Shown here: piece by piece, positions 1-64,000 of the stretch
Numbering within the stretch: the first letter of the stretch is position 1
Layout of the letters: each line of letters begins with the position of its first letter
Made by a program: the position numbers and the translations under genes
NCBI GenBank assembly: GCA_000999715.1
Contig: LCGL01000004.1
Coordinates: 44,289 to 108,288, forward strand
Direction of reading: 5' to 3'
DNA: 64,000 nucleotides
Source of the DNA: Candidatus Falkowbacteria bacterium GW2011_GWF2_43_32
GTDB taxonomy: Bacteria; Patescibacteriota; Patescibacteriia; Patescibacteriales; UBA12465
Notes under the pieces: generated by a model
The model's database searches: none
Seen by the model: only the letters and a program-made list of their open reading frames with translations
What the model was told of the DNA's origin: nothing

Positions 1-941
1 GCGGCATGACGCGTATGCCTTTGGTACTGCAGAAAGTCAAAGAATTCTTCGGCAAGGAACCGAACTTGACCGTGAATCCGGATGAAGTTGTAGCGATGGG
101 CGCGGCCGTACAAGCCGGTGTTTTGCAAGGGGATGTTAAAGATGTTCTATTGTTGGATGTTACTCCGCTGACCTTGGGAATTGAAACTTTGGGCGGCGTG
201 GCCACTCCTTTGATTGAGAGAAATACCACTATTCCGACTTCTAAATCGCAAACTTTTTCAACGGCCGCCGACGGTCAAACCGCGGTGGAGATTCATATTG
301 TCCAGGGCGATCGTCCGATGGCCAGCGACAATAAAACGCTCGGACATTTTACTTTGGACGGCATTCCGTCCGCACCGCGCGGCATTCCGCAGATTGAAGT
401 GAAATTTGATTTGGATGCCAACGGTATTTTGAATGTCGCCGCTACCGACAAAGCGACCAATAAACAACAGAAAATTACCATTACCGCTTCTTCCGGTTTG
501 TCCAAAGAGGAAATCGAGAAGATGAAAAAAGAAGCCGAGCTTCACGCCGAAGAAGATAAAAAGAAAAAAGAAGAAGCGGAAATAAAAAATCAGGCCGACG
601 CGGTTTCCTTCACGATGGAAAAAATGGTTAAGGAGTCGGGTGATAAGATGAAGCCGGAAGACAAGAAAGAATTGGAGGATAAGAACGAAGAGTTGAAGAA
701 AGCGAAGGAGTCCGGCAATCTTGAGGAGATGAAAAAGAAAATGGAAGAGATAAATACCATTGCCCAGAAAATCGGCGCGGCCATGTACCAACAGCCGGGT
801 GCCGGAGGAGTTCCGGGCGCGGAACAAGCGGGAGCGGCCGGTGCTGAGGCCGGGGCGGCGGGAGCCGGACCCGAGGGGGCTGATGCTAGTGCCAAGAAAG
901 ATGATAATGTTGTGGAAGGAGAAGTCGAGGAGAAGAAATAA
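1..941 (+). CDS. dnaK: Molecular chaperone DnaK (Hsp70), C-terminal two-thirds; 5' end lies upstream of the window
   Basis: Frame-3 ORF open to position 1. Contains the Hsp70 substrate-binding domain motif [14 protein letters not shown] and a Lys/Glu-rich lid. C-terminal tail ends in EEVD-like acidic residues. Confidence 0.9.
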
Positions 942-1046
942 TAATAAAAGAAGTAATATAGGAAAAATAAGAGAACCCGGATAGTTTTATTTTTTGTTTA
1001 GAAAATATTTATCCCCACTTCATAAGCAGTATGCTTATATGGAAGG

Positions 1047-1457
1047 ATGGATATATTTTATTCAAAATATAAAAGCTTACCCGGAACCAGTTATCGGGAA
1101 ATTAAGCATTGTGTCGATGTCTCATTCACGAAAATAAAGCGCAGGACTAGGCGGCGACCGTATTTAAGATCCGCTTATTTTCATGGAGAAAAAATATTTT
1201 TTGAATATTTTTGGGCGCATTTGAGACAAAAAAATTATAAGGATCAAATTAGACGACTTAAATTTTTCCGGGCTTCTTTAGAGTTATTACAGTATTCATG
1301 CCATATTGCAGAGACATCAATTAACCGCCACAATACAACAGATAAACTATATAGATTTCAAGGAAAAACCGCCGATAGTCGTTTGTTTATTGTGCAAGTA
1401 AAAGAAAATAAGAAGACGGGCCAAAAATTTTTTATGTCTTGCTTCCCTCGGGAATAA
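1047..1457 (+). CDS. Hypothetical small basic protein (136 aa) inserted between dnaK and dnaJ
   Basis: ORF in a markedly AT-rich ~700-bp segment. Arg/Lys-rich (KRRTRRRP). No family recognised. Coding status itself is uncertain. Confidence 0.35.
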   Translation: MDIFYSKYKSLPGTSYREIKHCVDVSFTKIKRRTRRRPYLRSAYFHGEKIFFEYFWAHLRQKNYKDQIRRLKFFRASLELLQYSCHIAETSINRHNTTDKLYRFQGKTADSRLFIVQVKENKKTGQKFFMSCFPRE

Positions 1458-1696
1458 AATCTAATAAAACAAAAAATCCCCGCCAAGTTGGAGGAATTTA
1501 CCGCTTGAGGCGATAAAAGTAAGCTCCGGCCGAGATTTCTTATTACTATTATAGCACAATATTTTTTTATGTCAATGCAAAAACTTTTCATCAAAAACCG
1601 CCATGATCAGAAAATCGCGGCCGTTGCCCGAGTAATCGATAAGTGGCTCAAGTCCCTTAATTAAATTTTTCAATTAAATTCGACTCTCAATTAATT

Positions 1697-2806
1697 ATGC
1701 CCAAAGACTATTACGATATTTTAGGCGTTTCCAAAAACGCCGGCGCCGCCGATATTAAAACCGCTTTTCGCAAGAAAGCGCACGAACATCATCCGGACAA
1801 AGGCGGCGATGAAGTAAAATTCAAGGAGCTTAACGAGGCTTATCAGGTTTTAGGTAACGCGGAAAAGCGTCAGCGCTACGATCAATTCGGCGCGGCTGCT
1901 TTTCAGCAAGGCGGATTCAACAATGCCGGCGGCCAGGGTGCGAGCGGTTTCGGCGGCCAGGGCTTTTCCGGTTTTCAGAACGGTGGTTTTAATGTTGATT
2001 TTGAGGACTTGGGCGATATGTTCGGCGGCTTTGGCGACATTTTCGGTTTCGGCGGCAGTTCGGGGCGCGGCAGTTCAAAAAGACAAACGCGCGGCCGCGA
2101 TCTGGAAATGAAAATCGGTTTGGAGTTTATGGAAGCAATTTTTGGCGGCGAGAAAGAGTTGAATTTTTCCAAAAATATCACTTGCAATCGTTGTCACGGC
2201 GAAGGAGCCGAACCGGGCGCGAAAGTGGAAACTTGTAAAACCTGCGGCGGTTCCGGACGTGTTGCCCATATTCAACGGACGATTTTGGGTAATATTCAAA
2301 CGCAAGCGACTTGCTCACATTGCGGCGGCGAAGGGAAAATTTATAGTCAAAAATGTACGAAATGCGGCGGCGCGGGCATTCATCACGAGGCGGTAAAATT
2401 AAAAATCCGCATTCCGGCCGGAATTGACGACGGCGAATCCATCAAGTTGAGCGGACAGGGCGAAGCCGGACAAAAAGGGGCGCCGGCCGGAGATTTATAT
2501 TTGCGCGTAAAAGTTGCCGCCCATAAAAATTTTATTCGCGATGGTTATGATATTCGGACCGAAGAAGTAATCAATATCAAACAAGCGATTTTGGGTGACA
2601 AGATTGAAGTGGCCACGATTCATGGTCCGGTAAAACTGAAAATTCCGGAAGGTACGCAGTCAGGTACGGTTTTTAAGTTGAAAGAAAAGGGTATAACTAA
2701 ATTACGGAACCGCGGTCTTGGTGATCAGTTCATAAAAATAACGGTCAAGATTCCGGCCGGCTTGAATCGCCGTCAAAAACAGATTTTGGAACAATTAAAT
2801 ATGTAA
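1697..2806 (+). CDS. dnaJ: Co-chaperone DnaJ (Hsp40)
   Basis: N-terminal J domain with HPD motif (AHEHHPDKGG). Gly/Phe-rich linker. Four CxxCxGxG zinc-finger repeats (CNRCHGEG, CKTCGGSG, CSHCGGEG, CTKCGGAG). C-terminal substrate-binding domain. Confidence 0.93.
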   Translation: MPKDYYDILGVSKNAGAADIKTAFRKKAHEHHPDKGGDEVKFKELNEAYQVLGNAEKRQRYDQFGAAAFQQGGFNNAGGQGASGFGGQGFSGFQNGGFNVDFEDLGDMFGGFGDIFGFGGSSGRGSSKRQTRGRDLEMKIGLEFMEAIFGGEKELNFSKNITCNRCHGEGAEPGAKVETCKTCGGSGRVAHIQRTILGNIQTQATCSHCGGEGKIYSQKCTKCGGAGIHHEAVKLKIRIPAGIDDGESIKLSGQGEAGQKGAPAGDLYLRVKVAAHKNFIRDGYDIRTEEVINIKQAILGDKIEVATIHGPVKLKIPEGTQSGTVFKLKEKGITKLRNRGLGDQFIKITVKIPAGLNRRQKQILEQLNM

Positions 2807-3187
2807 TATTTTGCCGTTATAGTCAATCAGTCTTATTCTTTATTTCGGTTGACTTTTACCGTTAAAATGCTAAAATTAAAGTGTTCTTATTATTAAATTA
2901 ACAGAAAAACTATGTGCTGTAATTGGCTCCAAAAGATTTTTGGCGGTAAAAATTGCTGCCAGCACGCAGAAGAGAAAGCGCCGTCGACAGATTCCGTGGT
3001 GAATGCCACCGCCGGACAAGAAGTCAAGCCGGAAGGCAATCATTCGGAGCACTCGGAAAACATCCAATAATTATTTTCCGACAGAACTTAGAAGACGCGC
3101 TTGACGCGTTTTTTAAGTATAAAATTAATTGCGCCTGACAGTCGGCCGGCAAACCGGCGGCTGATATCATCAAGGCGCTCCGATAAA

Positions 3188-4039
3188 ATGTTTATCGATA
3201 CTCATGCCCATGTTAATTTCTCCGCTTTTAAAGACGATGCCGACGAGGTAATTCGTCGCGCTTTTGATAATAATACTTGGATGGTTTTGGTGGGCTCGGA
3301 ATTAAAGACTTCCAATCGGGCTTTGAATTATGCCAATAAATACGAAAAAGGCGTTTATGCCGCTATCGGCTTACATCCGGTTCATTTGGAAGAGGGTTTG
3401 GTCGATACCGGCGAAACCGGCGATTTGGCCGGTTTTACGGCTCGGGCCGAGGAATTTGATTACGGCAGTTATGAAAAATTGGCCAAGTTTGAAAAAGTCG
3501 TGGCGATCGGCGAAATCGGCTTGGATTATTATCATCTGGATCCGACGAAAAATTTGCCGGCACTCAAGAAAAAACAGCAAGAAGTATTTGCCCAGCAATT
3601 GCTGTTGGCGCGTAGTCTGGATCTCCCGGCCATCATTCATTGCCGCCAGGCGCACGACGATTTATTGATGTTATTGCAGGAATTTAAAGAAGAATACGGC
3701 CGTCTGATTCCGAACGATCGCCCTTGGGGAGTGGTCCATTGTTTTTCCGGCGACGAAGATTTGGCTTGGAAATATTTTAAATTGGGATTATTGATTTCTT
3801 TCACCGGTCTCATCACTTTCAGCCAACAGTGGGACGATTTGATTCGCAAGACCTCTTTGGACAAGATAATGATTGAAACCGATTCGCCGTATATGACTCC
3901 GGAACCTTATCGCGGTCAGCGCAATGAGCCTCTTTTGGTGCAATATGTGGCTAATCATATTGCAAAAATCAAAAATATCAAGCTGGAAAAAGTGGCGGAA
4001 ATCACTACGGCGACGGCCAGAGCCTTCTTTAAGATTTAA
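3188..4039 (+). CDS. tatD: TatD-family metal-dependent hydrolase/DNase
   Basis: Starts MFIDTHAHV (TatD signature HxH). Conserved EIGLDY and HCF/SG motifs. The track ORF begins at 3101, but the conserved N-terminus begins at the Met at 3188. Confidence 0.8.
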   Translation: MFIDTHAHVNFSAFKDDADEVIRRAFDNNTWMVLVGSELKTSNRALNYANKYEKGVYAAIGLHPVHLEEGLVDTGETGDLAGFTARAEEFDYGSYEKLAKFEKVVAIGEIGLDYYHLDPTKNLPALKKKQQEVFAQQLLLARSLDLPAIIHCRQAHDDLLMLLQEFKEEYGRLIPNDRPWGVVHCFSGDEDLAWKYFKLGLLISFTGLITFSQQWDDLIRKTSLDKIMIETDSPYMTPEPYRGQRNEPLLVQYVANHIAKIKNIKLEKVAEITTATARAFFKI

Positions 4040-4074
4040 CCCTAAAATTAGAGTAAATTATAAAAAGAGCAGGG

Positions 4075-4103
4075 TTGACACGTAAACCCTTTTGCGGTAT
4101 AAC
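4075..4103 (+). promoter_or_regulatory. Sigma70-like promoter for the atp operon (TTGACA-17-TATAAC)
   Basis: TTGACA at 4075-4080, 17-nt spacer, TATAAC at 4098-4103, about 45 nt upstream of atpZ. It overlaps a weak hairpin (AGGGTT..AACCCT+TTTT) that may terminate tatD. Confidence 0.4.
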
Positions 4104-4146
4104 TGAGTTGTCTTAATTTTAGAAAGACAGTCGATATTTTGACGAT

Positions 4147-4497
4147 ATGAATTTAGGAAAAATTATTGATCCCAAAAGCGTGAAAACGATGGCTGTCGCG
4201 ACGTTTTATTACGCCAGCGGCGCTATTTTCGGACCTTTATTGCTTTTTGGCGGTTTAGGATATTTGTCGGATAAATGGTTTTCATCCAGCCCGCTGGGAT
4301 TGATTATCGGCGTATTTTTGGCTTTCGTAACGACCAATTTTCTATTATTGAAGAAACTGGGCAAAATTAATCGTTTGATCGCTTCCTACGCCCCGAAACC
4401 GATTGATGAAGTAAAGATCGATCAAGAAAAAGACGATCGTCAGCCGGCGATTGATTCAAGCGCCGCCGATAAGGCTCGCGCCGCCAAACAACAATAA
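4147..4497 (+). CDS. AtpZ/AtpI-like small membrane protein preceding the F-ATPase genes
   Basis: 116 aa, two hydrophobic helices, positioned immediately upstream of atpB as in atpZ/atpI arrangements. Confidence 0.55.
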   Translation: MNLGKIIDPKSVKTMAVATFYYASGAIFGPLLLFGGLGYLSDKWFSSSPLGLIIGVFLAFVTTNFLLLKKLGKINRLIASYAPKPIDEVKIDQEKDDRQPAIDSSAADKARAAKQQ

Positions 4498-4499
4498 AT

Positions 4500-5243
4500 A
4501 TGAGTTTGAATATTTCACTTTCTCCGGAAATTTTATTTTACCTCGGCACTTGGCCGATTTCCAATACTTTTTTTTGGTCTGTTGTCGTAACGGTGTTTTT
4601 GATTATCGGTTCTTTTTTCTTGCGCCGCAGTCTTCGTTTGATTCCCGGCAAGTTTCAGAATATGATAGAAATTTTGGTGGAAGGCGGATATGATTTCGTG
4701 GAAGGCGTCGTCGGCGATAAAACCAAAGCGAAAAGAATTTTTCCTTTGGTGTTTACCATGTTTTTCTTTATTTTTTTCTGTAACTTGCTGGTTTACATTC
4801 CCGGACAGTCGGCCGTCACCATACAAACCGCCGGGGGAGCGGTGCCTTTGTTTCGGGCGATCATTTCCGATTATGGTTTGGTATTCATGATGACGATGAT
4901 TTCCGTGTTGATTACCCAGATCGTCGCGATTGTTGTAGCCGGCCCCTGGAAATATATCGGTAAATTCATCAATCTGAGAAGCCCTCTGAAATGTTTTTTG
5001 GGCATTATGGATTTGATCGGCGAATTGGCGAAAGTGATGTCCCTGTCTTTCCGTTTGTTCGGCAATATTTTCGCCGGTGAAATTTTGGGAGCGGTGATGT
5101 TATTTTTATTCCCGTTTTTTCTGCCTTTGCCGTTTTTGTTTCTGGGACTTTTAACGGCGGTGGTTCAGCCTTTCGTGTTTGCGGTCTTGACTCTGGTTTT
5201 CATTTCCATGGCTTCGGATATTTCCGTTCCGGAAGAAGCTTAA
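4500..5243 (+). CDS. atpB: F0F1 ATP synthase subunit a
   Basis: Polytopic membrane protein with the conserved LSLSFRLFGNIFAGE motif of subunit a (the Arg is essential for proton translocation). Confidence 0.9.
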   Translation: MSLNISLSPEILFYLGTWPISNTFFWSVVVTVFLIIGSFFLRRSLRLIPGKFQNMIEILVEGGYDFVEGVVGDKTKAKRIFPLVFTMFFFIFFCNLLVYIPGQSAVTIQTAGGAVPLFRAIISDYGLVFMMTMISVLITQIVAIVVAGPWKYIGKFINLRSPLKCFLGIMDLIGELAKVMSLSFRLFGNIFAGEILGAVMLFLFPFFLPLPFLFLGLLTAVVQPFVFAVLTLVFISMASDISVPEEA

Positions 5244-5282
5244 AAACTTATCATTTATAAAATTAATTATAATTTAATCTAA

Positions 5283-5516
<234 letters not shown>

Positions 5517-5590
5517 AAAGCGGGGAAGATCCGACTCTTTGCTCCTCGGAGATAAGGGGCGGATTTCTTTGTTTTTTAATTTTCCTTTTT

Positions 5591-6085
5591 ATGACTTTAA
5601 TCAGAGCTTTGGGAATCGACGGTAGAATTCTTTTGGCCCAATTTTTTAATTTTGCGGTTTTGGCTTTTGTTCTCTGGCGTTTTGCTTATCGCCCGCTTTT
5701 TAATATGTTGGAAGAACGGCGTCGCAAAGTCGCGCAAGGAGTGGAGGACGCCGAAGCCGCCACCAAAAAATTAGTGGCCGCCACCGACGAAAGTCGGGGA
5801 TTGGTAACGGGCGCCAAAAAAGAAGCGGCGCTGATCGTGGAAGAAGCCAAAAAACAAGCCGAGATTCGATATAAGGAAATAATCAATAAGTCGCGGGAAG
5901 ATATCGGCGTGATTATCAACGAAGAAAGAGAAAAAATGAGAATTGAAAAAGCCGAAACTTTGCGGGCGATTAAAAATGAAATCGCCGGCTTGGTCGTTTT
6001 ATCCGTAGAAAAAGTTTTGGGAGAAAAAATTGATGCCGTCAAAGATCAGGAATTGATTGAACGGACGGTTAAAAAATTAAAATAA
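5591..6085 (+). CDS. atpF: F0F1 ATP synthase subunit b
   Basis: N-terminal TM helix followed by a long charged coiled-coil. Position between atpE and atpH. Confidence 0.8.
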   Translation: MTLIRALGIDGRILLAQFFNFAVLAFVLWRFAYRPLFNMLEERRRKVAQGVEDAEAATKKLVAATDESRGLVTGAKKEAALIVEEAKKQAEIRYKEIINKSREDIGVIINEEREKMRIEKAETLRAIKNEIAGLVVLSVEKVLGEKIDAVKDQELIERTVKKLK

Positions 6086-6487
6086 ATGAAAGCCAGCGAT
6101 AAACAATATGCGCGCGCACTTTTTGACTTGACGCAAAATCAAAAGGGCGCGGAGTTGAATAAAACGATTAAAGATTTCGCTCGTCTTTTGCTTAAGCACA
6201 ATCGGGCCGTCAGTTTGAATCGCATCATCGATCGTTTTCAAAATATTTGGAATCAGGAAAATTCCGTGGTGAAGGCGGAAATAATCAGCGCGCATAAGTT
6301 GAACGATAAGACGAAGGAATTTTTAGACGAACACATTAAAAAATTGGCTCAGGCCAAAGAAGTGGCCGTCGACAGCAAGGTGGATCCCGGCATTTTAGGC
6401 GGCTTGATAATAAAATACGGCGACCGTATCATTGACGCCGGCTTTAAATCCAAATTGCGGTCGTTGAAGCAAAGTATTCAAAATTAA
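6086..6487 (+). CDS. atpH: F0F1 ATP synthase subunit delta (OSCP), unusually short (133 aa)
   Basis: Position between b and alpha. OSCP-like helical N-terminus. Short relative to the usual ~175-180 aa. Confidence 0.7.
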
Positions 6488-6504
6488 TTAATATTTACAA
6501 GCAT

Positions 6505-8043
6505 ATGTCCAGTCACGCCAAGGATTTCATCGTGGAACAATTAAAAAAACAGATTCAAGATTTGGAATTTGATAATCAGGAACGCTCTTTCGGCAAAGTC
6601 ATCGAAGTCGGCGACGGTATCGCCAAAGTTTCCGGATTGTCGGAAGCGATGATGTCGGAAATGTTGGAATTCAAGACCGAACGGGGATCCGTTTACGGCG
6701 TGGTGTTGAATTTAAACGAGGACAGCGTCGGCGCCATCGTTTTGGGCGATTCCAGTTGGATTAAGGAAGCCGATGAAGTGATGGCGACAAAAAGAATTTT
6801 GGAGGTTCCGGTCGGCGAAGATTTGATCGGCCGGGTGGTCAATCCTTTAGGGGCGGTTTTGGACGGCAAAGAAGAATTGAAATCCGATAAACATTATCCG
6901 ATTGAAAAAATCGCTCCGGGCGTTATTACCCGCGAATCGGTGAAACAGCCGGTTCAGACCGGTATTAAGGCCGTTGATGCCATGATTCCGATCGGCCGCG
7001 GACAAAGAGAATTGATTATCGGCGATCGCCAGATCGGCAAAACCGCTATCGCCATCGATACGATTATCAATCAAGCCGGACAGAAAATGAAATGCGTTTA
7101 TGTGGCTATCGGACAAAAAGAATCCAAGGTGGCCAATATTGTGGCTAAATTGGAACAATCCGGCGCCATGAAATATACTATTGTCGTTGTCGCCGGGGCG
7201 AGCGATCCGGCTTCCATGTTATATATCGCGCCTTATGCCGGGACGGCGATGGCGGAATACTTTTTGGATCAAGGCGAGGACGTGCTGGTCGTTTATGATG
7301 ATTTGTCCAAGCACGCCGTATCTTATCGCGAGATTTCTTTATTGTTGAAACGTCCGCCGGGCCGCGAAGCGTATCCGGGCGACGTCTTTTATTTGCATTC
7401 CCGTTTATTGGAAAGATCTTGCAAGCTGAACAAAGATTTTGGCGGCGGGTCAATCACTTCCTTGCCGATTATCGAAACGCAAGCCGGCGATGTGGCCGCT
7501 TATATTCCGACCAATGTCATTTCTATCACCGACGGACAGATTTATTTGGAACCGGATTTGTTTTATCAAGGCAATCGTCCGGCCGTCAATGTCGGTATTT
7601 CCGTTTCCCGTGTCGGTTCGGCCGCTCAGATCAAGGCGATGAAGAAAGTGGCCGGAAAAATTAAGTTGGAAGCGGCGCAGTATAGAGAATTGGCGGCTTT
7701 TGCCCAGTTCGGTTCCGATTTGGATGAAGCGACCAAAAAGCAATTGGAAAGAGGCAAGCGCTTATTTGAAATTTTCAAACAAGATCAGTACGCTCCGGTG
7801 GCCGTTGAAGACCAGGTGTTGATTTATTACGCGGTTTCCAACGGGTATATGGATGACGTGCCGGTAGAACGGATTAAAGATTTTGAACTCGCTCTTTTGA
7901 ATTATGCTCATGACAATGCCCGGGCGACTTTGGACAGGGTAAAAAAGAGCGGTCAGTTGGAAGAAAAAGATGAAAGCGATTTCCAGCAAGCCATTCAAGG
8001 CTGTAAAGATATTTTAGATTATTTGATCAAGAAAAATGATTAA
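6505..8043 (+). CDS. atpA: F0F1 ATP synthase subunit alpha
   Basis: Walker [10 protein letters not shown]. Alpha-subunit signature motifs. 512 aa. Confidence 0.95.
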
Positions 8044-8986
8044 TGCCAAAGAGATAAAAAAAAGAATAAAATCCGTTTCCAACACCAAAAAAATTACCAA
8101 AGCGATGGAGATGGTGGCGGCCGCCAAAATGCGCCGCGCCGTGGAAGCGGTGTTAAAAACCAGAACTTATGCCAATTTGAGTTGGATGACGATTTTGAAT
8201 ATCGCCCGTTCTCTCAATTCCGGCTCCGAGCGACATCCCTTGCTGACGCCGCGCCCGGAAAATAAAAGAACGGCCATTGTTCTGGTCTCTTCCAATCGCG
8301 GTTTATGCGGCGGATTCAATACCGCGCTTATTTCCAAAGCGATAAAATCGCTTAAAAAATACGATTCGGAGACGGATTTTATAGTCATCGGGAAAAAGGG
8401 CTTGGCGGTGCAAAATCGTTTCGGCTATAATGTCGTCGCCGAGTTTCCGAAAGCCGACGTGTTGTCCGATTCAACGGCGGTTTCCCCCATAGCTTCCATG
8501 ATCATCAAGGAATTTTTAAGCGGCCGTTATGATAAAGTCTTGTTGGCTTACAGCGATTTCGTCAATGCCGTTAAACAAGTGCCGCGCATCAAACAGCTTT
8601 TGCCCGTTGACATCGATTCCGAGGATGAATATTTGGGAGCGATCGGCACCAGCGAAAAGTTGGCGACCAGCAAGGAAATGATCAAACAGAAAGAAGAAAA
8701 ATATTTACAAACCGGAAAAAACAAATTTATTTTCACCTACGAACCGGAAGCGGAAGAAGTGTTGGAGGCGATGGTGCCGCGCTTGGTGGAAGTGCAAATT
8801 TTTCAGGCTCTTTTGGAATCCAATGCTTCCGAACACAGCGCCCGGATGGCGGCCATGCATCAAGCGACCGATGCCGCCGGAGACCTGGTTGACGAGTTGA
8901 CGCTTTTTTATAACAAAGCCAGACAAGCCAGCATTACCGCGGAAATTTCCGAAATCAGCGCCGGTGTTTTGAGTTTGAGCAGTTAA
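8036..8986 (+). CDS. atpG: F0F1 ATP synthase subunit gamma
   Basis: Conserved N-terminus ([29 protein letters not shown]) and C-terminal helix. Overlaps the atpA stop by 8 nt. Confidence 0.9.
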
Positions 8987-8998
8987 TAATTTTGCTAA

Positions 8999-10393
<1,395 letters not shown>

Positions 10394-10401
10394 TAAAAAT
10401 T

Positions 10402-10848
10402 TTGTTTATGTCGCAAAAGATTATCACATTTGAAATCGTCACGCCGGAAAGAGTTGTTTTCCGAGAGGAAATCAGACAGATAACCGTGCCGACGACCAGC
10501 GGCGAAGTCACTATTTTGCCGGAGCATATTCCTTTGGTTTCCATCTTGAAGCCGGGCGTGTTGGAAATCAAAAAGTCCGACGATACCTGGGAAATTATTT
10601 CAGTATCCGGCGGATTTTTGGAGGTGCTGCGGGACAAAATTGTTATTTTAGCGGATACGGCGGAAAGAGCGGTGGAATTGGATGAACAGAGAATTGAGGA
10701 GGCTAGAGCCAGAGCCGAGGAAGCCAAGAAGAATGCGATTAATGTTGATCAAATGGAATTTGCCCGTATTGCCGCTCAATTGGAGAAAGAATTGGCGCGG
10801 ACGCGCGCTTTGAATCGTTGGCGGAAGATTAAAGGTTTTTCCAAGTAA
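10402..10848 (+). CDS. atpC: F0F1 ATP synthase subunit epsilon
   Basis: N-terminal beta-sandwich (IVTPERVVF..) plus C-terminal helical hairpin. Last gene of the operon. Confidence 0.85.
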   Translation: MFMSQKIITFEIVTPERVVFREEIRQITVPTTSGEVTILPEHIPLVSILKPGVLEIKKSDDTWEIISVSGGFLEVLRDKIVILADTAERAVELDEQRIEEARARAEEAKKNAINVDQMEFARIAAQLEKELARTRALNRWRKIKGFSK

Positions 10849-10878
10849 GAGGTATTCAAGTGATATTTTTAAAATAAA

Positions 10879-10906
10879 AGCCTCGGCCTATCGGTCGGGG
10901 TTTTTG
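10879..10906 (+). terminator. Probable intrinsic terminator of the atp operon
   Basis: Short GC stem (cggcc/ggtcg with one G-U pair) followed by GGGTTTTT, directly after the atpC stop. Confidence 0.4.
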
Positions 10907-11183
10907 GTATTTGGAATCGGATTTTGATTTACGGGATTTACCAAGGATTTTTGATATTTTTAAGGCGGAAACTCGTCATTATTCATACTTTGTTGTTTAT
11001 TGGTCCTGTTGCATAAGCGAATAAAAGGAGATAAAATAAGATTATCCGAGTATTGACGCTTGATTCGAGAATTACGCGATATATTCGTATAATAGTCAAT
11101 AATTTGTATATATTGCGTATTTATGACGTATAAAAATGAGTTAGCTGAAATTTTGTCTGCCTAATCAATAATCCAATATTAAT

Positions 11184-11630
11184 ATGCCTGAAAAAGAACG
11201 ATTTAAACCGTACGCCGCCGCCTATCTCGTCTTAATAAAAGATGGGCAAGTTTTGCTCATGAAAAGAGCCAACACTGGCTATCAGGATGGAAATTACGGG
11301 TTAGTATCTGGCCATTTTGATGGCGGAGAAACAGCAAAACAATGTATAATTCGTGAATCAAGGGAGGAGGCTGGAATTACTGTTTTTCCGGAAGATCTTG
11401 AAGTTGTTCATGTTGTGCATCGTTTTAGACCGGCTAGGGAATATTTTGATATTTATCTTCGTGCAGAAAAATGGTCTGGTGAAATAAAAAACATGGAACA
11501 AGATAAATGTGATGAGTTTGGGTGGTTTAAAATTGACGATCTTCCGGAAAATGCGATTCCCGAATTAAAACTTGCCCTTGAAAATATTAGAAACAACGTG
11601 CATTATGGAGAGCTTGGTTGGGCGGCTTAG
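11184..11630 (+). CDS. Nudix hydrolase (island cassette 1)
   Basis: Nudix box GHFDGGETAKQCIIRESREEAGI (Gx5Ex7REUxEExGU). Confidence 0.85.
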   Translation: MPEKERFKPYAAAYLVLIKDGQVLLMKRANTGYQDGNYGLVSGHFDGGETAKQCIIRESREEAGITVFPEDLEVVHVVHRFRPAREYFDIYLRAEKWSGEIKNMEQDKCDEFGWFKIDDLPENAIPELKLALENIRNNVHYGELGWAA

Positions 11631-11664
11631 TGATATTAAAAATGTCGGCAGACAAAGCATCAGA

Positions 11665-11760
11665 TAACACGGTATATACAAAATTTTCTTTCGCTTCGCT
11701 TCAAAAAACTTCGTATGATACCGATACGTTGTACGCCATACACTTCGGCGCGCGGGTTAA
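11665..11760. repeat. Island intergenic repeat: imperfect palindrome with arms CAGATAACACGGTATATAC ... GTATGATACCGATACGTTGTAC around a CTTTCGCTTCGCTTC-AAAAAACTTC box
   Basis: The reverse complement of the right arm matches the left arm at most positions. The central box recurs at 13540-13560 and 16860-16875. Confidence 0.55.
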
Positions 11761-11774
11761 ATAAAGTTCACGAT

Positions 11775-12236
11775 ATGAACATTGAGGATTTGAAAAATAC
11801 AGTCAAAGATATAGTCGCCAAGGCTGATATTTTGAAAAGTAAAATTGTAAAAGAGCCAGTTCCAGTAAATTACGCATGTATTTTCTGCCAAAGTAAGGAA
11901 GAATATACGTCGTTTCTTGAAACAACAAAGCAAATCGGAACCGTAGTCCAAGAAACAAAAGCTGGCCCTGTATTTCAAATTGCTTCTTTGCCCACGATTG
12001 CAGGGAATTTGCAGCTACTTAAGATACGCAAGCCTGATCCAACACGGCCTGAACGTGGAGACGCTGATTTTACTCTCTTAAACTATGAAGAATTTAAAAA
12101 AGAGCATCTTTCACAACCAGGGTTTAGTCTCATTCAAAAGGAGCAACTCGAAATGATAGAGTATATGGAGCCAGATAGTTCTATTAGAGTGTATTTTTCA
12201 AATCCTCCATTAGATAAACAGTTGGGGATTATTTAA
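11775..12236 (+). CDS. Hypothetical protein (island cassette 2)
   Basis: ORF with no recognisable motif. Start placed at MNIEDL. The track ORF begins at 11715 but that extension runs through the intergenic repeat. Confidence 0.5.
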   Translation: MNIEDLKNTVKDIVAKADILKSKIVKEPVPVNYACIFCQSKEEYTSFLETTKQIGTVVQETKAGPVFQIASLPTIAGNLQLLKIRKPDPTRPERGDADFTLLNYEEFKKEHLSQPGFSLIQKEQLEMIEYMEPDSSIRVYFSNPPLDKQLGII

Positions 12237-12243
12237 GAGGCGC

Positions 12244-12290
12244 CTCGTGTACAGCGCACAACACCGGATATCCGATTCGTGAGCTAAGTA
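12244..12290. repeat. Island intergenic repeat copy (CACAACACCGGATATCCG box)
   Basis: Shares the AACAC-N3-ATATCCG core with copies at 13349, 16435 and 16915. Confidence 0.5.
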
Positions 12291-12302
12291 AAATTATTTT
12301 TT

Positions 12303-12761
12303 ATGCCCGACCACCAAAATAAACTGATCGCTGAAACTTCTTCCGAATTGTCTGCCGTGCTCAAGTTGTTACGCAGACATAGAGCTGATATTAAAAATAG
12401 CTATAAAGAAAAAAGGGGTGAGCGTCAGATATTAAGCCGTGAAGAGAGACGAGTAATACTAAATAAAACAGCTCGGCGCTGTCATATCTGTGGCGGTAAA
12501 ATTGAAGGAAACAAATTTGACGCTGATCATGTTATGGCGCATAGCAGCGGCGGCAAACATAACATTGATAATTATTTACCAGCTCATTCATTGTGCAATA
12601 ACTATCGATGGGATTATCTTGCAGAAGAGTTTCAGCTTATATTAAAAATAGGGGTTTGGTGCAGAACATTGATTGAGCATAATAAAACAACATTAGACCA
12701 AAAGATTGCCAAGAGTTTCATCGAATATGAAAAGAGTAGGTTAAAAAGAAGAAAAAAATAA
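12303..12761 (+). CDS. HNH endonuclease domain protein (island cassette 3)
   Basis: CHICGGK...DADHVMAHSSGG...NIDNY..HSLCNNYR: CxxC, DH, N and H of the HNH/His-Me finger. Confidence 0.8.
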   Translation: MPDHQNKLIAETSSELSAVLKLLRRHRADIKNSYKEKRGERQILSREERRVILNKTARRCHICGGKIEGNKFDADHVMAHSSGGKHNIDNYLPAHSLCNNYRWDYLAEEFQLILKIGVWCRTLIEHNKTTLDQKIAKSFIEYEKSRLKRRKK

Positions 12762-12779
12762 TTTTACTTATCTCGCTCA

Positions 12780-12895
12780 TTCAAATTGCTTGTCCGCTTA
12801 GGCGTTGGGTAGCGCTCCATTCCACTACGCGCTACAATTATACCGCCACGCGAACTGCGCAACTTCGAATATCCGCAAACGTTAGATGAAATAAT
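12780..12895. repeat. Island intergenic repeat copy (GTAGCGC..GCGCTAC inner palindrome; GAATATCCGCAAACGTTAGAT right arm)
   Basis: Contains the TTATCTCGCT and CACTACGCGCTAC boxes shared with 16870-16900. The right arm ends in GTTAGAT, a perfect GTTRRRY match. Confidence 0.5.
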
Positions 12896-12907
12896 AATCC
12901 ACCTAAT

Positions 12908-13327
12908 ATGAATAAAGAAACCAGTTTTAAAAAAATCTTGTATTCTAAATTGAATGCGAGACAACAAGAAAATTATAATTACCAAAAAGCGTCGGCAATT
13001 CTAGCTGACTATGGATTCAACACGCTTCGACTTTCGGATGACTGGCAGGGGGCTGATTTCATCGCAATACATATTAATGGTAAAGATTTTTTAAAAGTAC
13101 AACTTAAGGGTCGCCTCACATTTGAAAAAAAGTATATTGGTAGAGATATTTGGATTTGCTTTTCTTATCAAGACAACTGGTTTCTTTATCCGCACGATAT
13201 GCTACTTCAAATATTTGGAGATAAAATGAATTTCATCAATACGAAATCATGGACTGAAAAGGGTGGGTATAGCTGGAATCATTTAAATAAAAATCAAATT
13301 TTAGTTATCTCCAAATATAAGATTTAA
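12908..13327 (+). CDS. Hypothetical protein, possible PD-(D/E)xK nuclease fold (island cassette 4)
   Basis: GADFIAIHINGKDFLKVQLKG resembles a D...(E/Q)xK catalytic core. The assignment is weak. Confidence 0.45.
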   Translation: MNKETSFKKILYSKLNARQQENYNYQKASAILADYGFNTLRLSDDWQGADFIAIHINGKDFLKVQLKGRLTFEKKYIGRDIWICFSYQDNWFLYPHDMLLQIFGDKMNFINTKSWTEKGGYSWNHLNKNQILVISKYKI

Positions 13328-13344
13328 AGCCAGTGGATTATTAC

Positions 13345-13448
13345 ATCAGCTAACACGACATATCCGCAAGGGCGAAAGCCACATTTTGCCACTCTATTAA
13401 AAAAAATAAGGATGTGGCGAAACGTCGGATATGCCGTAACGTTATTTG
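13345..13448. repeat. Island intergenic repeat: nested imperfect palindrome (attC-like architecture)
   Basis: Outer arms CTAACACGACATATCCG and CGGATATGCCGTAACGTTAT are reverse complements with a few mismatches. Inner arms AGCCACAT and ATGTGGCG flank an A-rich centre. Confidence 0.6.
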
Positions 13449-13525
13449 AAATATTCCTTTTTTTTGGCTATCGTTCAATTGTTGTAAAAAATTTTAAAAT
13501 TTCTTTTTTATTAATTAAAGAGGGG

Positions 13526-13580
13526 TATATAGTGTTTTCTCCGCTACGCTACAAAAACTTCTTTTATCCCTGATGTTCTG
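13526..13580. repeat. Island intergenic repeat copy in reverse orientation (GGGTATATAGTGTT + CTCCGCTACGCTAC-AAAAACTTC + TTTTATCCCTGATGT)
   Basis: Reverse complement of the ACATCAGG...AACAC..TATATAC box, with the same central box as 11692-11725. Confidence 0.5.
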
Positions 13581-13585
13581 CAAAA

Positions 13586-14065
13586 TTGAAACTTTTACAA
13601 CTTTTCTTTTTTAATATGAAACAGACTTATTCTATCGGAGCATTTGCGATTATCCTTGATGACCAAGATCGTGTTTTGCTTTGTCATAGAAATGATTACG
13701 ATCTTTGGAATCTCCCTGGCGGAGGAGTGGAATTTAATGAGGCGCCGTGGGAATGCGTCGTTCGTGAAGTTAAGGAGGAAATCGGCCTTGATGTTGAAGT
13801 TGAGCGTCTTGCTGGCGTGTACAGTAAGCGCAACCAAGATGAGTTAGTTTTTTCTTTTGTTTGTAGGGTTGTTGGTGGAAAAATGACGCTCACAAATGAA
13901 GCCGACCAAATTGAGTATTTCCCAATCGAGGAGATTCCAAAGAATACGTCGCCTAAGCAAAGTGAGAGAATAAAGGATGTTCTTGCCGATAAAGGCAAAA
14001 CGCTAGCTATGAGAGTTCAAGAAGGTCCGTCATCAATAAGTTTGATAAAGGAGGGAAAGTTGTAA
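13586..14065 (+). CDS. Nudix hydrolase (island cassette 5)
   Basis: Nudix box GGGVEFNEAPWECVVREVKEEIGL. Alternative start at 13616. Confidence 0.8.
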   Translation: MKLLQLFFFNMKQTYSIGAFAIILDDQDRVLLCHRNDYDLWNLPGGGVEFNEAPWECVVREVKEEIGLDVEVERLAGVYSKRNQDELVFSFVCRVVGGKMTLTNEADQIEYFPIEEIPKNTSPKQSERIKDVLADKGKTLAMRVQEGPSSISLIKEGKL

Positions 14066-14130
14066 AAAATTTCAGTATCGCATACTCGGATATGTTATGT
14101 GAAATAAAGTTTTATTTTTAACTATAGTCT

Positions 14131-14544
14131 ATGGCTTATTTCAATAAAATCGGTTTGCTGTATCTTAATGACGATCAGTCAAAGTTTTTAGTGTGTGAAA
14201 AAGATAATTTTACTTCTGATTTCATTATGCCCGGCGGGCAAGTGGATGATGGCGAGAATAATGAAGAATGCCTCGTACGTGAAATTAAAGAAGAGCTCGA
14301 TGTAGATATGGATAAGACAAGCCTCATATTTATCAAGGAGTATGTAGATGTGGCGGCCGGTGACCCGACAAAAGACGTTTCTATAAAGTTGTACGAAGGT
14401 AAAATTATTGGCGAGCCTAAACCGTCTGCTGAAATAATCAAGTTTCACTGGGTTGGTAAGGACGACTTGTTTCATCCGCGACTTTCCCCGATTGTCAAGA
14501 ATAGAATTTTGCCTGATCTTATCGCAAAAAAAATACTAAAATAA
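14131..14544 (+). CDS. Nudix hydrolase (island cassette 6)
   Basis: Nudix box PGGQVDDGENNEECLVREIKEELDV. Confidence 0.8.
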   Translation: MAYFNKIGLLYLNDDQSKFLVCEKDNFTSDFIMPGGQVDDGENNEECLVREIKEELDVDMDKTSLIFIKEYVDVAAGDPTKDVSIKLYEGKIIGEPKPSAEIIKFHWVGKDDLFHPRLSPIVKNRILPDLIAKKILK

Positions 14545-14552
14545 AATTTTAC

Positions 14553-14578
14553 ATCGCAGAACACGGTATGGCTAATTA
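14553..14578. repeat. Island intergenic repeat, short copy (ACATCGCAGAACACGGTATGGCTAAT)
   Basis: Matches the ACATCAG-N-TAACACGGYATAT box. Lies 9 nt upstream of the next start codon. Confidence 0.5.
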
Positions 14579-14586
14579 CGACCTTT

Positions 14587-15207
14587 ATGCAAATACCAGC
14601 CAATATTTCGCTAAAACAAGAAGGGCAATATTGTATTCATTGTTTTTCGCAAAAAGTCGAAAAAACTGATCGGGATGGCTTAACATATTATCATTGTCAT
14701 TCGTGCGGCCAGATTGCAGAAAGAAGCTTGGTTATCGATAATAGTATTGTTTGGTGGATAGATAAAAAAACCAATGAGTATTGGCATGAGAGTGTGGGTA
14801 TTTTTGTTTTTAATTTTGAAAATAAAGCTCTTTTTTTCGAAAGGACCATTTATCCTTTCGCCTTTACTATTCCGGCAGGGCATCTTGACGTCGGAGAAAT
14901 TGCAGACGTCGCCGTAAAGCGAGAGTTGAAAGAAGAAACAAAAATTGAATCTGATAATGTTAAACTTTTTTCGACAGAAGATGTGAGCGGAGACAAATGT
15001 CGTCGCGGAGCCGATCATCATAAATGGCATCTTTATGTAGCTCAAATTGAAAATATCGGTAACATCAAAATAAACGACGAAGGAATAAAGCCCGTTTGGC
15101 TCACTTTTGATGAGGCGTTGGGAAAAAAATTGGTGTATCCGGTCCGATATTTTATTGAAAAATACGGAGAAAAACTGTTGAAATCGGCGCAAATAGTAGA
15201 AATATAA
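14587..15207 (+). CDS. Nudix hydrolase with N-terminal zinc ribbon (island cassette 7)
   Basis: CIHC...CHSCG zinc ribbon followed by Nudix box PAGHLDVGEIADVAVKRELKEETKI. This resembles the NudC-type domain order. Confidence 0.8.
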   Translation: MQIPANISLKQEGQYCIHCFSQKVEKTDRDGLTYYHCHSCGQIAERSLVIDNSIVWWIDKKTNEYWHESVGIFVFNFENKALFFERTIYPFAFTIPAGHLDVGEIADVAVKRELKEETKIESDNVKLFSTEDVSGDKCRRGADHHKWHLYVAQIENIGNIKINDEGIKPVWLTFDEALGKKLVYPVRYFIEKYGEKLLKSAQIVEI

Positions 15208-15288
15208 GAGGAAAATTGTTTGTACCAAAAAATTAAAAAAGGAGTTTTAGGCTCGAGCATTGACGCTCTTATATTTTCTGACCTTAAT

Positions 15289-15343
15289 TTGTTCCGATTT
15301 CTTTAATATGGTATACTGTAAATAATCAGCTAAACCATATTAA
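15289..15343 (+). promoter_or_regulatory. Candidate promoter (TTGTTC-17-TGgTATACT, extended -10) overlapped by a perfect 10-bp inverted repeat TTAATATGGT/ACCATATTAA, upstream of the fic gene
   Basis: -35 at 15289-15294. TG-extended -10 at 15309-15317. Inverted-repeat arms at 15303-15312 and 15334-15343 with a 21-nt spacer. Confidence 0.45.
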
Positions 15344-15352
15344 ATATTTTCT

Positions 15353-16318
15353 ATGACATATCTACCATCTATCATAAAAAATCGTCTGGAAGAAAAATTG
15401 TCTAAACTTAACAAACTTCGTCCCCTGCCCAAATCAGCGGTACAAAAACTTCGTGAAAAATTCCAGATAGAGATGACCTTCAATTCAAACGCCATAGAGG
15501 GCAACTCTTTAACTTTAAAAGAGACCTTTTTGGTTATTAATGAAGGCATAACTGTAAAGGGGAAACCCTTGAAAGACCACCTGGAAGCCAAAGATCATCA
15601 CGCCGCTTTGGAATATTTATACGAGTTAATAGATAAAGACAAAAGACACACTATTTCGGAAATGCTTATACGAAATTTGCATAAAATTATTATACAGGAA
15701 ACCGATAAGGATTGGGCCGGCCGATACAGAAATGCCAATGTAACTATAGGGGGAGCAAAACACACGCCGCCAGATGCGTTGCAAGCGCCACAAAAGATGC
15801 GAGATTTAATCAGTTGGTTGAATTTACAAAAAGGCAAGACTAATATCGTTGAATTGGCCGCCTTATTACATCACAAATTAGTGCATATCCATCCCTTTTT
15901 TGACGGCAACGGCAGAACGGCACGACTCACAATGAATTTACTGCTTATGCAGGCGGGCTATCCGTTGGTTATTATTATGAAAAATGACCGCAAGAAATAT
16001 TATGATGTATTGGATAAAGCGGATAGCGGTAAACTCGAACCTCTAATAAAATTTATTGCTCAATCTATAGAGCGCTCACTTGATATTTATCTAAAAACTT
16101 TGACTCCCTCAACCACCAAGCAAGAAAAATTTGTATCGCTTGCTGAAATATCCAAGACTATTAATTGTTCTGCCAAATACTTAAATCTGCTCGCCAGACA
16201 AGGAAAACTGGAAGCATACAAAGAAGGCAGGGATTGGTTGACATCGAAAGAAGCTGTTGAACGATATTTTAAAAACCGAACAAGACAAAGAAAAAGTTCA
16301 AAAAAGAAAGTTATATAG
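15353..16318 (+). CDS. Fic/Doc-family protein (AMP-transferase-type motif) with C-terminal excisionase/MerR-like HTH (island cassette 8)
   Basis: Canonical Fic motif HIHPFFDGNGRTARL. C-terminal LAEISKTINCSAKYLNLLARQGKLEAYKEGRDWLTSKEAVERYF matches the HTH_17/excisionase-type DNA-binding pattern. Confidence 0.85.
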   Translation: MTYLPSIIKNRLEEKLSKLNKLRPLPKSAVQKLREKFQIEMTFNSNAIEGNSLTLKETFLVINEGITVKGKPLKDHLEAKDHHAALEYLYELIDKDKRHTISEMLIRNLHKIIIQETDKDWAGRYRNANVTIGGAKHTPPDALQAPQKMRDLISWLNLQKGKTNIVELAALLHHKLVHIHPFFDGNGRTARLTMNLLLMQAGYPLVIIMKNDRKKYYDVLDKADSGKLEPLIKFIAQSIERSLDIYLKTLTPSTTKQEKFVSLAEISKTINCSAKYLNLLARQGKLEAYKEGRDWLTSKEAVERYFKNRTRQRKSSKKKVI

Positions 16319-16429
16319 GAGTTTTGGTCCTGGGGCATTTTTCCCCAGCTCATCTGCTCCTACGCCCAGACAAAAATAAAATTTGTTCATTAAGAAAAGT
16401 ATTTGACTATCGTCGGAAAAAAGAAAAGC

Positions 16430-16512
16430 ATACATCATATAACACGGCATATCCGGTTACGGCGTTTATACAAAAGCCGTAATCAGGCATGCCGAAACGT
16501 TATGCGCCGCCA
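16430..16512. repeat. Island intergenic repeat: nested imperfect palindrome (attC-like architecture)
   Basis: ATATAACACGGCATATCCGG | TTACGGCG-TTTATACAAAA-GCCGTAA | TCAGGCATGCCGAAACGTTATGC. Outer and inner arms are each reverse-complementary pairs. The right end GTTATGC lies 60 nt before the next ATG. Confidence 0.6.
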
Positions 16513-16568
16513 AAAGGATGCACTTGGCTTGCGAATATTTATAAACAAGAATAATAAACAACAACATT

Positions 16569-16835
16569 ATGGAAAATAATCATTTCAAAGATGCGGTTAA
16601 ATCACACAAACTGCTTGCGCAAGAAAGAACCATTCTTGCCAATGAGCGTAATACTCTCGCGTATATAAGAACGGGGTTTTCTTCATTTGTTCTCGGTATT
16701 GCAGTCATTAAATTATTTGAGAACGACGGTTTTTTGCTATATGCTGGATGGATAGCTGTCGTGATGGGAATATTATTTATTATTCTGGGGCTAGTTTATT
16801 ATCCAATACGGAAAAAGAAGATTAAGTCATATTAG
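16569..16835 (+). CDS. DUF202/YidH-family small membrane protein (island cassette 9)
   Basis: TILANERNTLAYIRTG motif typical of DUF202, followed by two TM helices. Confidence 0.7.
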   Translation: MENNHFKDAVKSHKLLAQERTILANERNTLAYIRTGFSSFVLGIAVIKLFENDGFLLYAGWIAVVMGILFIILGLVYYPIRKKKIKSY

Positions 16836-16845
16836 ATTGTGTCCT

Positions 16846-16945
16846 CCTGAAACTCACTCCGCTTCGCTCCGACTACGCCACGCTTTTATCTCGCTGCGTT
16901 ACGCTTCAGTCGAGTCGTATAACAAGGCATATCCCGGACAAGAAC
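16846..16945. repeat. Island intergenic repeat copy (CACTCCGCTTCGCTCCGACTACGCCACGC + TTTTATCTCGCTGCG + GTATAACAAGGCATATCCCGG)
   Basis: Combines all three recurring boxes of the family. Confidence 0.55.
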
Positions 16946-17008
16946 TACCAAACAAGGGGTCGAGTAAGAATTGAAACATTCACTAGCAGTTAATTAATTA
17001 AAATTATT

Positions 17009-17332
17009 ATGAAATTAGGAATAATTATCAGTCAAATAAATCCGGAAACAAATTGGAACGCTTTGCGTTTAGCGAATTTTGCTCTCAAACAAGGCGACGA
17101 AGTTAAAATTTTTCTCATTGGCGAAGGCGTAGAGTATGAAACGGGCAGTTCGGAAAAATTTAACCTCCAAGAACAAATAGCGGAATTTTTAAAATCTGAA
17201 AATGCTAAAATTTTGGCGTGCGGCACTTGTTTAAAATCGAGAAATCAAGAAGCGACCGATAGCTGCCCGCTGAGCACCATGAAAGATCTATATGCGCTCG
17301 TACAAGAAAGCGATAAAATTTTAACTTTTTAA
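17009..17332 (+). CDS. DsrE/DsrF/TusD-like protein
   Basis: 107 aa, fold and length typical of the DsrE/DsrF-like family (conserved Cys in ACGTCLKS). Confidence 0.55.
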   Translation: MKLGIIISQINPETNWNALRLANFALKQGDEVKIFLIGEGVEYETGSSEKFNLQEQIAEFLKSENAKILACGTCLKSRNQEATDSCPLSTMKDLYALVQESDKILTF

Positions 17333-17344
17333 TGAAATAATTTT

Positions 17345-17563
17345 ATGATGTATTATAATTTTGCGCCTTTTGGCTGGATTTTCATGATTTTTTTCTGGGT
17401 TTTGGCGATTGCCGGAATCATTGTTTTGATAAAATGGCTAGTCGGCCAAAATAAGACTGAAAGCGGAAAAAATAATATCGCCTTAGATATTCTCAAAGAG
17501 AGATATGCAAAAGGCGATATTAATAAAAAAGAGTTTGGAGAAAAAAAGAGAGATTTGGAATAA
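17345..17563 (+). CDS. SHOCT-domain small membrane protein
   Basis: One TM helix then [25 protein letters not shown], the SHOCT (short C-terminal) domain pattern. Confidence 0.6.
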
Positions 17564-17616
17564 GATATTTTGAGCTTCGGGTATTTTGTTTAGAAAATCA
17601 AGTCAAATGTGAGATA

Positions 17617-18453
17617 TTAAAATCTCAGCCAGATCATCACGATTAAGGCCAAAGCCATCCGATACCAGCCGAAAAAAGTGAAATTATGTTTTTGGATGAA
17701 ATTCAAGAAGAAGCGGATGCTGATAATGGCCGTAATGAAGGACATAACGAAGCCGATGGCCCAGACTGTCAAATCTTGGCCGACTAACAAGCCGAGCGTC
17801 GCTCGGCTTTTATATAAATCCAGGCCGGTGGCGGCTATCATGGTGGGGATGGCTAACAAAAAAGAAAATTCTACAATATTTTTACGGCCGATGCCGAGGG
17901 CCAATCCGCCGATGATGGTGGCGGCGGACCGGGAAACGCCCGGAATAATCGCCAAAGCTTGAAAAAAGCCGATGCCGGCGGCTTGTTTATAAGAGACATT
18001 CATTTCCAGTCCCCGTCCCTTGTCTTCCTTTTCTTTTTCGTTATTTTCTTCCTCGGCCGATAATATTTCGGCTGTTTGTTTTCGGGAATAATATTTTTCA
18101 AAAATAATCAGAACTAAGCCGCCGACGAAGAGCGAGCCGGCGATAACGTAATTATTGTCCAGCAGATAATTTTTGACGATTTTATAAAATATCAAACCGA
18201 TTAACGCGGTCGGCAAAAAGGCGGCGCCGATTTTGCCGAACAGTTCCCAAGAGTGCCAAATTTTTTTCCAATACAAAACCACCACCGCCAGAATCGCTCC
18301 GAGCTGGATGGAGATCGTGAAGGTTTTGAAAAACTCGGAAGAAGGGAGTCTGAGCCATTCTCCGGCCAAAATCAAATGAGCCGTGGAAGAAATCGGCAGA
18401 AATTCGCTTAAACCCTCTATCAGGCCCAAAATCAAACCATGAAATACAGTCAT
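17617..18453 (-). CDS. uppP: Undecaprenyl-diphosphate phosphatase
   Basis: N-terminus GLILGLIEGLSEFLPISSTAHLIL and PGVSRSAATIIGG motif of the BacA/UppP family. Eight TM segments. Confidence 0.85.
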   Translation of the reverse strand: MTVFHGLILGLIEGLSEFLPISSTAHLILAGEWLRLPSSEFFKTFTISIQLGAILAVVVLYWKKIWHSWELFGKIGAAFLPTALIGLIFYKIVKNYLLDNNYVIAGSLFVGGLVLIIFEKYYSRKQTAEILSAEEENNEKEKEDKGRGLEMNVSYKQAAGIGFFQALAIIPGVSRSAATIIGGLALGIGRKNIVEFSFLLAIPTMIAATGLDLYKSRATLGLLVGQDLTVWAIGFVMSFITAIISIRFFLNFIQKHNFTFFGWYRMALALIVMIWLRF

Positions 18454-18507
18454 ATTTTTATTTAGTTTACTTTAATATTCTACAATAAATACGCTTCTTA
18501 TAATATA

Positions 18508-18536
18508 TTGACAAATTATTATTTATGTTGTATAGT
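18508..18536 (+). promoter_or_regulatory. Candidate sigma70 promoter (TTGACA-17-TATAGT) in the uppP/hypothetical divergent region
   Basis: Near-consensus -35 and -10 with exact 17-nt spacing, about 60 nt upstream of the 18596 ORF. Confidence 0.4.
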
Positions 18537-18595
18537 GTGATAATTACTTCTTTGACAATCAATTAAACGTAAAAACAAATAAATACCAGTAAATC

Positions 18596-19201
18596 ATGAA
18601 AAAGATAATTTTATTGTTGACTCTGGCCGTTATCGCTTACTTTTCTGCCCTAGGACAGAAAAAAACTAAAAGCGCGGACATCTTTCAAAAGATTGACGGC
18701 GACACTTTGTTCATATCGGTTTCCAGAAATTTTACTTTGGACAAATATTTACCGCCTATCGGTTTGACACCCGGCGGCAATACAGTCTTTTACCTGAATG
18801 AAGGTATTAGCGATAAAAATTTTATCAACAGCGCATCGCTGGTTGCCGGACAAGAGAAAGTTTGTATTTACAGGTTGAGCGAATCCGTTTCTTCCGAAGA
18901 GTGCTTGCTGTTCATCGCCAAAGAAGACGGTATTCTGCCCAACGCCCAGCGATTGCTTATGGCCTTTATCCAATTGGATGAGTTTGAATTTCTTTCTTTG
19001 GAAAAAGATGAAATTGTCGGCTTGGATGAATCGTTCAGATTGTGGGCCAGCCCTTTTGGTTGTCATCAGATGATGGCGATCGGTAAAAATATTTTGGAAG
19101 AGCTTTGCTTCAGTCTGCGATGTTTTGAGGACAAAATTCCGCAGGGAAGTTATATCATTTTTACGCAAAGTGTTAAAGCAAAAAGGCGACATTTCAAATA
19201 G
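18596..19201 (+). CDS. Hypothetical secreted protein
   Basis: N-terminal signal peptide MKKIILLLTLAVIAYFSALG. No family recognised. Confidence 0.5.
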   Translation: MKKIILLLTLAVIAYFSALGQKKTKSADIFQKIDGDTLFISVSRNFTLDKYLPPIGLTPGGNTVFYLNEGISDKNFINSASLVAGQEKVCIYRLSESVSSEECLLFIAKEDGILPNAQRLLMAFIQLDEFEFLSLEKDEIVGLDESFRLWASPFGCHQMMAIGKNILEELCFSLRCFEDKIPQGSYIIFTQSVKAKRRHFK

Positions 19202-19228
19202 TCGAAATGACCTTTAAATAGCCATTGA

Positions 19229-19258
19229 ACCGCGGAATTATTTCTGCGGTTTTTTTAT
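19229..19258 (+). terminator. Intrinsic terminator
   Basis: ACCGCGGAA-ttat-TTCTGCGGT stem (one G-U pair) followed by TTTTTTTATT. Confidence 0.6.
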
Positions 19259-19289
19259 TGGTCCGGGTTTATCGGCCTCTTTTGCCGTC

Positions 19290-19318
19290 TTGACAATTAT
19301 TTTTTTAAAGATTAAAAT
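19290..19318 (+). promoter_or_regulatory. groESL promoter (TTGACA-17-TAAAAT)
   Basis: Consensus -35 at 19290-19295. -10 at 19313-19318. Immediately upstream of CIRCE. Confidence 0.5.
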
Positions 19319-19328
19319 GTTAATATAA

Positions 19329-19355
19329 TTAGCACTCTTATAATATGAGTGCTAA
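19329..19355. promoter_or_regulatory. CIRCE operator (HrcA binding site) TTAGCACTC-N9-GAGTGCTAA
   Basis: Perfect match to the CIRCE consensus inverted repeat, 29 nt upstream of the groES start codon. Confidence 0.88.
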
Positions 19356-19383
19356 CATAAATTAATTTAATATTAGAAAAAAT

Positions 19384-19674
19384 ATGAAGTTAAAACCATT
19401 ATCTAACAATGTTATTGTCAAGCCCTTGAAAAATGAAACTAGCACCAAATCCGGCATCGTTTTGCCGGAGACGATCGATAAAGAAAAGCCGGAGACGGGA
19501 GAAGTTGTCGCCGTCGGATCGGGACGTATTTTGGATAACGGGCAGACAGCGCCTTTGACGGTCAAAGTCGGCGACCGAGTGATGTTTAAAAAATATTCGC
19601 CGGATGAGATTAAAATTGACGAGGAAGATTATCTGGTTTTAAGTGAAAGCGATATTATCGCCATTATTGAATAA
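19384..19674 (+). CDS. groES: Co-chaperonin GroES
   Basis: 96 aa, KPLxxNVIVKP..[15 protein letters not shown] pattern of Hsp10. Confidence 0.93.
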
Positions 19675-21360
<1,686 letters not shown>

Positions 21361-21383
21361 AATATTAGCGAATTTGTAAATTA

Positions 21384-21410
21384 AAGGCCGGCCGAAGAGC
21401 CGGCCTTTTG
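21384..21410 (+). terminator. Intrinsic terminator of groESL
   Basis: GGCCGGC-cgaaga-GCCGGCC stem followed by TTTTG. Confidence 0.65.
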
Positions 21411-21569
21411 TAATAAAAAGGTTGAATTAGCGGTATCTTGGTTTAACGAGCGATATTTTGGTCGGATAGCTTGACATAAAATGAATTTTACGATATATAT
21501 TAAATCTAAACAATAAATGTTTTTTGAGTTAATCGAAAAATATTAATCACTTTCTTTAACAAACTATAA

Positions 21570-22241
21570 TTGCTAATGGAAACTATTAATCAATCTCGCG
21601 TGGCTGTTATTAAAAAGATAGTCGCCAAAGTTCAACCGGAAGGATCTTTGTTTTTTAAGGCTTTGGAGAAGCTGGTTGATTGTTCGGATGAAGAGTTAGA
21701 TAATTTTTTGCGTCAAAGTTTTAATTTGACTCCGAAAAACGGTTTGACTCGTCAAATTTTTACCGAACAGAATTTTTTATTGACTCATCGCCAGGGACGT
21801 CGTTTAATATCCTGCGCCAATCAGGTATTTAAAGCCGGCATCGATCCGGCTTTTACCGAGTGTCGAATCGAAAAGAATGAATTTTTTTTCCTTGAAAGTT
21901 CGATGCGTCTGCAGGAGATGATCAGCAACGGCATATTTATGAATCTGTTTTCTTGTCAGTCGGGGTCTTGGAATCAAAAATGGGTCTACCAATATCAACT
22001 GGTGGATTTTTGCGAAACTTTTCCGGAGTTATTTCGACAAAATTCTTGCGGTCTTATTTTTCTCATTAAAAAAGACGGTGACAAGACGATTGACGAAAAT
22101 AATCCCGGCGATAACCTTGTTGTTGCTCGCGTGATGGTGCGTGCCGGCGGTTTGTGCGCTTTATATTATCCTCTGGACAACCAACGGTTGTGGAGCGAGG
22201 ATAATTATTATTGGTTAGTTTTACCGCGGTTGATATTTTGA
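21570..22241 (+). CDS. Hypothetical protein
   Basis: 223-aa ORF with no recognisable motifs. Confidence 0.4.
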   Translation: MLMETINQSRVAVIKKIVAKVQPEGSLFFKALEKLVDCSDEELDNFLRQSFNLTPKNGLTRQIFTEQNFLLTHRQGRRLISCANQVFKAGIDPAFTECRIEKNEFFFLESSMRLQEMISNGIFMNLFSCQSGSWNQKWVYQYQLVDFCETFPELFRQNSCGLIFLIKKDGDKTIDENNPGDNLVVARVMVRAGGLCALYYPLDNQRLWSEDNYYWLVLPRLIF

Positions 22242-22390
22242 CAATCGTTCTTTTCCCTCGATTTTGCGAACTGATGTTCAGGCAATTTCGAGGGATTTTT
22301 ATTATTGACGGCGCGCTTAAACTCGAGTGCGTCTTTTTATTTTTCCCGTTAATCTGATATAATGAAGTTATCAATTTTTTATTATTTTTT

Positions 22391-22900
22391 ATGTCTAAAA
22401 TACAAAAAATCAAGTCCGGCAAGAAAGCTTCTCGTCAGCCGATTATCGTGGCCGTTTCCGGTTATTTCAATCCTTTGCATGTCGGTCATTTGGAGATGAT
22501 TCAGAAAGCGAAAAAATTAGGCGATAAACTGGTGGTCATCGTCAATAATGACAAGCAGGTCGCGCTGAAAAAACGTGTGCCGTTCATGTCCGAACAAGAC
22601 CGAATGACAATCATCAAGGCCTTGCGAGACGTGGATAAAGTGGTTTTGTCCGTTGACGATTATCAATTGCCCGACGGTGCGATTCCGGTTATCAAATCTT
22701 TGGCTAAAGTTAAGCCGCATATTTTCGCTAACGGCGGCGATCGTTATAGCGTCGGCGATGTTCCGGAATATGACATTTGTCAAAAATTAAACATTAAAAT
22801 GGTTGACGGTCTGGGCAAGAAAATCAGGGCCAGTTCAAAAATGATCGCTCGGGCGGCGCAGTTGAAAAAACGACAGACCGTTTCCGACAAGCGATCTTAA
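22391..22900 (+). CDS. Cytidylyltransferase-family nucleotidyltransferase (TagD/RfaE-domain-II-like)
   Basis: HxGH motif (FNPLHVGHLEMI) and overall (H/T)xGH nucleotidyltransferase layout. The exact substrate cannot be inferred. Confidence 0.6.
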   Translation: MSKIQKIKSGKKASRQPIIVAVSGYFNPLHVGHLEMIQKAKKLGDKLVVIVNNDKQVALKKRVPFMSEQDRMTIIKALRDVDKVVLSVDDYQLPDGAIPVIKSLAKVKPHIFANGGDRYSVGDVPEYDICQKLNIKMVDGLGKKIRASSKMIARAAQLKKRQTVSDKRS

Positions 22901-22906
22901 TAGCAG

Positions 22907-23782
22907 ATGAATATGAAAAGACCAATCAGGCGTTGTTCAACTTTGATTGTGGCTTTGCTGATAACGGCGGCAGTAGTTATTTTTTTATTGATCAATCGGG
23001 AACCGCCGCCTCCGCCCCCGGCGCCTAAATTGGAAGAGACCGTTCGAATCTTGGAGGGCTGGACGAGCCGGGATATCGGGCAATATTTAGAAAGCTTCGG
23101 CCAATGGTCCGGGGAAGAATTTTTGGATGCGGCCGGTTGGCCGCAAACGGATTATCGCCGCGATAAAACCAAACCGCCTCGGGAAGATTTATCGGATCAA
23201 TTTTCTTTTTTGGCCGACAAGCCGGAATATTATGGTTTGGAAGGTTATCTTTTTCCGGACACTTATCGCATTTACGCCAGCTCTATCGTTACGGAAATAA
23301 TCGAGAAAATGCTCGTTAATTTTGATCGGAAATTGACGCCGACCATGCGAGCGGAAATCAAGAAACAAGGTCGGACGATTTATGAAGTGATTACCATGGC
23401 TTCTTTGGTGGAAAAAGAAGCGCCGATCGATTATTCGACGGACGGTCATCGCGATGCTCGCATTATTGCCGGTATTTTTTGGCATCGTTTAAAAATCGGT
23501 CAAGCGCTTCAATCCGACGCGACTTTGTCTTATATTTTAAGCGACAATAATCCCCGGCATAGCGGGCAAGAACTGGAAATCGATTCTCCTTATAATACTT
23601 ACAAATATCGCGGTTTGCCGGCCGGGCCGATTTGCAATCCTGGTTTGGCGGCCATTGAAGCCGCCATTTATCCCTTGGATACCGATTATAATTATTTTTT
23701 GACGCCGACCGACAAGAAAGAAGTGATTTATGCCCGAACTTACGAAGAACATTTGTCGAATAAAAACAAATATTTAAGATAA
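22907..23782 (+). CDS. mltG: Endolytic murein transglycosylase MltG (YceG family)
   Basis: N-terminal TM anchor then YceG-like domain. Conserved GLPxGPIxNPG and ending ...YNYFLT..YA.T.EEH. Confidence 0.8.
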   Translation: MNMKRPIRRCSTLIVALLITAAVVIFLLINREPPPPPPAPKLEETVRILEGWTSRDIGQYLESFGQWSGEEFLDAAGWPQTDYRRDKTKPPREDLSDQFSFLADKPEYYGLEGYLFPDTYRIYASSIVTEIIEKMLVNFDRKLTPTMRAEIKKQGRTIYEVITMASLVEKEAPIDYSTDGHRDARIIAGIFWHRLKIGQALQSDATLSYILSDNNPRHSGQELEIDSPYNTYKYRGLPAGPICNPGLAAIEAAIYPLDTDYNYFLTPTDKKEVIYARTYEEHLSNKNKYLR

Positions 23783-23786
23783 ATTT

Positions 23787-26171
23787 ATGTTTGATAATCC
23801 GTCCACTATCGTTTCCTCGGAGTTGGAGGCGGAGAAGGAATCCGCCGGACAAGCGCCGTCGCCGCGATTCCCGAAAAAGAAAATTTTATTGTTCGCGGCT
23901 CTGGCTGTCGGCGTGTTGATTTTGATTGTCGGTTTTATTTTGGTCATCAAAAAATTATCCGTTCAAAAAGCCGCCCCGTTGCCGCCGGCTTTGACTAATT
24001 TGGCGGCCGATATTACGGAGACTGCCGTGCCGACCTCCACGGCCAAATTACCGGATTTAAATCAATTGACGGAAGATGCCGCCGCCACGACATCTTTAAC
24101 TTTTTCCGGAGAAGCGGTGGAATATTTGTCTTTCGTCGATTTTTACGAAGCGCCGGACAATCAGATTACGGCCAATATTGACGATTATTCCTTGCCTCTC
24201 AATATCAAATTGGACGTGATGAATTATTATGATGTTTCCCGAAAATTAAGTTTGGATCCGGCGGTGGACCGGTTGAATAACAACGGCTTTGCCGTGATTG
24301 ACAATCCTTGGACCTCGGCGGCGACCGATTTTTCCGCGGTATATAAAAATTTGGCCGACAAACAGATTCCTTTGTTGATTACGTCCGATTTTATTCTTTA
24401 TTATTATCAGGGCATCATGAAAAAAACGTTCAAGAGCGTGGAAGAGAACGTTTTTTACGATAATCTTTGGGAGATAAACAAGGAACTTTATACCATGGCC
24501 AAAAACCGCTATGAAGCGCGCTTGGCGGCCATCGGCAATATCAATGATTCTATTTTGGAGGGAGAAAGATTGGCCACGGCTTTTTTTGCCGTCGCCTTGG
24601 AGCTGTTGAAGCCGTCGGCCGATCAGATCGGGACGAAAAGCCTTAACGACGGGCAATTTACTTTTGCGGACAGCAATCGTTTTTATTTTATCGTGCCAAC
24701 CTATTTGCGCGATGATGTTTTGGCCGAAGTGGACTTGATTCGAAAAGCCGGTTCTGCCGTCGTCAAATCTCCGGTGCTGTTGTATTCCCGCGATTATGCG
24801 GAATTTGTCGTGCCGCCGGAATATAAAGACAACGCCAAATTGAAAAATTTTTATTTGACTGCCAAGTGGCTGAGTGCGGCGTTTCCTCTGCATTATCGGC
24901 AAGCGTCTTGTCCGGATTGTCTGTTGGATCAAGCGGATTGGCGCATTAGTCTGATCGCCGCCAGTTTGATTTCTTCGGATTTTTCCGATCGTCCGGAATT
25001 GAAAAATAAATGGGCGCGAATTTACAAAATCATGTCTTTTTTCCAGGGCTTGCAGGAAGATTTAAATTACGTCCATTATCGCGATGCCCTCGGTAAGCTC
25101 TTCGGCGCGGACTATCAAGTGGAAAAATTATTTGACGACCGCAATCAAGAGGCGGCCGGTAATTTGGAAAAACTGCGAACGGAATTGTCGGCTTATAAAT
25201 TTCCGGCCATCGCCGGAGCGATTGATCGGCAAGACGCGGCCGGTCGAGCTTTGGTCGGCTTGAGGATGTTGACCGAGCCGTATTGGCCCAATGACTATTT
25301 ATTCGGGCGCTTGGTAACGCCGGCGGTCGGTGCTTATTCGGCCAGCAGTACCGCCGCTTCCAATGTGACCTTTTGCAAAGAAAAAACCGGGCTGAATCGT
25401 TGTAACGGGTTCGCTTTGGATATTGTCAATTTGGTTTACCCCGTCGACAATAACGATTATTTTACGGAGAACACCGCTTATGCCAATTATCAGTCGGCTG
25501 TTGCGGCTTTACGTCAAGAGTTAAATACGGAAGTGATCTGGCAGTCGTCCAATTATTGGCTGACCTTGCACCTGATCAAGTCCGCTTTGGAGGTTGATAA
25601 AAAGAATCAGCCGATTTTTGCGGCTTCGGACGCTTGGAACGACCAAGCCCTGCGCACCGCGGTCGGCGCTTGGATAAATTTCCAGTTGCCTTTGGAGAAA
25701 TTTACGATTGTCCCGGCGTCCGACAGAAAAAGTCTGGATAATTTTTCTCGTTGGAGCGAAAATTCTTACGTGGAACCGAATTTGAATTTGATCAACGAGC
25801 TCTTGGCGAATAATGAGATGATATTAAAGATGTTTTCCGCCCTGGGATTGGAAACGGACGTCAAACTGGCTTTTCGGGAGATGCGCGATTTCTCCGCCAA
25901 TTTGGAAATGTTGAAGAAAATCGTAATTAAGGAATTGTCCGGAGAAAAGTTGACGGAGGCCGATAACGAAATCATTGCCGACTTTACCAAACAATTGGCC
26001 ATCAAGCCGGCGACCGTTGCCGATAAAAAGTTATTTTTACCTTTGTCGTCGCAAAAAAACGGCCTCAAAGAAGATTTAAGCCGTTTGAAATTGCTGTTGA
26101 TTATTCATCAAGAGGGAGACAATAAAGTTTTTTCGGTCGGTCCGGTCTGGGATTATCAAGAGGGAAGGTAG
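23787..26171 (+). CDS. Large membrane-anchored extracytoplasmic protein, unknown function (794 aa)
   Basis: Single N-terminal TM helix (ILLFAALAVGVLILIVGFILVI), then a long soluble region with no recognised catalytic motifs. Confidence 0.5.
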   Translation: MFDNPSTIVSSELEAEKESAGQAPSPRFPKKKILLFAALAVGVLILIVGFILVIKKLSVQKAAPLPPALTNLAADITETAVPTSTAKLPDLNQLTEDAAATTSLTFSGEAVEYLSFVDFYEAPDNQITANIDDYSLPLNIKLDVMNYYDVSRKLSLDPAVDRLNNNGFAVIDNPWTSAATDFSAVYKNLADKQIPLLITSDFILYYYQGIMKKTFKSVEENVFYDNLWEINKELYTMAKNRYEARLAAIGNINDSILEGERLATAFFAVALELLKPSADQIGTKSLNDGQFTFADSNRFYFIVPTYLRDDVLAEVDLIRKAGSAVVKSPVLLYSRDYAEFVVPPEYKDNAKLKNFYLTAKWLSAAFPLHYRQASCPDCLLDQADWRISLIAASLISSDFSDRPELKNKWARIYKIMSFFQGLQEDLNYVHYRDALGKLFGADYQVEKLFDDRNQEAAGNLEKLRTELSAYKFPAIAGAIDRQDAAGRALVGLRMLTEPYWPNDYLFGRLVTPAVGAYSASSTAASNVTFCKEKTGLNRCNGFALDIVNLVYPVDNNDYFTENTAYANYQSAVAALRQELNTEVIWQSSNYWLTLHLIKSALEVDKKNQPIFAASDAWNDQALRTAVGAWINFQLPLEKFTIVPASDRKSLDNFSRWSENSYVEPNLNLINELLANNEMILKMFSALGLETDVKLAFREMRDFSANLEMLKKIVIKELSGEKLTEADNEIIADFTKQLAIKPATVADKKLFLPLSSQKNGLKEDLSRLKLLLIIHQEGDNKVFSVGPVWDYQEGR

Positions 26172-26193
26172 ATTAATGGGCGATTGGCCGTTA

Positions 26194-28227
26194 TTATCGT
26201 GAATATTTAAAAATATAAATCTCTCCGTCAATCGTCCGCCACTCATCGGCCGTCAGTTTGGCTTCGTTGATAATGCGGCCGCTTTGATGCCAATATTTAT
26301 TGACAATCAAATAGGCTTCGTCAACCCCGACAAAATCCATCGCCGCCAAGGCGAATTTTTTGTCGGGTTTTTCATAAACCATTTTCAAATAATATTCATA
26401 AAGAGTTCCGCCGGTGGGTACGGGATAAAAATATGTTAATTCGGCAGGGGTATGATAATAACGGTCAAAACCAAAAATGTTTAACGCCGCCGCGCTAACT
26501 TGTTGGTTGGCCAGAGCGATGTACGGGACGGAGGACATTTGTTCCACCAATTTGACGGCTTGCCGATCATTGATGCTCGTGCTATAGCCATGACTGTTGA
26601 AATATTTATCAAAACGGGGGTAAGACAAATAAAGGCCGGCGCTTAAAAGCCCTAAGCCGAAAATCAACCAGATGGCTTGTATGGCCATTTTTTCTTGGCG
26701 AATTTTTATGATAATCATTTGCAGAGCCAAAGCGATGAACGGCAGGAAAAAGATGACGATGATAATCAAAATGCGGTCGGCATAGCCGTTTTGTTCGTAA
26801 TGAATCAAATCGTTAAAACGAATTTGACTGCTTAAAAAATAAGCGATTAGCAAGGCGAAATTAATGAAAATTATTCCTTGGCCGAGGGCTTTGTCTGTCT
26901 TCAATAATTGCCCGTCGTGTGTTTGGCGATACGACCGGCGTTGATAAAAATACCATAGAGTGGCGATGATAATAATAACGATCAGGAGGAGATTATAATT
27001 GTCCTTGAGCAAGTAAATAAAATTTAAGATGAAATTTTCTTGTCCGGCCGTTCCCGGATGAGCAAAAATATTTTTCAGCGCTTCCCGAAAAACAGTCGCT
27101 CCGCCGTCGGCGGAGAGGTTGCCGCCGCTCAAAAGCAAAGCTATCGGCAAAGACAAGGCGGTAAACAAGAAAATGACGAGTTTGATGATTTTGTCGGCCA
27201 GCGGTCGAAGATGATGATGATGTTTTTCAAAAATCAGCCAAGCCGTCCAACCCAGGGCCGGCAAACCGGTCAGAGGATGGATGGCCGCGGTCGCGAGAGC
27301 CAGTAATGATATTTTGGCCGGCGAGGCGCCGCTAAAACCAGCCAAAACGGTGAGAATTAAAAATAGGTAACTTAGATTTTGTGGTGTGGTCGCCACGAAA
27401 GGAGCGAAAGTCAGGCACAAGAGGAATAAGACGGTCAGAAAAGGCACGGCCGACACTTTTTCCTTTATTTGTTCTGCGGCATTTTTTAGAAAACGATAGA
27501 GAGCTAAAGGTAAAAATAGAGCGGTCAGACCGGGAACCAAAATTTTATTGAGCCAATAGATAGAAAGTCCGGTAATTTTATGAAGTGTAATAATTAAGCC
27601 GTACTCTCCCAGATAATAGGGGGTTTTGGGAAGCACCACTCCTTGCTTCGCGATTAATTCCATGGTCGCTTGGTGAATGAAAGGATCATACCCGTAACCG
27701 ATTTTATAAACGATGACCGCCACGGCCAAGGAAATTAGATAATGGCCGGCAAGAAATAATATTTTGAAGCCGGGGCTGATTGTTGTTGCGATTTTTTTAT
27801 GTCCCAAGATTAGAATCAGCAATAGGGAGGCCAGGCCGTAAAACCAGAAAAAATCCGACGGGACGGTTTCCCAAGGAGAAATCAGGGCGCGACCGCTTTG
27901 TCCGGCCCAAAGCCGAATGATAAGCAGTGCATAAACGGCGACGTAAGCGGCGATGAAAAAAGAAGCTTTTTTATTTTTATGGATTGAATTTTCTTCGGCA
28001 GAACTTATCTCTGTCGTGGCTCTTTCTCGGTTGGTCGCCGTTTTGACGAAAAGACGTCTCAGACAGACGAAACCGATGATGACCAAGATCAAAGACAGCA
28101 TAATCCCCACTCGGTTTAGAGAGTATAAATAATAGACTATGGCGCCGCTTGTCGTCGTCAACGAGGCAAGCAAGAGTAGGTAATCGTTTAAATTGCCGGT
28201 AATTTTAGCCCAATTCATTGTTTTCAT
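26194..28227 (-). CDS. Large polytopic membrane protein with C-terminal extracytoplasmic domain (possible glycosyltransferase/DUF2298-like)
   Basis: More than 12 predicted TM helices. The track ORF extends to 28377. The start is placed at an internal Met (MNWAKITG) to avoid a 185-bp overlap with the divergent gene. Start uncertain. Confidence 0.5.
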   Translation of the reverse strand: MKTMNWAKITGNLNDYLLLLASLTTTSGAIVYYLYSLNRVGIMLSLILVIIGFVCLRRLFVKTATNRERATTEISSAEENSIHKNKKASFFIAAYVAVYALLIIRLWAGQSGRALISPWETVPSDFFWFYGLASLLLILILGHKKIATTISPGFKILFLAGHYLISLAVAVIVYKIGYGYDPFIHQATMELIAKQGVVLPKTPYYLGEYGLIITLHKITGLSIYWLNKILVPGLTALFLPLALYRFLKNAAEQIKEKVSAVPFLTVLFLLCLTFAPFVATTPQNLSYLFLILTVLAGFSGASPAKISLLALATAAIHPLTGLPALGWTAWLIFEKHHHHLRPLADKIIKLVIFLFTALSLPIALLLSGGNLSADGGATVFREALKNIFAHPGTAGQENFILNFIYLLKDNYNLLLIVIIIIATLWYFYQRRSYRQTHDGQLLKTDKALGQGIIFINFALLIAYFLSSQIRFNDLIHYEQNGYADRILIIIVIFFLPFIALALQMIIIKIRQEKMAIQAIWLIFGLGLLSAGLYLSYPRFDKYFNSHGYSTSINDRQAVKLVEQMSSVPYIALANQQVSAAALNIFGFDRYYHTPAELTYFYPVPTGGTLYEYYLKMVYEKPDKKFALAAMDFVGVDEAYLIVNKYWHQSGRIINEAKLTADEWRTIDGEIYIFKYSR

Positions 28228-28291
28228 AAGGGTGTCTTTTAATGATAACAAATTCTTGCTAAAATTGGCAATTTCCGATAACATTAAAATA

Positions 28292-30067
28292 ATGAAAACG
28301 TTTGTCTTAAAACACGCTAATCTTCTTATCGTCATTGTTTTGGCGCTCGTTTTTTTTATCGCGACCGCCAGTTTCAATTATCTTTCCCAGGATACAGACT
28401 ATGTGAAATGGTCGTCTCCGGACGAAACCGCCAATTATTTTTTCGCCAAAAAATTCAGCGAAGCCGATTCTTTTAATCAGCGCTTGGCTTTTTTTGATTC
28501 GGCTAATGTCATCGGCGATAATTTAATCATGCCGCGCAGTATGCGCAGCGATTTCGGACAGGTCAAGCCGGTCAGCTTCTTGGGCATTATTTTGCTTTAC
28601 GGCGGGCTGGCCTCCATATTCGGCGTGGCCGTGATTCCGTTTTTGACGCCATTTTTTGCCGCTCTCGGTCTGATTATTTTTTATTTCATCGTTCGTCGTT
28701 TGTTTAACGAGCGCGTCGGGTTGTGGTCGGCTTTTTTACTGGCTGTTTTTCCGGTTTATGTTTATTATACGGTTCGGTCCATGTTTCATAATGTTTTGTT
28801 TATCGTTTTGGCCTTGATCGGCGTTTATTTGTTTATTTTGGCTTTGGGACCGAAGGGCGGTCGATTAAAGAAACCGTTTTTATCCCTGTCTTTGAGTCGG
28901 CCGGGGACAGAATTTCTGGCCGCTCTCGGCGCCGGCGCGTTCTCCGGTTTGGCGGCCATTACGCGCACCTCGGAATTGCTGTGGTTGATGCCGGCTTTTG
29001 TTTGTTTATGGATTTTTTATGTTCGTCGCTTGGGATTGGCAAAATTGGCTTTCTTTTTTGTCGGTTTGTTGGCCGCTTTTTTGCCGGTCGCTTATTATAA
29101 TCAAATTCTTTACGGTTCTTTTTTCCATGGCGGTTATAATGCCATGAATAAATCCTTGGACGAAATCGTGCAGACGGGCGGAGCGCTTTTGCAGTTTACT
29201 TGGGCCGGCCAATTTGATTATTATCACGCCTATCTCGGGCGCATTTTTCACAATATCTTTTACTTCGGCTTTGACTATCCGCAATCTATTTTAATGTTCA
29301 AACGTTATGTCGTGGAAATGTTTCCGGTCGTCTTCTATGCCGGCATGTTCGGTTTATTGTTGCTTCTCGGGCAGAACGTCCGTCGGTTCCGGAAAAAATA
29401 TTTGGTTTATGTTTTGGTCGGCTTGATCGTTAGCGTCTTTTTGGTGTTTTATTACGGCAGTTGGCAATTCAACGACAATCCCGATTTGACGCGATTTACC
29501 ATCGGTAATTCTTATACGCGTTATTGGTTGCCCATTTATTTGGCTTTGATTCCTTTGGCGGCTCTGGCGTTGACGCGCGTGAGCCGAGCGATTTTTTCGA
29601 TCGGTCGCCAAACGGCGGCGCGTTTGCGAAATTTATTGGCCACCGGATTGCAAATTTTGGCCGTAGCGCTGGTTGCCGCCTTGTCTATTCTGTTTGTTTT
29701 ATACGGCTCGGAAGAAGGCTTGATGTATTTGTATTATAATAATCGGGCGGAAAGAAGCAACACGGAAAAAGTTTGGTCTTTGACCGAGCCGGAAGCGATT
29801 ATCATTACCCGTTATTATGACAAGTTCTTTTTTCCGGAGCGACGGGTAATTATGGGCACTTTGCCCAATGAAGAGATTTTGACGGCGGCCTCTCAGCTGG
29901 TGAAATATTATCCGCTTTATTATTATAATTTTTATTTGAACGAAGCCGACGTCGCATATTTGAACGAACGTAAATTCGCTTCTTACGGTTTAACGATGAA
30001 ATTGGTCAAAAAGACCAACGCGCAATTCGGTTTGTATAAAATTGAACAAACCGGCGACGAGCGCTAA
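28292..30067 (+). CDS. GT-C fold membrane glycosyltransferase (PMT/ArnT family 39-like)
   Basis: N-terminal multi-TM region with periplasmic loops and a C-terminal soluble domain. Composition typical of dolichyl/undecaprenyl-phosphate sugar transferases. Start at MKTFVLKH, internal to the track ORF. Confidence 0.55.
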   Translation: MKTFVLKHANLLIVIVLALVFFIATASFNYLSQDTDYVKWSSPDETANYFFAKKFSEADSFNQRLAFFDSANVIGDNLIMPRSMRSDFGQVKPVSFLGIILLYGGLASIFGVAVIPFLTPFFAALGLIIFYFIVRRLFNERVGLWSAFLLAVFPVYVYYTVRSMFHNVLFIVLALIGVYLFILALGPKGGRLKKPFLSLSLSRPGTEFLAALGAGAFSGLAAITRTSELLWLMPAFVCLWIFYVRRLGLAKLAFFFVGLLAAFLPVAYYNQILYGSFFHGGYNAMNKSLDEIVQTGGALLQFTWAGQFDYYHAYLGRIFHNIFYFGFDYPQSILMFKRYVVEMFPVVFYAGMFGLLLLLGQNVRRFRKKYLVYVLVGLIVSVFLVFYYGSWQFNDNPDLTRFTIGNSYTRYWLPIYLALIPLAALALTRVSRAIFSIGRQTAARLRNLLATGLQILAVALVAALSILFVLYGSEEGLMYLYYNNRAERSNTEKVWSLTEPEAIIITRYYDKFFFPERRVIMGTLPNEEILTAASQLVKYYPLYYYNFYLNEADVAYLNERKFASYGLTMKLVKKTNAQFGLYKIEQTGDER

Positions 30068-30078
30068 TTTAAAAAATC

Positions 30079-31410
30079 ATGAAAACTTATCATATTATCA
30101 CCATCGGTTGTCAGATGAATTATGCGGACAGCGAACGGCTGGCCGCTTATTTGGACAGCCGGGGATTTAAACTCGGCAACGATGTTTATAAAACCGACGT
30201 CGTAATTCTCAATACTTGCGGCGTTCGCCAGGCGGCCGAGGATCGGGTTTACGGCCTGGTCAATCAGATTCGTAAATATAACGAAGCGGCGCAAATCGTC
30301 ATTACCGGTTGTTTAAGTCGTCGGGAAGATGTCAAAAAACGCTTGTCCGATCGGGCCGACATATTTTTGCCGATTAACGAGGTCTTAGCTTTGCCGAAAT
30401 TGTTGGACGGAAAAAAATTTCAACCGCGTTTCAGTTTGGAAGAAATTCGTTTGGAGCAAGGCGAAAAATATTTGGATATTTTGCCGAAACGATCTACCTC
30501 GTTTACGGCTTATGTGCCGATTGGCAACGGTTGTAACAATTTTTGTTCTTATTGCGTCGTGCCTTATGCTCGCGGTCGGGAAGTTTATCGTTCGGCCGCG
30601 GAAATTATCAAGGAAGTGCGCGGCTTGATTGCGGCCGGTTATAAAGAGATTGTTTTGATCGCTCAGAACGTCAACAGTTATCGTAGCGGCAGTTATGACT
30701 TTCCGAAATTATTGGCCAAGCTGGCCGCGATGCCGGGCAAGTTTTGGTTGCGATTTTTTTCCAGTCACCCCAAAGATATGAGCGTCGATCTGATTAAGGT
30801 TATCGCTACGTCGGCTAAAGTTTGCGGACATCTGCACCTGGCCGTTCAATCCGGAGATGACCGGATTCTCAAAGCGATGAATCGTCGTTATACGGCCGCT
30901 CAGTATAAAAAATTGATCAAGCAGGTCCGGGCGGCGCGCCCGGGAATGGCCGTTACCACCGATGTCATTGTCGGTTTTCCCGGAGAAACTAAAAAACAGT
31001 TCGCCAATACCGTTAAATTGTTTCGTGAGGTCGGATTTGATATGGCTTATATCGCTCAGTACAGTCCGCGCCCCGGCACGGCCGCCTATCGGCTGAACGA
31101 TGATGTCCCGGCCGTTGAAAAAAAACGGCGCGCGCGAATTTTAAACGATTTACTGACTAAAACCGCTCTGGCCAACAATCGCCGCTATTTACATCAAACG
31201 GTGGAGGTTTTGATAGACGGCCGAAACAGACGAGGGAAGTATTCCGGCAAAGCCGCCGCTTATCAAACCGTATCGGTAGAATTGGCGAAATCGAAAAAAA
31301 CAAAAAATCAAATCGGTCGGGGTGCCGGCGCGGATTTGATCGGCGAGTTTGTCGCCGTTAAAATAACCAAAGCGCGACCCTTCGGTTTGGAGGGAATTTT
31401 GGCGGAATAA
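30079..31410 (+). CDS. miaB: tRNA-i6A37 methylthiotransferase MiaB (radical SAM MTTase)
   Basis: UPF0004 N-domain (IITIGCQMN), radical-SAM CxxxCxxC (CNNFCSYC), C-terminal TRAM domain. Confidence 0.85.
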   Translation: MKTYHIITIGCQMNYADSERLAAYLDSRGFKLGNDVYKTDVVILNTCGVRQAAEDRVYGLVNQIRKYNEAAQIVITGCLSRREDVKKRLSDRADIFLPINEVLALPKLLDGKKFQPRFSLEEIRLEQGEKYLDILPKRSTSFTAYVPIGNGCNNFCSYCVVPYARGREVYRSAAEIIKEVRGLIAAGYKEIVLIAQNVNSYRSGSYDFPKLLAKLAAMPGKFWLRFFSSHPKDMSVDLIKVIATSAKVCGHLHLAVQSGDDRILKAMNRRYTAAQYKKLIKQVRAARPGMAVTTDVIVGFPGETKKQFANTVKLFREVGFDMAYIAQYSPRPGTAAYRLNDDVPAVEKKRRARILNDLLTKTALANNRRYLHQTVEVLIDGRNRRGKYSGKAAAYQTVSVELAKSKKTKNQIGRGAGADLIGEFVAVKITKARPFGLEGILAE

Positions 31411-31440
31411 CGCGGTGAGTTTATCTGTCCGATAAAATTT

Positions 31441-32412
31441 ATGTCCGATAAAACTAAGATGATAAAAAATAAAACCGATATTCGGTCGAGTCGACCCCAG
31501 GTTTTGGTTATTTTGGGCACGACTTCGGCCGGCAAGACCGCTTGGGGCGTTCGTTTGGCCGCCGAGTTAAACGGCGAGATAATCAGCGCTGACAGTCGTC
31601 AAGTTTATCGCGGTCTGGATATCGGTACGGGTAAAGATTTGGCCGAATATCGGTTGGGTCGCAAAAAAATTCCTTATCATTTGATTGACGTGGTTTCTCC
31701 TCAAGTCAGATTTGATTTGGCGCAATATCAAAAATTGGCTTTTCGGGCCATCGCCGATGTTTTGCAACGGGGCAAGTTGCCGATCATCGTCGGCGGCAGC
31801 GGATTGTATTTGCAGGCGGTCGTGGACAATTATAATTTGACGTTAACGAATGATATCTCGCCTCAACGACGGCAGTGGGAGCAATTGACGGCCGAAGAAT
31901 TGTTTAAAAAAATTCGGCGATTAAAACCGGACTTTGCGGATCATTTGAACAATAGCGATAAAAATAACGCCCGACGTCTGGTTCGCTATTTGGAAATAAT
32001 TCAATCGGGAGATTTGAGCACGGTCGGTCGCGGCGAAGCGCTTTATGATTTTTTATTGCTTGGCCTGGATTGTCCGAATGATATTCTGCGCGAACGAATC
32101 GTTCAACGTCTGTTGGATCAATTGGAAAAAGAGGGATTGATTGCCGAGGTGAAGCGACTTAATGGTCAAGGCGTTTCTTGGGAGCGGTTAATTTCTTTCG
32201 GTTTGGAATACAAGTTTGTCAGTCGGCATTTATTGGGAGAACTGACTTATCAAGAGATGACGGAACAATTGGGCCGGGCCATTTATCAATTTGCCAAGCG
32301 CCAGAAGACTTGGTTTAGGCGTTGGGAAAGACGAGGGGCAAAAATCAATTGGCTTAAAGACCAAAAAACCGCCCGAAAGAAAATTGCGGCTTGGCTCAAA
32401 GAATCTACTTAG
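31441..32412 (+). CDS. miaA: tRNA dimethylallyltransferase MiaA
   Basis: P-loop GTTSAGKTA. Motif ISADSRQVYRGLDIGTGK. Confidence 0.85.
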   Translation: MSDKTKMIKNKTDIRSSRPQVLVILGTTSAGKTAWGVRLAAELNGEIISADSRQVYRGLDIGTGKDLAEYRLGRKKIPYHLIDVVSPQVRFDLAQYQKLAFRAIADVLQRGKLPIIVGGSGLYLQAVVDNYNLTLTNDISPQRRQWEQLTAEELFKKIRRLKPDFADHLNNSDKNNARRLVRYLEIIQSGDLSTVGRGEALYDFLLLGLDCPNDILRERIVQRLLDQLEKEGLIAEVKRLNGQGVSWERLISFGLEYKFVSRHLLGELTYQEMTEQLGRAIYQFAKRQKTWFRRWERRGAKINWLKDQKTARKKIAAWLKEST

Positions 32413-33931
32413 CGAGCATTTTTTCCAATAACTCTTTGACTATTTTGGGATTAGCTTTCCCCTTGGTTTCGGCCATGACTTTGCCCAGCAAGAATTGCAA
32501 GACGTTGGTCTTGCCTTTTTTATATTGAGCGACTTGTTGCGGATTATCATTGATGATATGTTGCACCGTTTTCTCCAGCTCCGCTTCGTTATCCATTTGT
32601 TCCAGCCCCAGGTCAATCATAATCTGGCTGGGGTCGCCGCCTTTGTCATACATCGTTTCCAAAATTGTTTGTCCGGCCGAAGAATTGATCTTATCTTGAT
32701 AAATCAAGCAGACCAATTCCGCAAAGTTTTCCGCGGTCATTTTTAAATCGGCGACTTTTTGTTTATGACTGTTTAAATGTTTGTACAGTTCGCCGGTAAT
32801 CCAATTGGCGGCCGTTTTGGCCAAGCGTCTTTCTTGACGGGCGGCCTGGTCGCCGTTAGCTTCAATCCAGGCATCCAGTTCGGACAGCACTTTTTCCGTC
32901 CAGGCGGCCAAAGCTTTGTCGCCGATGATAATATCCACGGTCTCCGGTTTGAGTTGATATTCTTGAATGAAGCGCCGTCTTTTGGCCGCCGGCAATTCCG
33001 GCAAGTCGGCGTGGAGACGATTCAACCAATCTTCCGTAATTTCCAAAGGCGGAATGTCCGGTTCGGGGAAGTAGCGATAATCGGCCGAGCTTTCCTTCAA
33101 GCGTTGGCTGACGGTGGCATTTTTATTTTCGTCCCAGCCGCGCGTTTCGGCCAGAATTTTTTCGCCTTTTTTCAGCCGGTCCGTTTGTCGGGCGATTTCA
33201 AAGTTAATCGCTTTTTCCACGGCGCGGAAAGAATTGATATTTTTCACTTCCACTTTCGGATTCAGCGGCCGTTTAACGCCCAATAACCATTTTTTCTTGG
33301 CCAGGATTTGTCCCTGCTTGTATTCCCAGCCGCCAGGCGTTTGCAGGCTGATGTTAGCTTCACAGCGCATTTCGCCTTTTTCCATGTCGGCATTGCTGAT
33401 TTCCAGATAACGCAGGATTTGCTGATAGGCGGTGCAGAACTTTTTGGCTTCGGCGGCGTCTTTGATGACCGGCTCGGTCACCAGTTCCATCAACGGCGTT
33501 CCGGCGCGATTGAAGTCCAGGAGAGTATAGTCTTGATCTTTGAAGTGGAGGGATTTGCCGGTATCTTCTTCCAGATGAATGCGAGTAATTTGAATTTCGC
33601 GCCCGTCAATGTCCAGGCGTCCGTTATAAGCGAGCGGCAAGTCATATTGGGAAATCTGATAACCTTTCGGCAGGTCGGGGTAAAAATAATTTTTACGATC
33701 AAATTTTGACAGGCGGTTTATCCGGCAATGTAGAGCCAGGCCGGTCAAAATCGTCCAGTCAATCGCTTGTTTGTTGGGAACGGGGAGAGTGCCGGGATGA
33801 CCCAGACAAACGGGGCAAACCGTGGTGTTCGGCGCTTTATTTTCGGCGTCGTTACTGCAGGAACAAAACATTTTGCTTTTTGTCTTCAGTTCGGCATGGA
33901 TTTCCAGGCCGATGATAACGTCGTAAGTCAT
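32405..33931 (-). CDS. gatB: Asp-tRNA(Asn)/Glu-tRNA(Gln) amidotransferase subunit B
   Basis: N-terminus YDVIIGLEIHAELKTKSKMFCSC. GatB/YqeY C-terminal domain. 508 aa. Confidence 0.9.
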   Translation of the reverse strand: MTYDVIIGLEIHAELKTKSKMFCSCSNDAENKAPNTTVCPVCLGHPGTLPVPNKQAIDWTILTGLALHCRINRLSKFDRKNYFYPDLPKGYQISQYDLPLAYNGRLDIDGREIQITRIHLEEDTGKSLHFKDQDYTLLDFNRAGTPLMELVTEPVIKDAAEAKKFCTAYQQILRYLEISNADMEKGEMRCEANISLQTPGGWEYKQGQILAKKKWLLGVKRPLNPKVEVKNINSFRAVEKAINFEIARQTDRLKKGEKILAETRGWDENKNATVSQRLKESSADYRYFPEPDIPPLEITEDWLNRLHADLPELPAAKRRRFIQEYQLKPETVDIIIGDKALAAWTEKVLSELDAWIEANGDQAARQERRLAKTAANWITGELYKHLNSHKQKVADLKMTAENFAELVCLIYQDKINSSAGQTILETMYDKGGDPSQIMIDLGLEQMDNEAELEKTVQHIINDNPQQVAQYKKGKTNVLQFLLGKVMAETKGKANPKIVKELLEKMLAK

Positions 33932-33947
33932 ATGGGTATGAAAAATT

Positions 33948-34637
33948 TTATTCGTTGATTACCGATTTCACTTCTTGATTGACCAACCGGCCGATTTCTT
34001 CCCGACTGAAGAGTTTTCCGTTCGGAGCGCAGTCTATCAATTTGAAATTTGCGTCATCGGCGGCGATTTCCCGGTATACTTGGGCGGCTTTTTGAAGATG
34101 AATCAGGTTGTCTTCATGGATGTCTTGAGTTTTGCCGGTCCAATCTTCGCGTTTTCTTTGTTTGGCCAGTTGTTGGGCAATTTCCGGTTGCAAATAGAGA
34201 ATAATCGATAAGTCGGGCTTGGGCAGACCGAAAATATTGTATTCCAAGTCGTTCAACCAGGCGAAAAATTTTTTTCTTTCCGTCGGTTCGTCTATTTTTC
34301 CGCCCTGGTGACCCATATTGGCGCTGGTATAGCGATTGGCCAGCACGATTTTTCCTTCGTTTAGCCAGGTGCGGATTTTAAAGCTGGCGTCGTAACGGTC
34401 CACCGCATAAAAAATTGAAGCCTTATAAGGACCGACCGTTTCGGCCGAGCCGTATTTTCCGGAGAGATATTCTTCCACCGCCCCGGCCGACTTGGTGTTA
34501 TATTGAGGAAAGTCCGCGACGGCGACCGGATAGCCGCGAGCCTCCAAATCCGCCTTCAGCAATTGAAGTTGAGTGGTTTTGCCCGAACCGTCGGTGCCGT
34601 CAATGACAATAAATTTTCCGGCTTTGTTTGAATTCAT
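33948..34637 (-). CDS. tmk: Thymidylate kinase
   Basis: P-loop FIVIDGTDGSGKTTQ. DRY-like motif. LID region. Confidence 0.85.
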   Translation of the reverse strand: MNSNKAGKFIVIDGTDGSGKTTQLQLLKADLEARGYPVAVADFPQYNTKSAGAVEEYLSGKYGSAETVGPYKASIFYAVDRYDASFKIRTWLNEGKIVLANRYTSANMGHQGGKIDEPTERKKFFAWLNDLEYNIFGLPKPDLSIILYLQPEIAQQLAKQRKREDWTGKTQDIHEDNLIHLQKAAQVYREIAADDANFKLIDCAPNGKLFSREEIGRLVNQEVKSVINE

Positions 34638-34673
34638 AATTATATTTATTGCAGTCGCTGTAATCAGCTCTAA

Positions 34674-35000
34674 TCAGCGATTATCGCCACTGCCGCCGAT
34701 TTTGCCGCGTTCCAGGCGCGATGATAATTTTTCCAAGTTTCCGGCGGCGACGTCTTCCAGGTTTATTTCCAGTTCGGTGGCGATTTGCGTCAAATACCAG
34801 AGCACATCGCCGAGTTCTTTGCTTAAATCTTGCCGATCTTGCTCATCGACTAGGCCGTTCTTGTCTCTGATAATTTTTTTTATTTTTTCCGCCACTTCGC
34901 CGGTCTCGCCGGCCAAGCCTAAAGTCGGATAAATATATAAAGGTTGCTGAGTGTATTTGGCGGTGCGCCGTGATTCCCGTTGATATTCGGAGAAAGTCAT
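34674..35000 (-). CDS. mazG: MazG-like nucleotide pyrophosphohydrolase
   Basis: 108 aa. EExxE-type motif LAGETGEVAEK ... ELGDVLWYL. Confidence 0.7.
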   Translation of the reverse strand: MTFSEYQRESRRTAKYTQQPLYIYPTLGLAGETGEVAEKIKKIIRDKNGLVDEQDRQDLSKELGDVLWYLTQIATELEINLEDVAAGNLEKLSSRLERGKIGGSGDNR

Positions 35001-35017
35001 ATATTTGAAAATGTTGA

Positions 35018-35575
35018 TTATTTTTTAATTTTTTTTAAGATGGTATCTATTTGAACATACAATTCCGGCAGAGAACTGTCGTTATTCAAGCGGTATTCCG
35101 CCGCGGCCATTACCGTCGGGATTTCCAATTCCGCTTCTTTTTGGTCGTCAGCCAAAAATTGTTCAAAAGTTTTTTCCGCGTCGCCGATATTTTCATTTCG
35201 TTTGACCATGCGTTCGTAACGAATTTCGGCGGCGGCCTCCAGGGCGATGACGTGAAAATCAGAAAATTTTTCGGACAAACTTTTAATATCATCCAGTCGC
35301 CTGATGCCGTCAACGATGATGATTTGATGCTCGTCTCTGGCAATATCTTCAATAATTACTTGGGCCAACAAATCGCCGCCAAAGCGCGTGCGCAAGTCCA
35401 GGGACAGATTTTGCATATTTTCGCGATTGATCGGCAGATACAGGCGGTTCAAGATATCGCGTAGAGCGGTGGAATAGCGATGACTGTTCGCGCCGTGTTT
35501 TTCCATGATATATTTTTTGCAAACGTCTTTGCCGCTGGCGATATGACCGACGAAACCGAGGATTATTTTGGGCAT
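35018..35575 (-). CDS. P-loop nucleoside/nucleotide kinase (putative dNMP kinase)
   Basis: Walker A GFVGHIASGKD. Small size (185 aa). Context within the dTMP block. Substrate not determinable. Confidence 0.45.
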   Translation of the reverse strand: MPKIILGFVGHIASGKDVCKKYIMEKHGANSHRYSTALRDILNRLYLPINRENMQNLSLDLRTRFGGDLLAQVIIEDIARDEHQIIIVDGIRRLDDIKSLSEKFSDFHVIALEAAAEIRYERMVKRNENIGDAEKTFEQFLADDQKEAELEIPTVMAAAEYRLNNDSSLPELYVQIDTILKKIKK

Positions 35576-35576
35576 A

Positions 35577-36080
35577 TTAAGAAAGCACCTGATAGTGGAG
35601 CATTAAAGTATTATCGTTTAATTTTTTAACTTCCAATAGTTTTAAATTCGCCTCCAAATCTTTATTAAACAGAGATAAGCCGGCGCCGAAAATTTTTGGT
35701 TCTACGGTCAAAATGATTTCAGAAATTAGCTTTTTTTCCAGAAACAGCGAGTTTAGGGCCGCCCCGCCGCCCAAGAGAGCGGACGTATGGCCCATTTTTT
35801 CCAGTTCCGCCAAGACATCGGCCGGTTCGCCTTTGACCCATTTGACGCCGGTGATTGGTGGCGGGTTGTCTGCGCGTGAAAAAACTACGTTTAAACGTCC
35901 CGGCAAAGGAGCGGGAAAGGTTTTGAACGTGTTTTCGCCCATCATGATTACGCCGTGTTGTTTGGAAATCTCCACAAAAAATTTTTTGTCTTCGCGGCTA
36001 GTCCAATCGGCGAGCTGACTTTTGTCTTTGGCGATTTTGCCGTCGACGGTTATGGCCATCATCATTGTTACGGGAATCAT
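35577..36080 (-). CDS. Dihydrofolate reductase family protein (FolA/RibD-C-like)
   Basis: N-terminal MAITVDGKIA...PLPGRLNVVFSR pattern of the DHFR fold. Adjacent to thyA. Confidence 0.55.
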   Translation of the reverse strand: MIPVTMMMAITVDGKIAKDKSQLADWTSREDKKFFVEISKQHGVIMMGENTFKTFPAPLPGRLNVVFSRADNPPPITGVKWVKGEPADVLAELEKMGHTSALLGGGAALNSLFLEKKLISEIILTVEPKIFGAGLSLFNKDLEANLKLLEVKKLNDNTLMLHYQVLS

Positions 36081-36117
36081 ATTGTCCGGCCGATAGTGGT
36101 AATCGGCGATTAGTTAA

Positions 36118-36933
36118 TTAAATGGCGATGGGAGCTTTAATTCCCGGTTCCGGATCGTACCCTTCCAAAGTGAAATCTTCGTACTTGAAACTGAAAATAT
36201 CGTCGACTGTCGGGTTGATAATCATTTTGGGCAAAGTCTTCGGTGTGCGCGTTAATTGCAATTTCACTTGCTCCAAATGATTGTTGTAAATATGCAAATC
36301 GCCAAAGGTATGGACGAATTCGCCGAGCTGTAAATTGCTGACTTGCGCCATCATCATCGTGAGTAGGGCATAAGAGGCGATATTGAACGGCACACCCAAA
36401 AAAATATCGGCACTGCGTTGATATAATTGGCAGGATAATTTGTTGTCGTGAGAAACATAAAATTGAAAAATCGTATGACAAGGCGGTGGCGCGGTTTTTT
36501 TCCCGCCGATCAAAGCGCGCAAGTCGCCGACATTCCAGCCGCTGACGATAATTCTGCGGGAAGACGGATTTTTCTTAATCATTTCTACGGCTTCGGCGAT
36601 TTGATTGATTTTTGTGCCGTCCGGGGCCTCCCAGCCTGTCCATTGTTTGCCGTAAATCGGTCCGAGATCGCCGTTTGCGTCGGCCCATTCATCCCAAATG
36701 GTTACGCCGTTGTCGTTGAGATATTTAATGTTGGTGTCGCCTTTTAAGAACCAGAGCAATTCATGGATGATGGCTTTTAAGTACAATTTTTTTGTAGTCA
36801 ACAATGGAAAACCGTCGTTTAAATCGTAACGCGCTTGTCGCCCGAAAACACTGATTGTCCCCGTGCCGGTACGATCGTCTTTGCCTTGGCCGTTTTCCAA
36901 GACATCGCGTAGTAAATTAAGATATTGTTTCAT
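36118..36933 (-). CDS. thyA: Thymidylate synthase ThyA
   Basis: [15 protein letters not shown]...RTGTGT...; catalytic Cys in PPCH; 271 aa. Confidence 0.9.
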
Positions 36934-36975
36934 AAAAGCAGCGTAAAATTTATGAAATTAGTTAATCGATGTGGA

Positions 36976-37485
36976 TTATTGATCTTCATATTCGGTCATT
37001 TCTTCATTGGCCAAAGTATAGGCCACGCCCGCTTCTTGAAAGATTTCTTTGCTTCTCTGACCGGCGTGATAATCTTGAGCGCAGACCACCCGTTTGATGC
37101 CGGCATTGATAATCATTTTGGCGCAAGTATAGCAAGGTGTCATTTTGCAGTATAAAGTTCCGCCTTCAAGGGCAATGCCCATTCGAGCCGCTTCGCAAAT
37201 GGCATTTTGTTCGGCATGAGTGGTGCGAATGCAATGGCGGGAAGTCGTGCCGTCGTCGTTAACGACGGTATGCATCTCGTGGCCGACTTCATCGCAATGC
37301 GGCAGTCCGACCGGAGAGCCGGCATAGCCGGTGGCGACGATGCGACGGTCGCGGGTAATGACGCAACCGGCGCGACCGCGGTCGCAAGAGCCGCGGCTAC
37401 CGACCATATCCACTATTTTTAAGAAATACTCGTCCCAAGAAGGGCGTTTATAAATTTCTTTTTCTTGATCTTTTTTTTCACTCAT
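36976..37485 (-). CDS. dCMP deaminase (ComEB/Dcd-type cytidine/deoxycytidylate deaminase)
   Basis: Zinc motifs HAEQNAI and PCYTCAKMI. Confidence 0.85.
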   Translation of the reverse strand: MSEKKDQEKEIYKRPSWDEYFLKIVDMVGSRGSCDRGRAGCVITRDRRIVATGYAGSPVGLPHCDEVGHEMHTVVNDDGTTSRHCIRTTHAEQNAICEAARMGIALEGGTLYCKMTPCYTCAKMIINAGIKRVVCAQDYHAGQRSKEIFQEAGVAYTLANEEMTEYEDQ

Positions 37486-37671
37486 AAAATTAAATCAGTC
37501 GTCTAAACGAGTCGATGTTAATAAATTTAATCCATCTATATTCTAACCTATTATTTCAATAAAATAAATCTTGACAGATGTGATTTTATGTCCTGTTTGG
37601 GCTTTTAAAAAGTCCGAAAAGAGGTTAAACTATAAGCAGGGTTTAGTCAGGGCTCTTTATTACAGATCATT

Positions 37672-37941
37672 ATGATATTGGATAAATATATTGAAGATTT
37701 AGCTAATAATAAAGAAATTTATTTAAGAGTCAGAGTCTCTCCCGGGGCCGGTCGGACGGATTTTTTGGAACTTATGACTGACGGGACCATCAAAATCGCC
37801 CTGAATGCTCAGCCGGAGAAAGGCAAAGCCAATCAAGAGCTGATTAAATTCTTGGCGCTTGAGATGGGCGTGAGAAAATATCAAGTGAAAATCATCAGCG
37901 GTGCCGGAGAAAGGCTGAAATTAGTCAAGGTCAGTCGTTGA
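37672..37941 (+). CDS. DUF167/YggU-family protein
   Basis: 89 aa, LRVRVSPGAGRT...IKIALNAQPEKGKANQELIKFLA pattern of UPF0235. Confidence 0.65.
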   Translation: MILDKYIEDLANNKEIYLRVRVSPGAGRTDFLELMTDGTIKIALNAQPEKGKANQELIKFLALEMGVRKYQVKIISGAGERLKLVKVSR

Positions 37942-37984
37942 TTAAACCGAGCGTTCGGTGCCGACCCTTAATTTTTGGTCAAGT

Positions 37985-38821
37985 ATGGATTTATCAATTA
38001 TTATCGTTTCTTGGAACGTTAAAGATCGTCTTCGAGAAAATTTGACTGCCTTGTTGCAATCTCAAGGCGATTTTAAATTTGAAATATTCGTGGCGGATAA
38101 TAATTCCGGCGACGGCAGTGCGGTTATGGTGCGTGAAGAATTTCCGTCTGTTCGCTTGCTCGCCAATTCGGATAATCTCGGTTTTGCTCGGGCAAATAAT
38201 CAAGCGATTAAAGAGGCGACCGGCAAATTTGTTTTGCTTCTTAATCCCGATATGCGTGTCTGGCCCGATACTTTAAAAAATATTCTCGATTGGGCAAAAA
38301 ATAATCCGACGGCAACCGTTATCGGTTGTCGGTTAATTGACGGACATGGCCGAATTGTCAGACAAGCGCGTCGTTTTCCGAAATTTTTTGATCAATTGAT
38401 GATTGCCGTGAAAATTCCGCATTTGTTTCCCGGCATAGTCGATAAATATTTGGGGGCGGATTTTGATTATAACCATGACGCCAAGGTTGATTCCGTTCGC
38501 GGGGCCTTTTTTTTGATCAATGGCGAGAATTATAAAAAAATCAGCGGTCGGGAACGGCCGTTTTTGGATGAACGATATTTTGTTTGGTTTGAAGAGGTGG
38601 ATTTTTGCCGACAAGTTTATCAGTCGGGCGGAGAAGTTTGGTATACGCCGGCGGCGGAATGTTTGGATTATGTCGGACAAAGTTTCAGTCAGATAAAACG
38701 CGGACAGGCCCAAAAATACTTTAGCGACTCGATGTTAAAATATTTTAAAAAATGGGAAAAAAAATGGCAATACTTGATTTTAAAAATCGTTTGGAAAATA
38801 ATCGGAGTTTTTATAAAATAA
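37985..38821 (+). CDS. Family 2 glycosyltransferase
   Basis: MDLSIIIVSWN...VADNNSGDGS (GT2 DxD-type N-domain). The track ORF uses an upstream GTG at 37958. Confidence 0.75.
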   Translation: MDLSIIIVSWNVKDRLRENLTALLQSQGDFKFEIFVADNNSGDGSAVMVREEFPSVRLLANSDNLGFARANNQAIKEATGKFVLLLNPDMRVWPDTLKNILDWAKNNPTATVIGCRLIDGHGRIVRQARRFPKFFDQLMIAVKIPHLFPGIVDKYLGADFDYNHDAKVDSVRGAFFLINGENYKKISGRERPFLDERYFVWFEEVDFCRQVYQSGGEVWYTPAAECLDYVGQSFSQIKRGQAQKYFSDSMLKYFKKWEKKWQYLILKIVWKIIGVFIK

Positions 38822-38839
38822 ACATCAATAAAAGATAAC

Positions 38840-39907
38840 ATGAATAAATCGGTCGGTATAATTTTGGTCAATTATAAAGATTACGCCACTCGTTTTTTGA
38901 AAGGGTGCCGCGATTCTTTGCGCGCTCAGGATTATCCGGCGGATTTGGTGCATGTTTATATCATTGATAACGCCTCCACTCCGGAATCGGCCGTTTATTT
39001 GAAAGAAAACTATCCCGAGGCGAGGATTATGCCGCGTGTCGACGGTAATTATTGCGCCGCCAACAATTTCGGTTGCCGACAGGCGATGGCGGACGCTTGT
39101 GAATATTTGGTCAGCGTCAACCTGGATACGGAGATGGCGCCGTCATGGTTGTCGGAATTGGTTAAAGCTTTGGAGGAAAATTCCGCGGCCGGCATCGCTC
39201 AGTCCAAAATTCTGCTTTATCCCAAGAGCGAAACGGAAAAAAATAATCCGCGCATCAACAGCTTGGGAAACGTTTTTCATTTTTTGGGTTTTGGTTTTAC
39301 TTCCGGCTACGGGCAAGCGAATCGGGAGATAGCCGGTTATCCGGAAATAAACGGTTATGCCAGCGGTTGTTCTTTAATGATCAGGGCGGACGTCTTTCGA
39401 CGAATCGGAGGCTATAATGAAGAATTTTACATGTATCATGACGATATTGAACTGAGTTTAAAAACAAAATTGGCCGGTTATAAAATCATTTTGGCTCCGC
39501 AATCGGTTATTTACCATAAATATGAGTTTTCTCGCAGTGTCCGGATGTTTTATTATATGGAGAGAAATCGTTATCTGACTTTGTTTATTTTTTATCCGAC
39601 TTATTTTTTATTTTTAATCGGTCTGCCGCTCATATTCATGGATCTCGGTATGTTTTTCTTTTCGCTTGTCGGCGGCCGGTTTAAAGAAGAACTGAAAATT
39701 TACGGATATTTTTGCCATTATAAAAATTATGTTAAAATTAAAGAAGAGCGGCAAAAGATAAAAGCTTTCTCGGTCGTATCGTTTGCCGACATCGCCCGTA
39801 GTTTTGCCGGTCGGATTGAGTTTCAGGAGATTGACAATCCGATTTTGAAATATCTGGTTAACCCCTTGTTGGCCGGGTATTGGCGTTTGGTTAAATTATT
39901 TTTTTGA
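38840..39907 (+). CDS. Family 2 glycosyltransferase with C-terminal TM segments
   Basis: VGIILVNYKD...YIIDNASTPES GT2 N-domain. C-terminal hydrophobic helices. Confidence 0.75.
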   Translation: MNKSVGIILVNYKDYATRFLKGCRDSLRAQDYPADLVHVYIIDNASTPESAVYLKENYPEARIMPRVDGNYCAANNFGCRQAMADACEYLVSVNLDTEMAPSWLSELVKALEENSAAGIAQSKILLYPKSETEKNNPRINSLGNVFHFLGFGFTSGYGQANREIAGYPEINGYASGCSLMIRADVFRRIGGYNEEFYMYHDDIELSLKTKLAGYKIILAPQSVIYHKYEFSRSVRMFYYMERNRYLTLFIFYPTYFLFLIGLPLIFMDLGMFFFSLVGGRFKEELKIYGYFCHYKNYVKIKEERQKIKAFSVVSFADIARSFAGRIEFQEIDNPILKYLVNPLLAGYWRLVKLFF

Positions 39908-39963
39908 CGTCGTGTCGGCCGAAAATTCTTTTTGAATTGCTTGGCCGGCAAATTACAGTTAAT

Positions 39964-40779
39964 ATGGATTTATCGATTATCATCGTCAATTATAAAAGCA
40001 AATCGAAGCTCGTCAATTGTTTGACATCTATTTTTCGGGCGCGTTCGGCCGGTTTCAATCAAGAAGTGATTGTTGTGGATAACGCTTCCGGTGACGATTT
40101 GGGCGATTTGAGCGAACGTTTTCCGTCGGTTAAATTTATTTTCAGTCCGCGGAATTTGGGCATGGGTGGAGGCAATAATTTGGGCATTAAAAATTCCACC
40201 GGCGAATTCATTTTGATACTTAATCCGGATACGATTATTCTGGACGAAGCGATTGCCGTTTTATTTGATTATTTGAAAGGTCATCCCGCGGTCGGCATGA
40301 TCGGTCCGAAGTTGGTATATCCCGATCGTTCTTTGCAGTTTTCTTGTTCTCGTTTTCCGCAATTTTTTACGCCGATTTTGCGCCGGACTTTTTTGGGTGA
40401 TTATTTCAAAGCCAGTCGCGACAGATTTACCATGAACGATTTTGACCATAATTCTTTGAAGGAGGTTGATTGGCTGATGGGTTCTTGTCTGCTATTTCGC
40501 AGTAAAACCGTTAACGCCGCCGGTGAAATTTTTATGCCCCGATTTGACGAACGTTATTTCATGTATTTTGAAGATACCGATTTGGGCCGTCAGATGAGAG
40601 CCGCCGGCTTGAAAACAATTTATAATCCTGAAGCGACAGTGGTTCACGATCATGCTCGCGAGAGCGCCAGATATCCTTGGTATTGGGCATTGTTGCGGGA
40701 TAAACTGGCTTGGCGGCATATCGCTTCCTGGCTTAAATATTTTTTGAAGTGGGGCTTGAAAGTTGAGAATCGCGAATAA
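39964..40779 (+). CDS. Family 2 glycosyltransferase
   Basis: MDLSIIIVNYKS...VVDNASGDD. A paralogue of the 37985 gene. Start at the internal Met. Confidence 0.75.
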   Translation: MDLSIIIVNYKSKSKLVNCLTSIFRARSAGFNQEVIVVDNASGDDLGDLSERFPSVKFIFSPRNLGMGGGNNLGIKNSTGEFILILNPDTIILDEAIAVLFDYLKGHPAVGMIGPKLVYPDRSLQFSCSRFPQFFTPILRRTFLGDYFKASRDRFTMNDFDHNSLKEVDWLMGSCLLFRSKTVNAAGEIFMPRFDERYFMYFEDTDLGRQMRAAGLKTIYNPEATVVHDHARESARYPWYWALLRDKLAWRHIASWLKYFLKWGLKVENRE

Positions 40780-40818
40780 AATGTTTAAGGTTTTGATTAA
40801 TATAATTCGATTAATTTT

Positions 40819-41691
40819 ATGAAAAAAATTAAAAAAGCGATTTTTCCGGTGGCGGGATTCGGTACGCGATTTTTGCCGGCGACCAAAGCTCAGCCCAAGG
40901 AAATGTTGCCGGTATTGGATAAACCGATCATCCAATATTTGGCGGAAGGGGCCGTGGCCGCCGGCATCGAAGAAATCATTTTCGTTACCGGACGCGGCAA
41001 GCGGGCGATTGAAGATCATTTTGATTACTCTTTCGAATTGGAAAAAAATTTGGTGGAGAAGAATAAGTTGGAATTGTTGAAGAAGGTCAGATCAATTGAG
41101 GGCTTGGCCAAAGTAACTTATGTTCGCCAACCGATTCCTCTCGGTGACGGTCATGCGCTTAATTGCGCGGCGCATTTGATCAGCGAAGACGAGGCGGTTT
41201 TGGTGTGGTTCGGCGATACGCTGTATGCCGATTGCGCCGCCGCCGCCAAACAGGTTATCGGAGTTTACGAAAAATACGGCGATACGGTGATCGGTTTATC
41301 CGAAGCGGCCGACGAGGATTTGAGCAAATTCGGTGTTATGGGCGGAGTTGATTTGGGCCAGGGTGTTTATGAAATCAGAGAATTTGTGGAGAAGCCGCCC
41401 TTGGGCACCGCGCCCTCTAATCTGGTGCAGGTTGGCCTTAACGTTATCGCTCCCGATGTCATCAAAACTTTAAAAGGCATGAAATCCGGAAAATCCGGAG
41501 AAATTCGTTTGGCGGACGCTTATAGCGAATTATTGGAACAAGGTCATTTGCTTTATGGTCGCAAGATAGACGGCGAATGGTTGGATACCGGAAACAAATT
41601 CGGTTTTCTCAAAGCCAATTTGAAATTCGGTTTGAAAGACAAAGAAATTAGCGCCGATCTTCAAAAATTAATCAACGAGTTGAGCAAATAA
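40819..41691 (+). CDS. galU: UTP-glucose-1-phosphate uridylyltransferase
   Basis: AIFPVAGFGTRFLPATKAQPKEMLPVLDKP signature. Confidence 0.85.
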   Translation: MKKIKKAIFPVAGFGTRFLPATKAQPKEMLPVLDKPIIQYLAEGAVAAGIEEIIFVTGRGKRAIEDHFDYSFELEKNLVEKNKLELLKKVRSIEGLAKVTYVRQPIPLGDGHALNCAAHLISEDEAVLVWFGDTLYADCAAAAKQVIGVYEKYGDTVIGLSEAADEDLSKFGVMGGVDLGQGVYEIREFVEKPPLGTAPSNLVQVGLNVIAPDVIKTLKGMKSGKSGEIRLADAYSELLEQGHLLYGRKIDGEWLDTGNKFGFLKANLKFGLKDKEISADLQKLINELSK

Positions 41692-41761
41692 GATATTTGA
41701 TTGATAATTTTCGAAAATAAAAACACCCGTGAATTGCTCGCGGGTGTTTTTTTATGTTTTG

Positions 41762-43099
41762 TTATTGCAACAATAATTGATAAATTCCGGCTTGTTGGCC
41801 GATTTGCGCCCAAAAATACAAGAGATCGTTTTCGTCGTCCAGGACCGGCGAGGCGATTTCTTTCGTTTGCAGGATGGTCGTAATGGTTCCGGTTTGCAAA
41901 TCAAGGGCGTTCAAACTGCCGGCGCTCGAGAAAATCAGATATTTTTGATTTTTGTTCCAGATAATTTTTTTGATTTCTTCGCCGACGCGGGTAATCAGGG
42001 AGGCATTCTTCTGGTTTAAGTTTAGAAAATATATTTCCCAGGCGTTGTTGTACAGCAAAGATTCTTCGTCCAGCCATTGCCAACTGATGACGTTTTTTAT
42101 CGTGATAGTGTCGCCGAGATCGTTCGGATTAATCAGATAAAGAGTGCTGTTTTGATCATCGTAAAGGGCTAAACGATTTCTGCCGTCGGTGACAAAGCGA
42201 TAAGTGCCGACGCCGGGTAAAGAGATTTCTTGTTCCGTTTGGCGATCTGGCAACGAATATTTTCTGAGGACGATTCGTCCGTCAGCGGCGGCGACCAAAA
42301 ATAAGTCTTCGCCGCGCGGCTCGTAGGACAGATAATCTTCGCCGCTTAATAATCGGACAACTGTATTTTTATTCGTGTTGAGATAATTTAAAGAATTTTC
42401 ATGCCGAAAGTACAAGCGATCGGTATTTTCGTCGTTGTACCAGTAATCGGCGCCGGCGCCGATCAATTGCCGGTAATCAATATCTTTGGCGGCGTTAAAA
42501 TCCAACAGCCGTCCGGCCAGCAGTAATTTTTCTTCGTTTTTTTGCCAAGAGCTTTCCGGCGAAGACAGCACCGTCGCTTTTTCCAGGAGTCTTTCTTGTC
42601 CGGTTTTGACATTAATGATTTTTTCGGCGCCGCTCAGATAAAGATATTTGCGGCCGCGGCTCAACTGCAACTCACCGGTTTCGGCGGACGTCAGTAAGAG
42701 CGGCAAATCTTTTCGGAACAGGTTGATATCTTCCACAAAAGTCGTTTGACCGGAATAAATATTAATTCTTTTTTGAAAGGCCCAATATCCTTCCCGCTCC
42801 AAAACCAAATCATATTCGCCCGGAGCGAGATTTTTGATTTTAGCGGCCGTGGTTAAGGTCTCTTTTTTCCACGGCGCCAGAGCAAATTGAGTTTGTTCCC
42901 GGCCGTTTAAAGAAACGGTGGCACCGGCGGGAATAGTGTCTACCGCCAGCATGCCCGTTTTTAACAACAAACGATTGAAACTCGGCGGCCAGCCGAAATT
43001 TATTTTGTAACCGGAAGCGTAAAGGGAAACAAAAAACGTTGTTATCACGAAAACAACGATAAAACTGATAAAGAGATAATCTCTAACTTTTTTGGACAT
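41762..43099 (-). CDS. Membrane-anchored PEGA-domain protein with beta-rich C-terminal region
   Basis: N-terminal TM helix. The PEGA-like segment is LAPGEYDLVLEREGYWAFQKRINI. Confidence 0.5.
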   Translation of the reverse strand: MSKKVRDYLFISFIVVFVITTFFVSLYASGYKINFGWPPSFNRLLLKTGMLAVDTIPAGATVSLNGREQTQFALAPWKKETLTTAAKIKNLAPGEYDLVLEREGYWAFQKRINIYSGQTTFVEDINLFRKDLPLLLTSAETGELQLSRGRKYLYLSGAEKIINVKTGQERLLEKATVLSSPESSWQKNEEKLLLAGRLLDFNAAKDIDYRQLIGAGADYWYNDENTDRLYFRHENSLNYLNTNKNTVVRLLSGEDYLSYEPRGEDLFLVAAADGRIVLRKYSLPDRQTEQEISLPGVGTYRFVTDGRNRLALYDDQNSTLYLINPNDLGDTITIKNVISWQWLDEESLLYNNAWEIYFLNLNQKNASLITRVGEEIKKIIWNKNQKYLIFSSAGSLNALDLQTGTITTILQTKEIASPVLDDENDLLYFWAQIGQQAGIYQLLLQ

Positions 43100-43101
43100 A
43101 T

Positions 43102-44364
43102 TTAATCAAGACGTTGGATGTCGGCGCCTAATTTTTTGAGCCGTTCGTCCAATTTTTCGTAACCGCGATCCAACTGGTAGATATTGTCGATCTCTGTCGT
43201 GCCGTCGGCAATCAGCGCGGCAATTACCAAAGCGATGCCTGCCCGAATATCCGGGCTGATCAGTTTTTTGCCGTGCAAGCCGGTCGGTCCGGAAATGACC
43301 ACGCGATGCGGATCGCACATAATGATATTGGCGCCCATTTGAGAGAGCATGTCTGTCCAAATCAGCCGGCGATCGTAAATGGTTTCTTGAATCAGCGACA
43401 AGCCGTGTGCTTGGGTCATCAGGACCGCATAAGGTGATTGCAAATCAGTCGGAAAACCGGGATATTCATGAGTTTTAATATTGTAAGAACGAATGTTTTT
43501 CGACGGTTTCATCAATAGCCAGTCGGCGCCTTCCTCGTATTTTACGCCGATTTTATCAAAGACGGTCAGCAAACTTAGAATATGATCGGGATTGCAAGCG
43601 GTTATTTTTATTTCCGAATTGGTGGCCGCGGCCAACAAAGCGAAAGAACCGGTTTCGATTCGGTCGGGGATGATGTCAAAAGTGCCGGCGCTTAATTCGG
43701 TGACGCCCTCTATTTTAATGATTGGTGTTCCGGCGCCGCTGATTTTGGCTCCTTGTTCGTTTAAGTAGTCAGCCAAGGCTTTTATTTCCGGTTCCATGGC
43801 GCAGTTTTTCAAAATTGTTTCGCCGGGAATCAAACAAGCGGTCATCATCAAACTTTCCGTGACCGTGACGCTCACCGTAGAAAAAAAATAAGTCGTTCCT
43901 TGCAGTTTTTTTCCTTTGACCCGATAGCATTTGCCGTCTTCTTCTTCCACCGTCGCGCCGAAAGCCTTGAAACCTTCCAGAAACAGATCAATCGGCCGAC
44001 TGCCGGCGCCGATAACACAGCCGCCCGGGTGAGGGAAGCTGACTTCGCCGAAGCGGGCCAACAGCGGCCCGACAAACATGACCGATGTGCGAAATTTATC
44101 GGCCAGTTTCGAAGAGAGTTCGGTTTTATTGATATTTTTGGTATCAATTTCCGCGCTGGAACCGCGGTGAGTGATTTTTGCCCCCAAGTCGGTCAATAAA
44201 TCAAAAGATTTGCCGATATCTTCGATACCGGGAAGATTATTGACAGTGATAGTCTGCTCGGAGAGAATCGCGGCGGGGATAATTTTTAAAGCCGCGTTTT
44301 TGGCGCCGTTGATTTTGATTTCGCCGCTTAATCGGCGGCCGCCGGTAATGATGAATTTTGGCAT
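43102..44364 (-). CDS. murA: UDP-N-acetylglucosamine 1-carboxyvinyltransferase
   Basis: FIITGGRRLSGEIKINGAKNAAL N-terminus. 420 aa EPSP-synthase fold. Confidence 0.9.
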   Translation of the reverse strand: MPKFIITGGRRLSGEIKINGAKNAALKIIPAAILSEQTITVNNLPGIEDIGKSFDLLTDLGAKITHRGSSAEIDTKNINKTELSSKLADKFRTSVMFVGPLLARFGEVSFPHPGGCVIGAGSRPIDLFLEGFKAFGATVEEEDGKCYRVKGKKLQGTTYFFSTVSVTVTESLMMTACLIPGETILKNCAMEPEIKALADYLNEQGAKISGAGTPIIKIEGVTELSAGTFDIIPDRIETGSFALLAAATNSEIKITACNPDHILSLLTVFDKIGVKYEEGADWLLMKPSKNIRSYNIKTHEYPGFPTDLQSPYAVLMTQAHGLSLIQETIYDRRLIWTDMLSQMGANIIMCDPHRVVISGPTGLHGKKLISPDIRAGIALVIAALIADGTTEIDNIYQLDRGYEKLDERLKKLGADIQRLD

Positions 44365-44482
44365 ATTAGTAAAGCCCGGTTAAGATTATTTATAAGATAA
44401 CTATAGCCCATTTGTTGACATTTTTCAAATATTTGTTATTATTGAGTAATGTTAAGTAAAAAGGGATAATTTTTCAAATTTT

Positions 44483-44791
44483 ATGGCAAAAATTGCAGTA
44501 GTTAAAACAGGCGGCAAACAGTATAAAGTCCGGGAAGGGATGACTTTCAAGACGGAAAAATTGGAGGCGGCCCCGGGACAAAAGGTTAAATTGGAGACGC
44601 TTTTGATTGCCGATGGCGATAAATTAGACTTAGGTCAGCCGTCTTTGGGAGAAAAAGTGGAGGCGGAAGTTTTACAAACCGCCAAGGGCGATAAAGTGAC
44701 GGTCGTGAAATATAAGAATAAAACTCGTTATAAGAAAACGGTCGGTCATCGTCAGCAATTTACCGCTTTAAAAGTTTTGAAGATTGCTTAA
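44483..44791 (+). CDS. rplU: 50S ribosomal protein L21
   Basis: MAKIAVVKTGGKQYKVREG... bL21 signature. 102 aa. Confidence 0.85.
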   Translation: MAKIAVVKTGGKQYKVREGMTFKTEKLEAAPGQKVKLETLLIADGDKLDLGQPSLGEKVEAEVLQTAKGDKVTVVKYKNKTRYKKTVGHRQQFTALKVLKIA

Positions 44792-44828
44792 ATCGGAGAT
44801 TGTTAAAAAAATATTAGAAAATAAAAAA

Positions 44829-44858
44829 GCCCGTTGTTATCATGCAACGGGCTTTTTG
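44829..44858. terminator. Bidirectional intrinsic terminator between rplU and recR
   Basis: GCCCGTTG-ttatcatg-CAACGGGC perfect 8-bp stem, flanked by AAAAAA on one side and TTTTT on the other. Confidence 0.8.
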
Positions 44859-44891
44859 AGTTTCGGGTTTGATGATCGGCGTTTTCATGTT

Positions 44892-45479
44892 TTAATGCCG
44901 ATTTTTTAACGCGCTCGCCAAAGTCAGTTCGTCGGCATATTCCAAATCGGAACCGGCCGGCAGGCCTTTGGCCAGGCGGGTTACTTGGAGATGATTTTTT
45001 AGAATCTTATTGAGATATAAGGCGGTGGTTTCGCCCTCCAAAGTGAAGTTGAGCGCCAAAATTATTTCTTTGATTTTGTCCGTTCGTATTTTCTTGAGCA
45101 ATTGATCAATATTCAAATCTTCCGGTCGGACTTCGTTGATGGTGTTTAAGAGCCCGTCGAGAACGAAATAGCGACCGTGATATTGTCCGGTCGCTTCCAA
45201 GGCCGATAAATCTTGGGTGTTTTCCACGACACACAATAGATCGGTCTGGCGATTTTGATCGGCACAAATCGGACAAGGATTGTTTTCCGACAAGGCAAAA
45301 CAGGTTTGACAAACGGTCGTTTTCGATTTTAATTCGTTGATGGCCGTGGCCAAAGTTTTTAATTTTTCGCCGCTTTGTTTAAGCAGATGGAAAACATAGC
45401 GTTCGGCCGTTTTGGGGCCGACGCTGGGCAGTCCGGAAAGCTCGTTTATCAAGTTTTGAATCGCGGCGGGGTATTTCAT
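44892..45479 (-). CDS. recR: Recombination protein RecR
   Basis: HhH motif LPSVGPKTAERY, C4 zinc finger CQTC...CPIC, Toprim domain. Confidence 0.9.
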   Translation of the reverse strand: MKYPAAIQNLINELSGLPSVGPKTAERYVFHLLKQSGEKLKTLATAINELKSKTTVCQTCFALSENNPCPICADQNRQTDLLCVVENTQDLSALEATGQYHGRYFVLDGLLNTINEVRPEDLNIDQLLKKIRTDKIKEIILALNFTLEGETTALYLNKILKNHLQVTRLAKGLPAGSDLEYADELTLASALKNRH

Positions 45480-45513
45480 TTGAAAAGCGATAAAAATATT
45501 TATCGGTTATTTT

Positions 45514-45789
45514 TTAGTTCATCCCCGGTAAACCGCCCATATCCTGCAGCTTTTTGGCCATGATTCGTTGCGCGCGTTTGAGCGCGTCGTTAAAACAACT
45601 TTTCACGGTATTTTCTTGCGCCTCTTTTGACAAGCTGTCGCTGAGTTTTAATTCAATGATTTCCATATTGCCGTTTAAGACAATTTTAACGCCGTTTTTT
45701 TCTTCGGTGACAGTCTCCTGCGCCAAGGCGCTTTGCATGGTTTTCGCTTGGGAACGCAAATCTCTAAATTGTTTCAGTTTACTGAACAT
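45514..45789 (-). CDS. ybaB: Nucleoid-associated protein YbaB/EbfC
   Basis: 91 aa. Typical KQ...MQ... N-terminus and C-terminal GLPGM. Confidence 0.8.
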   Translation of the reverse strand: MFSKLKQFRDLRSQAKTMQSALAQETVTEEKNGVKIVLNGNMEIIELKLSDSLSKEAQENTVKSCFNDALKRAQRIMAKKLQDMGGLPGMN

Positions 45790-45805
45790 AAGATAAAAAT
45801 TAATT

Positions 45806-47254
45806 TTAAAATTCTATCGGTTTTGATTCGGCCTCGCTATTGCCGTCGACGCTGGTGTTGCCGCCGCCGGATTTTTTGCTCAAACTTTTGAAATTGACGG
45901 TATTTTCGTCAAAAAATAAATCGATTTTTCCGGTCGGACCGTTGCGATGTTTGGCGATATGGATTTCCGCTTTATGGCGTTCTTCCAGCGGCAAGTCATT
46001 GGGATTATAACCGCGATCGGCCGCTTTGCGGTAAATGAACATTACAATATCAGCGTCTTGTTCAATGGAGCCGGAATCGCGCAAGTGCGACAATTTGGGA
46101 ATCGCCGGATGAGTAAGTTCCACGGCACGGGACAGCTGAGCCAAAGCGAGAATGGGAATATTCAATTCTCGGGCGATGGCTTTCAAGCCGCGGCTGATTT
46201 CGGCAATTTCTTGGACGCGATTGTCGCCATATTTGCCGCGACCCTCCATTAATTGCAGGTAATCGATGACAATCAGGCCCAGGCCTTTTTCCATTTGTAA
46301 ACGTCGGGCTTTGGCGCGGATTTCCATAATGGACAGAACGCCGGAATCGTCAATATAAATCGGCGCTTCGGCCAATTTGCCCATCGCTTCGCCGATGCGG
46401 GCGAAATCGTTATCCTCTTCTTTGTCGGACAAATTGCCGGTGCGCATCTTCCATAAACTGACATTGGCTTGAGCGCAAAGCAGACGATCCACCAGTTGTT
46501 CTTTGCTCATTTCCAAGGAAAAAATGCCGACGCCTTCTTTGCTTTTGATGGCCGCTTGGCGGGCGATGTCCAAAGCCAAAGCGGTTTTACCGACAGACGG
46601 ACGGGCGGCCAAAATTATCAAATCCGATTTTTGCAAACCGGCCAAAAGATTGTCCAAGTCCGGGAAACCGGTGGGCAGTCCCCGCAATTTTCCGCTGTAT
46701 TTATGGAGTTCGTCAATACGATCAAAAGCAGCGGTGAGCAAATTGTCCAAAGGCAGAAAGGCGTTTTTTAAATATTTGCGGGAAACGCCGAATACTTTTT
46801 TTTCGGTTTCATCCAGAATTTCGTCAATATCTCTTTCTTCGTTAAAGCTTAAGCTGGAAATTTCCGCCGCGGTTTGCTGTAAACGGCGCAGAGTCGCCTT
46901 GCGTTGGATGATGCTAGCGTAATTGGCGACATTGCCAGAAGTGGCAACGGTGTTACTGAGTTGGGCAAGATAGGTGCGACCGCCGACAGCGGCTAATTTA
47001 TTTTTTTCTTCCAAGCGGTTAACGATGGTGATAATATCAATCGGTTCTTGATGATTATATAATTCTTTGATGGTTTCGTAGATGATTTTATGGCCGTCTT
47101 TATAAAAATCCTGAGGCATGATGTTGTCGGCCACCTTGATAATCGCGTCTTTATCAATCAAAAGAGAGCCCAAGAGAGATTCTTCGGCTTCCAAACTGTG
47201 CGGCGGCACTTTAGCCATTAAGTCGCTGGTGATGTTTTTGTTATTGTCAGACAT
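45806..47254 (-). CDS. dnaB: Replicative DNA helicase DnaB
   Basis: N-terminal DnaB domain (PPHSLEAEESLLGSLL). Walker A ARPSVGKTALAL. RecA-like C-domain. Confidence 0.9.
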   Translation of the reverse strand: MSDNNKNITSDLMAKVPPHSLEAEESLLGSLLIDKDAIIKVADNIMPQDFYKDGHKIIYETIKELYNHQEPIDIITIVNRLEEKNKLAAVGGRTYLAQLSNTVATSGNVANYASIIQRKATLRRLQQTAAEISSLSFNEERDIDEILDETEKKVFGVSRKYLKNAFLPLDNLLTAAFDRIDELHKYSGKLRGLPTGFPDLDNLLAGLQKSDLIILAARPSVGKTALALDIARQAAIKSKEGVGIFSLEMSKEQLVDRLLCAQANVSLWKMRTGNLSDKEEDNDFARIGEAMGKLAEAPIYIDDSGVLSIMEIRAKARRLQMEKGLGLIVIDYLQLMEGRGKYGDNRVQEIAEISRGLKAIARELNIPILALAQLSRAVELTHPAIPKLSHLRDSGSIEQDADIVMFIYRKAADRGYNPNDLPLEERHKAEIHIAKHRNGPTGKIDLFFDENTVNFKSLSKKSGGGNTSVDGNSEAESKPIEF

Positions 47255-47334
47255 TATTTTCAGCTTAAGGTTTTTTTATTTTAACTCATTTCGGCTGGCT
47301 TTTCAAGCACAGTTTGTACGCAGTTTGTCCCCAA

Positions 47335-47378
47335 TTAAAAAAGCCGCCTGGACGCCGGGGCGATTTGGGCGGTTTTAT
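47335..47378 (-). terminator. GC-rich hairpin + T-tract downstream of the tRNA-Thr gene (minus strand)
   Basis: Minus-strand read CCGCC...GGCGG stem with inner GC pairs, followed by CTTTTTT. Confidence 0.5.
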
Positions 47379-47380
47379 TG

Positions 47381-47453
47381 AGCCATCTGTCGGATTTGAA
47401 CCGACGACCTGCTGTTTACAAGACAGCTGCTCTACCAGCTGAGCTAAGATGGC
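47381..47453 (-). tRNA. tRNA-Thr (anticodon UGU)
   Basis: Hand-folded cloverleaf: 7-bp acceptor GCCATCT/AGATGGC, D-arm GCTC/GAGC, anticodon stem GCTGT/ACAGC with loop CTTGTAA, T-arm GTCGG-TTCAAAT-CCGAC. No encoded CCA. Confidence 0.85.
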
Positions 47454-47485
47454 TTGATATGATTTTAGATAGGTTTATGGCAAGA

Positions 47486-47561
47486 TGGTGCGCCCAGCAG
47501 GATTCGAACCTGCGACCATCTCCTTAAAAGGGAGCTGCTCTACCAACTGAGCTATAGGCGC
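47486..47561 (-). tRNA. tRNA-Lys (anticodon UUU), CCA encoded
   Basis: Hand-folded cloverleaf: acceptor GCGCCTA/TGGGCGC, anticodon loop CTTTTAA, T-arm GCAGG-TTCGAAT-CCTGC, 3' ACCA. Confidence 0.85.
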
Positions 47562-47582
47562 TTGATTGTAAATAAAACGGCT

Positions 47583-47611
47583 TAGATAACAAAAGATTTT
47601 TATTTTGACAA
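47583..47611 (-). promoter_or_regulatory. Candidate promoter for the tRNA-Lys/Thr transcript (minus strand TTGTCA-17-TATCTA)
   Basis: The -10 lies about 21 nt upstream of the mature tRNA-Lys 5' end. Confidence 0.3.
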
Positions 47612-47790
47612 GCGTTGATCTTATCTTTTTATTTATAATTCCATTTTTCGCGATTGGCCGCCGGTTTGCCGGAATTCTCGGAAAAACAATAAATGGGTAG
47701 GTATTTCGGTTAAGATAGCCAAGGTTGATTTTTATATTTATCCGTGTTATTATATTGCCTAAGTTCGTTAAATAAATTAAATGTAAAATC

Positions 47791-48105
47791 ATGAGATCCT
47801 TTGGAAATAAATTCGAACGGTCGGCCACAGACGATAGTGCTTTAGTGGCGATAGCCGAGGACGGCGTTGATATCTTGGCCAAAGATTTGGCGAACAGAAA
47901 TTGGACTAAAATTTGGGATAGCCTGTGCAATTCCGAGTTAAGTAGTCCTCCCATCACCGCCAAGATGTCACCTGAAGCCCAAGAGAAATTTAAAAGTATT
48001 GTTAAGGAAACTAAAGAAGCCTTTGTCGAGGAAAAAGAAAATATGGCTAAATATTTAGTTAATCCTCTCCGACAAGCTTTGGAAAAAATGCTTGAAAAAC
48101 TTTAA
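47791..48105 (+). CDS. Hypothetical protein
   Basis: 104-aa ORF ending 25 nt before a strong terminator. No motif recognised. Confidence 0.4.
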   Translation: MRSFGNKFERSATDDSALVAIAEDGVDILAKDLANRNWTKIWDSLCNSELSSPPITAKMSPEAQEKFKSIVKETKEAFVEEKENMAKYLVNPLRQALEKMLEKL

Positions 48106-48129
48106 ATGACTCCTGGTGCTTGAAAGTTA

Positions 48130-48160
48130 AAGAGTGTGTTGAACCACACTCTTTTTTATT
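48130..48160 (+). terminator. Intrinsic terminator
   Basis: AGAGTGTG-ttgaac-CACACTCT perfect 8-bp stem followed by TTTTTTATTT. Confidence 0.65.
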
Positions 48161-48177
48161 TGTAGTCCCTAGGGGAA
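48151..48177. repeat. Direct repeat copy A: 27 nt identical (1 mismatch) to the tRNA-Glu 3' end plus trailer at 48363-48389
   Basis: TTTTTTATTtGTAGTCCCTAGGGGAAT versus TTTTTTATTaGTAGTCCCTAGGGGAAT. The last 16 nt correspond to the tRNA-Glu acceptor and T-stem 3' strand. Confidence 0.8.
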
Positions 48178-48362
48178 TTCCGCCTCACTCGCGGACCAGT
48201 CCGCTCGTTCGTTGTCGCGGTCAGCGTCCGAAGCTCCCCCGGAGCTTCGTCCGACGCTCGCTACGGTGCCACTCTGCTGAGCGGCCCCTAAGCTCGCTTC
48301 TGACCTGTTTGCTTCCCCTAGTTGCGAATTAATAATAAAAAATATCCAGTATTCACTGGATA
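48178..48362 (+). other. 185-bp GC-rich structured element bracketed by the tRNA-Glu 3'-end direct repeats; candidate integration scar or small ncRNA
   Basis: Markedly GC-rich (about 60%+ by eye) in AT-rich context. Contains long imperfect hairpin AGCGTCCGAAGCTCC-ccc-GGAGCTTCGtccGACGCT. 5' CTAGGGGAA can pair with 3' TTCCCCTAG. Preceded and followed by + strand terminators. Confidence 0.4.
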
Positions 48363-48370
48363 TTTTTTAT
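48342..48370 (+). terminator. Intrinsic terminator
   Basis: ATATCCAGT-attc-ACTGGATAT perfect 9-bp stem followed by TTTTTTAT. Confidence 0.55.
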
Positions 48371-48389
48371 TAGTAGTCCCTAGGGGAAT
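48363..48389. repeat. Direct repeat copy B (tRNA-Glu 3' 16 nt + 11-nt trailer)
   Basis: See copy A at 48151-48177. Confidence 0.8.
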
Positions 48390-48445
48390 CGAACCCCTAT
48401 TACCAGGATGAGAACCTGGCGTCCTAACCGTTAGACGAAGGGACC
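48374..48445 (-). tRNA. tRNA-Glu (anticodon CUC as folded)
   Basis: Hand-folded cloverleaf: acceptor GGTCCCT/AGGGACT, D-arm GTCT/GGAC, anticodon stem CCAGG/CCTGG with loop TTCTCAT, T-arm AGGGG-TTCGATT-CCCCT. No encoded CCA. Confidence 0.8.
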
Positions 48446-48453
48446 AAATATCG

Positions 48454-49374
48454 TTAAATTTTATGTCCATTCAAGAATTCTGTCGCGGTCATGATTTTTT
48501 TGCCGGCCGGTTGCAATTTCAGTATCAATAAAGCGCCTTGTCCGCATTGAATCGCCAGTTTTCCTTCATGGAGAAATAAGGTCCCGATCGGCCAATTGTT
48601 TCCCGATAAAATTTGGGGAGAAACTTCGATTATTTTTAGAATTTTTCCGTTGTTCTCGCCGTAGGTTCCGGGCCAGGGATTGTAAGCACGAATCATCCGT
48701 TCAATTTTTGAAGCCGATTCTTGCCAAACAATTTTCCCGTCTTCTTTTTTCAAAACCTTGATGTAACTGGCTTGAGATTCGTCTTGCGCTTGCGGCACGA
48801 GTTGTCCGTTGATGAAATCACGGAGAGTCGGTGACAGTAATTTTGCGCCGGCCTTGGCTAATTTATCATGAACCGTTTCCAGGGTTTCTTGGCCGTTCAA
48901 TTTTATTTTAGCTTGCCGTAAAATCGGACCGGTGTCAAGCCCGGCGTCCATTTTCATGATGGTCACTCCGGTTTCCGCATCGTTATTCAAAATCGGCGCA
49001 TTTAAACAAGCCGCGCCGCGATATTTGGGAAGCAGGGAGGCATGAACATTGATACAACCGAAAGTCGGTATGTCCAAAATTGCTTGAGGAATAACTTGTC
49101 CGTAAGCGATGACGACGATAATATCCGGTTGCAGATTGTCGATAATTTCCGTGGCGGTTTTAATTTTATCCGGCTGAAAGATTTTTAAATTGTTTTTTAA
49201 AGCCAGTTTTTTGACCGGGGAAGCCGTCAAAACCTGTTTTCGCCCCACCGGTTTATCCGGTTGCGTAAAAACGCCGACGATTTCATAAGTCGGCTCGTTC
49301 AACAAGGCGCTGAAGCCGGGCAAAGAAAATTCCGGCGTACCCATGAAGATCAGTTTATATTTTTTTTCCGACAT
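48454..49374 (-). CDS. fmt: Methionyl-tRNA formyltransferase
   Basis: N-terminal formyltransferase domain (LIFMGTPEFS..., HASLLPKYRGAA). C-terminal Fmt domain. Confidence 0.9.
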   Translation of the reverse strand: MSEKKYKLIFMGTPEFSLPGFSALLNEPTYEIVGVFTQPDKPVGRKQVLTASPVKKLALKNNLKIFQPDKIKTATEIIDNLQPDIIVVIAYGQVIPQAILDIPTFGCINVHASLLPKYRGAACLNAPILNNDAETGVTIMKMDAGLDTGPILRQAKIKLNGQETLETVHDKLAKAGAKLLSPTLRDFINGQLVPQAQDESQASYIKVLKKEDGKIVWQESASKIERMIRAYNPWPGTYGENNGKILKIIEVSPQILSGNNWPIGTLFLHEGKLAIQCGQGALLILKLQPAGKKIMTATEFLNGHKI

Positions 49375-49389
49375 GATATTATTAGAAAT

Positions 49390-50019
49390 ATGTTTATTGC
49401 TTTCATTACCTGGTTATTAGCGCTGACCGCCAATCTCGGTTATTGGGGGGTTTTTATTTTAATGACGGTGGAAAGTTCGTTTTTTCCTTTCCCTTCGGAA
49501 TTGGCCGTACCGCCGGCCGCTTGGCTGGCCAGTCAAGGACAGCTGAATTTGATATTGATTATTTTGGCCGGCACTTGTGGCAGTTTGCTCGGAGCCCTGT
49601 TTAATTATTATTTGGCTTTATGGCTCGGTCGGCCCCTGGTGTATAAATTATTGGATACGCGCGTCGCCAAAATATTGAGAATCAAACAAGTTGACCTGGA
49701 AAGGGCGGAGGCGATGTTTTTGAAAAATTCCCGGCAGGCGACTTTTATTGGCCGCTTGATTCCGGTGGTGCGTCAGTTGATTTCCATTCCGGCGGGTTTT
49801 ACCGGCATGCCGCTCGGCCCCTTTGTCGCTTTGACGGCTCTGGGTGCTTTTATTTGGACTTCCATCCTGGCTTTATTGGGTTATATTTTGGGATCGAATC
49901 AATCGCTGTTGATCAGATATTATGACGAATTACAGCTGTTTATCTTCATTGCCGCCGGTTTGTGGTTGGCTTCTTTCCTGTTGAAAAAACGGCGAAAATA
50001 TTTAGCCGGAAAAAAATAG
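49390..50019 (+). CDS. DedA/SNARE-associated family membrane protein
   Basis: YWGVFILMTVESSFFPFPSE...RLIPVVRQLISIPAG, typical DedA motifs. Start taken at MFIAF. Confidence 0.7.
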   Translation: MFIAFITWLLALTANLGYWGVFILMTVESSFFPFPSELAVPPAAWLASQGQLNLILIILAGTCGSLLGALFNYYLALWLGRPLVYKLLDTRVAKILRIKQVDLERAEAMFLKNSRQATFIGRLIPVVRQLISIPAGFTGMPLGPFVALTALGAFIWTSILALLGYILGSNQSLLIRYYDELQLFIFIAAGLWLASFLLKKRRKYLAGKK

Positions 50020-50022
50020 ATT

Positions 50023-50499
50023 TTATTTTTTTTCCACCAACTTATCAATGAATAAAATGCCGTCCAGATGATCGATCTCATGCTGGATGACGCGCGCCAA
50101 TATTTTTTCGGCGCTTATTTTTTTTACTTTGCCTTTTTCATCAAGATAGGCGCAGCTGATTTTTTTATGTCTGGCCACCGGACCGTAGATGATTTCTCCT
50201 TTGTCGTTTAAGACCGAAAGACAACCCTCGTCTTCAATTTCCCGCGCCCAGGACTTTTTGGTCAGACGGGGGTTGATCATAAAGAGGGTTTTATTTCCTT
50301 TCTGTACGACGATTGCCCGAATATTTTGTCCGACTTGCGGCGCGGCCAGACCGGCGCCGTCCTTTTTGATCATCGTTTCCGCCATATCTAAAAGAAGCTG
50401 GCGGAATTCGGCTTGAACAAATATTTCCTCGGAGATTTCTTGGGATTTTTTTCGTAGAATCGGATGAGGATTGAGAACTATTGGTAATTCTTTAGGCAT
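50023..50499 (-). CDS. def: Peptide deformylase
   Basis: Motifs GLAAPQVG, EGCLS, HEIDHLDG. Confidence 0.9.
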   Translation of the reverse strand: MPKELPIVLNPHPILRKKSQEISEEIFVQAEFRQLLLDMAETMIKKDGAGLAAPQVGQNIRAIVVQKGNKTLFMINPRLTKKSWAREIEDEGCLSVLNDKGEIIYGPVARHKKISCAYLDEKGKVKKISAEKILARVIQHEIDHLDGILFIDKLVEKK

Positions 50500-50530
50500 A
50501 TATATGGAAACCGTCTTGAAAAGATCGGTG

Positions 50531-50791
50531 TTATTTTTGATCGATAATTTTAAAAAAGTATTGCCACTTTGTGCCGGCTCGGCACAATTCTTTGGTGTCG
50601 TTTAAAGCCAGTTCAACCTGATGAACCGGTTTTTCTTTGCAGATTTTGAATACGGCGCTTCTTTTGAAGCCGGGGATTCCCAATTCTTTAATGATGCGCA
50701 AAGCCAGTTCTTGCCAGGGATAGGCCGGCGGCTTAATCGTTTTTTTGTTTTTTATTATTTCCGCCAGAGATTGCGGTTTGTCGTTAAACAT
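50531..50791 (-). CDS. Hypothetical protein
   Basis: 86-aa ORF packed tightly between neighbours. No motif recognised. Confidence 0.35.
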   Translation of the reverse strand: MFNDKPQSLAEIIKNKKTIKPPAYPWQELALRIIKELGIPGFKRSAVFKICKEKPVHQVELALNDTKELCRAGTKWQYFFKIIDQK

Positions 50792-50793
50792 AA

Positions 50794-51591
50794 TCAGATT
50801 TGAAATTCAAAACTCAGATAGCCGATACCGAAATCGGTTTGATAGGCGAGTACTTCCGGTTGCCAATTACGGTCGGCCAGCATGCCCAAAGCGAAAACCA
50901 AGGGTCGGAGGCCGCACTCGCCGGCGTCATTGACGAGCTTCATGTCCATTTTGGTAATGTTTTCCTTGGCCGTCAGGGGATTATTCAAATACTCAATGAG
51001 TTTGTTATCAAATTTTGCGCCTTTGGGAGAATAGCCGCCGGGTGATTTTTTCTTTAAGCGATGAGACAGGTCGCCGGAAACGATGACGGCGATTTTTTTG
51101 GTGCTGGCGGAAATAACAGTTTGCAAAGCGATGCCGCCGTCAGCTAAAGTTTCCAAACTTAAATCGTGGGCCGGAGAGACGGTCACGATTTTGAAGTTAT
51201 CGGTTAAAGATTTCAGGAGGTATAAAGGAACGGCACTGCCATAATCCAGAATCGGTTCGGAAATCAAACGCAGCGGATGAGCGACTCTGAGAGCGGCGGT
51301 CATTTCATCGGCGAGAGGAATGTCGCCCGTTAAAGTGGTTTTCGGATTGATGAAGCCGAAATTTTTCAGGTTGATTTCCATTTCCGGCGCGATATTGATG
51401 GTGAAGGCGTCGGCTTGAGCAAAGCCGTGTTGGCTGATCAAAATTATCGTTTCCACTCCGGCCGTTTTTAGCCGGGCGCCGATGGTTTCGTAAGCGGCGA
51501 CGGTTTTGGCCAGGAAGCCATAGTTAACCCGGCCGATTTCCGGAATCAGCAAAGGAGAATGAGGCAATAGAGCGGCGGCGATTAAAGCCAT
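50794..51591 (-). CDS. Class III extradiol dioxygenase-fold protein (LigB/MEMO1-like)
   Basis: 265 aa, N-terminal AALLPHSPLL and overall similarity in pattern to the MEMO1/AmmeMemoRadiSam-B family. Weak call. Confidence 0.45.
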   Translation of the reverse strand: MALIAAALLPHSPLLIPEIGRVNYGFLAKTVAAYETIGARLKTAGVETIILISQHGFAQADAFTINIAPEMEINLKNFGFINPKTTLTGDIPLADEMTAALRVAHPLRLISEPILDYGSAVPLYLLKSLTDNFKIVTVSPAHDLSLETLADGGIALQTVISASTKKIAVIVSGDLSHRLKKKSPGGYSPKGAKFDNKLIEYLNNPLTAKENITKMDMKLVNDAGECGLRPLVFALGMLADRNWQPEVLAYQTDFGIGYLSFEFQI

Positions 51592-51600
51592 ATGCGTTAA

Positions 51601-53082
51601 TTATTTAACCGCTTCGCCCATATCGTAGTTATAGAGAAATTGCGAAGAAACGGTAACCACGTTTTGAGGATTATAATTTAATTTACTGAACATCGCATCA
51701 TCCATCGGTCGTTTTTTCCCGCCGGAAATAAGATAGACCAAAGGGAAATTTTGAGTTTTGACCAAAGTGCCTTCATCCAACAAAAGCGGAGTGGTGGTGG
51801 CGTAAGCGGTCAGCTCTTTGGTGGTTTTTTTGATAATTTGATCGCCGGCAAATTTTATGTCCAAAAGAACTTTATCCACGGGAGCTTTAATGCCGTTTTC
51901 TACGTAATAAATATCGTTGGTGCGACTGTCTTGCAGAAGCGCGCCGGTGACGTAAGTGGAAGTGGCATTAATGGTGGCACCGACTTTATAGCCGGCCAAG
52001 TCATCAATTGTTGCGGTTTCCACTTCTTCGGGATTGAAACCGAATTTTTTGAAAACCGTGGCGCTGGCGAAGGGCCGTTTTTCTTGATCAACCAACAGAT
52101 AGATGGTTTTGTCGGGCACTTGCACCAAAGAATAATTGGCGAATTTGATTTCCGAACCGATCGGGTAGTTGTCCAGCTCGCCGGAATCCACCTCAACGAT
52201 TTGTCCCGGCTTAAAGCGGGAAATATAGGAAGACCAATTGGAGAAATGCCTTTTCTGTCCGTTTTCTATCAGCCAAACCCGCGGATCGCCCGACGCTTTA
52301 ATGATAGAACCGTTCGGATAAAGTCGGGAAACTTTCGGGAAGTAACGGTTCCAAAGTTTATAGGTATTGTAATTTCCGTTGAAAACATGAGGGGTGTAAT
52401 TATATAGAGCGGCCGTGGCTTGATTGGCCGGTGTCACGATCATAGATTCTTGAGAGATGGTGCCGTAAGGGTTGCTGAAAGTATAAGTTTGGCCGGCTTT
52501 GTAAGAATAATTTTGCGGCTCTTGCATGTAAGCCAGAAATTGAAGAGCGGCGCTGTTCACTTGTTTGCCGAAACCTTTGTAGTATGGATTGCAGACCCAA
52601 TTGTCCGGACAGCCATAACCGGTCGCCCAATCCAAACGATTTTGCGACGGGTTGGCGTCCTCGATCAAGCTGGCTTCTTTTTGCAAAAGGACCAAGAGAA
52701 ATTTAGGATTGATGGTGGTGATATGTCGGCATTTGGTGAATTTTTCCGTCTCGGTCGGCGTTTCGCTAAGTGTAATACCCTCGCAATCGTAATTATTGTA
52801 GGCGGCGTCATGAATTATTTGAGCGGCGGTTTTTAGGTCGCCGTGAGTGTTGGTGGTGGTATAATTAGCCAAATAACTCCCTTTATTTTGGAGAAAAGTT
52901 TGGATTTCCGGCAGAGTCATACTGCTGTAATTCAGAATATCCCAATCTTCCAAAATACGATTAGGATTGAAGGCCGGATCAATGCCGGTTTGTGCTTGAG
53001 CGCCTTTAACTAGCGGAAAAAACATTAAAAACGCTATTATAAGCGAGATAGCTATATTTTTCATATTAAATTGGTTAGTCAT
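51601..53082 (-). CDS. Hypothetical secreted protein (493 aa)
   Basis: Signal peptide MKNIAISLIIAFLMFFPLVKGAQA. No catalytic motif recognised. Confidence 0.5.
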   Translation of the reverse strand: MTNQFNMKNIAISLIIAFLMFFPLVKGAQAQTGIDPAFNPNRILEDWDILNYSSMTLPEIQTFLQNKGSYLANYTTTNTHGDLKTAAQIIHDAAYNNYDCEGITLSETPTETEKFTKCRHITTINPKFLLVLLQKEASLIEDANPSQNRLDWATGYGCPDNWVCNPYYKGFGKQVNSAALQFLAYMQEPQNYSYKAGQTYTFSNPYGTISQESMIVTPANQATAALYNYTPHVFNGNYNTYKLWNRYFPKVSRLYPNGSIIKASGDPRVWLIENGQKRHFSNWSSYISRFKPGQIVEVDSGELDNYPIGSEIKFANYSLVQVPDKTIYLLVDQEKRPFASATVFKKFGFNPEEVETATIDDLAGYKVGATINATSTYVTGALLQDSRTNDIYYVENGIKAPVDKVLLDIKFAGDQIIKKTTKELTAYATTTPLLLDEGTLVKTQNFPLVYLISGGKKRPMDDAMFSKLNYNPQNVVTVSSQFLYNYDMGEAVK

Positions 53083-53127
53083 GGATATATTATAGTATAG
53101 ATTGAAGCGAAAGACAAAATTATTGTC

Positions 53128-55767
53128 TTATCTATTTACTTTCATCACCACCGCTTCTTTTTCGCCCAGATCAATTTTAACTTTATCGCCTTCTTTGATT
53201 TTGCCCTCAATGATTTCCAGCGCCAATTCGTCCAAAATCATGGTTTGAATGATACGCTTCAAAGGCCGGGCGCCATAAGTGATGTCGTAGCCTTTATCCG
53301 CCAGCAATTTTTTGATTTTCGGACTGATTTTGATGGCGATATTTTTATTGCCCAAACGTTTCTCCACTTTCAACAATTCCAAATCGACGATTTTTTCCAA
53401 GGCTCCCGGAGTCAGGCTTTGGAATAAGACAATTTCGTCAATCCGGTTCAAGAATTCCAACTTGAAATGATTTTTTAGAATTTTATCTATTTTTTCTTTC
53501 ATTTCTTCGGCGCGCATTTTAACCGCTTGGTTTTTGTCGCCGGCGTCGGCGAAACCGATGGAGTATTGTTTGATGATTTCGTTGCCCAGATTGGAAGTCA
53601 TGATGACAATCGTATTTTTGAAATTGACCGTGCGACCCTTGGAATCGGTTAAACGGCCGTCATCCAAAATTTGAAGCAACATGTTGAACATATCCGGATG
53701 AGCTTTTTCCACTTCGTCAAACAAGACGACCGAATAAGGATGCCGGCGAATCTGTTCGGTCAGTTGTCCGCCTTCGTCATGGCCGACATATCCCGGAGGC
53801 GAGCCGATCAGTTTGGCGACCGAGTGTTTTTCCATAAATTCGCTCATGTCCAGACGGATGAGCGCTTTTTCGTCATCAAACATGAAACGGGCCAAGGCTT
53901 TGGCCAGCTCGGTTTTGCCGACGCCGGTCGGACCGACGAACAGGAAAGAGCCGATCGGTTTTTTTTCTTCGTTAATGCCGGCGCGAGAACGGCGCAGGGC
54001 ATTGGCGACCGCTTTGATCGCTTCGTCCTGGCCGACGACTTCTTTATTCAATTCACTTTCGGCATCGCTCAGTCTTTTGATTTCATCCTGCAGCATTTTA
54101 TTGACGGGAATGCCGGTCCAACGGGCCACGACTCGGGCGATATCTTCTTCGTCCACTTCTTCTTTCAAAATTCGTTGACCTTTTTTCTGGATTTTCAACA
54201 AGGCGGTTTGCGCTTCTTGAATCTTTTTTTCCAATTCCGGAATCAGGCTGTAACGGATTTTGGCCACTTCCGTCAGATCGGCGCCTTGGCGTTGAGAAAT
54301 TTCCGCTTTGATTTTCAAGTCTTCTATTTCTTTTTTGGATACGCGGATTTGGGAAATGATGTTTTTTTCGTTATTCCAATGCAATTCCAATTGGTCGGCT
54401 TTTTCTCGCAATTTGGCCAATTCGGCATTCAGCGTTCTCAGTTTCGGAGATTTTTTGTCTGCGGTCATCAAACCGGCCCGGTTCAATTCCAATTGTTTTA
54501 TTTTGCGTTTTAATTGATCCAATTCATCCGGCATGGAATCGATTTCCATGCGCAGGGAAGAGGTCGCTTCGTCTATCAAATCAACGGCCTTGTCCGGCAG
54601 AAAACGATCGCTGATATAGCGGTTGGACAATTTGGCGGCGGCAATGAGGGCGTCGTCGGTAATGCGAACACCATGATGGACTTCATATTTTTCCTTGAGT
54701 CCGCGCAACATATCGACCGTATCGTCCAAGCTCGGTTCGTTGACGTAAATCGGCTGGAAACGGCGTTCCAGGGCGGCGTCTTTTTCAATGTATTTTTGAT
54801 ATTCTTTAGTGGTGGTGGCGCCGATGGTGCGCAATTCGCCGCGAGCCAGCGCGGGTTTCAGCATATTGGAAGCATCCATGGAGCCTTCGGAAGCGCCGGC
54901 GCCGATTAAGGTATGGAGTTCGTCAATGAACAGGATAATTCGGCCGTTTTGCGCTTTGACTTCTTTCAAAACGGCTTTCAGGCGGTCTTCAAATTCGCCG
55001 CGAAATTTGGCGCCGGCAACCAGCGCGCCCAAATCAAGCGTCACGATTTCTTTTCTTTTTAAATTTTCCGGCACGTCGCCGGCGATGATTCTTTGCGCCA
55101 GACCTTCCACGATAGCGGTTTTGCCGGTACCGGCTTCGCCGATCAGAACCGGATTGTTTTTGGTGCGGCGGAGCAAGACTTGCATGATGCGACGCACTTC
55201 CTGGTCGCGGCCGACGACCGGATCCAATTTTTCTTGTCGCGCCAACTCGGTCAGATTGGTCGTGTATTTTTCCAAGACACGAAATTTGTTTTCCGGGAAA
55301 GGATCGTTGATCGTTTGATTGCCGCGCAGTTCTTTCAAGATGTTTTTCACGGCTTGATATTCTACTTTAAAGTCCAGCAAAACGCTTTGCGCCGGCGAGG
55401 AAACGCCGATGAGCGCCAAAAGGATATGTTCGGTGGAGATATATTCGTCGTTCAAGCCGTCGGCTTCTTTTTGGGCGCGCTCCAGAATCAGCGCGGTTTC
55501 GGCCGTGCCGGAAACGGCTTGCACCGGACCGGTTTGAACATTGATTCGGACGCGCGGCAATTTTTGAATGGCTCTGACGGCATGATCTTCAATCCGATCC
55601 GGATCTATTTTCATTTTTTCCAAAACCGGCTTGATCAAGCTCTCATTTTGTTGGAGTAAGGCCAGCAGAATATGCACCGCTTCAATATTTGTTTGACCGT
55701 GAGCGGAGGCAATCATTTGCGCGTTGATAATCGCTTCTTGCGATTTGTCCGTAAATTTATTGAACAT
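53128..55767 (-). CDS. clpB: Chaperone disaggregase ClpB
   Basis: 879 aa. Clp_N repeats, D1 Walker [10 protein letters not shown] and Walker B ILFIDELH, long coiled-coil middle domain, D2 Walker [10 protein letters not shown] and Walker [11 protein letters not shown]. Confidence 0.9.
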
Positions 55768-55840
55768 ATTTTACCAAATTAATTATTTAAAAATCGTTTA
55801 CTTTTTTGCCAAAGTTATTGGTTGGCAAAACGTTTACTTT

Positions 55841-55867
55841 TTAGCAGTCCCGTTAAGAGAGTGCTAA
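55841..55867. promoter_or_regulatory. CIRCE-like operator TTAGCAgTC-N9-GAGTGCTAA (one mismatch) in the clpB / membrane-Hsp100 divergent region
   Basis: Matches the HrcA operator consensus at 17/18 positions. About 75 bp upstream of clpB and about 130 bp upstream of the 55994 ORF. An 8-bp inverted repeat TTTGCCAA-N9-TTGGCAAA lies at 55805-55829. Confidence 0.6.
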
Positions 55868-55993
55868 GCTTATGATAATATAGGACGGAGAAAGTGTAAA
55901 TATTGACAGTTTATTTTTTATGTGTCGTTGCGGCCAAACAACTAATTCGGATTGCGGTCGATTGTTTGATTATTTTTCTTGGATAATTGACGC

Positions 55994-56407
55994 ATGAATC
56001 GTCTTTCGGCTGTTGGTTTTTTTATTTTATGCTATAATAATCTTATGATTAATCATAATTTTTTCACTTACGCCGGTAAAATTATCGGTCAAATTTTAGG
56101 AGAAATTTTGTATTTCCCGGTTTGGTGGTATACGGTCGGTTTCGCGCGTACCGCTAAGGGCGGTTGGCGTTTTTGGCGCGGTCGGGAAAGCTCTCTCGGT
56201 TTCGGCGTTTGGGTGAAAAATATTTTTGTGCCGATGTACGGCCAGCGCGATTTAGCCAGCCGGTTAATCAGTTTTGTCATGCGTTTGGTGCAGATAATTT
56301 ATCGCGGCGCGATTTTGTTGTTTTGGTTGGTGTTGATTTTGTTGTTTCTGGTTCTTTGGTTGGCCGGACCGATATTGTTATTGTTGGCGCTGGCTTTTCA
56401 AATTTGA
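55994..56407 (+). CDS. Hypothetical membrane protein
   Basis: 137 aa with 3-4 hydrophobic helices. Immediately upstream of the membrane-anchored Hsp100 paralogue. Confidence 0.45.
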   Translation: MNRLSAVGFFILCYNNLMINHNFFTYAGKIIGQILGEILYFPVWWYTVGFARTAKGGWRFWRGRESSLGFGVWVKNIFVPMYGQRDLASRLISFVMRLVQIIYRGAILLFWLVLILLFLVLWLAGPILLLLALAFQI

Positions 56408-56456
56408 CCCGGGTCGTCATCATAAATTCTTAGAATCGTTTTTAAATTTCTAAAAT

Positions 56457-59156
56457 ATGTCCGAAATGTCTTCAGAAAAGTTGACTTTTACCGAAGAGCA
56501 GAATGTCGGCGGTCGCGGCGTTTGGTTTTTGGGACGATTTTTATTTTGGGGCCGGCCGTTCAAGAAGACTTTGATCGGCTTGGCCAGAGCCAGTCGGAAA
56601 ATTAATTTCTTTTTATCTTTTTTGCGTTGGTTGATTATTTTTGCCGGTTGGGCGGCTTTCGGTTATTGGTTGTTTTTACATCAGGCGTTGTGGATTGAAA
56701 ATCCCGTCAGGCTGTTGTTTTTTTGGCGCACGCCCGATATTTTAATTTTCATTTTTTTGTTTTCTCTCTGGTTTGATTTATTCTCCGTCTATGAATCCAG
56801 CCAAACCAAGGCGGCCGTCAAGAAAATCAAGCGTTCGGATTTTGATCGGGAAGGGGATAAAAAGAAAAAGTTGCGGCGAGGCGGCAAAAAATACGAAGTG
56901 GCGAACGCTTATGCGCCGGAAACGTGGCGAGCGGTTGAAGACGCATATTTGTTGGCGGCGCGTCTGCGTCAGACCGAGACCTCGGTTATTCACCTTTTCC
57001 GAGTGTTGTTGAAAGATAAAAAAATTCAAAATTTATTTATTCGTTTGGATGCGGATGTCAAAAAATTGGTGGAATTGGTGGATCGTCATTTATTGTCGCC
57101 CGAAAAAACGGAGTTTAAAGGCCGAAGCGCTTTATCGCCGGTTTTGCAAGAAGTTTTGGTTTTGGCTTTCGTCAACGCTTACGAACTGCGACAGGATAGC
57201 GTTGATGTTTTGAATGTGGTTTCTTTTTGCGCCGGCAAAGATCCGGTTCTTCGGGAAATTCTGTATGAATTGGAAATTGACGAAGATAAAATCAACAATA
57301 CCGTCGCTTGGTTTCGGGTCAATCGCCGCTTGGCGGAGAGTTATCGGTCTTACAGCCGTTCGGCTTTGTTAAAACCGGGCAACAATATGAATCGTTCTTA
57401 TACCGCCATCGCCACGCCGACTTTGGATCATTTTTCGCATGATTTGACCGTGCGGGCGAAATACGGAGATTTAAATATTTGCGTCGGCCGAAAAAGAGAA
57501 ATTTCTTCCATTTTTGAAGCTTTTTCCGGCGGCCATAACGGCGTTTTGTTGGTCGGTCCGGTCGGCGTCGGCAAGAGCGCCATTATCGACGGCTTGGCGC
57601 AATTGATGGTGGAAGAAAACGTGCCGGATTTTTTCAAAGACCGGCGCTTGGTGGAGTTGGACGTTTCGCGTTTGTTGGCCGGAGCCGCTCCGGCCGAAGC
57701 GCAGGAAAGATTATTGCTCAGTTTGAACGAAGTGAGCCGTTCGGGCAATATTATCTTATATATTGATAACATTGAAAATTTGATCGGCATCAGCGGCGGT
57801 GCCGAAGAAAGTTTGGATATCTCCGAAGTTTTGGCCGAAGCGATCGGGCGCAGAAATTTATATTGTCTGGCGGCGGCCACCACGGAAAATTATGCGCGGT
57901 ATATTGAAAACAAGGCGATCGGCAATGTCATGACGACGGTCGCGGTCAAAGAACCGGAAACCAACGAAGCGATTCAAATTTTGGAAAGCAAGGTGGGACT
58001 TTTAGAATCAAAATATGACATTTATATCGTCTACGGCGCTTTGGAAGCGGCCGTAACCATGTCCGATCGTTATTTGCATGATAAATTTTTGCCGTTCAAA
58101 GCTCTGGACTTATTGGAAAAAGCGGCCATCATTACCGGCAAGAACGCGCGGAATAATCCGGAAAAAAGTTTTTGCGGTCGGGAAGAGGTGGCCGCGGCCA
58201 TCAGTGAAATTACCGGTATTCCGGCCAGCAAAGCCAGCTTGTCGGAGGGTCAGAAACTTTTAAATTTGGAAGATGAAATTCATCAGCGCTTGGTCGATCA
58301 AGAAGAAGCGGTCCGAGCGGTGGCGGCCAGTTTGCGTCGCGCGCGCGCCGAAATGAAAGACAGCAAGCGGCCGATCGCCAGTTTCTTGTTTTTGGGACCG
58401 ACCGGCGTCGGTAAAACGGAATTGGCCAAATCAGTCAGCCAAGTTTATTTCGGCGATGAAGATTACTTGATTCGTTTGGATATGAGCGAATATCAAGACA
58501 CGGGCAGTGTGCGGAAAATGATCGGTGACGTGGACGGGACGCTCGGCTACTTGATCGAAGCGGTCCGCAAAAAACCTTTTTCCTTGATTTTGTTGGATGA
58601 AATCGAAAAAGCCAATCCCGATATTCTGAATTTGTTTTTACAATTATTGGATGACGGACGCTTGACCGACGGTCAGGGGCGAACGATCAGTTTTGCCGAA
58701 TCCATCATTATCGCCACTTCCAATATCGGCGCCGTTTATATTCAAGAGCAGATTGTCGTCAAAACGCCGCTTAATGTCATCAAACAGGGCTTGATCGATC
58801 AAGAGTTGAATAAATATTTGCGTCCGGAATTGATCAATCGGTTTGACGGAATTATTGTTTTCAAACCTTTGAGCGAAGAAGACGTTTTTGCCATCGCGAC
58901 TTTGATGCTGAAAAAAATCAAGAAGAATTTGGCGGCCAAGGGTATCGGCCTGAAGGCCGATAAGGACGGCGTGACCATTTTGGCGCACGAGGGCTATGAT
59001 CCGAAATTCGGCGCTCGTCCTTTGCGGCGCTTGTTGCAGGACAGAGTGGAAAATCCCATCGCCAATAAAATTTTGGCCGGAGAGCTGAAGCGTCGCGATA
59101 CGATTGTCATTAACAATCGGGCGGAAATAGAAGTGGACCAAGGAAAAGAATTGTAA
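56457..59156 (+). CDS. Membrane-anchored Hsp100/Clp-family AAA+ ATPase with degenerate first ATPase domain
   Basis: About 130 N-terminal residues with 3-4 TM helices. Clp_N-like repeats. D1 Walker A GPVGVGKSA, but Walker B is ILYIDNIEN (DN not DE) and the Arg-finger segment is IGNVMT (no Arg). D2 is canonical ([19 protein letters not shown]). No obvious middle coiled-coil or IGF loop. Confidence 0.8.
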   Translation: MSEMSSEKLTFTEEQNVGGRGVWFLGRFLFWGRPFKKTLIGLARASRKINFFLSFLRWLIIFAGWAAFGYWLFLHQALWIENPVRLLFFWRTPDILIFIFLFSLWFDLFSVYESSQTKAAVKKIKRSDFDREGDKKKKLRRGGKKYEVANAYAPETWRAVEDAYLLAARLRQTETSVIHLFRVLLKDKKIQNLFIRLDADVKKLVELVDRHLLSPEKTEFKGRSALSPVLQEVLVLAFVNAYELRQDSVDVLNVVSFCAGKDPVLREILYELEIDEDKINNTVAWFRVNRRLAESYRSYSRSALLKPGNNMNRSYTAIATPTLDHFSHDLTVRAKYGDLNICVGRKREISSIFEAFSGGHNGVLLVGPVGVGKSAIIDGLAQLMVEENVPDFFKDRRLVELDVSRLLAGAAPAEAQERLLLSLNEVSRSGNIILYIDNIENLIGISGGAEESLDISEVLAEAIGRRNLYCLAAATTENYARYIENKAIGNVMTTVAVKEPETNEAIQILESKVGLLESKYDIYIVYGALEAAVTMSDRYLHDKFLPFKALDLLEKAAIITGKNARNNPEKSFCGREEVAAAISEITGIPASKASLSEGQKLLNLEDEIHQRLVDQEEAVRAVAASLRRARAEMKDSKRPIASFLFLGPTGVGKTELAKSVSQVYFGDEDYLIRLDMSEYQDTGSVRKMIGDVDGTLGYLIEAVRKKPFSLILLDEIEKANPDILNLFLQLLDDGRLTDGQGRTISFAESIIIATSNIGAVYIQEQIVVKTPLNVIKQGLIDQELNKYLRPELINRFDGIIVFKPLSEEDVFAIATLMLKKIKKNLAAKGIGLKADKDGVTILAHEGYDPKFGARPLRRLLQDRVENPIANKILAGELKRRDTIVINNRAEIEVDQGKEL

Positions 59157-59263
59157 GACGAGGTGCGGAACGGATGGAAGTGCGAAATAAAGAGCGGATT
59201 AACTAAAAAAGCGGATTGAATATTAGCAGTTATCAATAATCAAAAAGTTTAAATTCGGCGGCT

Positions 59264-60835
59264 ATGTTTTACTTCGGAGTTTTTATAGCGGTTTTGGCTT
59301 TAACGGCGATTCTCACTTTATTGGTCAGAAGAATCGCTCTTTATTTTGAAATTCTGGACAAACCGGATCAAGGGATTTTGTCCGCCAGAAAAATTCATCG
59401 ACGGGCAACGCCGCTTTTGGGCGGGGTGGCGATTTTTATCGGTTATTTTGCCGGTCTTTTTTTCTTTTGGGAACGGTTTTTGTCCGGTGATCTTCATTGG
59501 CGACATTTAATCGGTTTTGCCGTCGGCGCTTTATTGATCATTATCGGCGGCATTTTGGACGACAAATATAATTTGCGGCCGCGCCGACAAATTATTTTTC
59601 CGCTCTTGGCTATCGTCGCGCTGATTTTGGGCGGCGTGGAAATCGCCAAAATCACCAATCCTTTCGGCGGATTTTTGGATTTGCAATCTTTGTTCTTTAT
59701 CTCGCCGCTTTTGATCGCCCTTTGGCTTTTGGGCATGATGTATACGACCAAATTATTGGATGGCGTGGACGGATTGGTTTCGGGCGTGAGCGTAATCGGC
59801 GGATTCATTATTTTTTTATTTACTTTAACGACACGGTATTATCAGCCCGACATCGCTTTGGCGGCAATTCTTTTTGCCGGCGCTTGCACCGGCTTTTTGA
59901 TTTTTAACTGGCATCCGGCGAAAATTTTTTTGGGCGAAGGCGGCTCTTTGTTGTTGGGTTATATCTTGGGGGTTTTAGCCGTTATTTCCGGCGGCAAAAT
60001 CGCCATTGCGCTTTTAATCATGGGTATTCCGGTTTTGGATGTCGCCTGGACGATTATTCGCCGTTTGTTGAAGAAAAAAAATCCTTTTCGTTTCGCCGAT
60101 CGGGAACATCTGCATCATCGTTTGTTGGCCTTGGGATTGAGTCAAAGAAAAACGGTGTTGGTTTTTTATTTTTTATCCCTTACTTTCGGATTGAGCGGTT
60201 TGTTTTTGCAAAGCCGCGGCAAATTTTGGGCCTTGATTATTTTAACGGTCATTATGCTCGCGCTGGTCATCAGTTTTTGGTATCTTGATCGGCGCCGGGA
60301 AAAAAATAAACCGAAGTTATTGTTGCACATTTGTTGCGCTCCTTGCGGTACCTATATCAGTCGCGATCGTCTGGCGGCAAAATATGATTTGACTTGGTAT
60401 TTTTATAATTCCAATTTGAATACTCGGGCGGAATATGACAAGCGCCTTTATTATGTGGAGATGATGGCGAAGAAATTTAATTTTTCTTTGCTGGTCGAAC
60501 CTTATGAGCATGCGGCCTGGCAAGAAAAGACTGCCGGCCATGCCGCCGATCCGGAACGCGGCGCGCGGTGTTTGATTTGTTATCGCGATCGTTTGGAAAA
60601 AACGGCTCGCTTGGCAAAAGAGCGGGGCTTTGATCTTTTCGGCACGACTTTGTTGGTCAGTCCTTATAAAGACAGCGCCGCCATTCGGTCCATCAGCCGT
60701 AATTTAGCCAAGGAATTCGGTATTGAATTTTTAGATGAAGATTTTCAGGCCGCTGACGGTTATCGTCGCTCGCAGGAAGTGGCTAAAGAGCTGGGTCTTT
60801 ATCGTCAAAAATATTGCGGTTGCGAATATTCTTAA
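59264..60835 (+). CDS. Fusion protein: MraY/WecA-family polyprenyl-phosphate glycosyl-1-phosphate transferase (N) + QueH/DUF208 epoxyqueuosine reductase-like domain (C)
   Basis: N-terminal 340 aa: 10 TM helices, HRRATPLLGGVAI and ILDDKYN motifs of GT family 4. C-terminal 180 aa: LLLHICCAPCGTY ... CLICYRDR ... YCGCEY, the HxCCAPC and terminal Cys-cluster signature of DUF208/QueH. Single uninterrupted 523-codon frame. Confidence 0.7.
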   Translation: MFYFGVFIAVLALTAILTLLVRRIALYFEILDKPDQGILSARKIHRRATPLLGGVAIFIGYFAGLFFFWERFLSGDLHWRHLIGFAVGALLIIIGGILDDKYNLRPRRQIIFPLLAIVALILGGVEIAKITNPFGGFLDLQSLFFISPLLIALWLLGMMYTTKLLDGVDGLVSGVSVIGGFIIFLFTLTTRYYQPDIALAAILFAGACTGFLIFNWHPAKIFLGEGGSLLLGYILGVLAVISGGKIAIALLIMGIPVLDVAWTIIRRLLKKKNPFRFADREHLHHRLLALGLSQRKTVLVFYFLSLTFGLSGLFLQSRGKFWALIILTVIMLALVISFWYLDRRREKNKPKLLLHICCAPCGTYISRDRLAAKYDLTWYFYNSNLNTRAEYDKRLYYVEMMAKKFNFSLLVEPYEHAAWQEKTAGHAADPERGARCLICYRDRLEKTARLAKERGFDLFGTTLLVSPYKDSAAIRSISRNLAKEFGIEFLDEDFQAADGYRRSQEVAKELGLYRQKYCGCEYS

Positions 60836-60841
60836 AATAAA

Positions 60842-61540
60842 ATGATCATAAAAATGTTTAAAACTATTTTTTCTGGCTTGGCCGTTTTGGCTATAGTTTT
60901 TTTGTTCGCGAAAGGTGTTGCCGCACAAGTAGCGACGGATACCGACGGCGACGGTTATAACGATGAAGTGGAATTAGCGCACGGATATTCGCCGTATAAT
61001 GCGGAGCCGGTAAAAATTGAAGAGAGTGATGCGGACGGCGACGGATTAAGCGATTATTGGGAATTGAAATTTAAGACCGACGCTTTAAATGCGGATTCCG
61101 ACGGCGATACTTATTTGGACGGACGGGAAGTGGATTATGCTTTCGATCCTTTATCGTCAACCGCGGAAAGATTGCCGCGGCGAATTGAACTTGATTTGAA
61201 AAATCAGCAATTGGTTTATTTGGTGGCCGAACAGCCTTGGAAAAGTTTTACGGTATCTACGGGCAAACCGAGCATGCCGACAGCCACGGGCACTTTCAAA
61301 ATCATCAATAAGATCGAGAAAGCCTGGTCCGGCACTTATAAGCTGTGGATGCCGTATTGGTTGGGTTTGGGAAACGGCAGTTTCGGCATTCATGAACTAC
61401 CGATTTGGCCGAGCGGTTATCGCGAAGGCGAAGATCATCTTGGTCAGCCGGTTTCGCACGGTTGCATCCGTTTGGGGATTGGCGCGGCGCAATATGTATA
61501 TGATCGGATGGATGTCGGCTCGGAAGTGATAATAAGATAA
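60842..61540 (+). CDS. L,D-transpeptidase (YkuD domain) with N-terminal Asp-rich calcium-binding-like repeats
   Basis: C-terminal YkuD catalytic motif SHGCIRL. N-terminal region has three DxDxDG-type repeats (DTDGDGYND, DADGDGLSD, DSDGDTYLD) resembling thrombospondin type-3 repeats. Confidence 0.8.
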   Translation: MIIKMFKTIFSGLAVLAIVFLFAKGVAAQVATDTDGDGYNDEVELAHGYSPYNAEPVKIEESDADGDGLSDYWELKFKTDALNADSDGDTYLDGREVDYAFDPLSSTAERLPRRIELDLKNQQLVYLVAEQPWKSFTVSTGKPSMPTATGTFKIINKIEKAWSGTYKLWMPYWLGLGNGSFGIHELPIWPSGYREGEDHLGQPVSHGCIRLGIGAAQYVYDRMDVGSEVIIR

Positions 61541-61561
61541 AAATATGATATAATTTAAAAA

Positions 61562-63955
61562 ATGGAAAACCAAGTAAGTTTTTATTTTATGTTACAAAAA
61601 TTTTTGAAATTATCCCTGATTTTATCGGTCACGGCGATTTTGGTCGGCGGCTGTTCTTTGCCTTCGTCAAAAAAGGCGGTCGCGCCGGCAGAAACTGCTC
61701 CGATCGTCGAAACGGCGCCGACAACGGAAGCGCCCAGCACCAATCGCTTGAAGAAATTTAACGATTATGACGAATTGGCCCAGTTCCTGATTGACAATAT
61801 TAATCCGGAAACGGTGTCCATTTCGAATACTCGCGAGTCGGCCGCTAGCGCCGGAGCGATTAAATCTTTAGCGTTGACGGCCGCGCCGCCGGCTGTTCCC
61901 GGTTCGACTGCCGCCGATATGCCGACGACCGACAGTTCCGTGCCGAACAATTCTTTGGATTATTCCGCCACCAATGTTCAAGTCGCCGGAGTGGACGAAG
62001 CCGATATCATCAAAACCGACGGTGTTTATATTTACGCCTTAGTCAAAAATGAATTGTCAATTATCAAGGCGACGCCGGCGAATGAAGCTCAAGTCGTCAG
62101 TAAAATCACTTTTCAGTCGCGGCCGCAGGATATTTTGATCAATGATAATTTTTTGGCGGTTTTCGGCAGTAACGATCAAATTCGTCGGGAGCCTTTTTAT
62201 CGGGATTTTCGTCGTCAAAATTCCTATACTTTTTTTAAAGTGTTCGATATTTCCAATCCGGTCAGTCCGCGGGCGGTACGCGATTTGAATTTTGAAGGTT
62301 CTTATTATGATGCCCGCTTGATCGGTGACTATGTTTATTTTCTGACCAATACTCCCGGCAATTATATCGCCGACGAACCGCTTTTGCCGCGCGTTTTGGA
62401 AAACGGACAAGTGCTGGCCACGAAATGCGACGCGACGCTTAAATGTTTCGCGCCGGATGTTTATTATTTTGATATTCCTTACGATTCTCAAAGTTTCTTG
62501 AACATTACCGCCATTAACATCGTCAATAACGCGGAAGCGATCGGCGGCCAAGCTTATTTAATCAGCCACAGTCAGAATCTTTATGTTTCGCAGAATAATA
62601 TTTACATCACTTACACGCAATATTTGAGCGAATATGAATTGGAGCAGGAAGTGAAGCAAGAATTGATTTTTTCCGAATTGTCCGACAGCGATCAGAATAA
62701 AATTACGGCTATTCAAGCGGCGCCCGGATTTGTGTTGAATAAAAACGAGAAAAAATATAAAGTGGCGCAAATCATCGATCGATATTGGAATTCTCTTGAC
62801 GCGGCGGCGCGTGCGGTTCTGGATAAACAGATTGATGCCGGTTTGGAAAAAAAATTGACCGAGAAAGCCAAAGACATGGAAAAAACCATTATTCATAAAA
62901 TTGCCGTCAGCGGTCGCAAAATTGAATATCGGGCGATGGGTGAAGTCCCCGGGCAACTTTTGAATCAGTTTTCCATGGATGAAAACGGCGCTTATTTCCG
63001 CGTAGCCACGACGCGTAATCCGCAAAACTCCCGTTTGTCGACCGCGACCGCGGACTCTTATAATAATATTTATGTTCTGGATGCCAATTTGAAAATTGTC
63101 GGCAGTTTGAGCAACCTGGCCACGGCGGAAAAAATTTATGCCGTGCGGTTTATCGGTAATCGCGCCTATTTGGTCACGTTTAAACAGATTGATCCTTTGT
63201 TCGTGATTGATTTGACCGATCCGAAGAAGCCGGCGGTTTTGGGCGCCGTTAAAGTGCCGGGATTTTCCAATTATCTTCATCCGGTCGATAAAGACGGCAA
63301 TCAGTTGATCGGTTTGGGACGGGAAGCGGAAGAAACGGACAGCGGCGGCGTTAAAATCAAAGGGCTCAAATTATCTTTATTCGATTTTACCGATTTGAAA
63401 AATCCCAAAGAACTGGACAGCTATTTGATCGGCGACGCCAGCAGCGATTCCATCGCTCTTTACGATCATAAAGCTTTCTTGTACGCTCCGGAGAAAAAAA
63501 TATTGTCTTTGCCGGCGACGCTTTATGAAAACGGTCGCTTGTCTTTCTCCGGCGCCTTGGTCTTCACTTTGGAAAATAACCAGCTCGCGTTGCAGGGGAG
63601 AATCGATCATTCGGTCGGCGGTTATTTTTCCCAGAACGATTATTGGAGCGGTTTCAGTTATCGCGACAATACCGTCAAGCGCAGTTTGTATATCGGCAAT
63701 CAGTTGTATACCTTGTCCAATAAATTTTTAAAGATTAACGATTTGACCGCTTTGACCGAAACGAAGAGTCTGGAGTTGACTGTCGGAGGCGATGATTATA
63801 TCATTACGTCGCCGGCCGCGGTTGAACCGATCGCCGAGATGCCGGTCGAGGCCGAAGGGACGGAAGTTCCGGAGGACCTGGTTGCTCCCGAGGAAGCCGC
63901 CGAGATTCCCGCGGAGACCCCGGAAGCTCCTGAAGAAACGGCCGCGCCCATTTAG
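61562..63955 (+). CDS. Secreted lipoprotein with beta-propeller-like domain and acidic Pro/Glu/Ala-rich C-terminal tail
   Basis: Lipobox-like LVGGC after a hydrophobic leader. Long beta-rich region with repeated hydrophobic/aromatic blades. C-terminus PEDLVAPEEAAEIPAETPEAPEETAAPI. Confidence 0.55.
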   Translation: MENQVSFYFMLQKFLKLSLILSVTAILVGGCSLPSSKKAVAPAETAPIVETAPTTEAPSTNRLKKFNDYDELAQFLIDNINPETVSISNTRESAASAGAIKSLALTAAPPAVPGSTAADMPTTDSSVPNNSLDYSATNVQVAGVDEADIIKTDGVYIYALVKNELSIIKATPANEAQVVSKITFQSRPQDILINDNFLAVFGSNDQIRREPFYRDFRRQNSYTFFKVFDISNPVSPRAVRDLNFEGSYYDARLIGDYVYFLTNTPGNYIADEPLLPRVLENGQVLATKCDATLKCFAPDVYYFDIPYDSQSFLNITAINIVNNAEAIGGQAYLISHSQNLYVSQNNIYITYTQYLSEYELEQEVKQELIFSELSDSDQNKITAIQAAPGFVLNKNEKKYKVAQIIDRYWNSLDAAARAVLDKQIDAGLEKKLTEKAKDMEKTIIHKIAVSGRKIEYRAMGEVPGQLLNQFSMDENGAYFRVATTRNPQNSRLSTATADSYNNIYVLDANLKIVGSLSNLATAEKIYAVRFIGNRAYLVTFKQIDPLFVIDLTDPKKPAVLGAVKVPGFSNYLHPVDKDGNQLIGLGREAEETDSGGVKIKGLKLSLFDFTDLKNPKELDSYLIGDASSDSIALYDHKAFLYAPEKKILSLPATLYENGRLSFSGALVFTLENNQLALQGRIDHSVGGYFSQNDYWSGFSYRDNTVKRSLYIGNQLYTLSNKFLKINDLTALTETKSLELTVGGDDYIITSPAAVEPIAEMPVEAEGTEVPEDLVAPEEAAEIPAETPEAPEETAAPI

Positions 63956-64000
63956 TTCGCCTATTTTATTTTATTATGAAATTTCAACGTTTGATTCCGT

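Follow-up and report, generated by a model that had tools for sequence, protein, structure and literature searches.

The island at positions 10849–17616 of the window (the whole 64-kb stretch of DNA that was analyzed) is most probably an integrase-less array of integron-like gene cassettes headed by an attI-like site. It is best explained as an integrase-less, partly decayed example of an integron-like cassette platform, of a type for which no description was found in the open-access literature. The window comprised the attI-like site and about nine cassettes, without a recombinase. Three full sites were present (A, D, and G), the others being degenerate or half sites (B/C, E, F, and H), and the array would be either served in trans or decaying.

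Genomic Context and Gene Content of the Island

The island is flanked on the left by atpC, the end of the ATP synthase operon, and on the right by the convergent gene uppP/bacA (Table 1). The GC content was 0.37–0.40 in the island (∼10.9–17.6 kb) compared to 0.44–0.47 in the flanks, and an integron-like cassette array accounts for the presence of a low-GC island between these two genes. Based on Pfam and ORF calls, the island contained eleven small genes, all on the plus strand, comprising four NUDIX genes, one HNH gene, one Fic/HTH gene, genes for DUF202, DsrE-like and SHOCT proteins, and two uncharacterized genes. A promoter and terminator scan of the island returned 25 promoter-like sites vs. 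21.5 expected, and the promoter scan was therefore uninformative.

Pfam assigned none of 30 window ORFs to a recombinase, and a phmmer search that used IntI1 and XerD as queries, covering the 216 window ORFs of 80 aa or more, also revealed no recombinase. The best match of 12 array-associated recombinases to the 64-kb window in a tblastn search had an E-value of 0.04 and was located far from the island. Since neither a recombinase gene nor a remnant of one was found within the 64 kb, cassette activity at this locus is only putative.

TABLE 1. Features of the cassette array and its flanking genes, in window coordinates. R1 is the covariance model of the site family.
Feature	Position	Strand	Description
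atpC	10402..10848		End of ATP synthase operon; left flank of island
attI-like site, head of array	11079..11152	+	Direct repeat ATTCGTATAATAGTCAA, then GACGTATAAAAATGA/GTTAGCTGAAAT; G of GTT at 11140, start of cassette 1
Cassette 1	11141..11728	+	NUDIX gene 11184–11630 (Pfam) and site A
Site A	11658..11739	+	Full but short, without inner hairpin 1; R1 33.7 bits, E 2e-6
Cassette 2	11729..12881	+	Uncharacterized 153-aa ORF (11775–12236), then split/degenerate site B + C
Site B, left half	12252..12280	+	CAGCGCACAAC-A-CCGGATATCCG; fuzzy box match
HNH endonuclease unit	12281..12774	+	ORF 12303–12761 (Pfam HNH), bounded by ∼22-nt inverted repeats
Site C, right part of type-III site	12775..12892	+	Inner hairpins, L' and R' GTTAGAT; R1 12.6 bits, E about 1
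Cassette 3	12882..13441	+	Uncharacterized 139-aa ORF (12908–13327) and site D
Site D, full type-II site	13344..13452	+	R1 61.2 bits, E 9e-14
Cassette 4	13442..14094	+	Conserved ∼150-nt leader, NUDIX gene 13616–14065 (Pfam), degenerate mini-site E
Mini-site E, degenerate	14066..14105	+	End of cassette 4
Cassette 5	14095..14575	+	NUDIX gene 14131–14544 and site F
Site F, left half remaining	End of cassette 5	+	CATCGCAGAAC-ACGGTATGG; R1 10.7 bits
Zn-ribbon NUDIX and Fic/HTH genes	14587..16432	+	Genes 14587–15207 and 15353–16318 (Pfam)
Site G, full	16433..16510	+	Inner hairpin 1 only; R1 53.1 bits, E 1e-11
DUF202 cassette	16500..16936	+	Gene 16569–16835 (Pfam) and site H
Site H, left half remaining	16913..16936	+	GTCGTATAAC-AAGGCATATCCC; box match
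Distal island end	17009..17563	+	DsrE-like gene 17009–17332 and SHOCT gene 17345–17563 (Pfam)
uppP/bacA	17617..18453	−	Convergent right flank of island

Sequence and Structure of the Sites

The original prediction described two spacers of the island as nested imperfect palindromes resembling integron attC sites. The spacer sequences were as quoted there, with paired outer arms and an independent inner stem-loop (13344–13452 and 16433–16510), and the palindromes went beyond chance, with single-strand DNA fold z-scores of −2.6/−3.7 for site D and −3.1/−2.2 for site G (top/bottom strand). The left core ending in AAC, the right core starting with GTT, the paired arms and the variable center were all present, and the GTT lay 27–175 nt before each next ORF. 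The GTT positions, given as 12885, 13439, and 16502, were found 2–4 nt away at 12881, 13441, and 16499. One part of the prediction was not confirmed, namely that the arm mismatches are the extrahelical bases conserved in attC sites: the 11-bp L stem was 95.7% paired without any bulge across 79 aligned sites, and the A/C mismatch in site D was private to that copy.

Site D consisted of the left box CATCAGCTAAC-ACGACATATCCG and the right box CGGATATGCCG-TAAC-GTTATTTGAAAT, with the independent inner stem-loop between them, while site G had the left box CATCATATAAC-ACGGCATATCCG, the inner hairpin TTACGGCG..GCCGTAA and the right box GGCATGCCG-AAAC-GTTATGCG. The two sites shared the left box CATCAkmTAAC-ACGrCATATCCG and a right box that was its imperfect reverse complement, followed by wAAC-GTTAT. 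The general layout of a site was ...CATCAKMTAAC, 1 nt, the 11-bp L stem and one or two variable central hairpins, and, on the right side, the L-stem partner, a 4-nt AWAC bulge and the right core GTTAnnTGAAAT. Sites were located on the same strand as the cassette genes. There were 13 copies of the 12-mer box in the window vs. 5.6 expected, and the close copies all fell within 11.6–17.0 kb. A 20-nt degenerate left-box pattern, CATCAKMTAACACGRYATAT, which fits three window copies, was scanned over a species-representative genome collection and was detected at at least 119 genome loci, compared to about 17 expected by our own estimate under uniform base composition. Most of the loci listed belonged to Patescibacteria MAGs or its candidate phyla.

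A covariance model (R1) was obtained from an alignment of 79 full, non-identical sites (87–151 nt), in which the ends were nearly invariant and the centers modular. Paired cells made up 87.5% of the alignment vs. 22–41% when the partners were slid. Five pairs of the L stem had changed on both sides and both inner hairpins covaried, although many of the copies are related by descent and are not independent; covariation of the stems indicates that pairing, not sequence, is maintained. The extended R stem carried a conserved 2×2 mismatch at positions 9–10. The motifs TAAC and GTTA were 96–99% conserved, paired with each other, and were present at window sites A, D, and G. Neighboring cores paired at TAAC/GTTA only, as expected if the left and the right core come from different cassettes.

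Scores of R1 on the reverse strand of the window were 14–18 bits, compared to 61.2, 53.1, and 33.7 bits on the plus strand for sites D, G, and A, respectively, and the matches to sites C and F were weak. Strand polarity was also evident in the motif GCGNAGC, for which 104 bottom-strand copies and a single top-strand copy were counted in 218 sites, although many of these copies are related by descent and are not independent. Mini-hairpins with a GNA loop of the GCGNAGC kind are very stable in DNA, and their location on the bottom strand is consistent with a folded bottom strand as the substrate, without proving it.

In genome-derived loci, R1 gave 226 + 41 = 267 matches. All copies of a locus were co-oriented, with no locus having sites on both strands. 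The arrays contained up to 9 copies per locus and up to 7 copies per 8 kb, with a spacing of 0.5–1.5 kb.

Cassette Boundaries

In integrons, the bases following the G of the G/TT crossover move with the downstream cassette and pair with the left core of that same cassette. In the window, the 25 nt from each GTT were compared with the reverse complement of the 25 nt ending at each AAC. Cognate starts and ends matched at 19 of 25 positions for cassette 1 (11140–11164 with 11644–11668), 15 for cassette 2, 22 for the HNH unit, 19 for cassette 3 and 20 for cassette 5, whereas non-cognate combinations, including the two ends of one spacer, matched at about 10. The matching stretches were cassette-specific, for example TAATAATCCAC, which belongs to cassette 3, and TTTGTCTGCC. 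This matching of each start to its own end argues against each palindrome being a self-contained repeat. A long cassette at 13441–16443 was set aside because a better-supported cassette is nested inside it; its start and end matched at 19/25, but mostly over the conserved core and a T-rich run.

A test at larger scale used the 20 nt beyond the conserved cores, with a threshold of at least 14/20 complementary positions. This threshold was reached by 43% of 125 consecutive pairs, compared to 0% for same-site pairs (n = 213) and 2% for random pairs (n = 1052), and the excess among consecutive pairs was significant (Mann–Whitney, p = 4e-20). The same-site result ruled out the reading of each palindrome as a MITE or a pair of terminal inverted repeats. 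The remaining 57% of consecutive pairs elsewhere fell below 14/20, which counts against the cassette-array reading; these pairs may be due to overlooked sites or to decay. The start of a cassette tracked its own end and not the adjacent site from position 3 after the G of GTT onward (the fourth base, GTT-N), with informative cases dividing 13:4, 29:3, and 25:3 between own end and adjacent site. These splits place the exchange within or just after GTT, with the junction within about 3 nt of it.

Natural recombination junctions are seen at other loci. Loci L164 and L165 are identical up to ...AAAAACGAGTTA (GTTA) and then diverge, and one cassette start follows three attI sites (L144, L152, and L187) as well as an attC-like site in L032. 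Cassette genes of the window also recur in other arrays, where the homologues of NUDIX2, DUF202, Fic, NUDIX4, and NUDIX1 have 73–93% amino acid identity and different neighbors.

Within the island, the split site B + C of cassette 2 encloses the HNH unit, and the sequences flanking this unit align to one type-III site. The HNH unit either has inserted into a type-III site or represents a cassette in its own right, with GTG/CGC as degenerate cores. Type-III sites of 140 nt that are homologous to site C occur in L003, L019, and L042, and the sub-type of site D (108-nt type) is also found in L028, L040, L085, L089, and L112. The NUDIX protein of cassette 4 shares 90% identity with a protein of L007 and 81% with one of L018, the latter being encoded by the first cassette, which adjoins the recombinase. 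No recognizable site was found between the Zn-ribbon NUDIX and Fic/HTH genes, whose homologues occur at 79–89% identity in arrays L103, L104, L071, and L054, the Fic homologue in L071 being 89% identical. A homologue of the DUF202 protein with 93% identity is encoded in L007, directly after the NUDIX2 homologue. There was no site between the end of the SHOCT gene and uppP.

Recombinase and attI-Like Site of Related Arrays

A tyrosine recombinase of ∼270 aa, matching IntI1 better than XerD, was present in 12 of the loci sampled by their sites, and it was located divergently at the head of the array in all 11 such loci with mapped sites. A second sample, taken from the recombinase side, consisted of 80 metagenome loci chosen by protein similarity, with 257 kb of sequence searched upstream and 379 kb downstream. 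The 93 R1 sites in these recombinase-centered loci were without exception located on the strand opposite to the recombinase gene and upstream of its start codon, and among the 39 loci offering 1 kb or more of upstream sequence, 34 had a site. In 20 of the 80 recombinase contigs, the contig ended 60–260 nt upstream of the start codon, which hints at population variation there.

A conserved attI-like region was found upstream of the recombinase, with its GTT 83–162 nt (mostly 100–135 nt) from the start codon. It contained the direct repeat TTCGCATAAyATACAA, the second copy of which runs into ...AAACGA/GTTAnnnGAAAT. An nhmmer profile of 36 recombinase-proximal regions from the metagenome loci gave one significant match in the 64-kb window, at the head of the array (E 1.1e-8), and the next match (E 0.11) was the same region on the reverse strand.

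The recombinase retains the catalytic residues R-K-HxxR-H-Y and has a C-terminal (I/V)(K/R)SPL motif that is common to IntI1 and IntI4 and absent from XerD. It is devoid of the IntI-specific domain, with gaps of 31 and 11 aa relative to IntI1, and every recombinase found beside the arrays was ∼270 aa long without the IntI insertion. The closest solved structure was IntI4 (222.5 bits), matched in two stretches that skip residues about 186–240, followed by archaeal XerA structures (211 bits). Matches to TIGR02249 were likewise split in two and scored 211–221 bits, below the cut-off of 265, while NF040815 (XerA_Arch, NCBIfam) gave 212–225 bits, around its cut-off of 220, which some members reached. 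The additional domain near patch III defines the integron integrase (Messier and Roy, 2001, as cited in PMC9668308), and it has been described as necessary for integron function both in a paper on archaeal integrons (PMC9668308) and in a survey of tyrosine recombinases (PMC8138268). In the latter, Xer-related enzymes of candidate phyla form the ‘Cand’ group, with no link made to cassettes (Smyshlyaev et al., 2021, PMC8138268), and the family is read as a Xer substitute in candidate phyla (PMC8138268).

Proposed Mechanism and Alternative Explanations

In the proposed mechanism, each unit would consist of one or two genes with a folded, attC-like site at its end. The compact ∼270-aa tyrosine recombinase, related to IntI and archaeal XerA, would act on the right core by strand exchange at or within its GTT, and cassettes may be excised as circles and inserted at attI, by analogy with integrons. 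The recombinase is thus the putative catalyst of cassette exchange, the folded bottom strand its putative substrate, and circular cassettes the putative intermediates.

The same recombinase and sites could instead take part in a Xer/dif-like reaction on double-stranded cores, the palindromes being incidental or regulatory, which seems unlikely. The recombinase is about equally close to archaeal XerA (211 bits) and IntI4 (222 bits), some of its members reach the NCBIfam cut-off for XerA_Arch, and it has no counterpart of the additional IntI domain that reportedly contacts the extrahelical bases. The ‘Cand’ tyrosine recombinases are also regarded as Xer-related (PMC8138268). A second role in chromosome dimer resolution, at a single dif site of ∼28–31 bp per replicon near the terminus, would be compatible with the fixed association of the recombinase with arrays. 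However, the stems covary, strand polarity is strong, with GCGNAGC confined to one strand (104 vs. 1), and the cassette ends are complementary over at least 20 nt, which a double-stranded core does not need.

It is quite unlikely that the sites are canonical attC sites in an ordinary CALIN (cluster of attC sites lacking an integrase, an IntegronFinder category) on which a classical IntI with its additional domain acts from elsewhere in the genome, even though the AAC/GTT cores, the location of the sites at the 3′ end of cassettes, their length of 79–150 nt and the layout of the array fit. A surrogate covariance model built from 13 class-1 integron attCs (R2, which is not IntegronFinder’s own model) scored held-out class-1 attCs at 34–68 bits, yet matched no site of the window. 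In 98 kb of arrays its best match reached 15.4 bits (E 0.19–0.3), and a few matches at this noise level coincided with R1 sites on the correct strand. The spacers of 1/4 vs. 5/6 nt and the lack of a bulged base in the L stem also speak against canonical sites, as do the recombinases found beside the arrays, all of which were ∼270 aa and without the insertion.

REP- or MITE-like repeats or terminators that spread on their own, unrelated to cassette mobility, would be intergenic, palindromic and repeated, as these elements are, and some of the elements would form RNA hairpins after stop codons. This explanation is highly improbable given that the flanks of the same site were complementary in 0% of 213 cases vs. 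43% across a gene, that all copies in a locus have one orientation, that their position is fixed relative to the recombinase and the attI-like site, and that the sites carry no T-tract terminator signature. A role as genes for structured non-coding RNA, for instance as a regulatory element in the 3′ UTR, is barely credible: covariation supports a conserved fold that is open to RNA too, but no Rfam family matched the window at E up to 1 or 10 loci at the gathering score, the GNA-type mini-hairpin motif is found on the antisense strand relative to the genes, and the start/end complementarity and the divergence exactly at GTT would be left unexplained.

Implications

Integrons are in practice defined by an integrase with the extra domain and by attC sites with extrahelical bases. 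The integron-like arrays have the full integron layout, with a divergent recombinase, an attI site, co-oriented cassettes and self-pairing ends, while lacking the IntI domain and having another site geometry. If the system is active, the capture of cassettes with folded sites does not need the IntI insertion, and the origin of integrons from Xer-like recombinases becomes directly testable.

Patescibacteria have tiny genomes and few described mobile elements. The balance of the evidence tips slightly toward Patescibacteria (CPR) having their own widespread integron-like system, composed of a compact IntI/XerA-like integrase that lacks the IntI-specific domain, a conserved attI and a family of folded cassette sites, conserved in sequence and differing in spacer geometry. 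Relative to integrons, such a system would be a sister form, an ancestral form or an independent answer to the same problem. In the open-access full-text literature, no description was found of integrons or attC sites in Patescibacteria, CPR, Parcubacteria or Saccharibacteria, nor of integron-like Xer systems. An active system would provide Patescibacteria with a dedicated route of gene exchange, the cassettes here carrying NUDIX, Fic, HNH and small membrane proteins, and would, if this reading is true, move cassettes between distant lineages with reduced genomes. Surveys relying on the IntI domain plus the canonical attC model (the IntegronFinder criteria) would then have missed these elements.

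Comparison With Known Systems

The arrays resemble integrons in that a divergent tyrosine recombinase at the array head precedes an attI-like site, which carries direct repeats and a GTT crossover, and in the co-oriented array of mostly one-gene, promoter-poor cassettes. As in integrons, the cassettes end in imperfect palindromes of 79–150 nt whose left and right cores are AAC and GTT, respectively, the cassette start pairs with its own left core, and the center of the site is variable. The recombinase differs in being ∼270 aa long and without the insertion (IntI4 residues about 186–240), the R stem of the sites extends to at least 20 bp with a conserved 2×2 mismatch, and the box sequences are nearly invariant across many lineages.

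In class-1 attCs from plasmids, the R box is 7 bp long, the spacer measures 5/6 nt and the L box contains a bulged base; the motif GCGNAGC on their bottom strand is shared with the present sites. In contrast to the 5/6-nt R–L spacer of canonical attCs, the present sites have a left spacer of 1 nt and a right spacer of 4 nt (AWAC), their L stem is without an extrahelical base, and the surrogate model of 13 class-1 sites does not detect them. The integron attC assignment of the original prediction stands in part: the sites are recombination-site-like, lie at the 3′ end of cassettes whose starts are complementary to their own ends, occur elsewhere in arrays that have a divergent tyrosine recombinase and an attI-like site at their head, and would correspond to attC sites in function, but they are not canonical attCs (spacer 1/4 vs. 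5/6, no extrahelical L-stem base), and the partner recombinase is without the IntI-specific domain. Similar to a CALIN, for which at least two sites are called for, the window has at least three full sites, counted with the new site type only, and no recombinase within 64 kb. It differs from a CALIN in that an attI-like site is kept at the head of the array and the sites are not canonical attCs.

Archaeal XerA and the ‘Cand’ recombinases (PMC8138268) agree with the present proteins in size, domain layout and the lack of the insertion, whereas the latter are found fixed, divergent, beside cassette arrays and an attI-like site. Compared to XerD, the present proteins carry the C-terminal (I/V)(K/R)SPL motif, as do IntI1 and IntI4. 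The pdif/Xer-dependent modules of Acinetobacter plasmids are also small gene modules bounded by Xer-type recombinase sites. However, pdif sites are 28-bp duplex sites of alternating orientation, whereas the sites described here are folded palindromes of 79–150 nt, all in one orientation and at only one end of each unit.

Possible cassette-borne elements

The HNH endonuclease ORF of the array is flanked by inverted repeats of ~22 nt (GAGCTAAGTAAAATTATTTTTT and AAAAAAATAATTTTACTTATCTC). On one side the unit adjoins a left half-site, on the other a type-III site (the 140-nt site type) of which the right part is present. Two readings are possible: a cassette whose GTG/CGC cores are degenerate, or a mobile HNH unit that has inserted into a recombination site. 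The 119 genome loci listed as matches to the 20-nt left-box pattern yielded no homologue.

A leader of ~150 nt, GAAATATTCCTTTT...TTAATTAAAGAGGGGTAaTAaGGTGTTTTCTCCGCTAcGCTAC(g/a)AAAAC, was conserved at the cassette start and was found again at cassette starts in several unrelated arrays, lying directly after the right-core triplet GTT in L164, L177, L182, L139, L150, L167, and L156 (loci used for comparison). Its 3′ end is a hairpin resembling inner hairpin 2, one of the variable central hairpins of the sites. Possible roles for the element are those of a promoter, leader or small RNA. The motif CGAGyATTGACGCT may mark cassette-borne promoters; a consensus promoter scan gave 25 promoter-like sites in the island versus 21.5 expected.

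Outside the island, an AT-rich palindrome weakly matched R1, the covariance model of the site family built from 79 copies, on both strands (12–14 bits, E about 0.4–1.4). The conserved boxes were absent from this palindrome, and it is most likely noise.

Coordinates of the features in the window
Feature	Position	Strand	Details
Motif CGAGyATTGACGCT	11047-11060		upstream of first NUDIX gene
Motif CGAGyATTGACGCT	15254-15267		upstream of Fic gene
Left half-site	12252-12280		
HNH unit	12281-12774	+	HNH endonuclease ORF 12303-12761
Type-III site, right part	12775-12892		
Conserved leader	13442-13600		
AT-rich palindrome	48326-48380		

Array heads and taxonomic labels

Among 80 recombinase-bearing metagenome contigs, 20 have 60–260 nt of upstream sequence before the start codon and stop at the attI-like GTT or a little beyond it (L134, L137, L140, L143, L165, L168, and 14 more loci). 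This pattern suggests assembly breaks at points where a population contains several alternative first cassettes.

MAGs titled uncultured Gammaproteobacteria or Bdellovibrionales share their sites, cassettes and recombinase with the Patescibacteria MAGs; among the matches listed, they include L018, L020, L027, L039, L040, L045, L052, L010, L064, and others. These titles could reflect mislabelling, binning error or real transfer. A few other left-box matches (e.g., L033, L041, L060, and L062) look like chance hits that lack a site.

Comparison with known integrons

GC skew was positive over the full length of the window on the + strand, which is therefore probably the leading strand. In that case the leading-strand template would carry the bottom strands of the sites, as has been reported for sedentary chromosomal integrons.

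The Raoultella plasmid pWLK-NDM (L129) carries a class-1 integron that also has a group II intron adjoining an attC. One cassette of this integron is a NUDIX cassette, so canonical integrons, too, carry NUDIX genes as cargo. There are four NUDIX paralogues in the window array.

Follow-up and report, generated by a model that had tools for sequence, protein, structure and literature searches.

Integrative elements that target tRNA genes, namely prophages, genomic islands and cis-mobilizable elements, are flanked by a repeat of the tRNA 3' end, regenerate the tRNA with sequence and a terminator that the element supplies, and can accumulate in tandem at one site. A different use of tRNA sequence is made by tRNA-like or tRNA-derived small RNAs, which include the bacterial Y-RNA-like YrlA, the 3'ETS-derived sRNAs and the split tRNA halves of Nanoarchaeum. 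The Patescibacteria (CPR bacteria) have tiny genomes in which few mobile elements or regulatory RNAs have been recognised. Here we analyse a 64-kb stretch of DNA (64,000 nucleotides; hereafter, the window) from Candidatus Falkowbacteria bacterium GW2011_GWF2_43_32, in which a 211-bp unit adjoins the 3' end of a tRNA-Glu gene. The unit and its relatives are like the tRNA-targeting integrative elements in all three of the above features, and the 17-mer at the end of this tRNA is present in integrase-bearing phages as well. The insert in the window is unlike those elements in that it is only 211 bp long, with no integrase in or near it, and in that its cargo is a single structured non-coding module with the att-like fragment built into the fold. 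The explanation that we consider best, with a probability of about 0.6, is that the unit is a non-autonomous cassette that carries a novel structured sRNA gene and was placed at the tRNA-Glu 3' end by site-specific recombination, with the recombinase provided in trans.

The gene order around the unit is recR, a ybaB-like gene, dnaB, tRNA-Thr and tRNA-Lys (all on the minus strand), ORF104 (plus), the element, tRNA-Glu and fmt (both minus), a VTT-domain gene and def, and there is no mobile-element annotation near the element. A preliminary description of this DNA, made from the letters alone, had claimed a 27-bp direct repeat whose second copy is the authentic 3' end of tRNA-Glu with its trailer, a sharply GC-rich insert with end-to-end pairing and a bulged hairpin, two flanking terminators, and an ORF of poor coding potential. 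These features are borne out by our analysis, the one correction being that the first copy of the repeat is displaced by one base. The repeat finder places the two copies, identical at 26 of the 27 positions, 211 nt apart (Table 1), and the match between them has an E-value of 2e-07 in a BLAST search within the window. Both ARAGORN and Rfam identify the tRNA on the minus strand; the tRNA part of the proximal copy comprises its last 17 nt, from the T-loop AUU through the discriminator/3' end, and the distal copy contains, at 48162-48178, the copied tRNA-Glu 3' fragment, which reads AUUCCCCUAGGGACUAC in the minus-strand sense. The insert has the intact tRNA-Glu at one end and a partial tRNA 3'-end repeat on both sides and, in the tRNA sense, the unit consists of a trailer with a hairpin, a spacer, the GC-rich module and the tRNA-Glu 3' fragment. 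A crossover at any point inside the 27-nt repeat is possible.

Over 48167-48286, the GC fraction of the insert is 0.68, against a window mean of 0.44 (sd 0.07), and the other three highest GC peaks that we inspected lie within coding sequence. Both strands of the insert fold far more stably than shuffled controls, the minus strand with -76.8 kcal/mol (z -4.55) and the plus strand with -70.4 kcal/mol (z -4.18). In this fold, CTAGGGGAA (48170-48178) pairs with TTCCCCTAG (48313-48321), and the central bulged hairpin is also found (H2 in Table 1). The flanking hairpin on the ORF104 side scores as a plus-strand terminator; on the minus strand, it lies 3' of the distal tRNA fragment, and its U-tract there is weak or short. 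The other flanking hairpin, an inverted repeat, is located 3' of tRNA-Glu and yet is part of the inserted unit. A protein-coding insert was considered and rejected: the mechanical ORF across the module has no Pfam match to support it, and the variation is of the kind seen in RNA covariation.

Table 1 Features of the inserted unit and its flanks, in window coordinates
Feature	Position	Strand	Evidence
211-bp inserted unit	48162-48372	-	absent from the syntenic fmt-tRNA-Glu loci of L004, L005 and L007; left 52 nt identical to L111B at 47/52 positions
tRNA-Glu(CUC), intact, without encoded CCA	48373/4-48445/6	-	ARAGORN; Rfam tRNA, 62.5 bits
Proximal repeat copy TTTTTTATTaGTAGTCCCTAGGGGAAT: 17 nt of tRNA 3' end and 10 nt of trailer	48363-48389	.	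repeat finder
Distal repeat copy TTTTTTATTtGTAGTCCCTAGGGGAAT	48152-48178	.	repeat finder, 26/27; sequence
Inverted repeat with 21-nt arms, bidirectional terminator-like hairpin	48330-48375	.	repeat finder, 95% complementary; same hairpin in L111B
AT-rich spacer with conserved motif ATTCGCAA(C)	48322-48337	-	family comparison
P1 5' strand, CUAGGGGAA	48313-48321	-	repeat finder (15 nt, 87% complementary to the tRNA); fold
P2 5' strand, GGUCAG	48300-48305	-	compensatory variants across the family
Hairpin H1, broken by tandem G.A internal loops (GC-GA-GC)	48257-48297	-	fold; helix 3, 5/5 pairs changed on both sides
Hairpin H2: 2-bp base, GA/GA loop, 9-bp stem	48225-48255	-	repeat finder, fold; helix 4, 98% paired, 5 pairs changed on both sides
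P2 3' strand, CUGACC	48219-48224	-	compensatory variants across the family
Hairpin H3, of variable length in the family	48188-48207	-	fold; left out of the covariation test (poor alignment)
P1 3' strand, AUUCCCCUAG, inside the tRNA-Glu fragment	48169-48178	-	MFE fold; helix 1, 85.5% paired across the family
Terminator hairpin of ORF104 (47791-48105)	48129-48154	+	terminator score; repeat finder
Mechanical 70-aa ORF across the module, judged non-coding	48120-48332	+	without Pfam match; RNA-type covariation instead

The tRNA-Glu gene directly follows fmt in eight Patescibacteria genomes or contigs (the named fmt homologues are from Patescibacteria or Falkowbacteria), and neither nhmmer nor the covariance model detects the GC-rich element in any of these eight fmt-tRNA-Glu loci. 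The closest relatives, L004, L005 and L007, are distant (fmt 63-67% identical) and have an identical tRNA-Glu 3' end; L005 also keeps the downstream tRNA-Lys and tRNA-Thr. Given that the distal trailer in the window (AAATAAAAAAG followed by the hairpin) resembles the native tRNA trailer of L004, and that the proximal trailer and hairpin recur elsewhere as the unit's own part, the arrangement in the window looks like a 211-bp insertion. The small non-autonomous insertion that had been proposed agrees with this polymorphism, the unit being missing from the syntenic site in L004, L005 and L007. Within the window's own species, the distance between ORF104 and fmt is 348 nt in all three other contigs checked (L001/L130, L132 and L133, from three samples), among which we saw no empty allele and no circular junction; with this constant spacing, the unit looks fixed in the species. 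Across the clade, the whole interval from tRNA-Lys to tRNA-Glu-fmt varies in gene content (L136, L138 and L139). The idea that the element is multicopy in the manner of a MITE did not hold up in the 64-kb window, where BLAST, nhmmer and the covariance model find no second copy of the insert. The element further differs from a MITE in that its only inverted repeat is P1, with one arm inside the tRNA fragment, and in that the flanking repeat is tRNA sequence and not a short target-site duplication.

A metagenome scan with the 20-mer that spans the junction between module and tRNA (GGAATTCCCCTAGGGACTAC) matched 17 contigs from several JGI metagenomes; nhmmer and a covariance model of our own gave at least 15 different full-length copies as well as fragments. 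These GC-rich elements of about 150 nt are an uncatalogued family: for the window copy and nine other loci, no match to Rfam 15 other than tRNA was obtained (cmscan, 4227 families, including a permissive E-value mode), and full-text literature searches found no published account of such an element. An unrelated LOOT RNA was matched by Rfam in one of the contigs, L115.

The cores of the copies have a median identity of 48% (42-55% to the window copy), and, despite this low identity, the fold is constant, with the closing helix P1, then P2 around H1 and H2, and then the variable H3. In P1, CUAGGGGAAU is paired with the 3' strand supplied by the tRNA fragment. Most members of the family have CUAGGGGAAUCGAAC as the 5' strand of P1, and this strand, taken with the six bases UCGAAC directly after it, repeats the T-loop and T-stem of the tRNA in inverted orientation. 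P2 occurs as GGUCAG/CUGACC, GGGCGG/CCGCCC, GACGG/CCGUC, GGGUUG/CAACCC, GGUUGG/CCAACC and GGGCAG/CUGCCC, and a tandem G.A loop lies near the base of each arm. RNAalifold detects double changes in 15 of 24 pairs. In a covariation test on a specified structure of 27 pairs, with slid partners and 500 shuffles as controls, 89% of the cells are paired, compared with 31-45% when partners are slid, and 13 of the 27 pairs (44 cells) have changed on both sides, a number that does not exceed 5 pairs (7 cells) with slid partners. The covariation score is 0.356, whereas the shuffles give 0.158 (0/500 reach the observed value) and the slid partners 0.06-0.08; the covariance-model alignment agrees with this result. 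P1 is without covariation because its 3' strand was fixed by the search: the tRNA fragment was required in the database search, so that its invariance across the family is by construction. On this structural model, the members of the family are probably small RNAs.

It is scarcely credible that the module is a known RNA, be it 6S, SRP, a tmRNA fragment, YrlA, or an omega or bridge RNA. A size of ~160-200 nt and a closed, helix-rich look would suit an RNA of this kind, and a TnpB element is present at the same site in L126, but the module is unlike the TnpB 3' region of that locus and cmscan gives only tRNA matches at the ten loci, the best non-tRNA matches having E-values of 0.017 or worse and falling on the AT hairpin. 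The 6S-like, SRP or tmRNA identity that the preliminary description had put forward for checking with Infernal drew nothing from Rfam, and ARAGORN reports no tmRNA in the window.

Several indirect features of the family bear on which strand would encode the RNA, and we favour, at about two in three, the minus-strand reading, that is, an RNA in the tRNA sense. The minus-strand fold is the more stable one in 12 of the 13 members; there are 42 symmetric GA/GA tandem loops on the minus strand, approximately three per copy, which are UC/UC on the other strand; and the unpaired segments on the minus strand are purine-rich. In the minus sense, a hairpin with a T-run follows 3' of the tRNA fragment in most members, and, in the main subfamily, to which the window copy belongs, the AT-rich spacer has a -10-like hexamer (TATTAT in the window) 5-10 nt upstream of P1, which is weak as promoter evidence and is absent in some subfamilies. 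The wobble count leans slightly the other way, to the plus strand, with 16 A.C against 6 G.U overall, mostly in P1; this count was taken on the covariance-model alignment, the MAFFT alignment having given several artefactual A.C cells. That the insert is an independently folded small RNA gene, as had been proposed, is most likely, with the minus strand likelier than the plus strand that was considered at the time.

That the fold instead operates at the DNA level, as a single-stranded site like attC or the CTX attP in which P1 would recreate the double-stranded T-arm target, or that the RNA is transcribed from the plus strand, seems to us clearly unlikely. Only on the plus strand are the changes from G to A in the 5' strand of P1 compatible with G.T or G.U pairing, the plus-strand fold has the strongly negative z-score given above, and two plus-strand terminators flank the element; likewise, P1 duplicates both strands of the target, and the units lie between cassettes in arrays without a linked recombinase. 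The tandem GA/GA loops and purine-rich unpaired segments are, however, minus-strand features, and a plus-strand RNA would have no room for a promoter between the ORF104 terminator and the element. Furthermore, gene cassettes occur at the same sites without the module, which makes the module look like cargo and not like a recombination site.

These cassettes come into view when the boundaries of the units are compared. The left neighbour of the unit is tRNA-Glu(CUC) in the window and L109/L120, tRNA-Glu(UUC) in L107 and L117, the 3' end of another tRNA in L113, and a conserved 75-nt element in L108, L111, L115, L118, L119 and L122; with all these types of left neighbour, the join is always immediately 3' of ...GACTAC. 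The trailer, hairpin and spacer, that is, the left 52 nt of the unit, are nearly the same in the window and in L111B (47/52 identical), where the left neighbour is the 75-nt element as opposed to tRNA-Glu and the core is only 46% identical; another identical left part is common to L107, where it comes after a tRNA, and L119, where it comes after the 75-nt element. The occurrence of the same left part behind different neighbours indicates that the hairpin is part of the unit and not of the tRNA gene. The 75-nt element itself corresponds to a small ORF of ~30 aa on the opposite strand (consensus MSFLLVVLKSEISQNFDGIIGEIEKWAEIL; 30 protein clusters, with the third codon position the most variable), and behind it lie a TTGACA-17-TAnnAT promoter and a gene, in that order. 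The possibility that it is a degenerate tRNA was considered and is unconvincing in view of its behaviour as a small ORF.

Units form tandem arrays in L109/L120, L116 and L123, which can mix subfamilies and chimeras, and cassettes with an AbiEii-type nucleotidyltransferase are present in the same arrays. In L124, L125 and L126, single-gene blocks lie downstream of tRNA-Glu, starting right after the ACTAC of the tRNA and ending in the ...GACTAC of the 75-nt element and a new hairpin; these protein-gene cassettes have no folded module, and the 75-nt element in which they end is non-palindromic. L125 has a 17-nt direct repeat, GACTACATAATAAAAAA; in L126, an additional TnpB-AbiE block separates the tRNA from the block that stands directly behind the tRNA in L004. 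The unit in the window is thus one kind of cassette, with an RNA as cargo, at a recombination hot spot. An excised circle was considered for L119, the ends of which overlap by 123 nt so that the contig closes into a cycle of 1105 nt, but an assembly path bounded by repeats would account for this equally well, the overlap ending exactly at the core, as an assembly-graph branch point would.

The repeat could have another origin if the element were a resident, non-mobile ncRNA gene that arose when part of the tRNA-Glu 3' region was duplicated locally, to some extent in inverted orientation, and the T-loop then expanded, so that the repeat would reflect common ancestry and gene conversion. P1 is effectively the T-stem, with the loop replaced by the module, and the mini-units of L112 and L121 are like tRNA-Glu T-arms with a ~30-nt double hairpin in the T-loop, and L121 contains an incomplete copy of tRNA-Glu in which two loops have inserts; the apparent fixation of the unit in the window's species and the lack of a recombinase nearby fit a resident gene as well. 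We nevertheless find this origin doubtful because the unit, including its leading hairpin, stands behind tRNA-Glu with either anticodon (CUC or UUC), behind another tRNA (L113) and behind the 75-nt element, with the junction at ACTAC, and because it is missing from the syntenic loci of relatives and its arrays mix subfamilies. As for the repeat as a recombination footprint, which the preliminary description had seen in it, the att geometry speaks for this interpretation, with the qualification that the tRNA fragment is also intrinsic to the fold, as the 3' strand of P1.

Searches with phmmer, hmmsearch and jackhmmer, with five phage integrases as queries, detected no tyrosine recombinase in the whole window, in ~110 kb of sequence from loci with the module or in the other hot-spot loci described above, and there is none among the Pfam-annotated neighbours of the units. 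A scan of IMG/VR for the tRNA-Glu 17-mer ATTCCCCTAGGGACTAC returned 23 contigs, four of which are phage tRNA arrays, whereas most hold only a tRNA-Glu 3' fragment. In several independent groups, the viral fragment starts exactly at ATTCCCC and, in 5 of the 10 contigs tested, the nearest ORF, within ~170 nt, encodes a Phage_integrase protein: this ORF is adjoined by a partial tRNA-Glu fragment from ATTCCCC in L084, L085 and L086, and by a fragment reaching into the T-stem in L089 and L102. Integrase-carrying phages use the same tRNA-Glu 17-mer as attP, and this use, together with the geometry of the repeat, is in line with the att duplication at a tRNA 3' end that had been suspected here. The GC-rich module was not found in the IMG/VR contigs with the 17-mer, and scans of viral contigs for the module 5' motif and for the 75-nt element gave zero matches.

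The att-like geometry and the targeting of the same 17-mer by integrase phages would also be expected if the unit were a scar without function, all that is left of a prophage or genomic island that decayed after integrating in tRNA-Glu. We consider this very improbable given that the module is not found in viral contigs and, above all, that at least 15 diverged copies keep the fold by compensatory changes, which strongly disfavours a scar; the decayed remnant that was among the initial suggestions for this locus has a core that belongs to a conserved family.

If the unit is one copy of a cassette that recurs in Patescibacteria, its parts in the tRNA direction would be an A-rich trailer with a hairpin, a short AT-rich spacer, the GC-rich module of ~150 nt and a copy of the last 17-20 nt of tRNA-Glu, with a further hairpin behind it. 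Recombination, by an enzyme acting in trans, would have as its two partners the 3' end of the chromosomal tRNA-Glu and the tRNA-Glu-like end of the cassette (...CCCUAGGGACUAC, an attP-like core). Such integration would regenerate an intact tRNA, with the leading hairpin of the cassette becoming the terminator of the tRNA, and would leave the original 3' end and its terminator beyond the far end of the insert. Under this scheme, the empty site would be expected to read ...CACACTCTTTTTTATTTGTAGTCCCTAGGGGAATCGAACCCC, and the junction of a circle or a tandem GAGGCGGAATTCCCCTAGGGACTACTAATAAAAAATATCCAG. The module would be the gene of a small RNA of ~165-200 nt transcribed from the minus strand, and the segment derived from the tRNA would have two roles, being the core for recombination and also a strand of the RNA's closing helix.

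Our best guess on the function of this RNA is that it mimics or binds the end of tRNA-Glu. The conserved, single-stranded UCGAAC is complementary to the T-loop sequence GUUCGA, and the acceptor-like tail is exposed; these features of the predicted fold suggest, speculatively, an interaction with tRNA-Glu or with tRNA-end-handling enzymes. A bolder version, which we regard as rather unlikely, is that one Patescibacteria clade has a hitherto undescribed cassette system without an integrase in cis, in which units with a single gene and units with a structured RNA alike have a tRNA-end-like core (...YYWRRGACTAC) at their boundaries and are shuffled at a hot spot between dnaB and tRNA-Glu-fmt, and that the tRNA-end-mimicking RNA is active in it, either as a guide or scaffold for recombination or as a decoy or antidote against enzymes that act on acceptor ends.

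The locus reveals a widespread, strongly structured and uncatalogued RNA-like family the fold of which includes a copy of a tRNA 3' end, and, in the explanation that we favour, a unit of ~200 bp would travel without a recombinase of its own. If transcribed, the module would represent a new class of tRNA-derived sRNA. If mobilised in trans, the unit would be among the smallest site-specific integrative cassettes known to us and would point to a hot spot of recombination with an influence on which genes, defence genes included, these organisms carry.

The tRNA-like and tRNA-derived sRNAs, for which the comparison made was that with Rfam, are similar to the element in their re-use of the T-arm and acceptor and in their adjacency to tRNA genes, and the element may be co-transcribed with the tRNA. 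It differs from them in having no acceptor 5' strand, D-arm or anticodon arm and no Rfam match to YrlA, and in that its T-loop is replaced by a three-arm structure of ~135 nt. The miniature derivatives of IS200/IS605 elements and the omega RNAs of TnpB have in common with the unit an insertion directly 3' of a short fixed sequence, with the same sequence at the element end, subterminal hairpins, a structured, GC-rich, RNA-like end and the TnpB element at the same site in L126. The window, however, has neither TnpA nor TnpB, and TnpB was seen only in L126, in an unrelated cassette; the hairpins at the two ends of the unit have no sequence relationship to each other; where a variable guide would be, the unit has a constant tRNA-like 3' segment; and there is no Rfam match. 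Compared to integron cassettes and their attC sites, the units differ in that no IntI was found, in that the attachment point is a tRNA 3' end, in that the protein-gene cassettes at this hot spot are without a fold, and in the position of the junction, which is 7 nt outside P1 and not in a stem. They are like integron cassettes in being promoter-poor single-gene units without a recombinase of their own that line up head-to-tail at one attachment point, with folds that are conserved in structure and variable in sequence, and with a short conserved core at each boundary.

The interval between dnaB, tRNA-Thr and tRNA-Lys on one side and tRNA-Glu and fmt on the other is a gene-content hot spot. 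Comparison of this interval in the window with the loci L005, L126, L136, L138 and L139 shows that it holds from one to about 10 unrelated genes, which vary across the members of the clade and include those for GNAT, nucleotidyltransferase, AbiE, TnpB and ArsP. In the window, the AT-rich DNA upstream of ORF104, the plus-strand ORF beside the unit, is interrupted by a short stretch that is GC-rich and hairpin-like (GGCCGCCGGTTTGCCGGAATTCTCGG).

Features discussed in this section and their locations.
Feature	Location	Remarks
Compared interval	window 45806-49374	dnaB to fmt
GC-rich hairpin-like stretch	window 47655-47690	
tRNA-Glu	window 48373-48446	G1.U72 closing pair (Rfam alignment), no encoded CCA
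75-nt element	L108, L111, L115, L118, L119, L122, L124-L129, L135-L139	three copies in L111
Small units	L112:1377-1730	
Small units	L121:8009-8210	
tRNA-Glu 5' part with D-arm hairpin	L003:4700-4797	
Unit after another tRNA	L113:14404-14474	
LOOT RNA (RF03000)	L115:1639-1768	
Contig with terminal overlap	L119:1-1228	

Between the genes downstream of tRNA-Glu, a conserved 75-nt element is repeatedly found. GTAGTC marks its start, and a sigma-70-like promoter comes after it, then a cargo gene. The element matches a small ORF, roughly 30 aa long (MSFLLVVLKSEISQNFDGIIGEIEKWAEIL), that forms 30 protein clusters; its ATG overlaps the upstream stop codon in L136 and L137. The 1228-nt contig L119 has an exact terminal overlap of 123 nt and so closes into a 1105-nt cycle, in which the module is joined by a gene for a class I methyltransferase, by the 75-nt element and by a hairpin. 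Two readings fit this cycle: a circle or tandem, and a repeat-bounded assembly path.

Many phage contigs from IMG/VR (L084-L106) carry only the 3' fragment of the window's tRNA-Glu. The left boundaries of these fragments fall into two classes, located either in the 5' strand of the T-stem or exactly at ATTCCCC, and a tyrosine integrase adjoins the fragment in 5 of the 10 IMG/VR contigs tested.

Several contigs end at or near tRNA-Glu. In two other assemblies of the same species or strain as the window (L002 and L003), the contig stops at or just past this gene, and in a third contig (L131), the end is the hairpin immediately downstream of it, presumably because the tRNA-Glu sequence is common to the module fragment and other tRNA-Glu genes. 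The source strain of L003 has an fmt gene with 98% identity. A 27-nt GC hairpin (CTCGCCTCGCTTCGCGGGCGAAGCGGG) lies within the D-arm of the 5' part of tRNA-Glu in L003; the tRNA sequence then gives way to unrelated, AT-rich DNA where the contig ends. An assembly chimera or a disrupted copy of the tRNA might explain this arrangement.

A second class of units, smaller (68-88 nt) and arranged in tandem, is found in L112 and L121. Each is a tRNA-Glu T-arm with a double hairpin of about 30 nt in the T-loop, after which comes the same acceptor 3' strand, and compensatory changes are seen between units. L121 also contains a partial tRNA-Glu copy whose anticodon loop and T-loop each carry an insert of this kind. 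In L113, a unit is placed after the 3' end of another tRNA (...ATTCCCCGTGGCGGTAC), where the locus is cut off, and keeps its own tRNA-Glu-type fragment. A LOOT RNA was detected in L115 (55.5 bits, against a gathering score of 46.4), about 240 nt away from a module unit.

Follow-up and report, generated by a model that had tools for sequence, protein, structure and literature searches.

The window, a stretch of 64,000 nucleotides, comes from Candidatus Falkowbacteria bacterium GW2011_GWF2_43_32, a candidate-phyla-radiation genome. It contains a gene for a membrane-anchored Hsp100 paralogue, which is preceded on the same strand by a gene for a small membrane protein (subsequently named the partner) and followed by a gene for a WecA/TagO-like transferase. 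A canonical ClpB, the neighbour that the sequence-only reading had described, is encoded divergently next door. All features are collected in Table 1. The GenBank start of the Hsp100 gene is the second ATG at 56466, yielding a protein of 896 aa (P0001, 100% identity).

Table 1. Features of the Hsp100 locus in window coordinates, with residue numbers of the 899-aa protein
Feature	Position	Strand	Basis
Canonical ClpB-type Hsp100 (context only)	53128..55767	-	Pfam/NCBIfam, alignment
CIRCE (HrcA operator), 1 mismatch	55841..55867	.	just downstream of minus-strand promoter
Minus-strand promoter TTTACA-17-TATCAT	55900->55872	-	predicted, adjoins CIRCE
Partner gene, 120-aa membrane helical-hairpin protein	56045..56407	+	gene callers, homologues, AF2, synteny
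TM-anchored Hsp100 paralogue, 899 aa	56457..59156	+	ORF call, Pfam/NCBIfam, alignments, AF2, Foldseek
Small beta-sheet, residues 11-30, Cys-less remnant of the DnaJ-CR-like zinc ribbon of other lineages	56487..56546	+	AF2 strands 11-14, 19-24, 27-30
TM helix 1, residues 49-74	56601..56678	+	KD > 1.6; AF2 helix 37-74
TM helix 2, residues 92-112	56730..56792	+	KD up to 1.9; AF2 helix 95-121
Lys/Arg-rich cytoplasmic linker, residues 113-147, +14/-6	56793..56897	+	charge count; pLDDT dip at 131-140
Clp N-domain-like region and long connecting helix, residues 148-304	56898..57368	+	Pfam Clp_N; AF2 all-helical
D1 AAA+ module, residues 340-560, degenerate	57474..58136	+	alignments, family motif counts
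D1 Walker A GPVGVGKS	57555-57578	+	alignment
D1 pore loop AGAAPAEAQ, no aromatic	57678-57704	+	alignment
D1 Walker B ILYIDN	57753-57770	+	alignment
Former D1 Arg-finger site KAIGNVMT	57912-57935	+	alignment
D2 AAA+ module and D2-small domain, residues 610-890, catalytic motifs intact	58284..59126	+	Pfam, alignments, conservation
D2 Walker A GPTGVGKT	58395-58418	+	alignment
D2 pore-1 loop, truncated, GDVDGTLGY	58524-58550	+	alignment
D2 Walker B LILLDE	58584-58601	+	alignment
D2 Arg finger NRFD	58836-58847	+	alignment
D2 sensor 2 GARPLRR	59010-59030	+	alignment
WecA/TagO-like polyprenyl-phosphate GlcNAc-1-P transferase (GT4, PF00953) fused to QueH (PF02677)	59264..60835	+	Pfam, gene calls

The 899-aa protein belongs to the class-I Hsp100/Clp superfamily: it bears two tandem AAA+ modules with an AAA_2-type D2, a ClpB_D2-small domain and a Clp_N region. 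Pfam matches include PF07724 (2.4e-49), PF10431 (4.3e-23) and AAA_lid_9 (4e-12). The AF2 model is confident (pLDDT 92.7, pTM 0.87). In Foldseek its D1-D2 core superimposes on ClpC and ClpB protomers with TM scores of 0.82–0.84 (E 6e-58 for ClpC), and the protomer geometry of the monomer model is similar to that in the ClpC and ClpB hexamers. The N-terminal hydrophobic region is a genuine part of the reading frame, as had been proposed: 120 homologues at 65–76% identity span 99–100% of the query, a segment exceeding a Kyte–Doolittle value (KD) of 1.6 is found at the N-terminus in 147 of 149 full-length family genes, and residues 21–130 reach block-mean pLDDT values of 89–98. The first internal Met does not occur before residue ∼311. 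A mis-called start that would place the TM region outside the protein is ruled out by these observations.

The order of elements, established by sequence, alignment and structure prediction, is: cytoplasmic zinc ribbon or its Cys-less remnant, TM hairpin, Lys/Arg linker, Clp N-domain, D1 and D2. At the N-terminus, a CxxC...CxxC pattern is present in 71 of 134 family representatives, and PF00684 was the best Pfam match in all five N-termini tested. Only two segments of the window protein exceed KD 1.6 (∼49–74 and 86–112), and AF2 places helices there with pLDDT > 90; the three to four TM helices suggested earlier are hence reduced to two, residues 11–30 being beta-strands. With flanking charges of +9/-4 before and +14/-6 after the pair, hydropathy, charge bias and the AF2 model fit a predicted N-in/C-in hairpin with positive-inside flanks. 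The Clp_N match that follows is weak in the window protein (E 0.002) and significant in homologues.

No M-domain separates D1 from D2. When aligned to ClpB, query residues 557–570 pair with ClpB 402–535, so that ∼120 residues are absent, and ClpA aligns as one stretch (305–879); the absence of the ClpB middle coiled-coil noted from the sequence thus holds. The best 150 clusters of the family (50% identity) likewise each align as one stretch, none of them with an M-domain. In D1 the window protein retains Walker A and differs from the neighbouring ClpB at Walker B (ILYIDN versus ILFIDE) and in the Arg-finger region (AIGNVMT versus ALERRFQ). These substitutions, which the sequence-only reading had pointed out, recur in close homologues. 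A shifted alignment restoring DE or the Arg finger can be ruled out: BLASTP to ClpB, phmmer to ClpC and MAFFT alignments of 120 and 150 sequences all agree. A further difference, absent from the earlier reading, lies in the D1 pore loop, where AGAKFRGEF has become AGAAPAEAQ with loss of the aromatic residue. Of 134 representatives, 7 retain the DE of Walker B in D1 and 60 retain K[ST]; the RR Arg fingers are present in 12, and another count of 12 applies to the pore aromatic, which the other 122 lack. The window protein has neither the catalytic Glu nor the trans Arg fingers of an active module in D1. Judged by these motifs, D1 is probably a degenerate ring with nucleotide binding at most, and the intact Walker A would leave such binding possible.

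D2 presents a different picture. Walker A and B, sensor-1 Asn (TSN), Arg finger and sensor-2 GAR are all in place, and conservation across 149 sequences is high: the Walker B D/E pair is kept in 99–100%, and K653, T654, N756, R795 and R854 show either no variation or a conservation of 90% or more. By its motifs, D2 is predicted to be an active AAA+ module. The description of the protein as a membrane-tethered Hsp100 with a single engine therefore stands on the alignments. Contrary to the earlier statement, however, the second module is not fully canonical: its catalytic motifs are, whereas the pore-1 Tyr and the ClpP-docking loop are lost. In the clade of the window protein GYVGYDEGG is replaced by GTLGY, i.e. 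the Tyr is lost with a five-residue deletion. The ‘KYVGFNVQDE’ region, which corresponds to the docking loop of the ClpC/ClpA type, is deleted relative to the B. subtilis and S. aureus ClpC proteins, and no IGL/IGF-like tripeptide was found in this loop region in the alignment. Of the 134 family representatives, 110 have no pore-1 aromatic in D2, and G-aromatic-x-G is found in 7. Columns 691–696 show conservation values of 0.08–0.28 (0.59 for one Gly) and many gaps, flanked by G690 (0.99) and G697 (0.96). The pore loop, hypervariable in length and sequence, is thus the least conserved, indel-rich stretch within an otherwise highly conserved domain; in contrast, the neighbouring canonical ClpB retains GSPPGY[IV]G in 57 of 57 orthologues. 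Y698 (GY-L) was considered as a displaced pore Tyr and ruled out, since Y occurs here in only 45 of 134 representatives and aligns with the Q/Y that opens the next helix in ClpB and ClpC. Hsp100/Clp proteins classically thread their substrates through the pore by means of pore-loop tyrosines. As pore-1 aromatics are missing from both rings, threading by the window protein is unlikely, although grip by other residues or by a loop supplied by the partner may still occur.

The small upstream reading frame had been taken to begin at 55994 (137 aa); gene callers and homologues make 56045 the most likely start. No Pfam or NCBIfam match was obtained for the partner, and its ∼794 homologues are each annotated as ‘hypothetical’; the proteins from 8 diverse loci are homologous to one another. 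AF2 (pLDDT 91.6) predicts helices at 6–51 and 70–119, which form a hairpin with a positively charged stalk; its tip is the conserved loop, where the invariant motif N-x-F-x-P-M-Y-G-Q-x-D lies. The partner was the top cluster in an unbiased clustering of neighbours around Hsp100 loci: in 128 of 140 loci and 23 of 25 lineages (lineages were collapsed by global identity and average linkage) its gene immediately precedes that of the Hsp100 in the same orientation, separated by a median of 4 nt. It adjoined Hsp100 in every diverse look-up, and reverse look-ups starting from partner homologues found Hsp100 alongside. The proposal that the Hsp100 acts together with the upstream membrane protein is strongly supported by this synteny, from which the partner appears to be obligate and the two genes to form a tightly coupled module.

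Downstream on the same strand, a GT4 gene follows in 86 of 109 loci and 11 of 20 lineages; this frequent coupling was not part of the sequence-only reading. The neighbourhood lacks GT4 in about 9 of 20 lineages. By profile score the enzyme is WecA-like rather than MraY-like. Stop and start codons of Hsp100 and GT4 overlap at several loci, and the gap is 13 nt in Buchananbacteria. One in-frame Hsp100::GT4 fusion (P0130) lends the link weak support. Recurrent fusion as Rosetta-stone evidence was rejected: P0130 is a singleton, and the top 120 matches to its C-terminal part are stand-alone GT4s. MraZ-MraW, a further pointer to the envelope, are found upstream in 11 distant loci, and L21, RecR, DnaB and MraZ/MraW give the Hsp100 gene a stable housekeeping synteny. 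Further recurrent neighbours are TGT, QueH, DUF192, an aminoacyl-tRNA synthetase and T4SS pilins, which do not fit an envelope-only story. Part of the Hsp100-GT4 synteny could also be inherited operon structure without functional coupling.

The Hsp100 gene belongs to a large, so far undescribed, Patescibacteria-specific class-I Hsp100/Clp subfamily. The family comprises at least 150 clusters at 50% identity; we found 259 relatives in GTDB species genomes, all of them Patescibacteria, and 283 in metagenomes using a scan seeded with the N-terminal parts of distant relatives. Median identity among representatives is ∼42%, and D2 is more than 50% identical family-wide. Literature searches for membrane-anchored bacterial Hsp100 proteins or a CPR Clp family yielded nothing relevant. 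NCBI and JGI name these proteins ‘ATP-dependent Clp protease ATP-binding subunit ClpC’, and for hundreds of database entries the names ‘ClpC’ and ‘ATP-dependent Clp protease ATP-binding subunit’ are probably wrong.

Among known systems, E. coli ClpA shares the N-domain, D1, D2 and D2-small without a middle domain, and the NCBIfam ClpA model is matched over its full length (158–885). ClpA is, however, soluble, has two active rings with a pore-1 Tyr in both and docks to ClpP via an IGL loop, whereas the window protein is anchored by a TM hairpin, its D1 is dead, and both the pore aromatics and the ClpP loop are missing. ClpC of B. subtilis and S. aureus is the best match in sequence (440 bits) and in structure; it differs in its short M-domain, VGF loop, GYVG and KYR pore loops, canonical D1 and lack of a TM segment. 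ClpB/Hsp104 has the same two-ring core, but couples to DnaK through a long M-domain and depends on its pore tyrosines; neither feature is found in the window protein. Msp1/ATAD1, FtsH and Bcs1 resemble it in the N-terminal TM anchor, which sets the entry face of the ring against the membrane, and they act on membrane proteins, as is proposed for the window protein. Msp1 and FtsH thread proteins out, while Bcs1 moves folded protein without threading. All of them are single-module members of the classical AAA clade, Msp1 and FtsH with aromatic pore loops and FtsH with a protease; the window protein is of the Clp/Hsp100 clade, with two modules and no pore aromatics. Torsins are Clp/Hsp100-related AAA+ proteins with an N-terminal hydrophobic membrane segment, no aromatic pore loops and a dedicated TM cofactor, LAP1/LULL1 (PMC5425593). 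We regard the likeness in membrane association, missing pore aromatics and membrane cofactor as a ‘works like’ analogy and claim no specific homology. The Torsins of the eukaryotic ER and nuclear envelope have a single lumenal AAA+ module, lack their own Arg finger, which is supplied by an AAA-like cofactor, and in these respects differ from the window protein: it has two modules and its own D2 Arg finger NRFD, must be cytoplasmic, and is paired with a 120-aa two-helix hairpin.

Taken at a rough probability of 45%, our main reading is that the protein may be a membrane ATPase, powered by D2 and dependent on its partner, that remodels or regulates envelope-biogenesis proteins, probably without processive threading. 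The ring would assemble under the membrane, tethered by the TM hairpins, with its N-domain/D1 face towards the bilayer. The Arg/Lys-rich helical stalk of the partner with its invariant PMYGQ tip would project from the membrane towards this face and could serve as obligate adaptor, anchor or regulated element. Conformational changes powered solely by D2 hydrolysing ATP would then act on membrane-embedded proteins of envelope biogenesis, remodelling or assembling them or switching their state; the foremost candidate for such a client is the WecA-like polyprenyl-phosphate transferase co-transcribed with the Hsp100. Such non-threading action would by analogy be nearer to the logic of Torsin or Bcs1 than to that of ClpB or ClpC, and the protein would neither partner with ClpP nor act as a disaggregase coupled to DnaK.

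The sequence-only reading had suggested a membrane-protein extractor or quality-control unfoldase working with the upstream protein. The cooperation is borne out by synteny; the threading is not, given the pore-1 aromatics missing from both rings. In this FtsH/Msp1-like version, the ring would grip exposed segments of membrane proteins that are damaged or orphaned and are handed over by the partner, and would thread them through its central channel out of the bilayer, with D2 as sole motor. The TM anchor, which sets the N-domain/D1 entry face beside the membrane, the intact D2 catalytic motifs, a DnaJ-CR-like zinc ribbon (a typical chaperone substrate-binding module) in about half of the representatives and the few members that still carry G-Y/F-x-G in D2 speak for it. 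However, a pore loop that has mostly lost its aromatic in both modules, is five residues shorter in the window clade and is hypervariable is the opposite of a substrate-gripping element, and extracted proteins could be disposed of neither by a protease domain nor via a ClpP-docking loop; we consider extraction unlikely. Unlikely as well, and rated below extraction, is a nucleotide-dependent scaffold or switch that performs little mechanical work: a ring or non-ring oligomer would organise a membrane complex, with slow D2 turnover as a timer of assembly and disassembly. An example of such a complex would be the partner with glycan-initiating enzymes. The lack of pore loops in both rings, a D1 that has degenerated and a small membrane protein as obligate cofactor recall, by analogy, Torsins with LAP1/LULL1, and the D2 motifs are conserved; but the protein's own NRFD and sensor 2, unlike the situation in Torsins, suggest a normally active homo-oligomeric ATPase, and the scaffold differs from our main reading mainly in degree. 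More speculative, and improbable, is a trans-membrane AAA+ device in which six Hsp100 TM hairpins and the partner bases form a ring in the bilayer and the partner stalk acts as a ‘built-in substrate’ that D2 pushes, pulls or rotates. The stalk would sit in the central channel or in the N-domain collar, without pore loops. If true, force or signal would be passed across or within the membrane, gating or activating the WecA-like transferase or moving folded cargo as in Bcs1, by a mechanism not known for any Hsp100.

The other explanations are far less probable. An implied link to the adjacent ClpB, for example through mixed rings or recruitment of ClpB to the membrane, could draw on the divergent clpB in the window and upstream of the family gene in 59 of 114 loci. 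However, these loci represent only 2 of 22 lineages, of Falkowbacteria-type genomes, and the family also occurs in genomes with clpB elsewhere: the adjacency is a Falkowbacteria-only accident. Identity to this ClpB is just 27% in D1 (41% in D2), and the CIRCE operator and its promoter appear from their arrangement to serve clpB and not the partner/Hsp100 operon, which makes cooperation very improbable. Heat-shock co-regulation of the two genes via CIRCE is ruled out, since the operator follows the minus-strand promoter, and on the plus strand it would precede any promoter. That the protein is simply a ClpC/ClpA orthologue, a membrane-anchored unfoldase subunit of the ClpP protease, would agree with its database names, with ClpC as the best PDB sequence match and with the ClpA-like absence of an M-domain. 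We find this scarcely credible: NCBIfam scores fall far under every curated cutoff (ClpA TIGR02639, 460 versus 993; ClpB TIGR03346, 562 versus 1232, in two stretches; ClpV TIGR03345, 420 versus 885), the VGF/IGL docking loop is deleted, pore Tyr and ClpC M-domain are missing, D1 is dead, and it is the neighbouring ClpB-type protein, with full M-domain and GYVG pore loop, that carries a conserved IGF tripeptide instead. A ClpV/TssH assignment finds no T6SS genes in 168 family neighbourhoods. Equally hard to believe is that the gene is a paralogue in decay or codes for a pseudo-enzyme lacking ATPase function, or that it belongs to a mobile or defence island. Degeneration of D1 and both pore loops and partial PADLOC matches to DolB and PDC-M37B could be read in this way, but D2 catalytic residues stay nearly invariant despite the low median identity, and the full-length gene persists in hundreds of genomes in housekeeping synteny. 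A defence system was rejected, as the PADLOC matches are confined to the generic AAA_2 module and none was obtained for the partner.

What emerges is a large, ancient and strongly conserved Hsp100 lineage with a pristine D2 and decayed pore loops, bolted to the membrane and paired with a 120-aa membrane protein. Either ATP-driven work is possible for Hsp100 cores without threading, a bacterial counterpart to the Torsin problem, or they thread by a completely different grip. The family is widespread in Patescibacteria/CPR, a group with little-explored envelope biogenesis and proteostasis, and the WecA-like enzyme frequently co-transcribed with it, which starts lipid-linked glycan synthesis, offers a concrete, testable entry point.

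The two AAA+ modules (D1 and D2) of the membrane-anchored Hsp100 belong to a genuine ORF, and a GenBank protein of Candidatus Falkowbacteria bacterium GW2011_GWF2_43_32, annotated as 'ATPase AAA-2 domain protein', is 100% identical and begins at the second ATG. Pfam recognizes AAA_2 (2.4e-49), ClpB_D2-small, AAA_lid_9, a first P-loop module and a weak Clp_N. All curated NCBIfam Clp models match the protein, each far under its own cutoff (ClpB 562 versus 1232, ClpA 460 versus 993, ClpV 420 versus 885), and among them only the ClpA model aligns end to end (residues 158–885). By BLASTP, D2 is 41% and D1 27% identical to the divergent ClpB encoded nearby, and ~120 residues corresponding to the ClpB M-domain are missing; aligning the protein residue by residue with ClpC of B. 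subtilis and S. aureus gave a picture consistent with this.

Coordinates of the features in the window
Feature	Position	Strand	Size	Remark
Hsp100	56457..59156	+	899 aa	
Partner ORF	56045..56407		120 aa	most likely extent
ClpB	53128..55767	-	879 aa	full ClpB-type M-domain
GT4 (WecA-like transferase)–QueH fusion	59264..60835	+		
GroEL	19693..21360			
CIRCE at clpB	55841-55867			1 mismatch
CIRCE at GroEL	19329-19355			perfect
ORF without Pfam match	51601..53082	-	493 aa	signal-peptide-like N-terminus
ORF without Pfam match	26194..28377	-	727 aa	
ORF without Pfam match	28193..30067	+	624 aa	

Motifs of the Hsp100 compared with ClpC/ClpB, and their counts over 134 family representatives of at least 820 aa
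Element	ClpC/ClpB	Window protein	Family
D1 Walker A	GEAGTGKT	GPVGVGKS, intact	P-loop K[ST] in 60/134
D1 Walker B	IILFIDELH	IILYIDNIE	DE in 7/134
D1 Arg-finger region	ALERRFQ	AIGNVMT	RR in 12/134
D1 pore loop	AGTKYRGEFE	AGAA-PAEAQE	aromatic in 12/134
D2 pore-1 loop	[17 protein letters not shown]	GDVDGTLGY-----LIE	G-[YFW]-x-G in 7/134; aromatic wholly absent in 110/134
D2 ClpP-docking loop	KYVGFNVQDE	deleted	

The sequence-only reading held that D1 keeps its Walker A, carries DN for DE in Walker B and has lost the Arg finger, and the residue-level comparison with ClpC and ClpB bears this out. It had also described D2 as fully canonical: on the same comparison this is true of the catalytic site, where D2 retains [21 protein letters not shown] and GARPLRR, whereas the loop that grips substrate and the one that docks ClpP have both been lost. 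The best 120 matches in a database of 5.8 billion proteins are full length (coverage 99–100%, identity 65–76%), of Patescibacteria or Falkowbacteria origin and mostly named ClpC, and every deviant motif is conserved among them. When the 50%-identity representatives were searched exhaustively, the best 150 clusters reached down to ~35% identity; each aligned as one stretch, the M-domain being absent in all of them. Across the family, D714 and E715 of the D2 Walker B are 99–100% conserved, and K653, T654, N756, R795 and R854 are invariant or almost so. The D2 pore loop (columns 691–696) shows a conservation of 0.08–0.28 (one Gly 0.59) and many indels between the flanking G690 (0.99) and G697 (0.96); the ClpB neighbour carries GSPPGY[IV]G in 57/57 orthologues over an equal evolutionary span. 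As the catalytic residues of D2 are conserved and the pore loops variable, ATP hydrolysis by D2 appears to be under strong selection, and the pore-1 loops of both rings appear to have been released from it.

Scans of GTDB species genomes yielded 259 relatives, every one from a Patescibacteria MAG, and those of metagenome contigs yielded 283. TPA MAG records with a family locus are often titled 'uncultured Gammaproteobacteria bacterium' (loci L009, L010, L014 and others), apparently a placeholder or a taxonomic mis-assignment within this series of assemblies. Roughly half the family (71/134 representatives, for example at loci L004 and L005) bears a CxxCxG...CxxCxG zinc ribbon in the N-terminal ~40 residues, ahead of the TM hairpin; its best Pfam match was the DnaJ cysteine-rich domain in 5/5 cases tested (E 1e-4 to 2e-3, below cutoff). 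The Falkowbacteria clade of the window has lost the ribbon and kept a Cys-less beta remnant. One representative, P0174 (1191 aa), has an extra C-terminal AAA_2 and D2-small, giving a three-module Hsp100.

Instead of the 3–4 TM helices proposed from sequence alone, the membrane anchor is predicted to comprise two. In 19-residue windows the Kyte–Doolittle score exceeds 1.6 in only two stretches, ~49–74 and 86–112, and in no window past residue 130. The AF2 model, built from a 149-sequence alignment (pLDDT 92.7, pTM 0.87), places a three-stranded sheet at residues 11–30 and long helices at 37–74 and 95–121 with two short helices between them, followed by a low-confidence Lys/Arg linker, an all-helical N-domain, D1 and D2. 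Since the flanks are positive (+9/−4 ahead of TM1, +14/−6 behind TM2) and ATP is needed on the cytoplasmic side, these data indicate an N-in/C-in hairpin. The D1–D2 core of the model superimposes on ClpC/ClpB hexamer protomers (TM 0.82–0.84, rmsd 4.2–4.6 Å), so both AAA+ folds are predicted to be intact.

The partner ORF matched neither Pfam nor NCBIfam models. In each of the diverse loci inspected, an ORF of 110–132 aa homologous to the window partner (E 3e-47 to 1.6e-5 by phmmer) directly precedes the Hsp100 gene: at L002 (Hsp100 identity 65%) the gap is 2 nt, at L004 the ORF had previously been uncalled, at L005, L086, L087 and L089 it is immediately upstream and at L088 it overlaps the Hsp100 start. 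A profile search yielded ~794 homologues, all annotated 'hypothetical protein' and free of domains; those with an organism name all come from Patescibacteria lineages, and reverse look-ups from two homologues led again to an Hsp100 gene directly downstream. Furthermore, in an assumption-free clustering of every gene lying up to 5 kb from the family gene (168 loci), the partner ranked first; it is invariably upstream and in the same orientation, and the median gap is 4 nt. The co-occurrence with an upstream membrane ORF suggested by the sequence-only reading holds in related genomes, with the partner in 128 of 140 eligible loci and 23/25 lineages at 50% global identity; loci counted as lacking it are mostly artefacts of longest-ORF start calls. 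The partner appears to be an obligate, translationally coupled membrane protein. AF2 predicts a two-helix hairpin (pLDDT 91.6, helices 6–51 and 70–119) with the invariant loop N-x-F-x-P-M-Y-G-Q-x-D at its tip (tip loop at residues 59–69), and Foldseek gave nothing significant in the PDB. The hairpin model together with the hydrophobic ends (KD ~3.1 at the C-terminal end) and the Arg/Lys-rich middle (+8/−1) suggests a membrane-embedded base and a cytoplasmic stalk of ~30–40 Å.

Second in frequency among the neighbours is a co-oriented downstream gene for a GT4 protein (PF00953, ~350 aa). Of the eligible loci 86/109 have it, as do 11/20 lineages. These synteny statistics, like those for the partner, are based on our own ORF calls and clustering of MAG contigs, and the lineage counts vary with the identity threshold (at 45%, partner 15/16, GT4 8/13). 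In the closer genome set GT4 is present in 65/67 loci, in 40 of those within 200 nt; stop and start codons overlap in several loci, and the gap is 13 nt in one Buchananbacteria genome. The family protein P0130 is an in-frame Hsp100::GT4 fusion, which speaks weakly for coupling because its junction region, used as a query, retrieved no other fusion. The GT4 of the window, a predicted polyprenyl-phosphate GlcNAc-1-P transferase, scores best as WecA (118 bits versus 71 for MraY); its GT4 part has 10–11 TM helices and is fused, unusually, to the epoxyqueuosine reductase QueH. Related genomes carry GT4 and QueH as separate adjoining genes as well as ~770-aa versions (L031, L057, L058, L065, L074, L081). 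A tRNA-guanine transglycosylase (TGT) gene lies just 5′ of the partner–Hsp100 module in 7/24 lineages (L086, L090, L095, L097, L106, L107 and others), and thereby queuosine-salvage genes occur on both sides in different lineages: TGT upstream, QueH fused or adjacent downstream (Falkowbacteria). The recurrent distant gene order is (MraZ-MraW-c21)-(TGT)-partner-Hsp100-GT4-DUF192-L21. In a distant sub-clade (L124, L127, L133–L135, L151–L155) mraZ-mraW (rsmH) and a small 127-aa ORF immediately precede the module; in a normal dcw cluster, ftsL/ftsI and the mur genes begin just after mraZ-mraW.

The ClpB neighbour scores 1196 bits with the NCBIfam ClpB model, just under the cutoff of 1232. Residues ~735–739 read Y-S-I-G-F; IGF is kept in 57/57 orthologues within an otherwise variable loop, at the exact position of the ClpP-docking VGF/IGL loop of ClpC/ClpA. 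By its sequence the protein could be a naturally occurring hybrid of ClpB and ClpC with the ability to dock to ClpP, resembling in that case the engineered 'BAP' variant. A CIRCE element, the HrcA operator, directly follows a sigma-70-like promoter on the minus strand and hence serves clpB alone; with the second CIRCE upstream of the GroEL gene (chance expectation for such matches ~0.01), this places clpB in the putative HrcA regulon of this CPR bacterium. The 493-aa ORF is a conserved clpB neighbour in Falkowbacteria (46 loci). The position of the Hsp100 'next to canonical ClpB', emphasized earlier, is incidental, as a divergent ClpB accompanies the family gene in 2/22 lineages only and the operator is limited to clpB.

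As read from these alignments, the protein is a membrane-anchored Hsp100 of ClpA architecture whose D1 is scaffold-like and whose D2 is catalytically intact; the M-domain, the ClpP loop and the pore-1 aromatics are all absent, and the missing M-domain implies that there is no ClpB-type DnaK coupling. We favor, at a probability of roughly 45%, a composite reading in which this architecture serves D2-driven, partner-linked remodelling of clients without threading, in the envelope; its architectural side is almost certain, and its functional side, which we infer throughout, carries moderate confidence. The ring would hang beneath the membrane with its N-domain/D1 face to the bilayer, the partner stalk would reach this face, and D2 hydrolysis would remodel or switch membrane-embedded clients and not extract them processively. 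Given the WecA-like initiating transferase and the head of the dcw cluster as neighbours, the field of action is most likely envelope-glycan biogenesis.

An extractor that threads membrane proteins, as first proposed, would suit the canonical catalytic site of D2 and would have to work with a degenerate gripping loop; we consider it unlikely. A more passive, Torsin-like switch is somewhat less likely again. Very improbable are action as a ClpC with ClpP, which the database names imply and the deleted docking loop opposes; cooperation with the adjacent ClpB, a neighbour in 2/22 lineages only; and a relic or defence role for a protein with a nearly invariant D2 site.

Membership of the class-I Hsp100 superfamily was confirmed, and the defining features of ClpB, ClpC, ClpA and ClpV (M-domain, ClpP loop, pore loops, curated scores) were not found. 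The protein may work like Torsin, being membrane-associated, without pore loops and cofactor-dependent, or like the membrane-anchored AAA proteins Msp1, FtsH and Bcs1, though it is not a member of any of these families. Full-text literature searches gave no account of a membrane-anchored bacterial Hsp100 or of the present CPR family; its sequences are already public, but annotated as ClpC. The family should be of considerable interest to those who study AAA+ proteins or CPR bacteria.

What the first reader, a model, noticed from the sequence alone, without database searches (positions are those of the whole stretch)
59264..60835. In-frame fusion of a WecA/MraY-type lipid-carrier glycosyltransferase to a QueH (DUF208) epoxyqueuosine-reductase-like domain
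The N-terminal 10-TM phosphoglycosyl transferase and the C-terminal CCAPC/terminal-Cys-cluster domain are normally encoded by unrelated genes. One is an envelope enzyme, the other a cytoplasmic Fe-S tRNA-modification enzyme. The frame is continuous with no stop or obvious frameshift between the domains. Possible readings are a true fusion, a recent gene fusion through loss of a stop, or a DUF208 domain repurposed for a redox role at the membrane.
Basis: seen in the sequence. Interest (0 to 1): 0.6.

Follow-up and report, generated by a model that had tools for sequence, protein, structure and literature searches.

The report
WecA-like transferase fused to QueH
In a clade of tiny groundwater bacteria (Candidatus Falkowbacteria, CPR/Patescibacteria), a real and conserved gene joins a membrane enzyme that starts cell-surface sugar chains to a complete copy of QueH, the iron-sulfur enzyme that finishes the tRNA base queuosine; it arose when a three-gene operon collapsed, and it most likely just tethers an ordinary QueH to the membrane.

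Summary
ORF 59264-60835 (+) encodes 523 aa: an 11-TM WecA/TagO-type Glycos_transf_4 domain (aa 1-341), a 9-residue basic linker, and a full-length QueH domain (aa 351-523; Pfam 1.3e-58; TM-score 0.88 to T. maritima QueH). It is not an artefact. More than 120 protein clusters (53-74% identical, Falkowbacteria/Patescibacteria) share the architecture and synteny, and pN is far below pS in both halves. Catalytic motifs of both domains are intact.

New here: related CPR contigs show every intermediate state at the same locus, always downstream of a ClpB-like gene. These are three overlapping genes GT4|VanZ|QueH, then GT4|VanZ-QueH, then GT4-QueH; some relatives also fuse the downstream YkuD transpeptidase. 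The fused QueH is orthologous to the QueH of a Falkowbacteria queA-queH-tgt operon.

Most likely each domain keeps its ancestral activity and QueH simply works at the inner membrane face.

Unresolved:
- I could not show Tgt/QueA in the same genome.
- A near-invariant QueH 'DFKK' loop is 'DFQA' in this clade, apparently compensated by a new Lys516.

The architecture is already auto-annotated in NCBI, but no paper in the searched library describes it. I rate it a new variant of known kinds, of moderate interest.

The parts
59264..60835 (+). Whole fusion gene (523 aa plus stop): WecA/TagO-like GT4 - linker - QueH
   Evidence: ORF list and sequence; Pfam; 100% identical to P0001 = KKT13076.1, Candidatus Falkowbacteria bacterium GW2011_GWF2_43_32
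59264..60286 (+). GT4 / PNPT domain, aa 1-341, 11 predicted TM helices, N-terminus out and C-terminus in
   Evidence: Pfam PF00953; NCBIfam best match is WecA, below the equivalog cutoff; hydropathy and positive-inside loops; AF2 helices; Foldseek to MraY/GPT
59558..59563 (+). D99-D100, cytoplasmic Mg2+/catalytic DD motif of PNPT enzymes
   Evidence: Invariant in 123 fusion and about 115/116 standalone orthologues
59753..59776 (+). L164-L171, LLDGVDGL motif (D166, D169)
   Evidence: Invariant
60107..60118 (+). H282-L-H-H285, WecA-type 'HIHH'-like motif in the large basic cytoplasmic loop
   Evidence: H282/H284 invariant, H285 in 116/123 fusions; the role in UDP-HexNAc recognition comes from my knowledge of E. 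coli WecA
60287..60313 (+). Linker D342-P350 (DRRREKNKP), basic; joins the TM11 helix directly to the native N-terminus of QueH (KLLLHICCAPC)
   Evidence: Alignment; AF2 helix 317-347 followed by strand 351-356; junctions in 6 loci, and the A7 run is not conserved
60314..60832 (+). QueH domain, aa 351-523, full length
   Evidence: Pfam 1.3e-58; phmmer against PDB QueH 1.5e-27; Foldseek TM 0.88 / 1.8 A to 7LC5
60332..60346 (+). C357-C358-A-P-C361 (CCAPC) metal-ligand motif
   Evidence: 120/120 fusion clusters CCAPC; aligns to HVCCAPD of T. maritima QueH, where PDB holds C9S and D13N mutants
60569..60580 (+). C436-x-x-C439 preceded by E431-x-G433-x-R435
   Evidence: Invariant in fusions and in 67 standalone QueH
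60740..60760 (+). D493-F-Q-A-A-D-G499: clade-specific replacement of the near-invariant QueH loop D-F-K-K-x-G-G
   Evidence: Standalone K 97% / K 99%; fusions Q 106/120 and A/S 97/120
60800..60823 (+). Y513-R-Q-K516-Y-C518-G-C520: C-terminal ligand motif, with clade-specific K516 (N/D in other QueH)
60842..61540 (+). Downstream TSP3 + YkuD L,D-transpeptidase gene with an N-terminal signal-anchor; 6-nt gap, same reading frame; fused to the QueH end in some relatives
   Evidence: Pfam; triple fusions P0007, P0034, P0104, P0115, P0116, P0120, P0122/L005
56457..59156 (+). Upstream ClpB-like AAA+ gene with a hydrophobic N-terminal region; conserved positional marker of the locus in all architectural states
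   Evidence: Pfam; synteny

Best explanation
This is a genuine bifunctional gene of a Falkowbacteria/Patescibacteria clade. The N-terminal 11-TM domain is the lineage's housekeeping WecA/TagO-type UDP-HexNAc:polyprenyl-phosphate HexNAc-1-phosphate transferase, which starts an undecaprenyl-phosphate-linked envelope glycan. Its cytoplasmic C-terminus continues through about 9 basic residues into a complete QueH, a [4Fe-4S] plus Fe enzyme. QueH most likely still reduces epoxyqueuosine-34 to queuosine-34 on tRNA(Asp/Asn/His/Tyr), but does so tethered at the inner face of the membrane. The fusion arose by compaction of an ancestral operon of three overlapping genes, GT4|VanZ|QueH: VanZ was lost and QueH was welded by its very N-terminus onto GT4, just as VanZ-QueH fusions formed in sister lineages. 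The two activities are probably chemically independent; the fusion gives co-expression and a membrane anchor. Shown here: domain identities, fold, topology, conserved catalytic residues, purifying selection, clade-wide conservation, the evolutionary series, and orthology to a Q-operon QueH. Inferred: both enzymatic activities, tRNA access to a tethered QueH, and the presence of Tgt/QueA in the same genome.
For: Both domains score far above Pfam thresholds. The fold matches QueH 7LC5 (TM 0.88) and MraY/GPT. The 11-TM, C-terminus-in topology places QueH in the cytoplasm. All PNPT motifs (D99/D100, LLDGVDGL, N215, HLHH) are identical in the fusions and in 116 standalone CPR orthologues. All 7 Cys are kept, as are E390, R394, E431/G433/R435, R443, S466-P-x-K469 and Y513-R-Q, which are at least 85-100% conserved in 67 standalone QueH including the crystallised enzyme. 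pN is 0.20-0.33 against pS of 0.64-0.83 in both halves. More than 120 clusters share the architecture, and synteny is conserved. The evolutionary series at the same ClpB-like-marked locus is: L108/L143 GT4|VanZ|QueH (4-nt and 20-23-nt overlaps); L104 and L010/11 GT4|VanZ-QueH; L001-3 GT4|VanZ; window GT4-QueH. In the NJ tree the core fusion clade is monophyletic in 87/100 bootstraps, and the QueH of the queA-queH-tgt operon of a Falkowbacteria MAG (L016) nests among the VanZ/GT4-associated QueHs. Tgt is widespread in Falkowbacteria and Patescibacteria, and in some Falkowbacteria tgt has no queH beside it (L092/93, L096-98), so those genomes would need a QueH encoded elsewhere. A published survey found no bacteria that keep queA/queG/queH without tgt (PMC10723273).
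Against: Tgt/QueA were not demonstrated in any fusion-bearing genome. None lies in the 64-kb window or 10 kb beyond either end. Contig-length and accession-block matching between fusion and Tgt hits was negative but underpowered. The near-invariant QueH loop D-F-K-K-x-G-G, probably a phosphate/tRNA-binding loop, is D-F-Q-A-[DN]-[DN]-G in this clade. A 9-residue tether places the active site very close to the membrane, and whether a tRNA anticodon loop can reach it was not testable (the model gave no coordinates or PAE). The GT4-VanZ-QueH neighbourhood is conserved over deep divergence, which in gene-context logic hints at a functional link rather than independence.
Confidence: 0.6

Rival explanations
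1. Functional coupling or neofunctionalisation. In the GT4/VanZ-associated lineage the QueH domain works at the membrane on something other than oQ-tRNA, or in concert with the envelope enzymes. Examples would be a free or imported 7-deazaguanine precursor, or an oxygenated polyprenyl or sugar intermediate, using the same [4Fe-4S]-Fe reductive deoxygenation chemistry.
For: QueH has been fused to membrane partners more than once: VanZ-QueH in many contigs, and GT4-QueH possibly twice, since all GT4-QueH are monophyletic in only 2/100 bootstraps. The overlapping three-gene operon GT4|VanZ|QueH is conserved at one locus across lineages whose GT4 is only 55-62% identical. The clade-specific switch from a basic to an acidic loop (DFKK to DFQA[DN][DN]), together with S507A and Y517F, lies next to the predicted substrate edge of the sheet. 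No Q-pathway gene lies nearby, and Tgt/QueA are not proven in the same genome.
Against: Every metal ligand and nearly every family-invariant residue is retained. Loss of K496 coincides with gain of K516 (DFKD/DFKN/DFRA/DFQA with YRQK, versus [DN]FKK with YRQ[DN]), which looks like charge compensation and hence a conserved function. VanZ-linked QueHs and the early-branching GT4 fusions (L015, L109) keep the canonical motifs. The Q-operon QueH of L016 nests inside the group, so there is no old paralogue split. A close relative (L017) has the same QueH as a soluble protein.
Confidence: 0.2
2. The QueH domain acts mainly as an Fe-S redox, iron or oxygen sensor (or as a docking module) that regulates the GT4 transferase, not as an enzyme.
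For: Fe-S domains often serve as sensors. The rigid, very short connection from the TM11 helix to the first QueH strand would allow conformational coupling. The acidic loop 493-499 could face the basic GT4 cytoplasmic loop 253-296, which has 10 K/R; this is inference only.
Against: Residues that matter for catalysis or substrate binding rather than cluster binding (E390, R394, E431, R435, R443, S466, K469, Y513, R514, Q515) remain invariant, which a pure sensor would not need. GT4 shows no fusion-specific changes in its cytoplasmic loops compared with 116 standalone orthologues.
Confidence: 0.08
3. The two halves are made as separate proteins from one ORF, by an internal start, programmed frameshifting or transcriptional slippage at the A7 run in the linker, or by proteolysis.
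For: The window has an A7 run at 60300-60306, with a TAA two codons later in the +2 frame, and TTG codons at L353/L354.
Against: The A-run and the off-frame stop are absent from L005 and L014, so they are not conserved. No conserved Met or start lies at the junction in 39 aligned sequences. The linker is conserved only in being short and basic.
Confidence: 0.05
4. Sequencing or assembly artefact (an indel removing a stop) or a decaying pseudogene fusion.
For: A homopolymer run sits near the junction.
Against: The same protein occurs in independent assemblies. The architecture is present in more than 120 clusters from NCBI, JGI, ENA and Logan, on contigs up to 979 kb. Both halves are under purifying selection.
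Confidence: 0.01

Closest known systems
QueH (DUF208, PF02677/IPR003828), the cobalamin-independent epoxyqueuosine reductase; T. maritima structures 7LC5, 7LC7, 9DEU
   Same: The match to the family profile is full length. The predicted fold is the same (TM 0.88, 1.8 A). CCxxC / CxxC / CxC ligands and almost all family-invariant residues are present, and sequence identity to the crystallised enzyme is 32%.
   Different: It is covalently attached by its N-terminus to an 11-TM membrane enzyme. It has Cys where T. maritima has Asp13, as most QueH do. The loop D-F-K-K-x-G-G is replaced by D-F-Q-A-A-D-G, and K516 is gained. It is not encoded next to queA/tgt.
WecA / TagO-type polyprenyl-phosphate N-acetylhexosamine-1-phosphate transferases (PNPT superfamily, Pfam Glycos_transf_4; relatives MraY and eukaryotic GPT/DPAGT1)
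   Same: It has the DD motif, LLDGVDGL, NxxPAKIFLGEGGS and the HLHH loop. It has 11 TM helices with a cytoplasmic C-terminus, as reported for E. coli WecA (my knowledge). WecA is the best NCBIfam hit, and the fold matches MraY/GPT.
   Different: It falls below the equivalog cutoffs for ECA WecA (118 vs 326 bits) and MraY (71.5 vs 192). It has Glu instead of Asp in the FLGEGGS motif, which is typical of CPR orthologues (90/116). It carries a 180-aa soluble Fe-S domain at its C-terminus.
VanZ-QueH fusions and the GT4|VanZ|QueH operon of sister CPR lineages
   Same: The QueH is orthologous (49-53% identical, same clade). The junction is the same, a short basic linker joined to [KR]P[KR]LLLH[IV]CC. 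The locus sits downstream of the same ClpB-like gene and the same GT4.
   Different: The membrane anchor is a 4-TM VanZ-like domain rather than GT4. The canonical DFKK / LSK / YRQ[ND]YCGC motifs are retained. In some genomes the three genes are still separate (L108, L143) or QueH is soluble (L017).
Canonical queA-queH-tgt operon QueH of CPR and DPANN (L016 here; DPANN clusters in PMC8204110)
   Same: It is the same enzyme family, and in the tree the L016 QueH groups with the fused and VanZ-linked QueHs.
   Different: It is a soluble 187-aa protein encoded between queA and tgt.

Membership tests
QueH (PF02677 / IPR003828) | Full-length match to the family HMM above the curated threshold | tested here: met
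   198.4 bits against a gathering score of 23.5, profile positions 1-172 of 175
QueH (PF02677 / IPR003828) | Conserved cysteine ligands for the [4Fe-4S] cluster and adjacent iron (CCxxC/D ... CxxC ... CxC) | tested here: met
   C357, C358, C361, C436, C439, C518 and C520 are invariant in 39 aligned fusions; CCAPC in 120/120 clusters; 2 of 122 have CAC instead of CGC
QueH (PF02677 / IPR003828) | QueH fold | tested here: met
   Foldseek to 7LC5: TM 0.88, rmsd 1.8 A, 176 columns; model pLDDT mostly above 85 in this domain
QueH (PF02677 / IPR003828) | Other near-invariant residues of bona fide QueH (as defined here from 67 standalone sequences) | tested here: inconclusive
   About 45 of 52 positions are kept. 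The exceptions cluster in the loop and helix 493-517: KK to QA, S507A, N/D516K, and Y517F in 90% of the clade, although the window itself keeps Y517
QueH (PF02677 / IPR003828) | Genome also encodes Tgt and QueA, which make the oQ-tRNA substrate | tested here: inconclusive
   Absent from the window and 10 kb beyond either end. Present in other Falkowbacteria (L016, L092/93, L096-98). Co-occurrence in a fusion-bearing genome could not be established
QueH (PF02677 / IPR003828) | Epoxyqueuosine reductase activity | not testable with these tools
   Needs a biochemical assay or genetic complementation
PNPT / Glycos_transf_4 (WecA, TagO, MraY, GPT) | Family HMM above threshold and PNPT fold | tested here: met
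   PF00953 103 bits against 27; Foldseek to MraY and GPT, probability 1.0, target TM 0.65-0.79
PNPT / Glycos_transf_4 (WecA, TagO, MraY, GPT) | Cytoplasmic catalytic carboxylates (DD, DxxD) and the NxxPAxxF[LM]G[DE]xGS motif | tested here: met
   D99, D100, D166, D169, N215 and E225 are invariant in 123 fusion sequences
WecA (ECA) equivalog TIGR02380 | Score above the curated equivalog cutoff | tested here: not met
   118.1 bits against a cutoff of 326. It is WecA/TagO-like, not an ECA WecA equivalog, and its sugar specificity is unknown
MraY equivalog TIGR00445 | Score above the curated cutoff | tested here: not met
   71.5 bits against a cutoff of 192; this is not the peptidoglycan MraY
WecA-type topology | 11 TM helices with a cytoplasmic C-terminus and an HIHH-like motif in the last large cytoplasmic loop | tested here: met
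   Hydropathy, positive-inside loops and AF2 helices; HLHH at 282-285. This is a prediction only

The most novel reading that the evidence does not exclude
In this CPR lineage QueH has been recruited into a membrane-associated module with a WecA-like transferase and a VanZ-like protein, first as an overlapping operon and then by repeated N-terminal fusions. There its [4Fe-4S]-Fe reductive chemistry would serve a non-tRNA or membrane-coupled role, for example processing a salvaged 7-deazaguanine precursor at the point of uptake or modifying a lipid-linked envelope intermediate. The basic-to-acidic change of the 493-499 loop would mark the change of substrate.
Probability: 0.15. Interest if true: 0.75.

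Novelty: new variant of a known kind. Interest (0 to 1): 0.42.

Why it matters
(1) Annotation. NCBI names these 520-545-aa proteins either 'epoxyqueuosine reductase QueH' or 'UDP-GlcNAc:undecaprenyl-phosphate GlcNAc-1-phosphate transferase'. Either name hides one of the two functions in metabolic reconstructions of CPR genomes.

(2) Biology. This would be a tRNA-modification Fe-S enzyme covalently tethered to the membrane. QueH has been anchored to a membrane protein in at least two different ways (via VanZ and via GT4), in an operon with envelope genes. That raises a testable question: does the last step of queuosine synthesis in these ultra-small symbionts happen at the membrane, perhaps near precursor uptake or an electron donor, or has QueH chemistry been co-opted?

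(3) Evolution. The locus preserves every intermediate of a gene-fusion pathway: three overlapping genes, then two, then one, then a four-domain protein including YkuD. It is a clean natural example of operon compaction in reduced genomes.

(4) Practical use. A PNPT with a rigidly attached 20-kDa soluble domain could serve as a natural fiducial for cryo-EM of WecA-type enzymes.

Tried and rejected
- Artefact or pseudogene: rejected by conservation and pN far below pS.
- Programmed frameshift or transcriptional slippage at the A7 run: the run and the off-frame stop are not conserved.
- Fusion-specific changes in GT4 cytoplasmic loops that might mark an interdomain interface: none found; the differences are lineage-typical TM residues.
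- tgt/queA in the window, in all fusion loci, and 10 kb beyond the window ends: none.
- preQ1 riboswitch or other Q-related RNA in the window: none; only three tRNAs.
- Co-occurrence of Tgt with the fusion, by matching 'longest contig' lengths and NCBI accession blocks between fusion clusters and two Tgt searches. No match, but CPR Tgt identities plateau near 60%, so the 120-row lists sample only a fraction.
- AFDB fold search for the architecture: library not available.
- Literature: the two primary QueH papers (Zallot 2017, Li 2021) are not held. No held paper mentions a GT4-QueH or VanZ-QueH fusion.
- Interdomain geometry (is the QueH active site accessible to tRNA, and are positions 496 and 516 adjacent?): not testable because the structure tool returns no coordinates or PAE.
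Full report

Yes. A single ORF runs from 59264 to 60835 on the + strand (523 aa). Pfam finds Glycos_transf_4 (aa 83-242, E 1.7e-29) and a full-length QueH domain (aa 352-523, profile 1-172 of 175, E 1.3e-58). NCBIfam places the N-terminal part nearest WecA, then MraY, but far below both equivalog cutoffs. phmmer against PDB sequences aligns aa 352-523 end to end with T. maritima QueH at 1.5e-27.

An AlphaFold2 model built from 39 homologues (mean pLDDT 84.5) matches QueH 7LC5 with TM 0.88 and rmsd 1.8 A, and matches MraY/GPT structures with target TM 0.65-0.79.

Hydropathy, the positive-inside distribution and the model helices give 11 TM segments. The N-terminus is outside. All known catalytic loops are inside: DD 99-100, LLDGVDGL 164-171, NxxPAKIFLGEGGS 215-228 and HLHH 282-285. 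The C-terminus is cytoplasmic. The last TM helix (317-347) runs almost directly into the first beta-strand of QueH (351-356). The linker DRRREKNKP is nt 60287-60313. So the topology suits a cytoplasmic Fe-S domain.

**2. Artefact?**

No. The protein is 100% identical to KKT13076.1 of Candidatus Falkowbacteria bacterium GW2011_GWF2_43_32, and a cluster-mate at 90% identity or more comes from an independent UBA assembly (HBA36955.1, GCA_003489845.1). All 120 best database clusters (62-74% identical) carry both Pfam domains. They come from NCBI, JGI, ENA and Logan, on contigs up to 979 kb. More divergent fusions, 53-60% identical, turned up in species-representative genomes and metagenomes (L012-L015, L099, L109/110, L114, L125).

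At 50% clustering the architecture collapses to two or three representatives. The next-closest GT4 proteins (59% identity or less) are standalone proteins of about 350 aa. The fusion therefore marks one fairly tight clade.

In both halves pN (0.20-0.33) is far below pS (0.64-0.83, saturated). Mean pairwise identity is 70% for GT4 and 61% for QueH.

**3. Are the domains intact?**

GT4: D99, D100, K163, D166, D169, N215, E225, H282 and H284 are invariant in 123 fusion sequences and essentially so in 116 standalone CPR orthologues. Glu in FLGEGGS is the CPR norm. No fusion-specific change appears in the cytoplasmic loops.

QueH: all seven cysteines (CCAPC, CxxC, CGC) are kept, together with E390, R394, E431/G433/R435, R443, S466-P-x-K469 and Y513-R-Q. 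These positions are 85-100% conserved in 67 standalone QueH, including the crystallised enzyme.

One region departs from the family pattern. The loop after the fifth strand is D-F-K-K-x-G-G in ordinary QueH (K 97%, K 99%). In 120 fusion clusters it is D-F-Q-[A/S]-[D/N]-[D/N]-[G/A], and in the window it is DFQAADG (aa 493-499). S507A, N/D516K and Y517F accompany this change, although the window keeps Y517.

Across architectures, wherever the second Lys is lost (DFKD, DFKN, DFRA, DFQA), position 516 has become Lys (YRQK). Sequences that keep [DN]FKK have YRQ[DN]. I read this as relocation of a positive charge, which would mean the function is conserved. That is an inference from what is essentially one evolutionary event, and I had no coordinates to check it.

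**4. Where did the fusion come from?**

Gene neighbourhoods give an unusually complete answer.

- Conserved synteny in the window and in other fusion-bearing contigs: ClpB (-), a small ORF, a ClpB-like AAA+ gene (+), GT4-QueH, TSP3/YkuD, a beta-propeller protein, then PDZ, PGK, enolase.
- Closest standalone GT4 (P0124, 59% identical): it sits in the same synteny and is followed by a 124-aa VanZ gene.
- Nearest non-GT4 relatives of the QueH domain (P0253, P0270): these are VanZ-QueH fusions with the same junction, a short basic linker joined to [KR]P[KR]LLLHICC.
- L010/L011 and L104: a GT4 (55-62% identical to the window's) overlaps the start of VanZ-QueH by 4-11 nt.
- L108 and L143: three separate genes, GT4|VanZ|QueH, overlapping by 4 nt and 20-23 nt. 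Each was confirmed by Pfam, and both loci lie directly downstream of the ClpB-like gene.
- Other states: VanZ|QueH (L116, L124), VanZ-QueH elsewhere in the genome (L006-9, L100-107), and a soluble QueH in the same malic-enzyme synteny as VanZ-QueH (L017).

The window's gene is therefore the end state of operon compaction. VanZ was lost and the native N-terminus of QueH was joined to the C-terminus of GT4.

Compaction continues in some relatives. The downstream YkuD gene is 6 nt away and in the same frame in the window. It is fused on in P0007, P0034, P0104, P0115, P0116, P0120 and P0122. The L005 junction reads CGCEFS-KKDAG-[TM helix]-TSP3-YkuD, which is topologically coherent.

**5. Is the fused QueH the Q-pathway enzyme?**

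A Falkowbacteria MAG (L016) carries queA-queH-tgt back to back. Several other CPR loci have queH next to queA.

In an NJ tree of QueH domains (172 columns, 100 bootstraps):
- The core GT4-QueH clade is monophyletic in 87/100.
- All GT4-QueH together are monophyletic in only 2/100. L015 and L109 keep VanZ-type motifs, so a second independent fusion is possible.
- The L016 operon QueH nests among the VanZ- and GT4-associated QueHs.

So there is no old paralogue split. The same enzyme has moved between genomic locations.

Tgt is widespread in Patescibacteria, including named Falkowbacteria. In some Falkowbacteria tgt has no queH beside it (L092/93: response regulator - ferredoxin - tgt - ileS; L096-98), so any QueH must be encoded elsewhere. 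A survey of bacteria found no case where queA/queG/queH persist without tgt (PMC10723273).

**6. What I could not show.**

I could not demonstrate tgt or queA in a genome that carries the fusion. Neither gene is in the window, in 10 kb beyond either end, or in any fusion locus. Matching contig lengths and accession blocks between fusion clusters and Tgt hits was negative. The test is weak, however, because CPR Tgt identities plateau near 60% and only 120 of about 7,000 hits are listed.

I also could not examine interdomain geometry, because the structure tool returns no coordinates.

**7. Interpretation.**

Best supported (about 0.6): this is a bifunctional protein in which both halves keep their ancestral chemistry. 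A WecA/TagO-like transferase initiates an undecaprenyl-phosphate-linked glycan. The window also encodes BacA/UppP, MurA, three GT2s, a sugar nucleotidyltransferase, YceG and YkuD. A QueH reduces oQ-tRNA while tethered to the inner face of the membrane. The fusion itself is most simply a by-product of compaction of overlapping genes in a reduced genome.

The main rival (about 0.2) is that QueH in this module has a membrane-coupled or altered function. Three things support it: the deep conservation of the GT4-VanZ-QueH neighbourhood, the repeated anchoring of QueH to membrane proteins, and the divergent 493-499 loop.

A sensor or regulator role (about 0.08), separate expression of the halves (about 0.05; the A7 run is not conserved) and an artefact (about 0.01) are less likely.

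**8. Comparison with what is known, and novelty.**

Each domain is a clear member of a known family (see the membership table). The GT4 half is neither an ECA WecA equivalog nor MraY.

The architecture is already visible in public annotation. NCBI calls these proteins 'epoxyqueuosine reductase QueH' or a GlcNAc-1-P transferase. No paper in the searchable library describes a GT4-QueH or VanZ-QueH fusion or the three-gene operon. The two primary QueH papers are not held, so I cannot exclude a mention there.

I class it as a new variant of known kinds, of moderate interest (0.42). The fusion is real and ancient within its clade, and its origin can be traced stepwise. Its most probable function, though, is the sum of two ordinary ones.

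Noticed in passing
window 60842-61540 (+); L005 8001-10355; L099 4825-5583: The TSP3 + YkuD L,D-transpeptidase gene starts 6 nt after the fusion's stop codon, in the same frame. At least seven relatives encode a single GT4-QueH-TM-TSP3-YkuD protein of 730-794 aa, and in L099 the two genes overlap by 29 nt. The result is a four-domain protein that spans the membrane 12 times, with enzymes on both faces.
   Followed up: partly
window 56457-59156 (+) and 53128-55767 (-): A divergent ClpB-like AAA+ protein (899 aa) has hydrophobic segments in its first ~120 residues rather than a clear Clp_N domain, so it may be membrane-anchored. It sits directly upstream of GT4 in every architectural state of the locus, back to back with a canonical ClpB.
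   Followed up: partly
L016 2005-3216; P0271-P0449 (alignment): CPR Tgt proteins form a distinctive subfamily. They have TPFFMPDATR and GYGFGARP[IV]D in place of the GGLAVGE substrate-pocket motif, and they have no CxCxxC zinc-binding motif (…SKLPELREYSRAYLHHL). Their base specificity (preQ1 or queuine) may differ from that of E. coli Tgt.
   Followed up: no
L092 1587-1769 and L093 1263-1445: In two Falkowbacteria MAGs a 60-aa 2x[4Fe-4S] ferredoxin gene occupies the position upstream of tgt-ileS where queA-queH sit in L016. It could be an electron donor for a QueH encoded elsewhere.
   Followed up: no
L001 1791-2987: A WecG/TagA-type glycosyltransferase is fused to a NUDIX domain (398 aa) a few genes upstream of the standalone GT4. 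This is another unusual envelope-enzyme fusion in a sister CPR lineage, and it suggests the GT4 is TagO-like (GT4 followed by the WecG/TagA step).
   Followed up: no
window 17617-18453 (-), 22907-23782, 37958-41691, 43102-44364 (-): The window holds an undecaprenyl-phosphate / cell-wall toolkit: BacA/UppP, YceG/MltG, three GT2 glycosyltransferases plus a sugar nucleotidyltransferase, and MurA.
   Followed up: partly
window 26194-28377 (-), 28193-30067 (+), 51601-53082 (-), 55994-56407 (+): Three large ORFs (727, 624 and 493 aa) and one conserved small ORF (137 aa) have no Pfam match. The 493-aa and 137-aa genes are syntenic in relatives (L005, L180).
   Followed up: no
window 47381-47453, 47489-47561, 48374-48445 (-): Three tRNA genes were found; no riboswitch or other Rfam family reached threshold anywhere in the window.
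   Followed up: no
P0048, P0088, L125: A few fusion members have CAC instead of CGC in the C-terminal ligand motif (YRQKFCACE). The Gly between the two Cys ligands is otherwise invariant across QueH.
   Followed up: no
P0138, P0150 (about 521-525 aa): Other CPR GT4 orthologues of similar length carry a different C-terminal extension: an extra TM helix plus a roughly 130-aa domain that is not QueH. The C-terminus of this GT4 therefore seems prone to acquiring appended domains.
   Followed up: no
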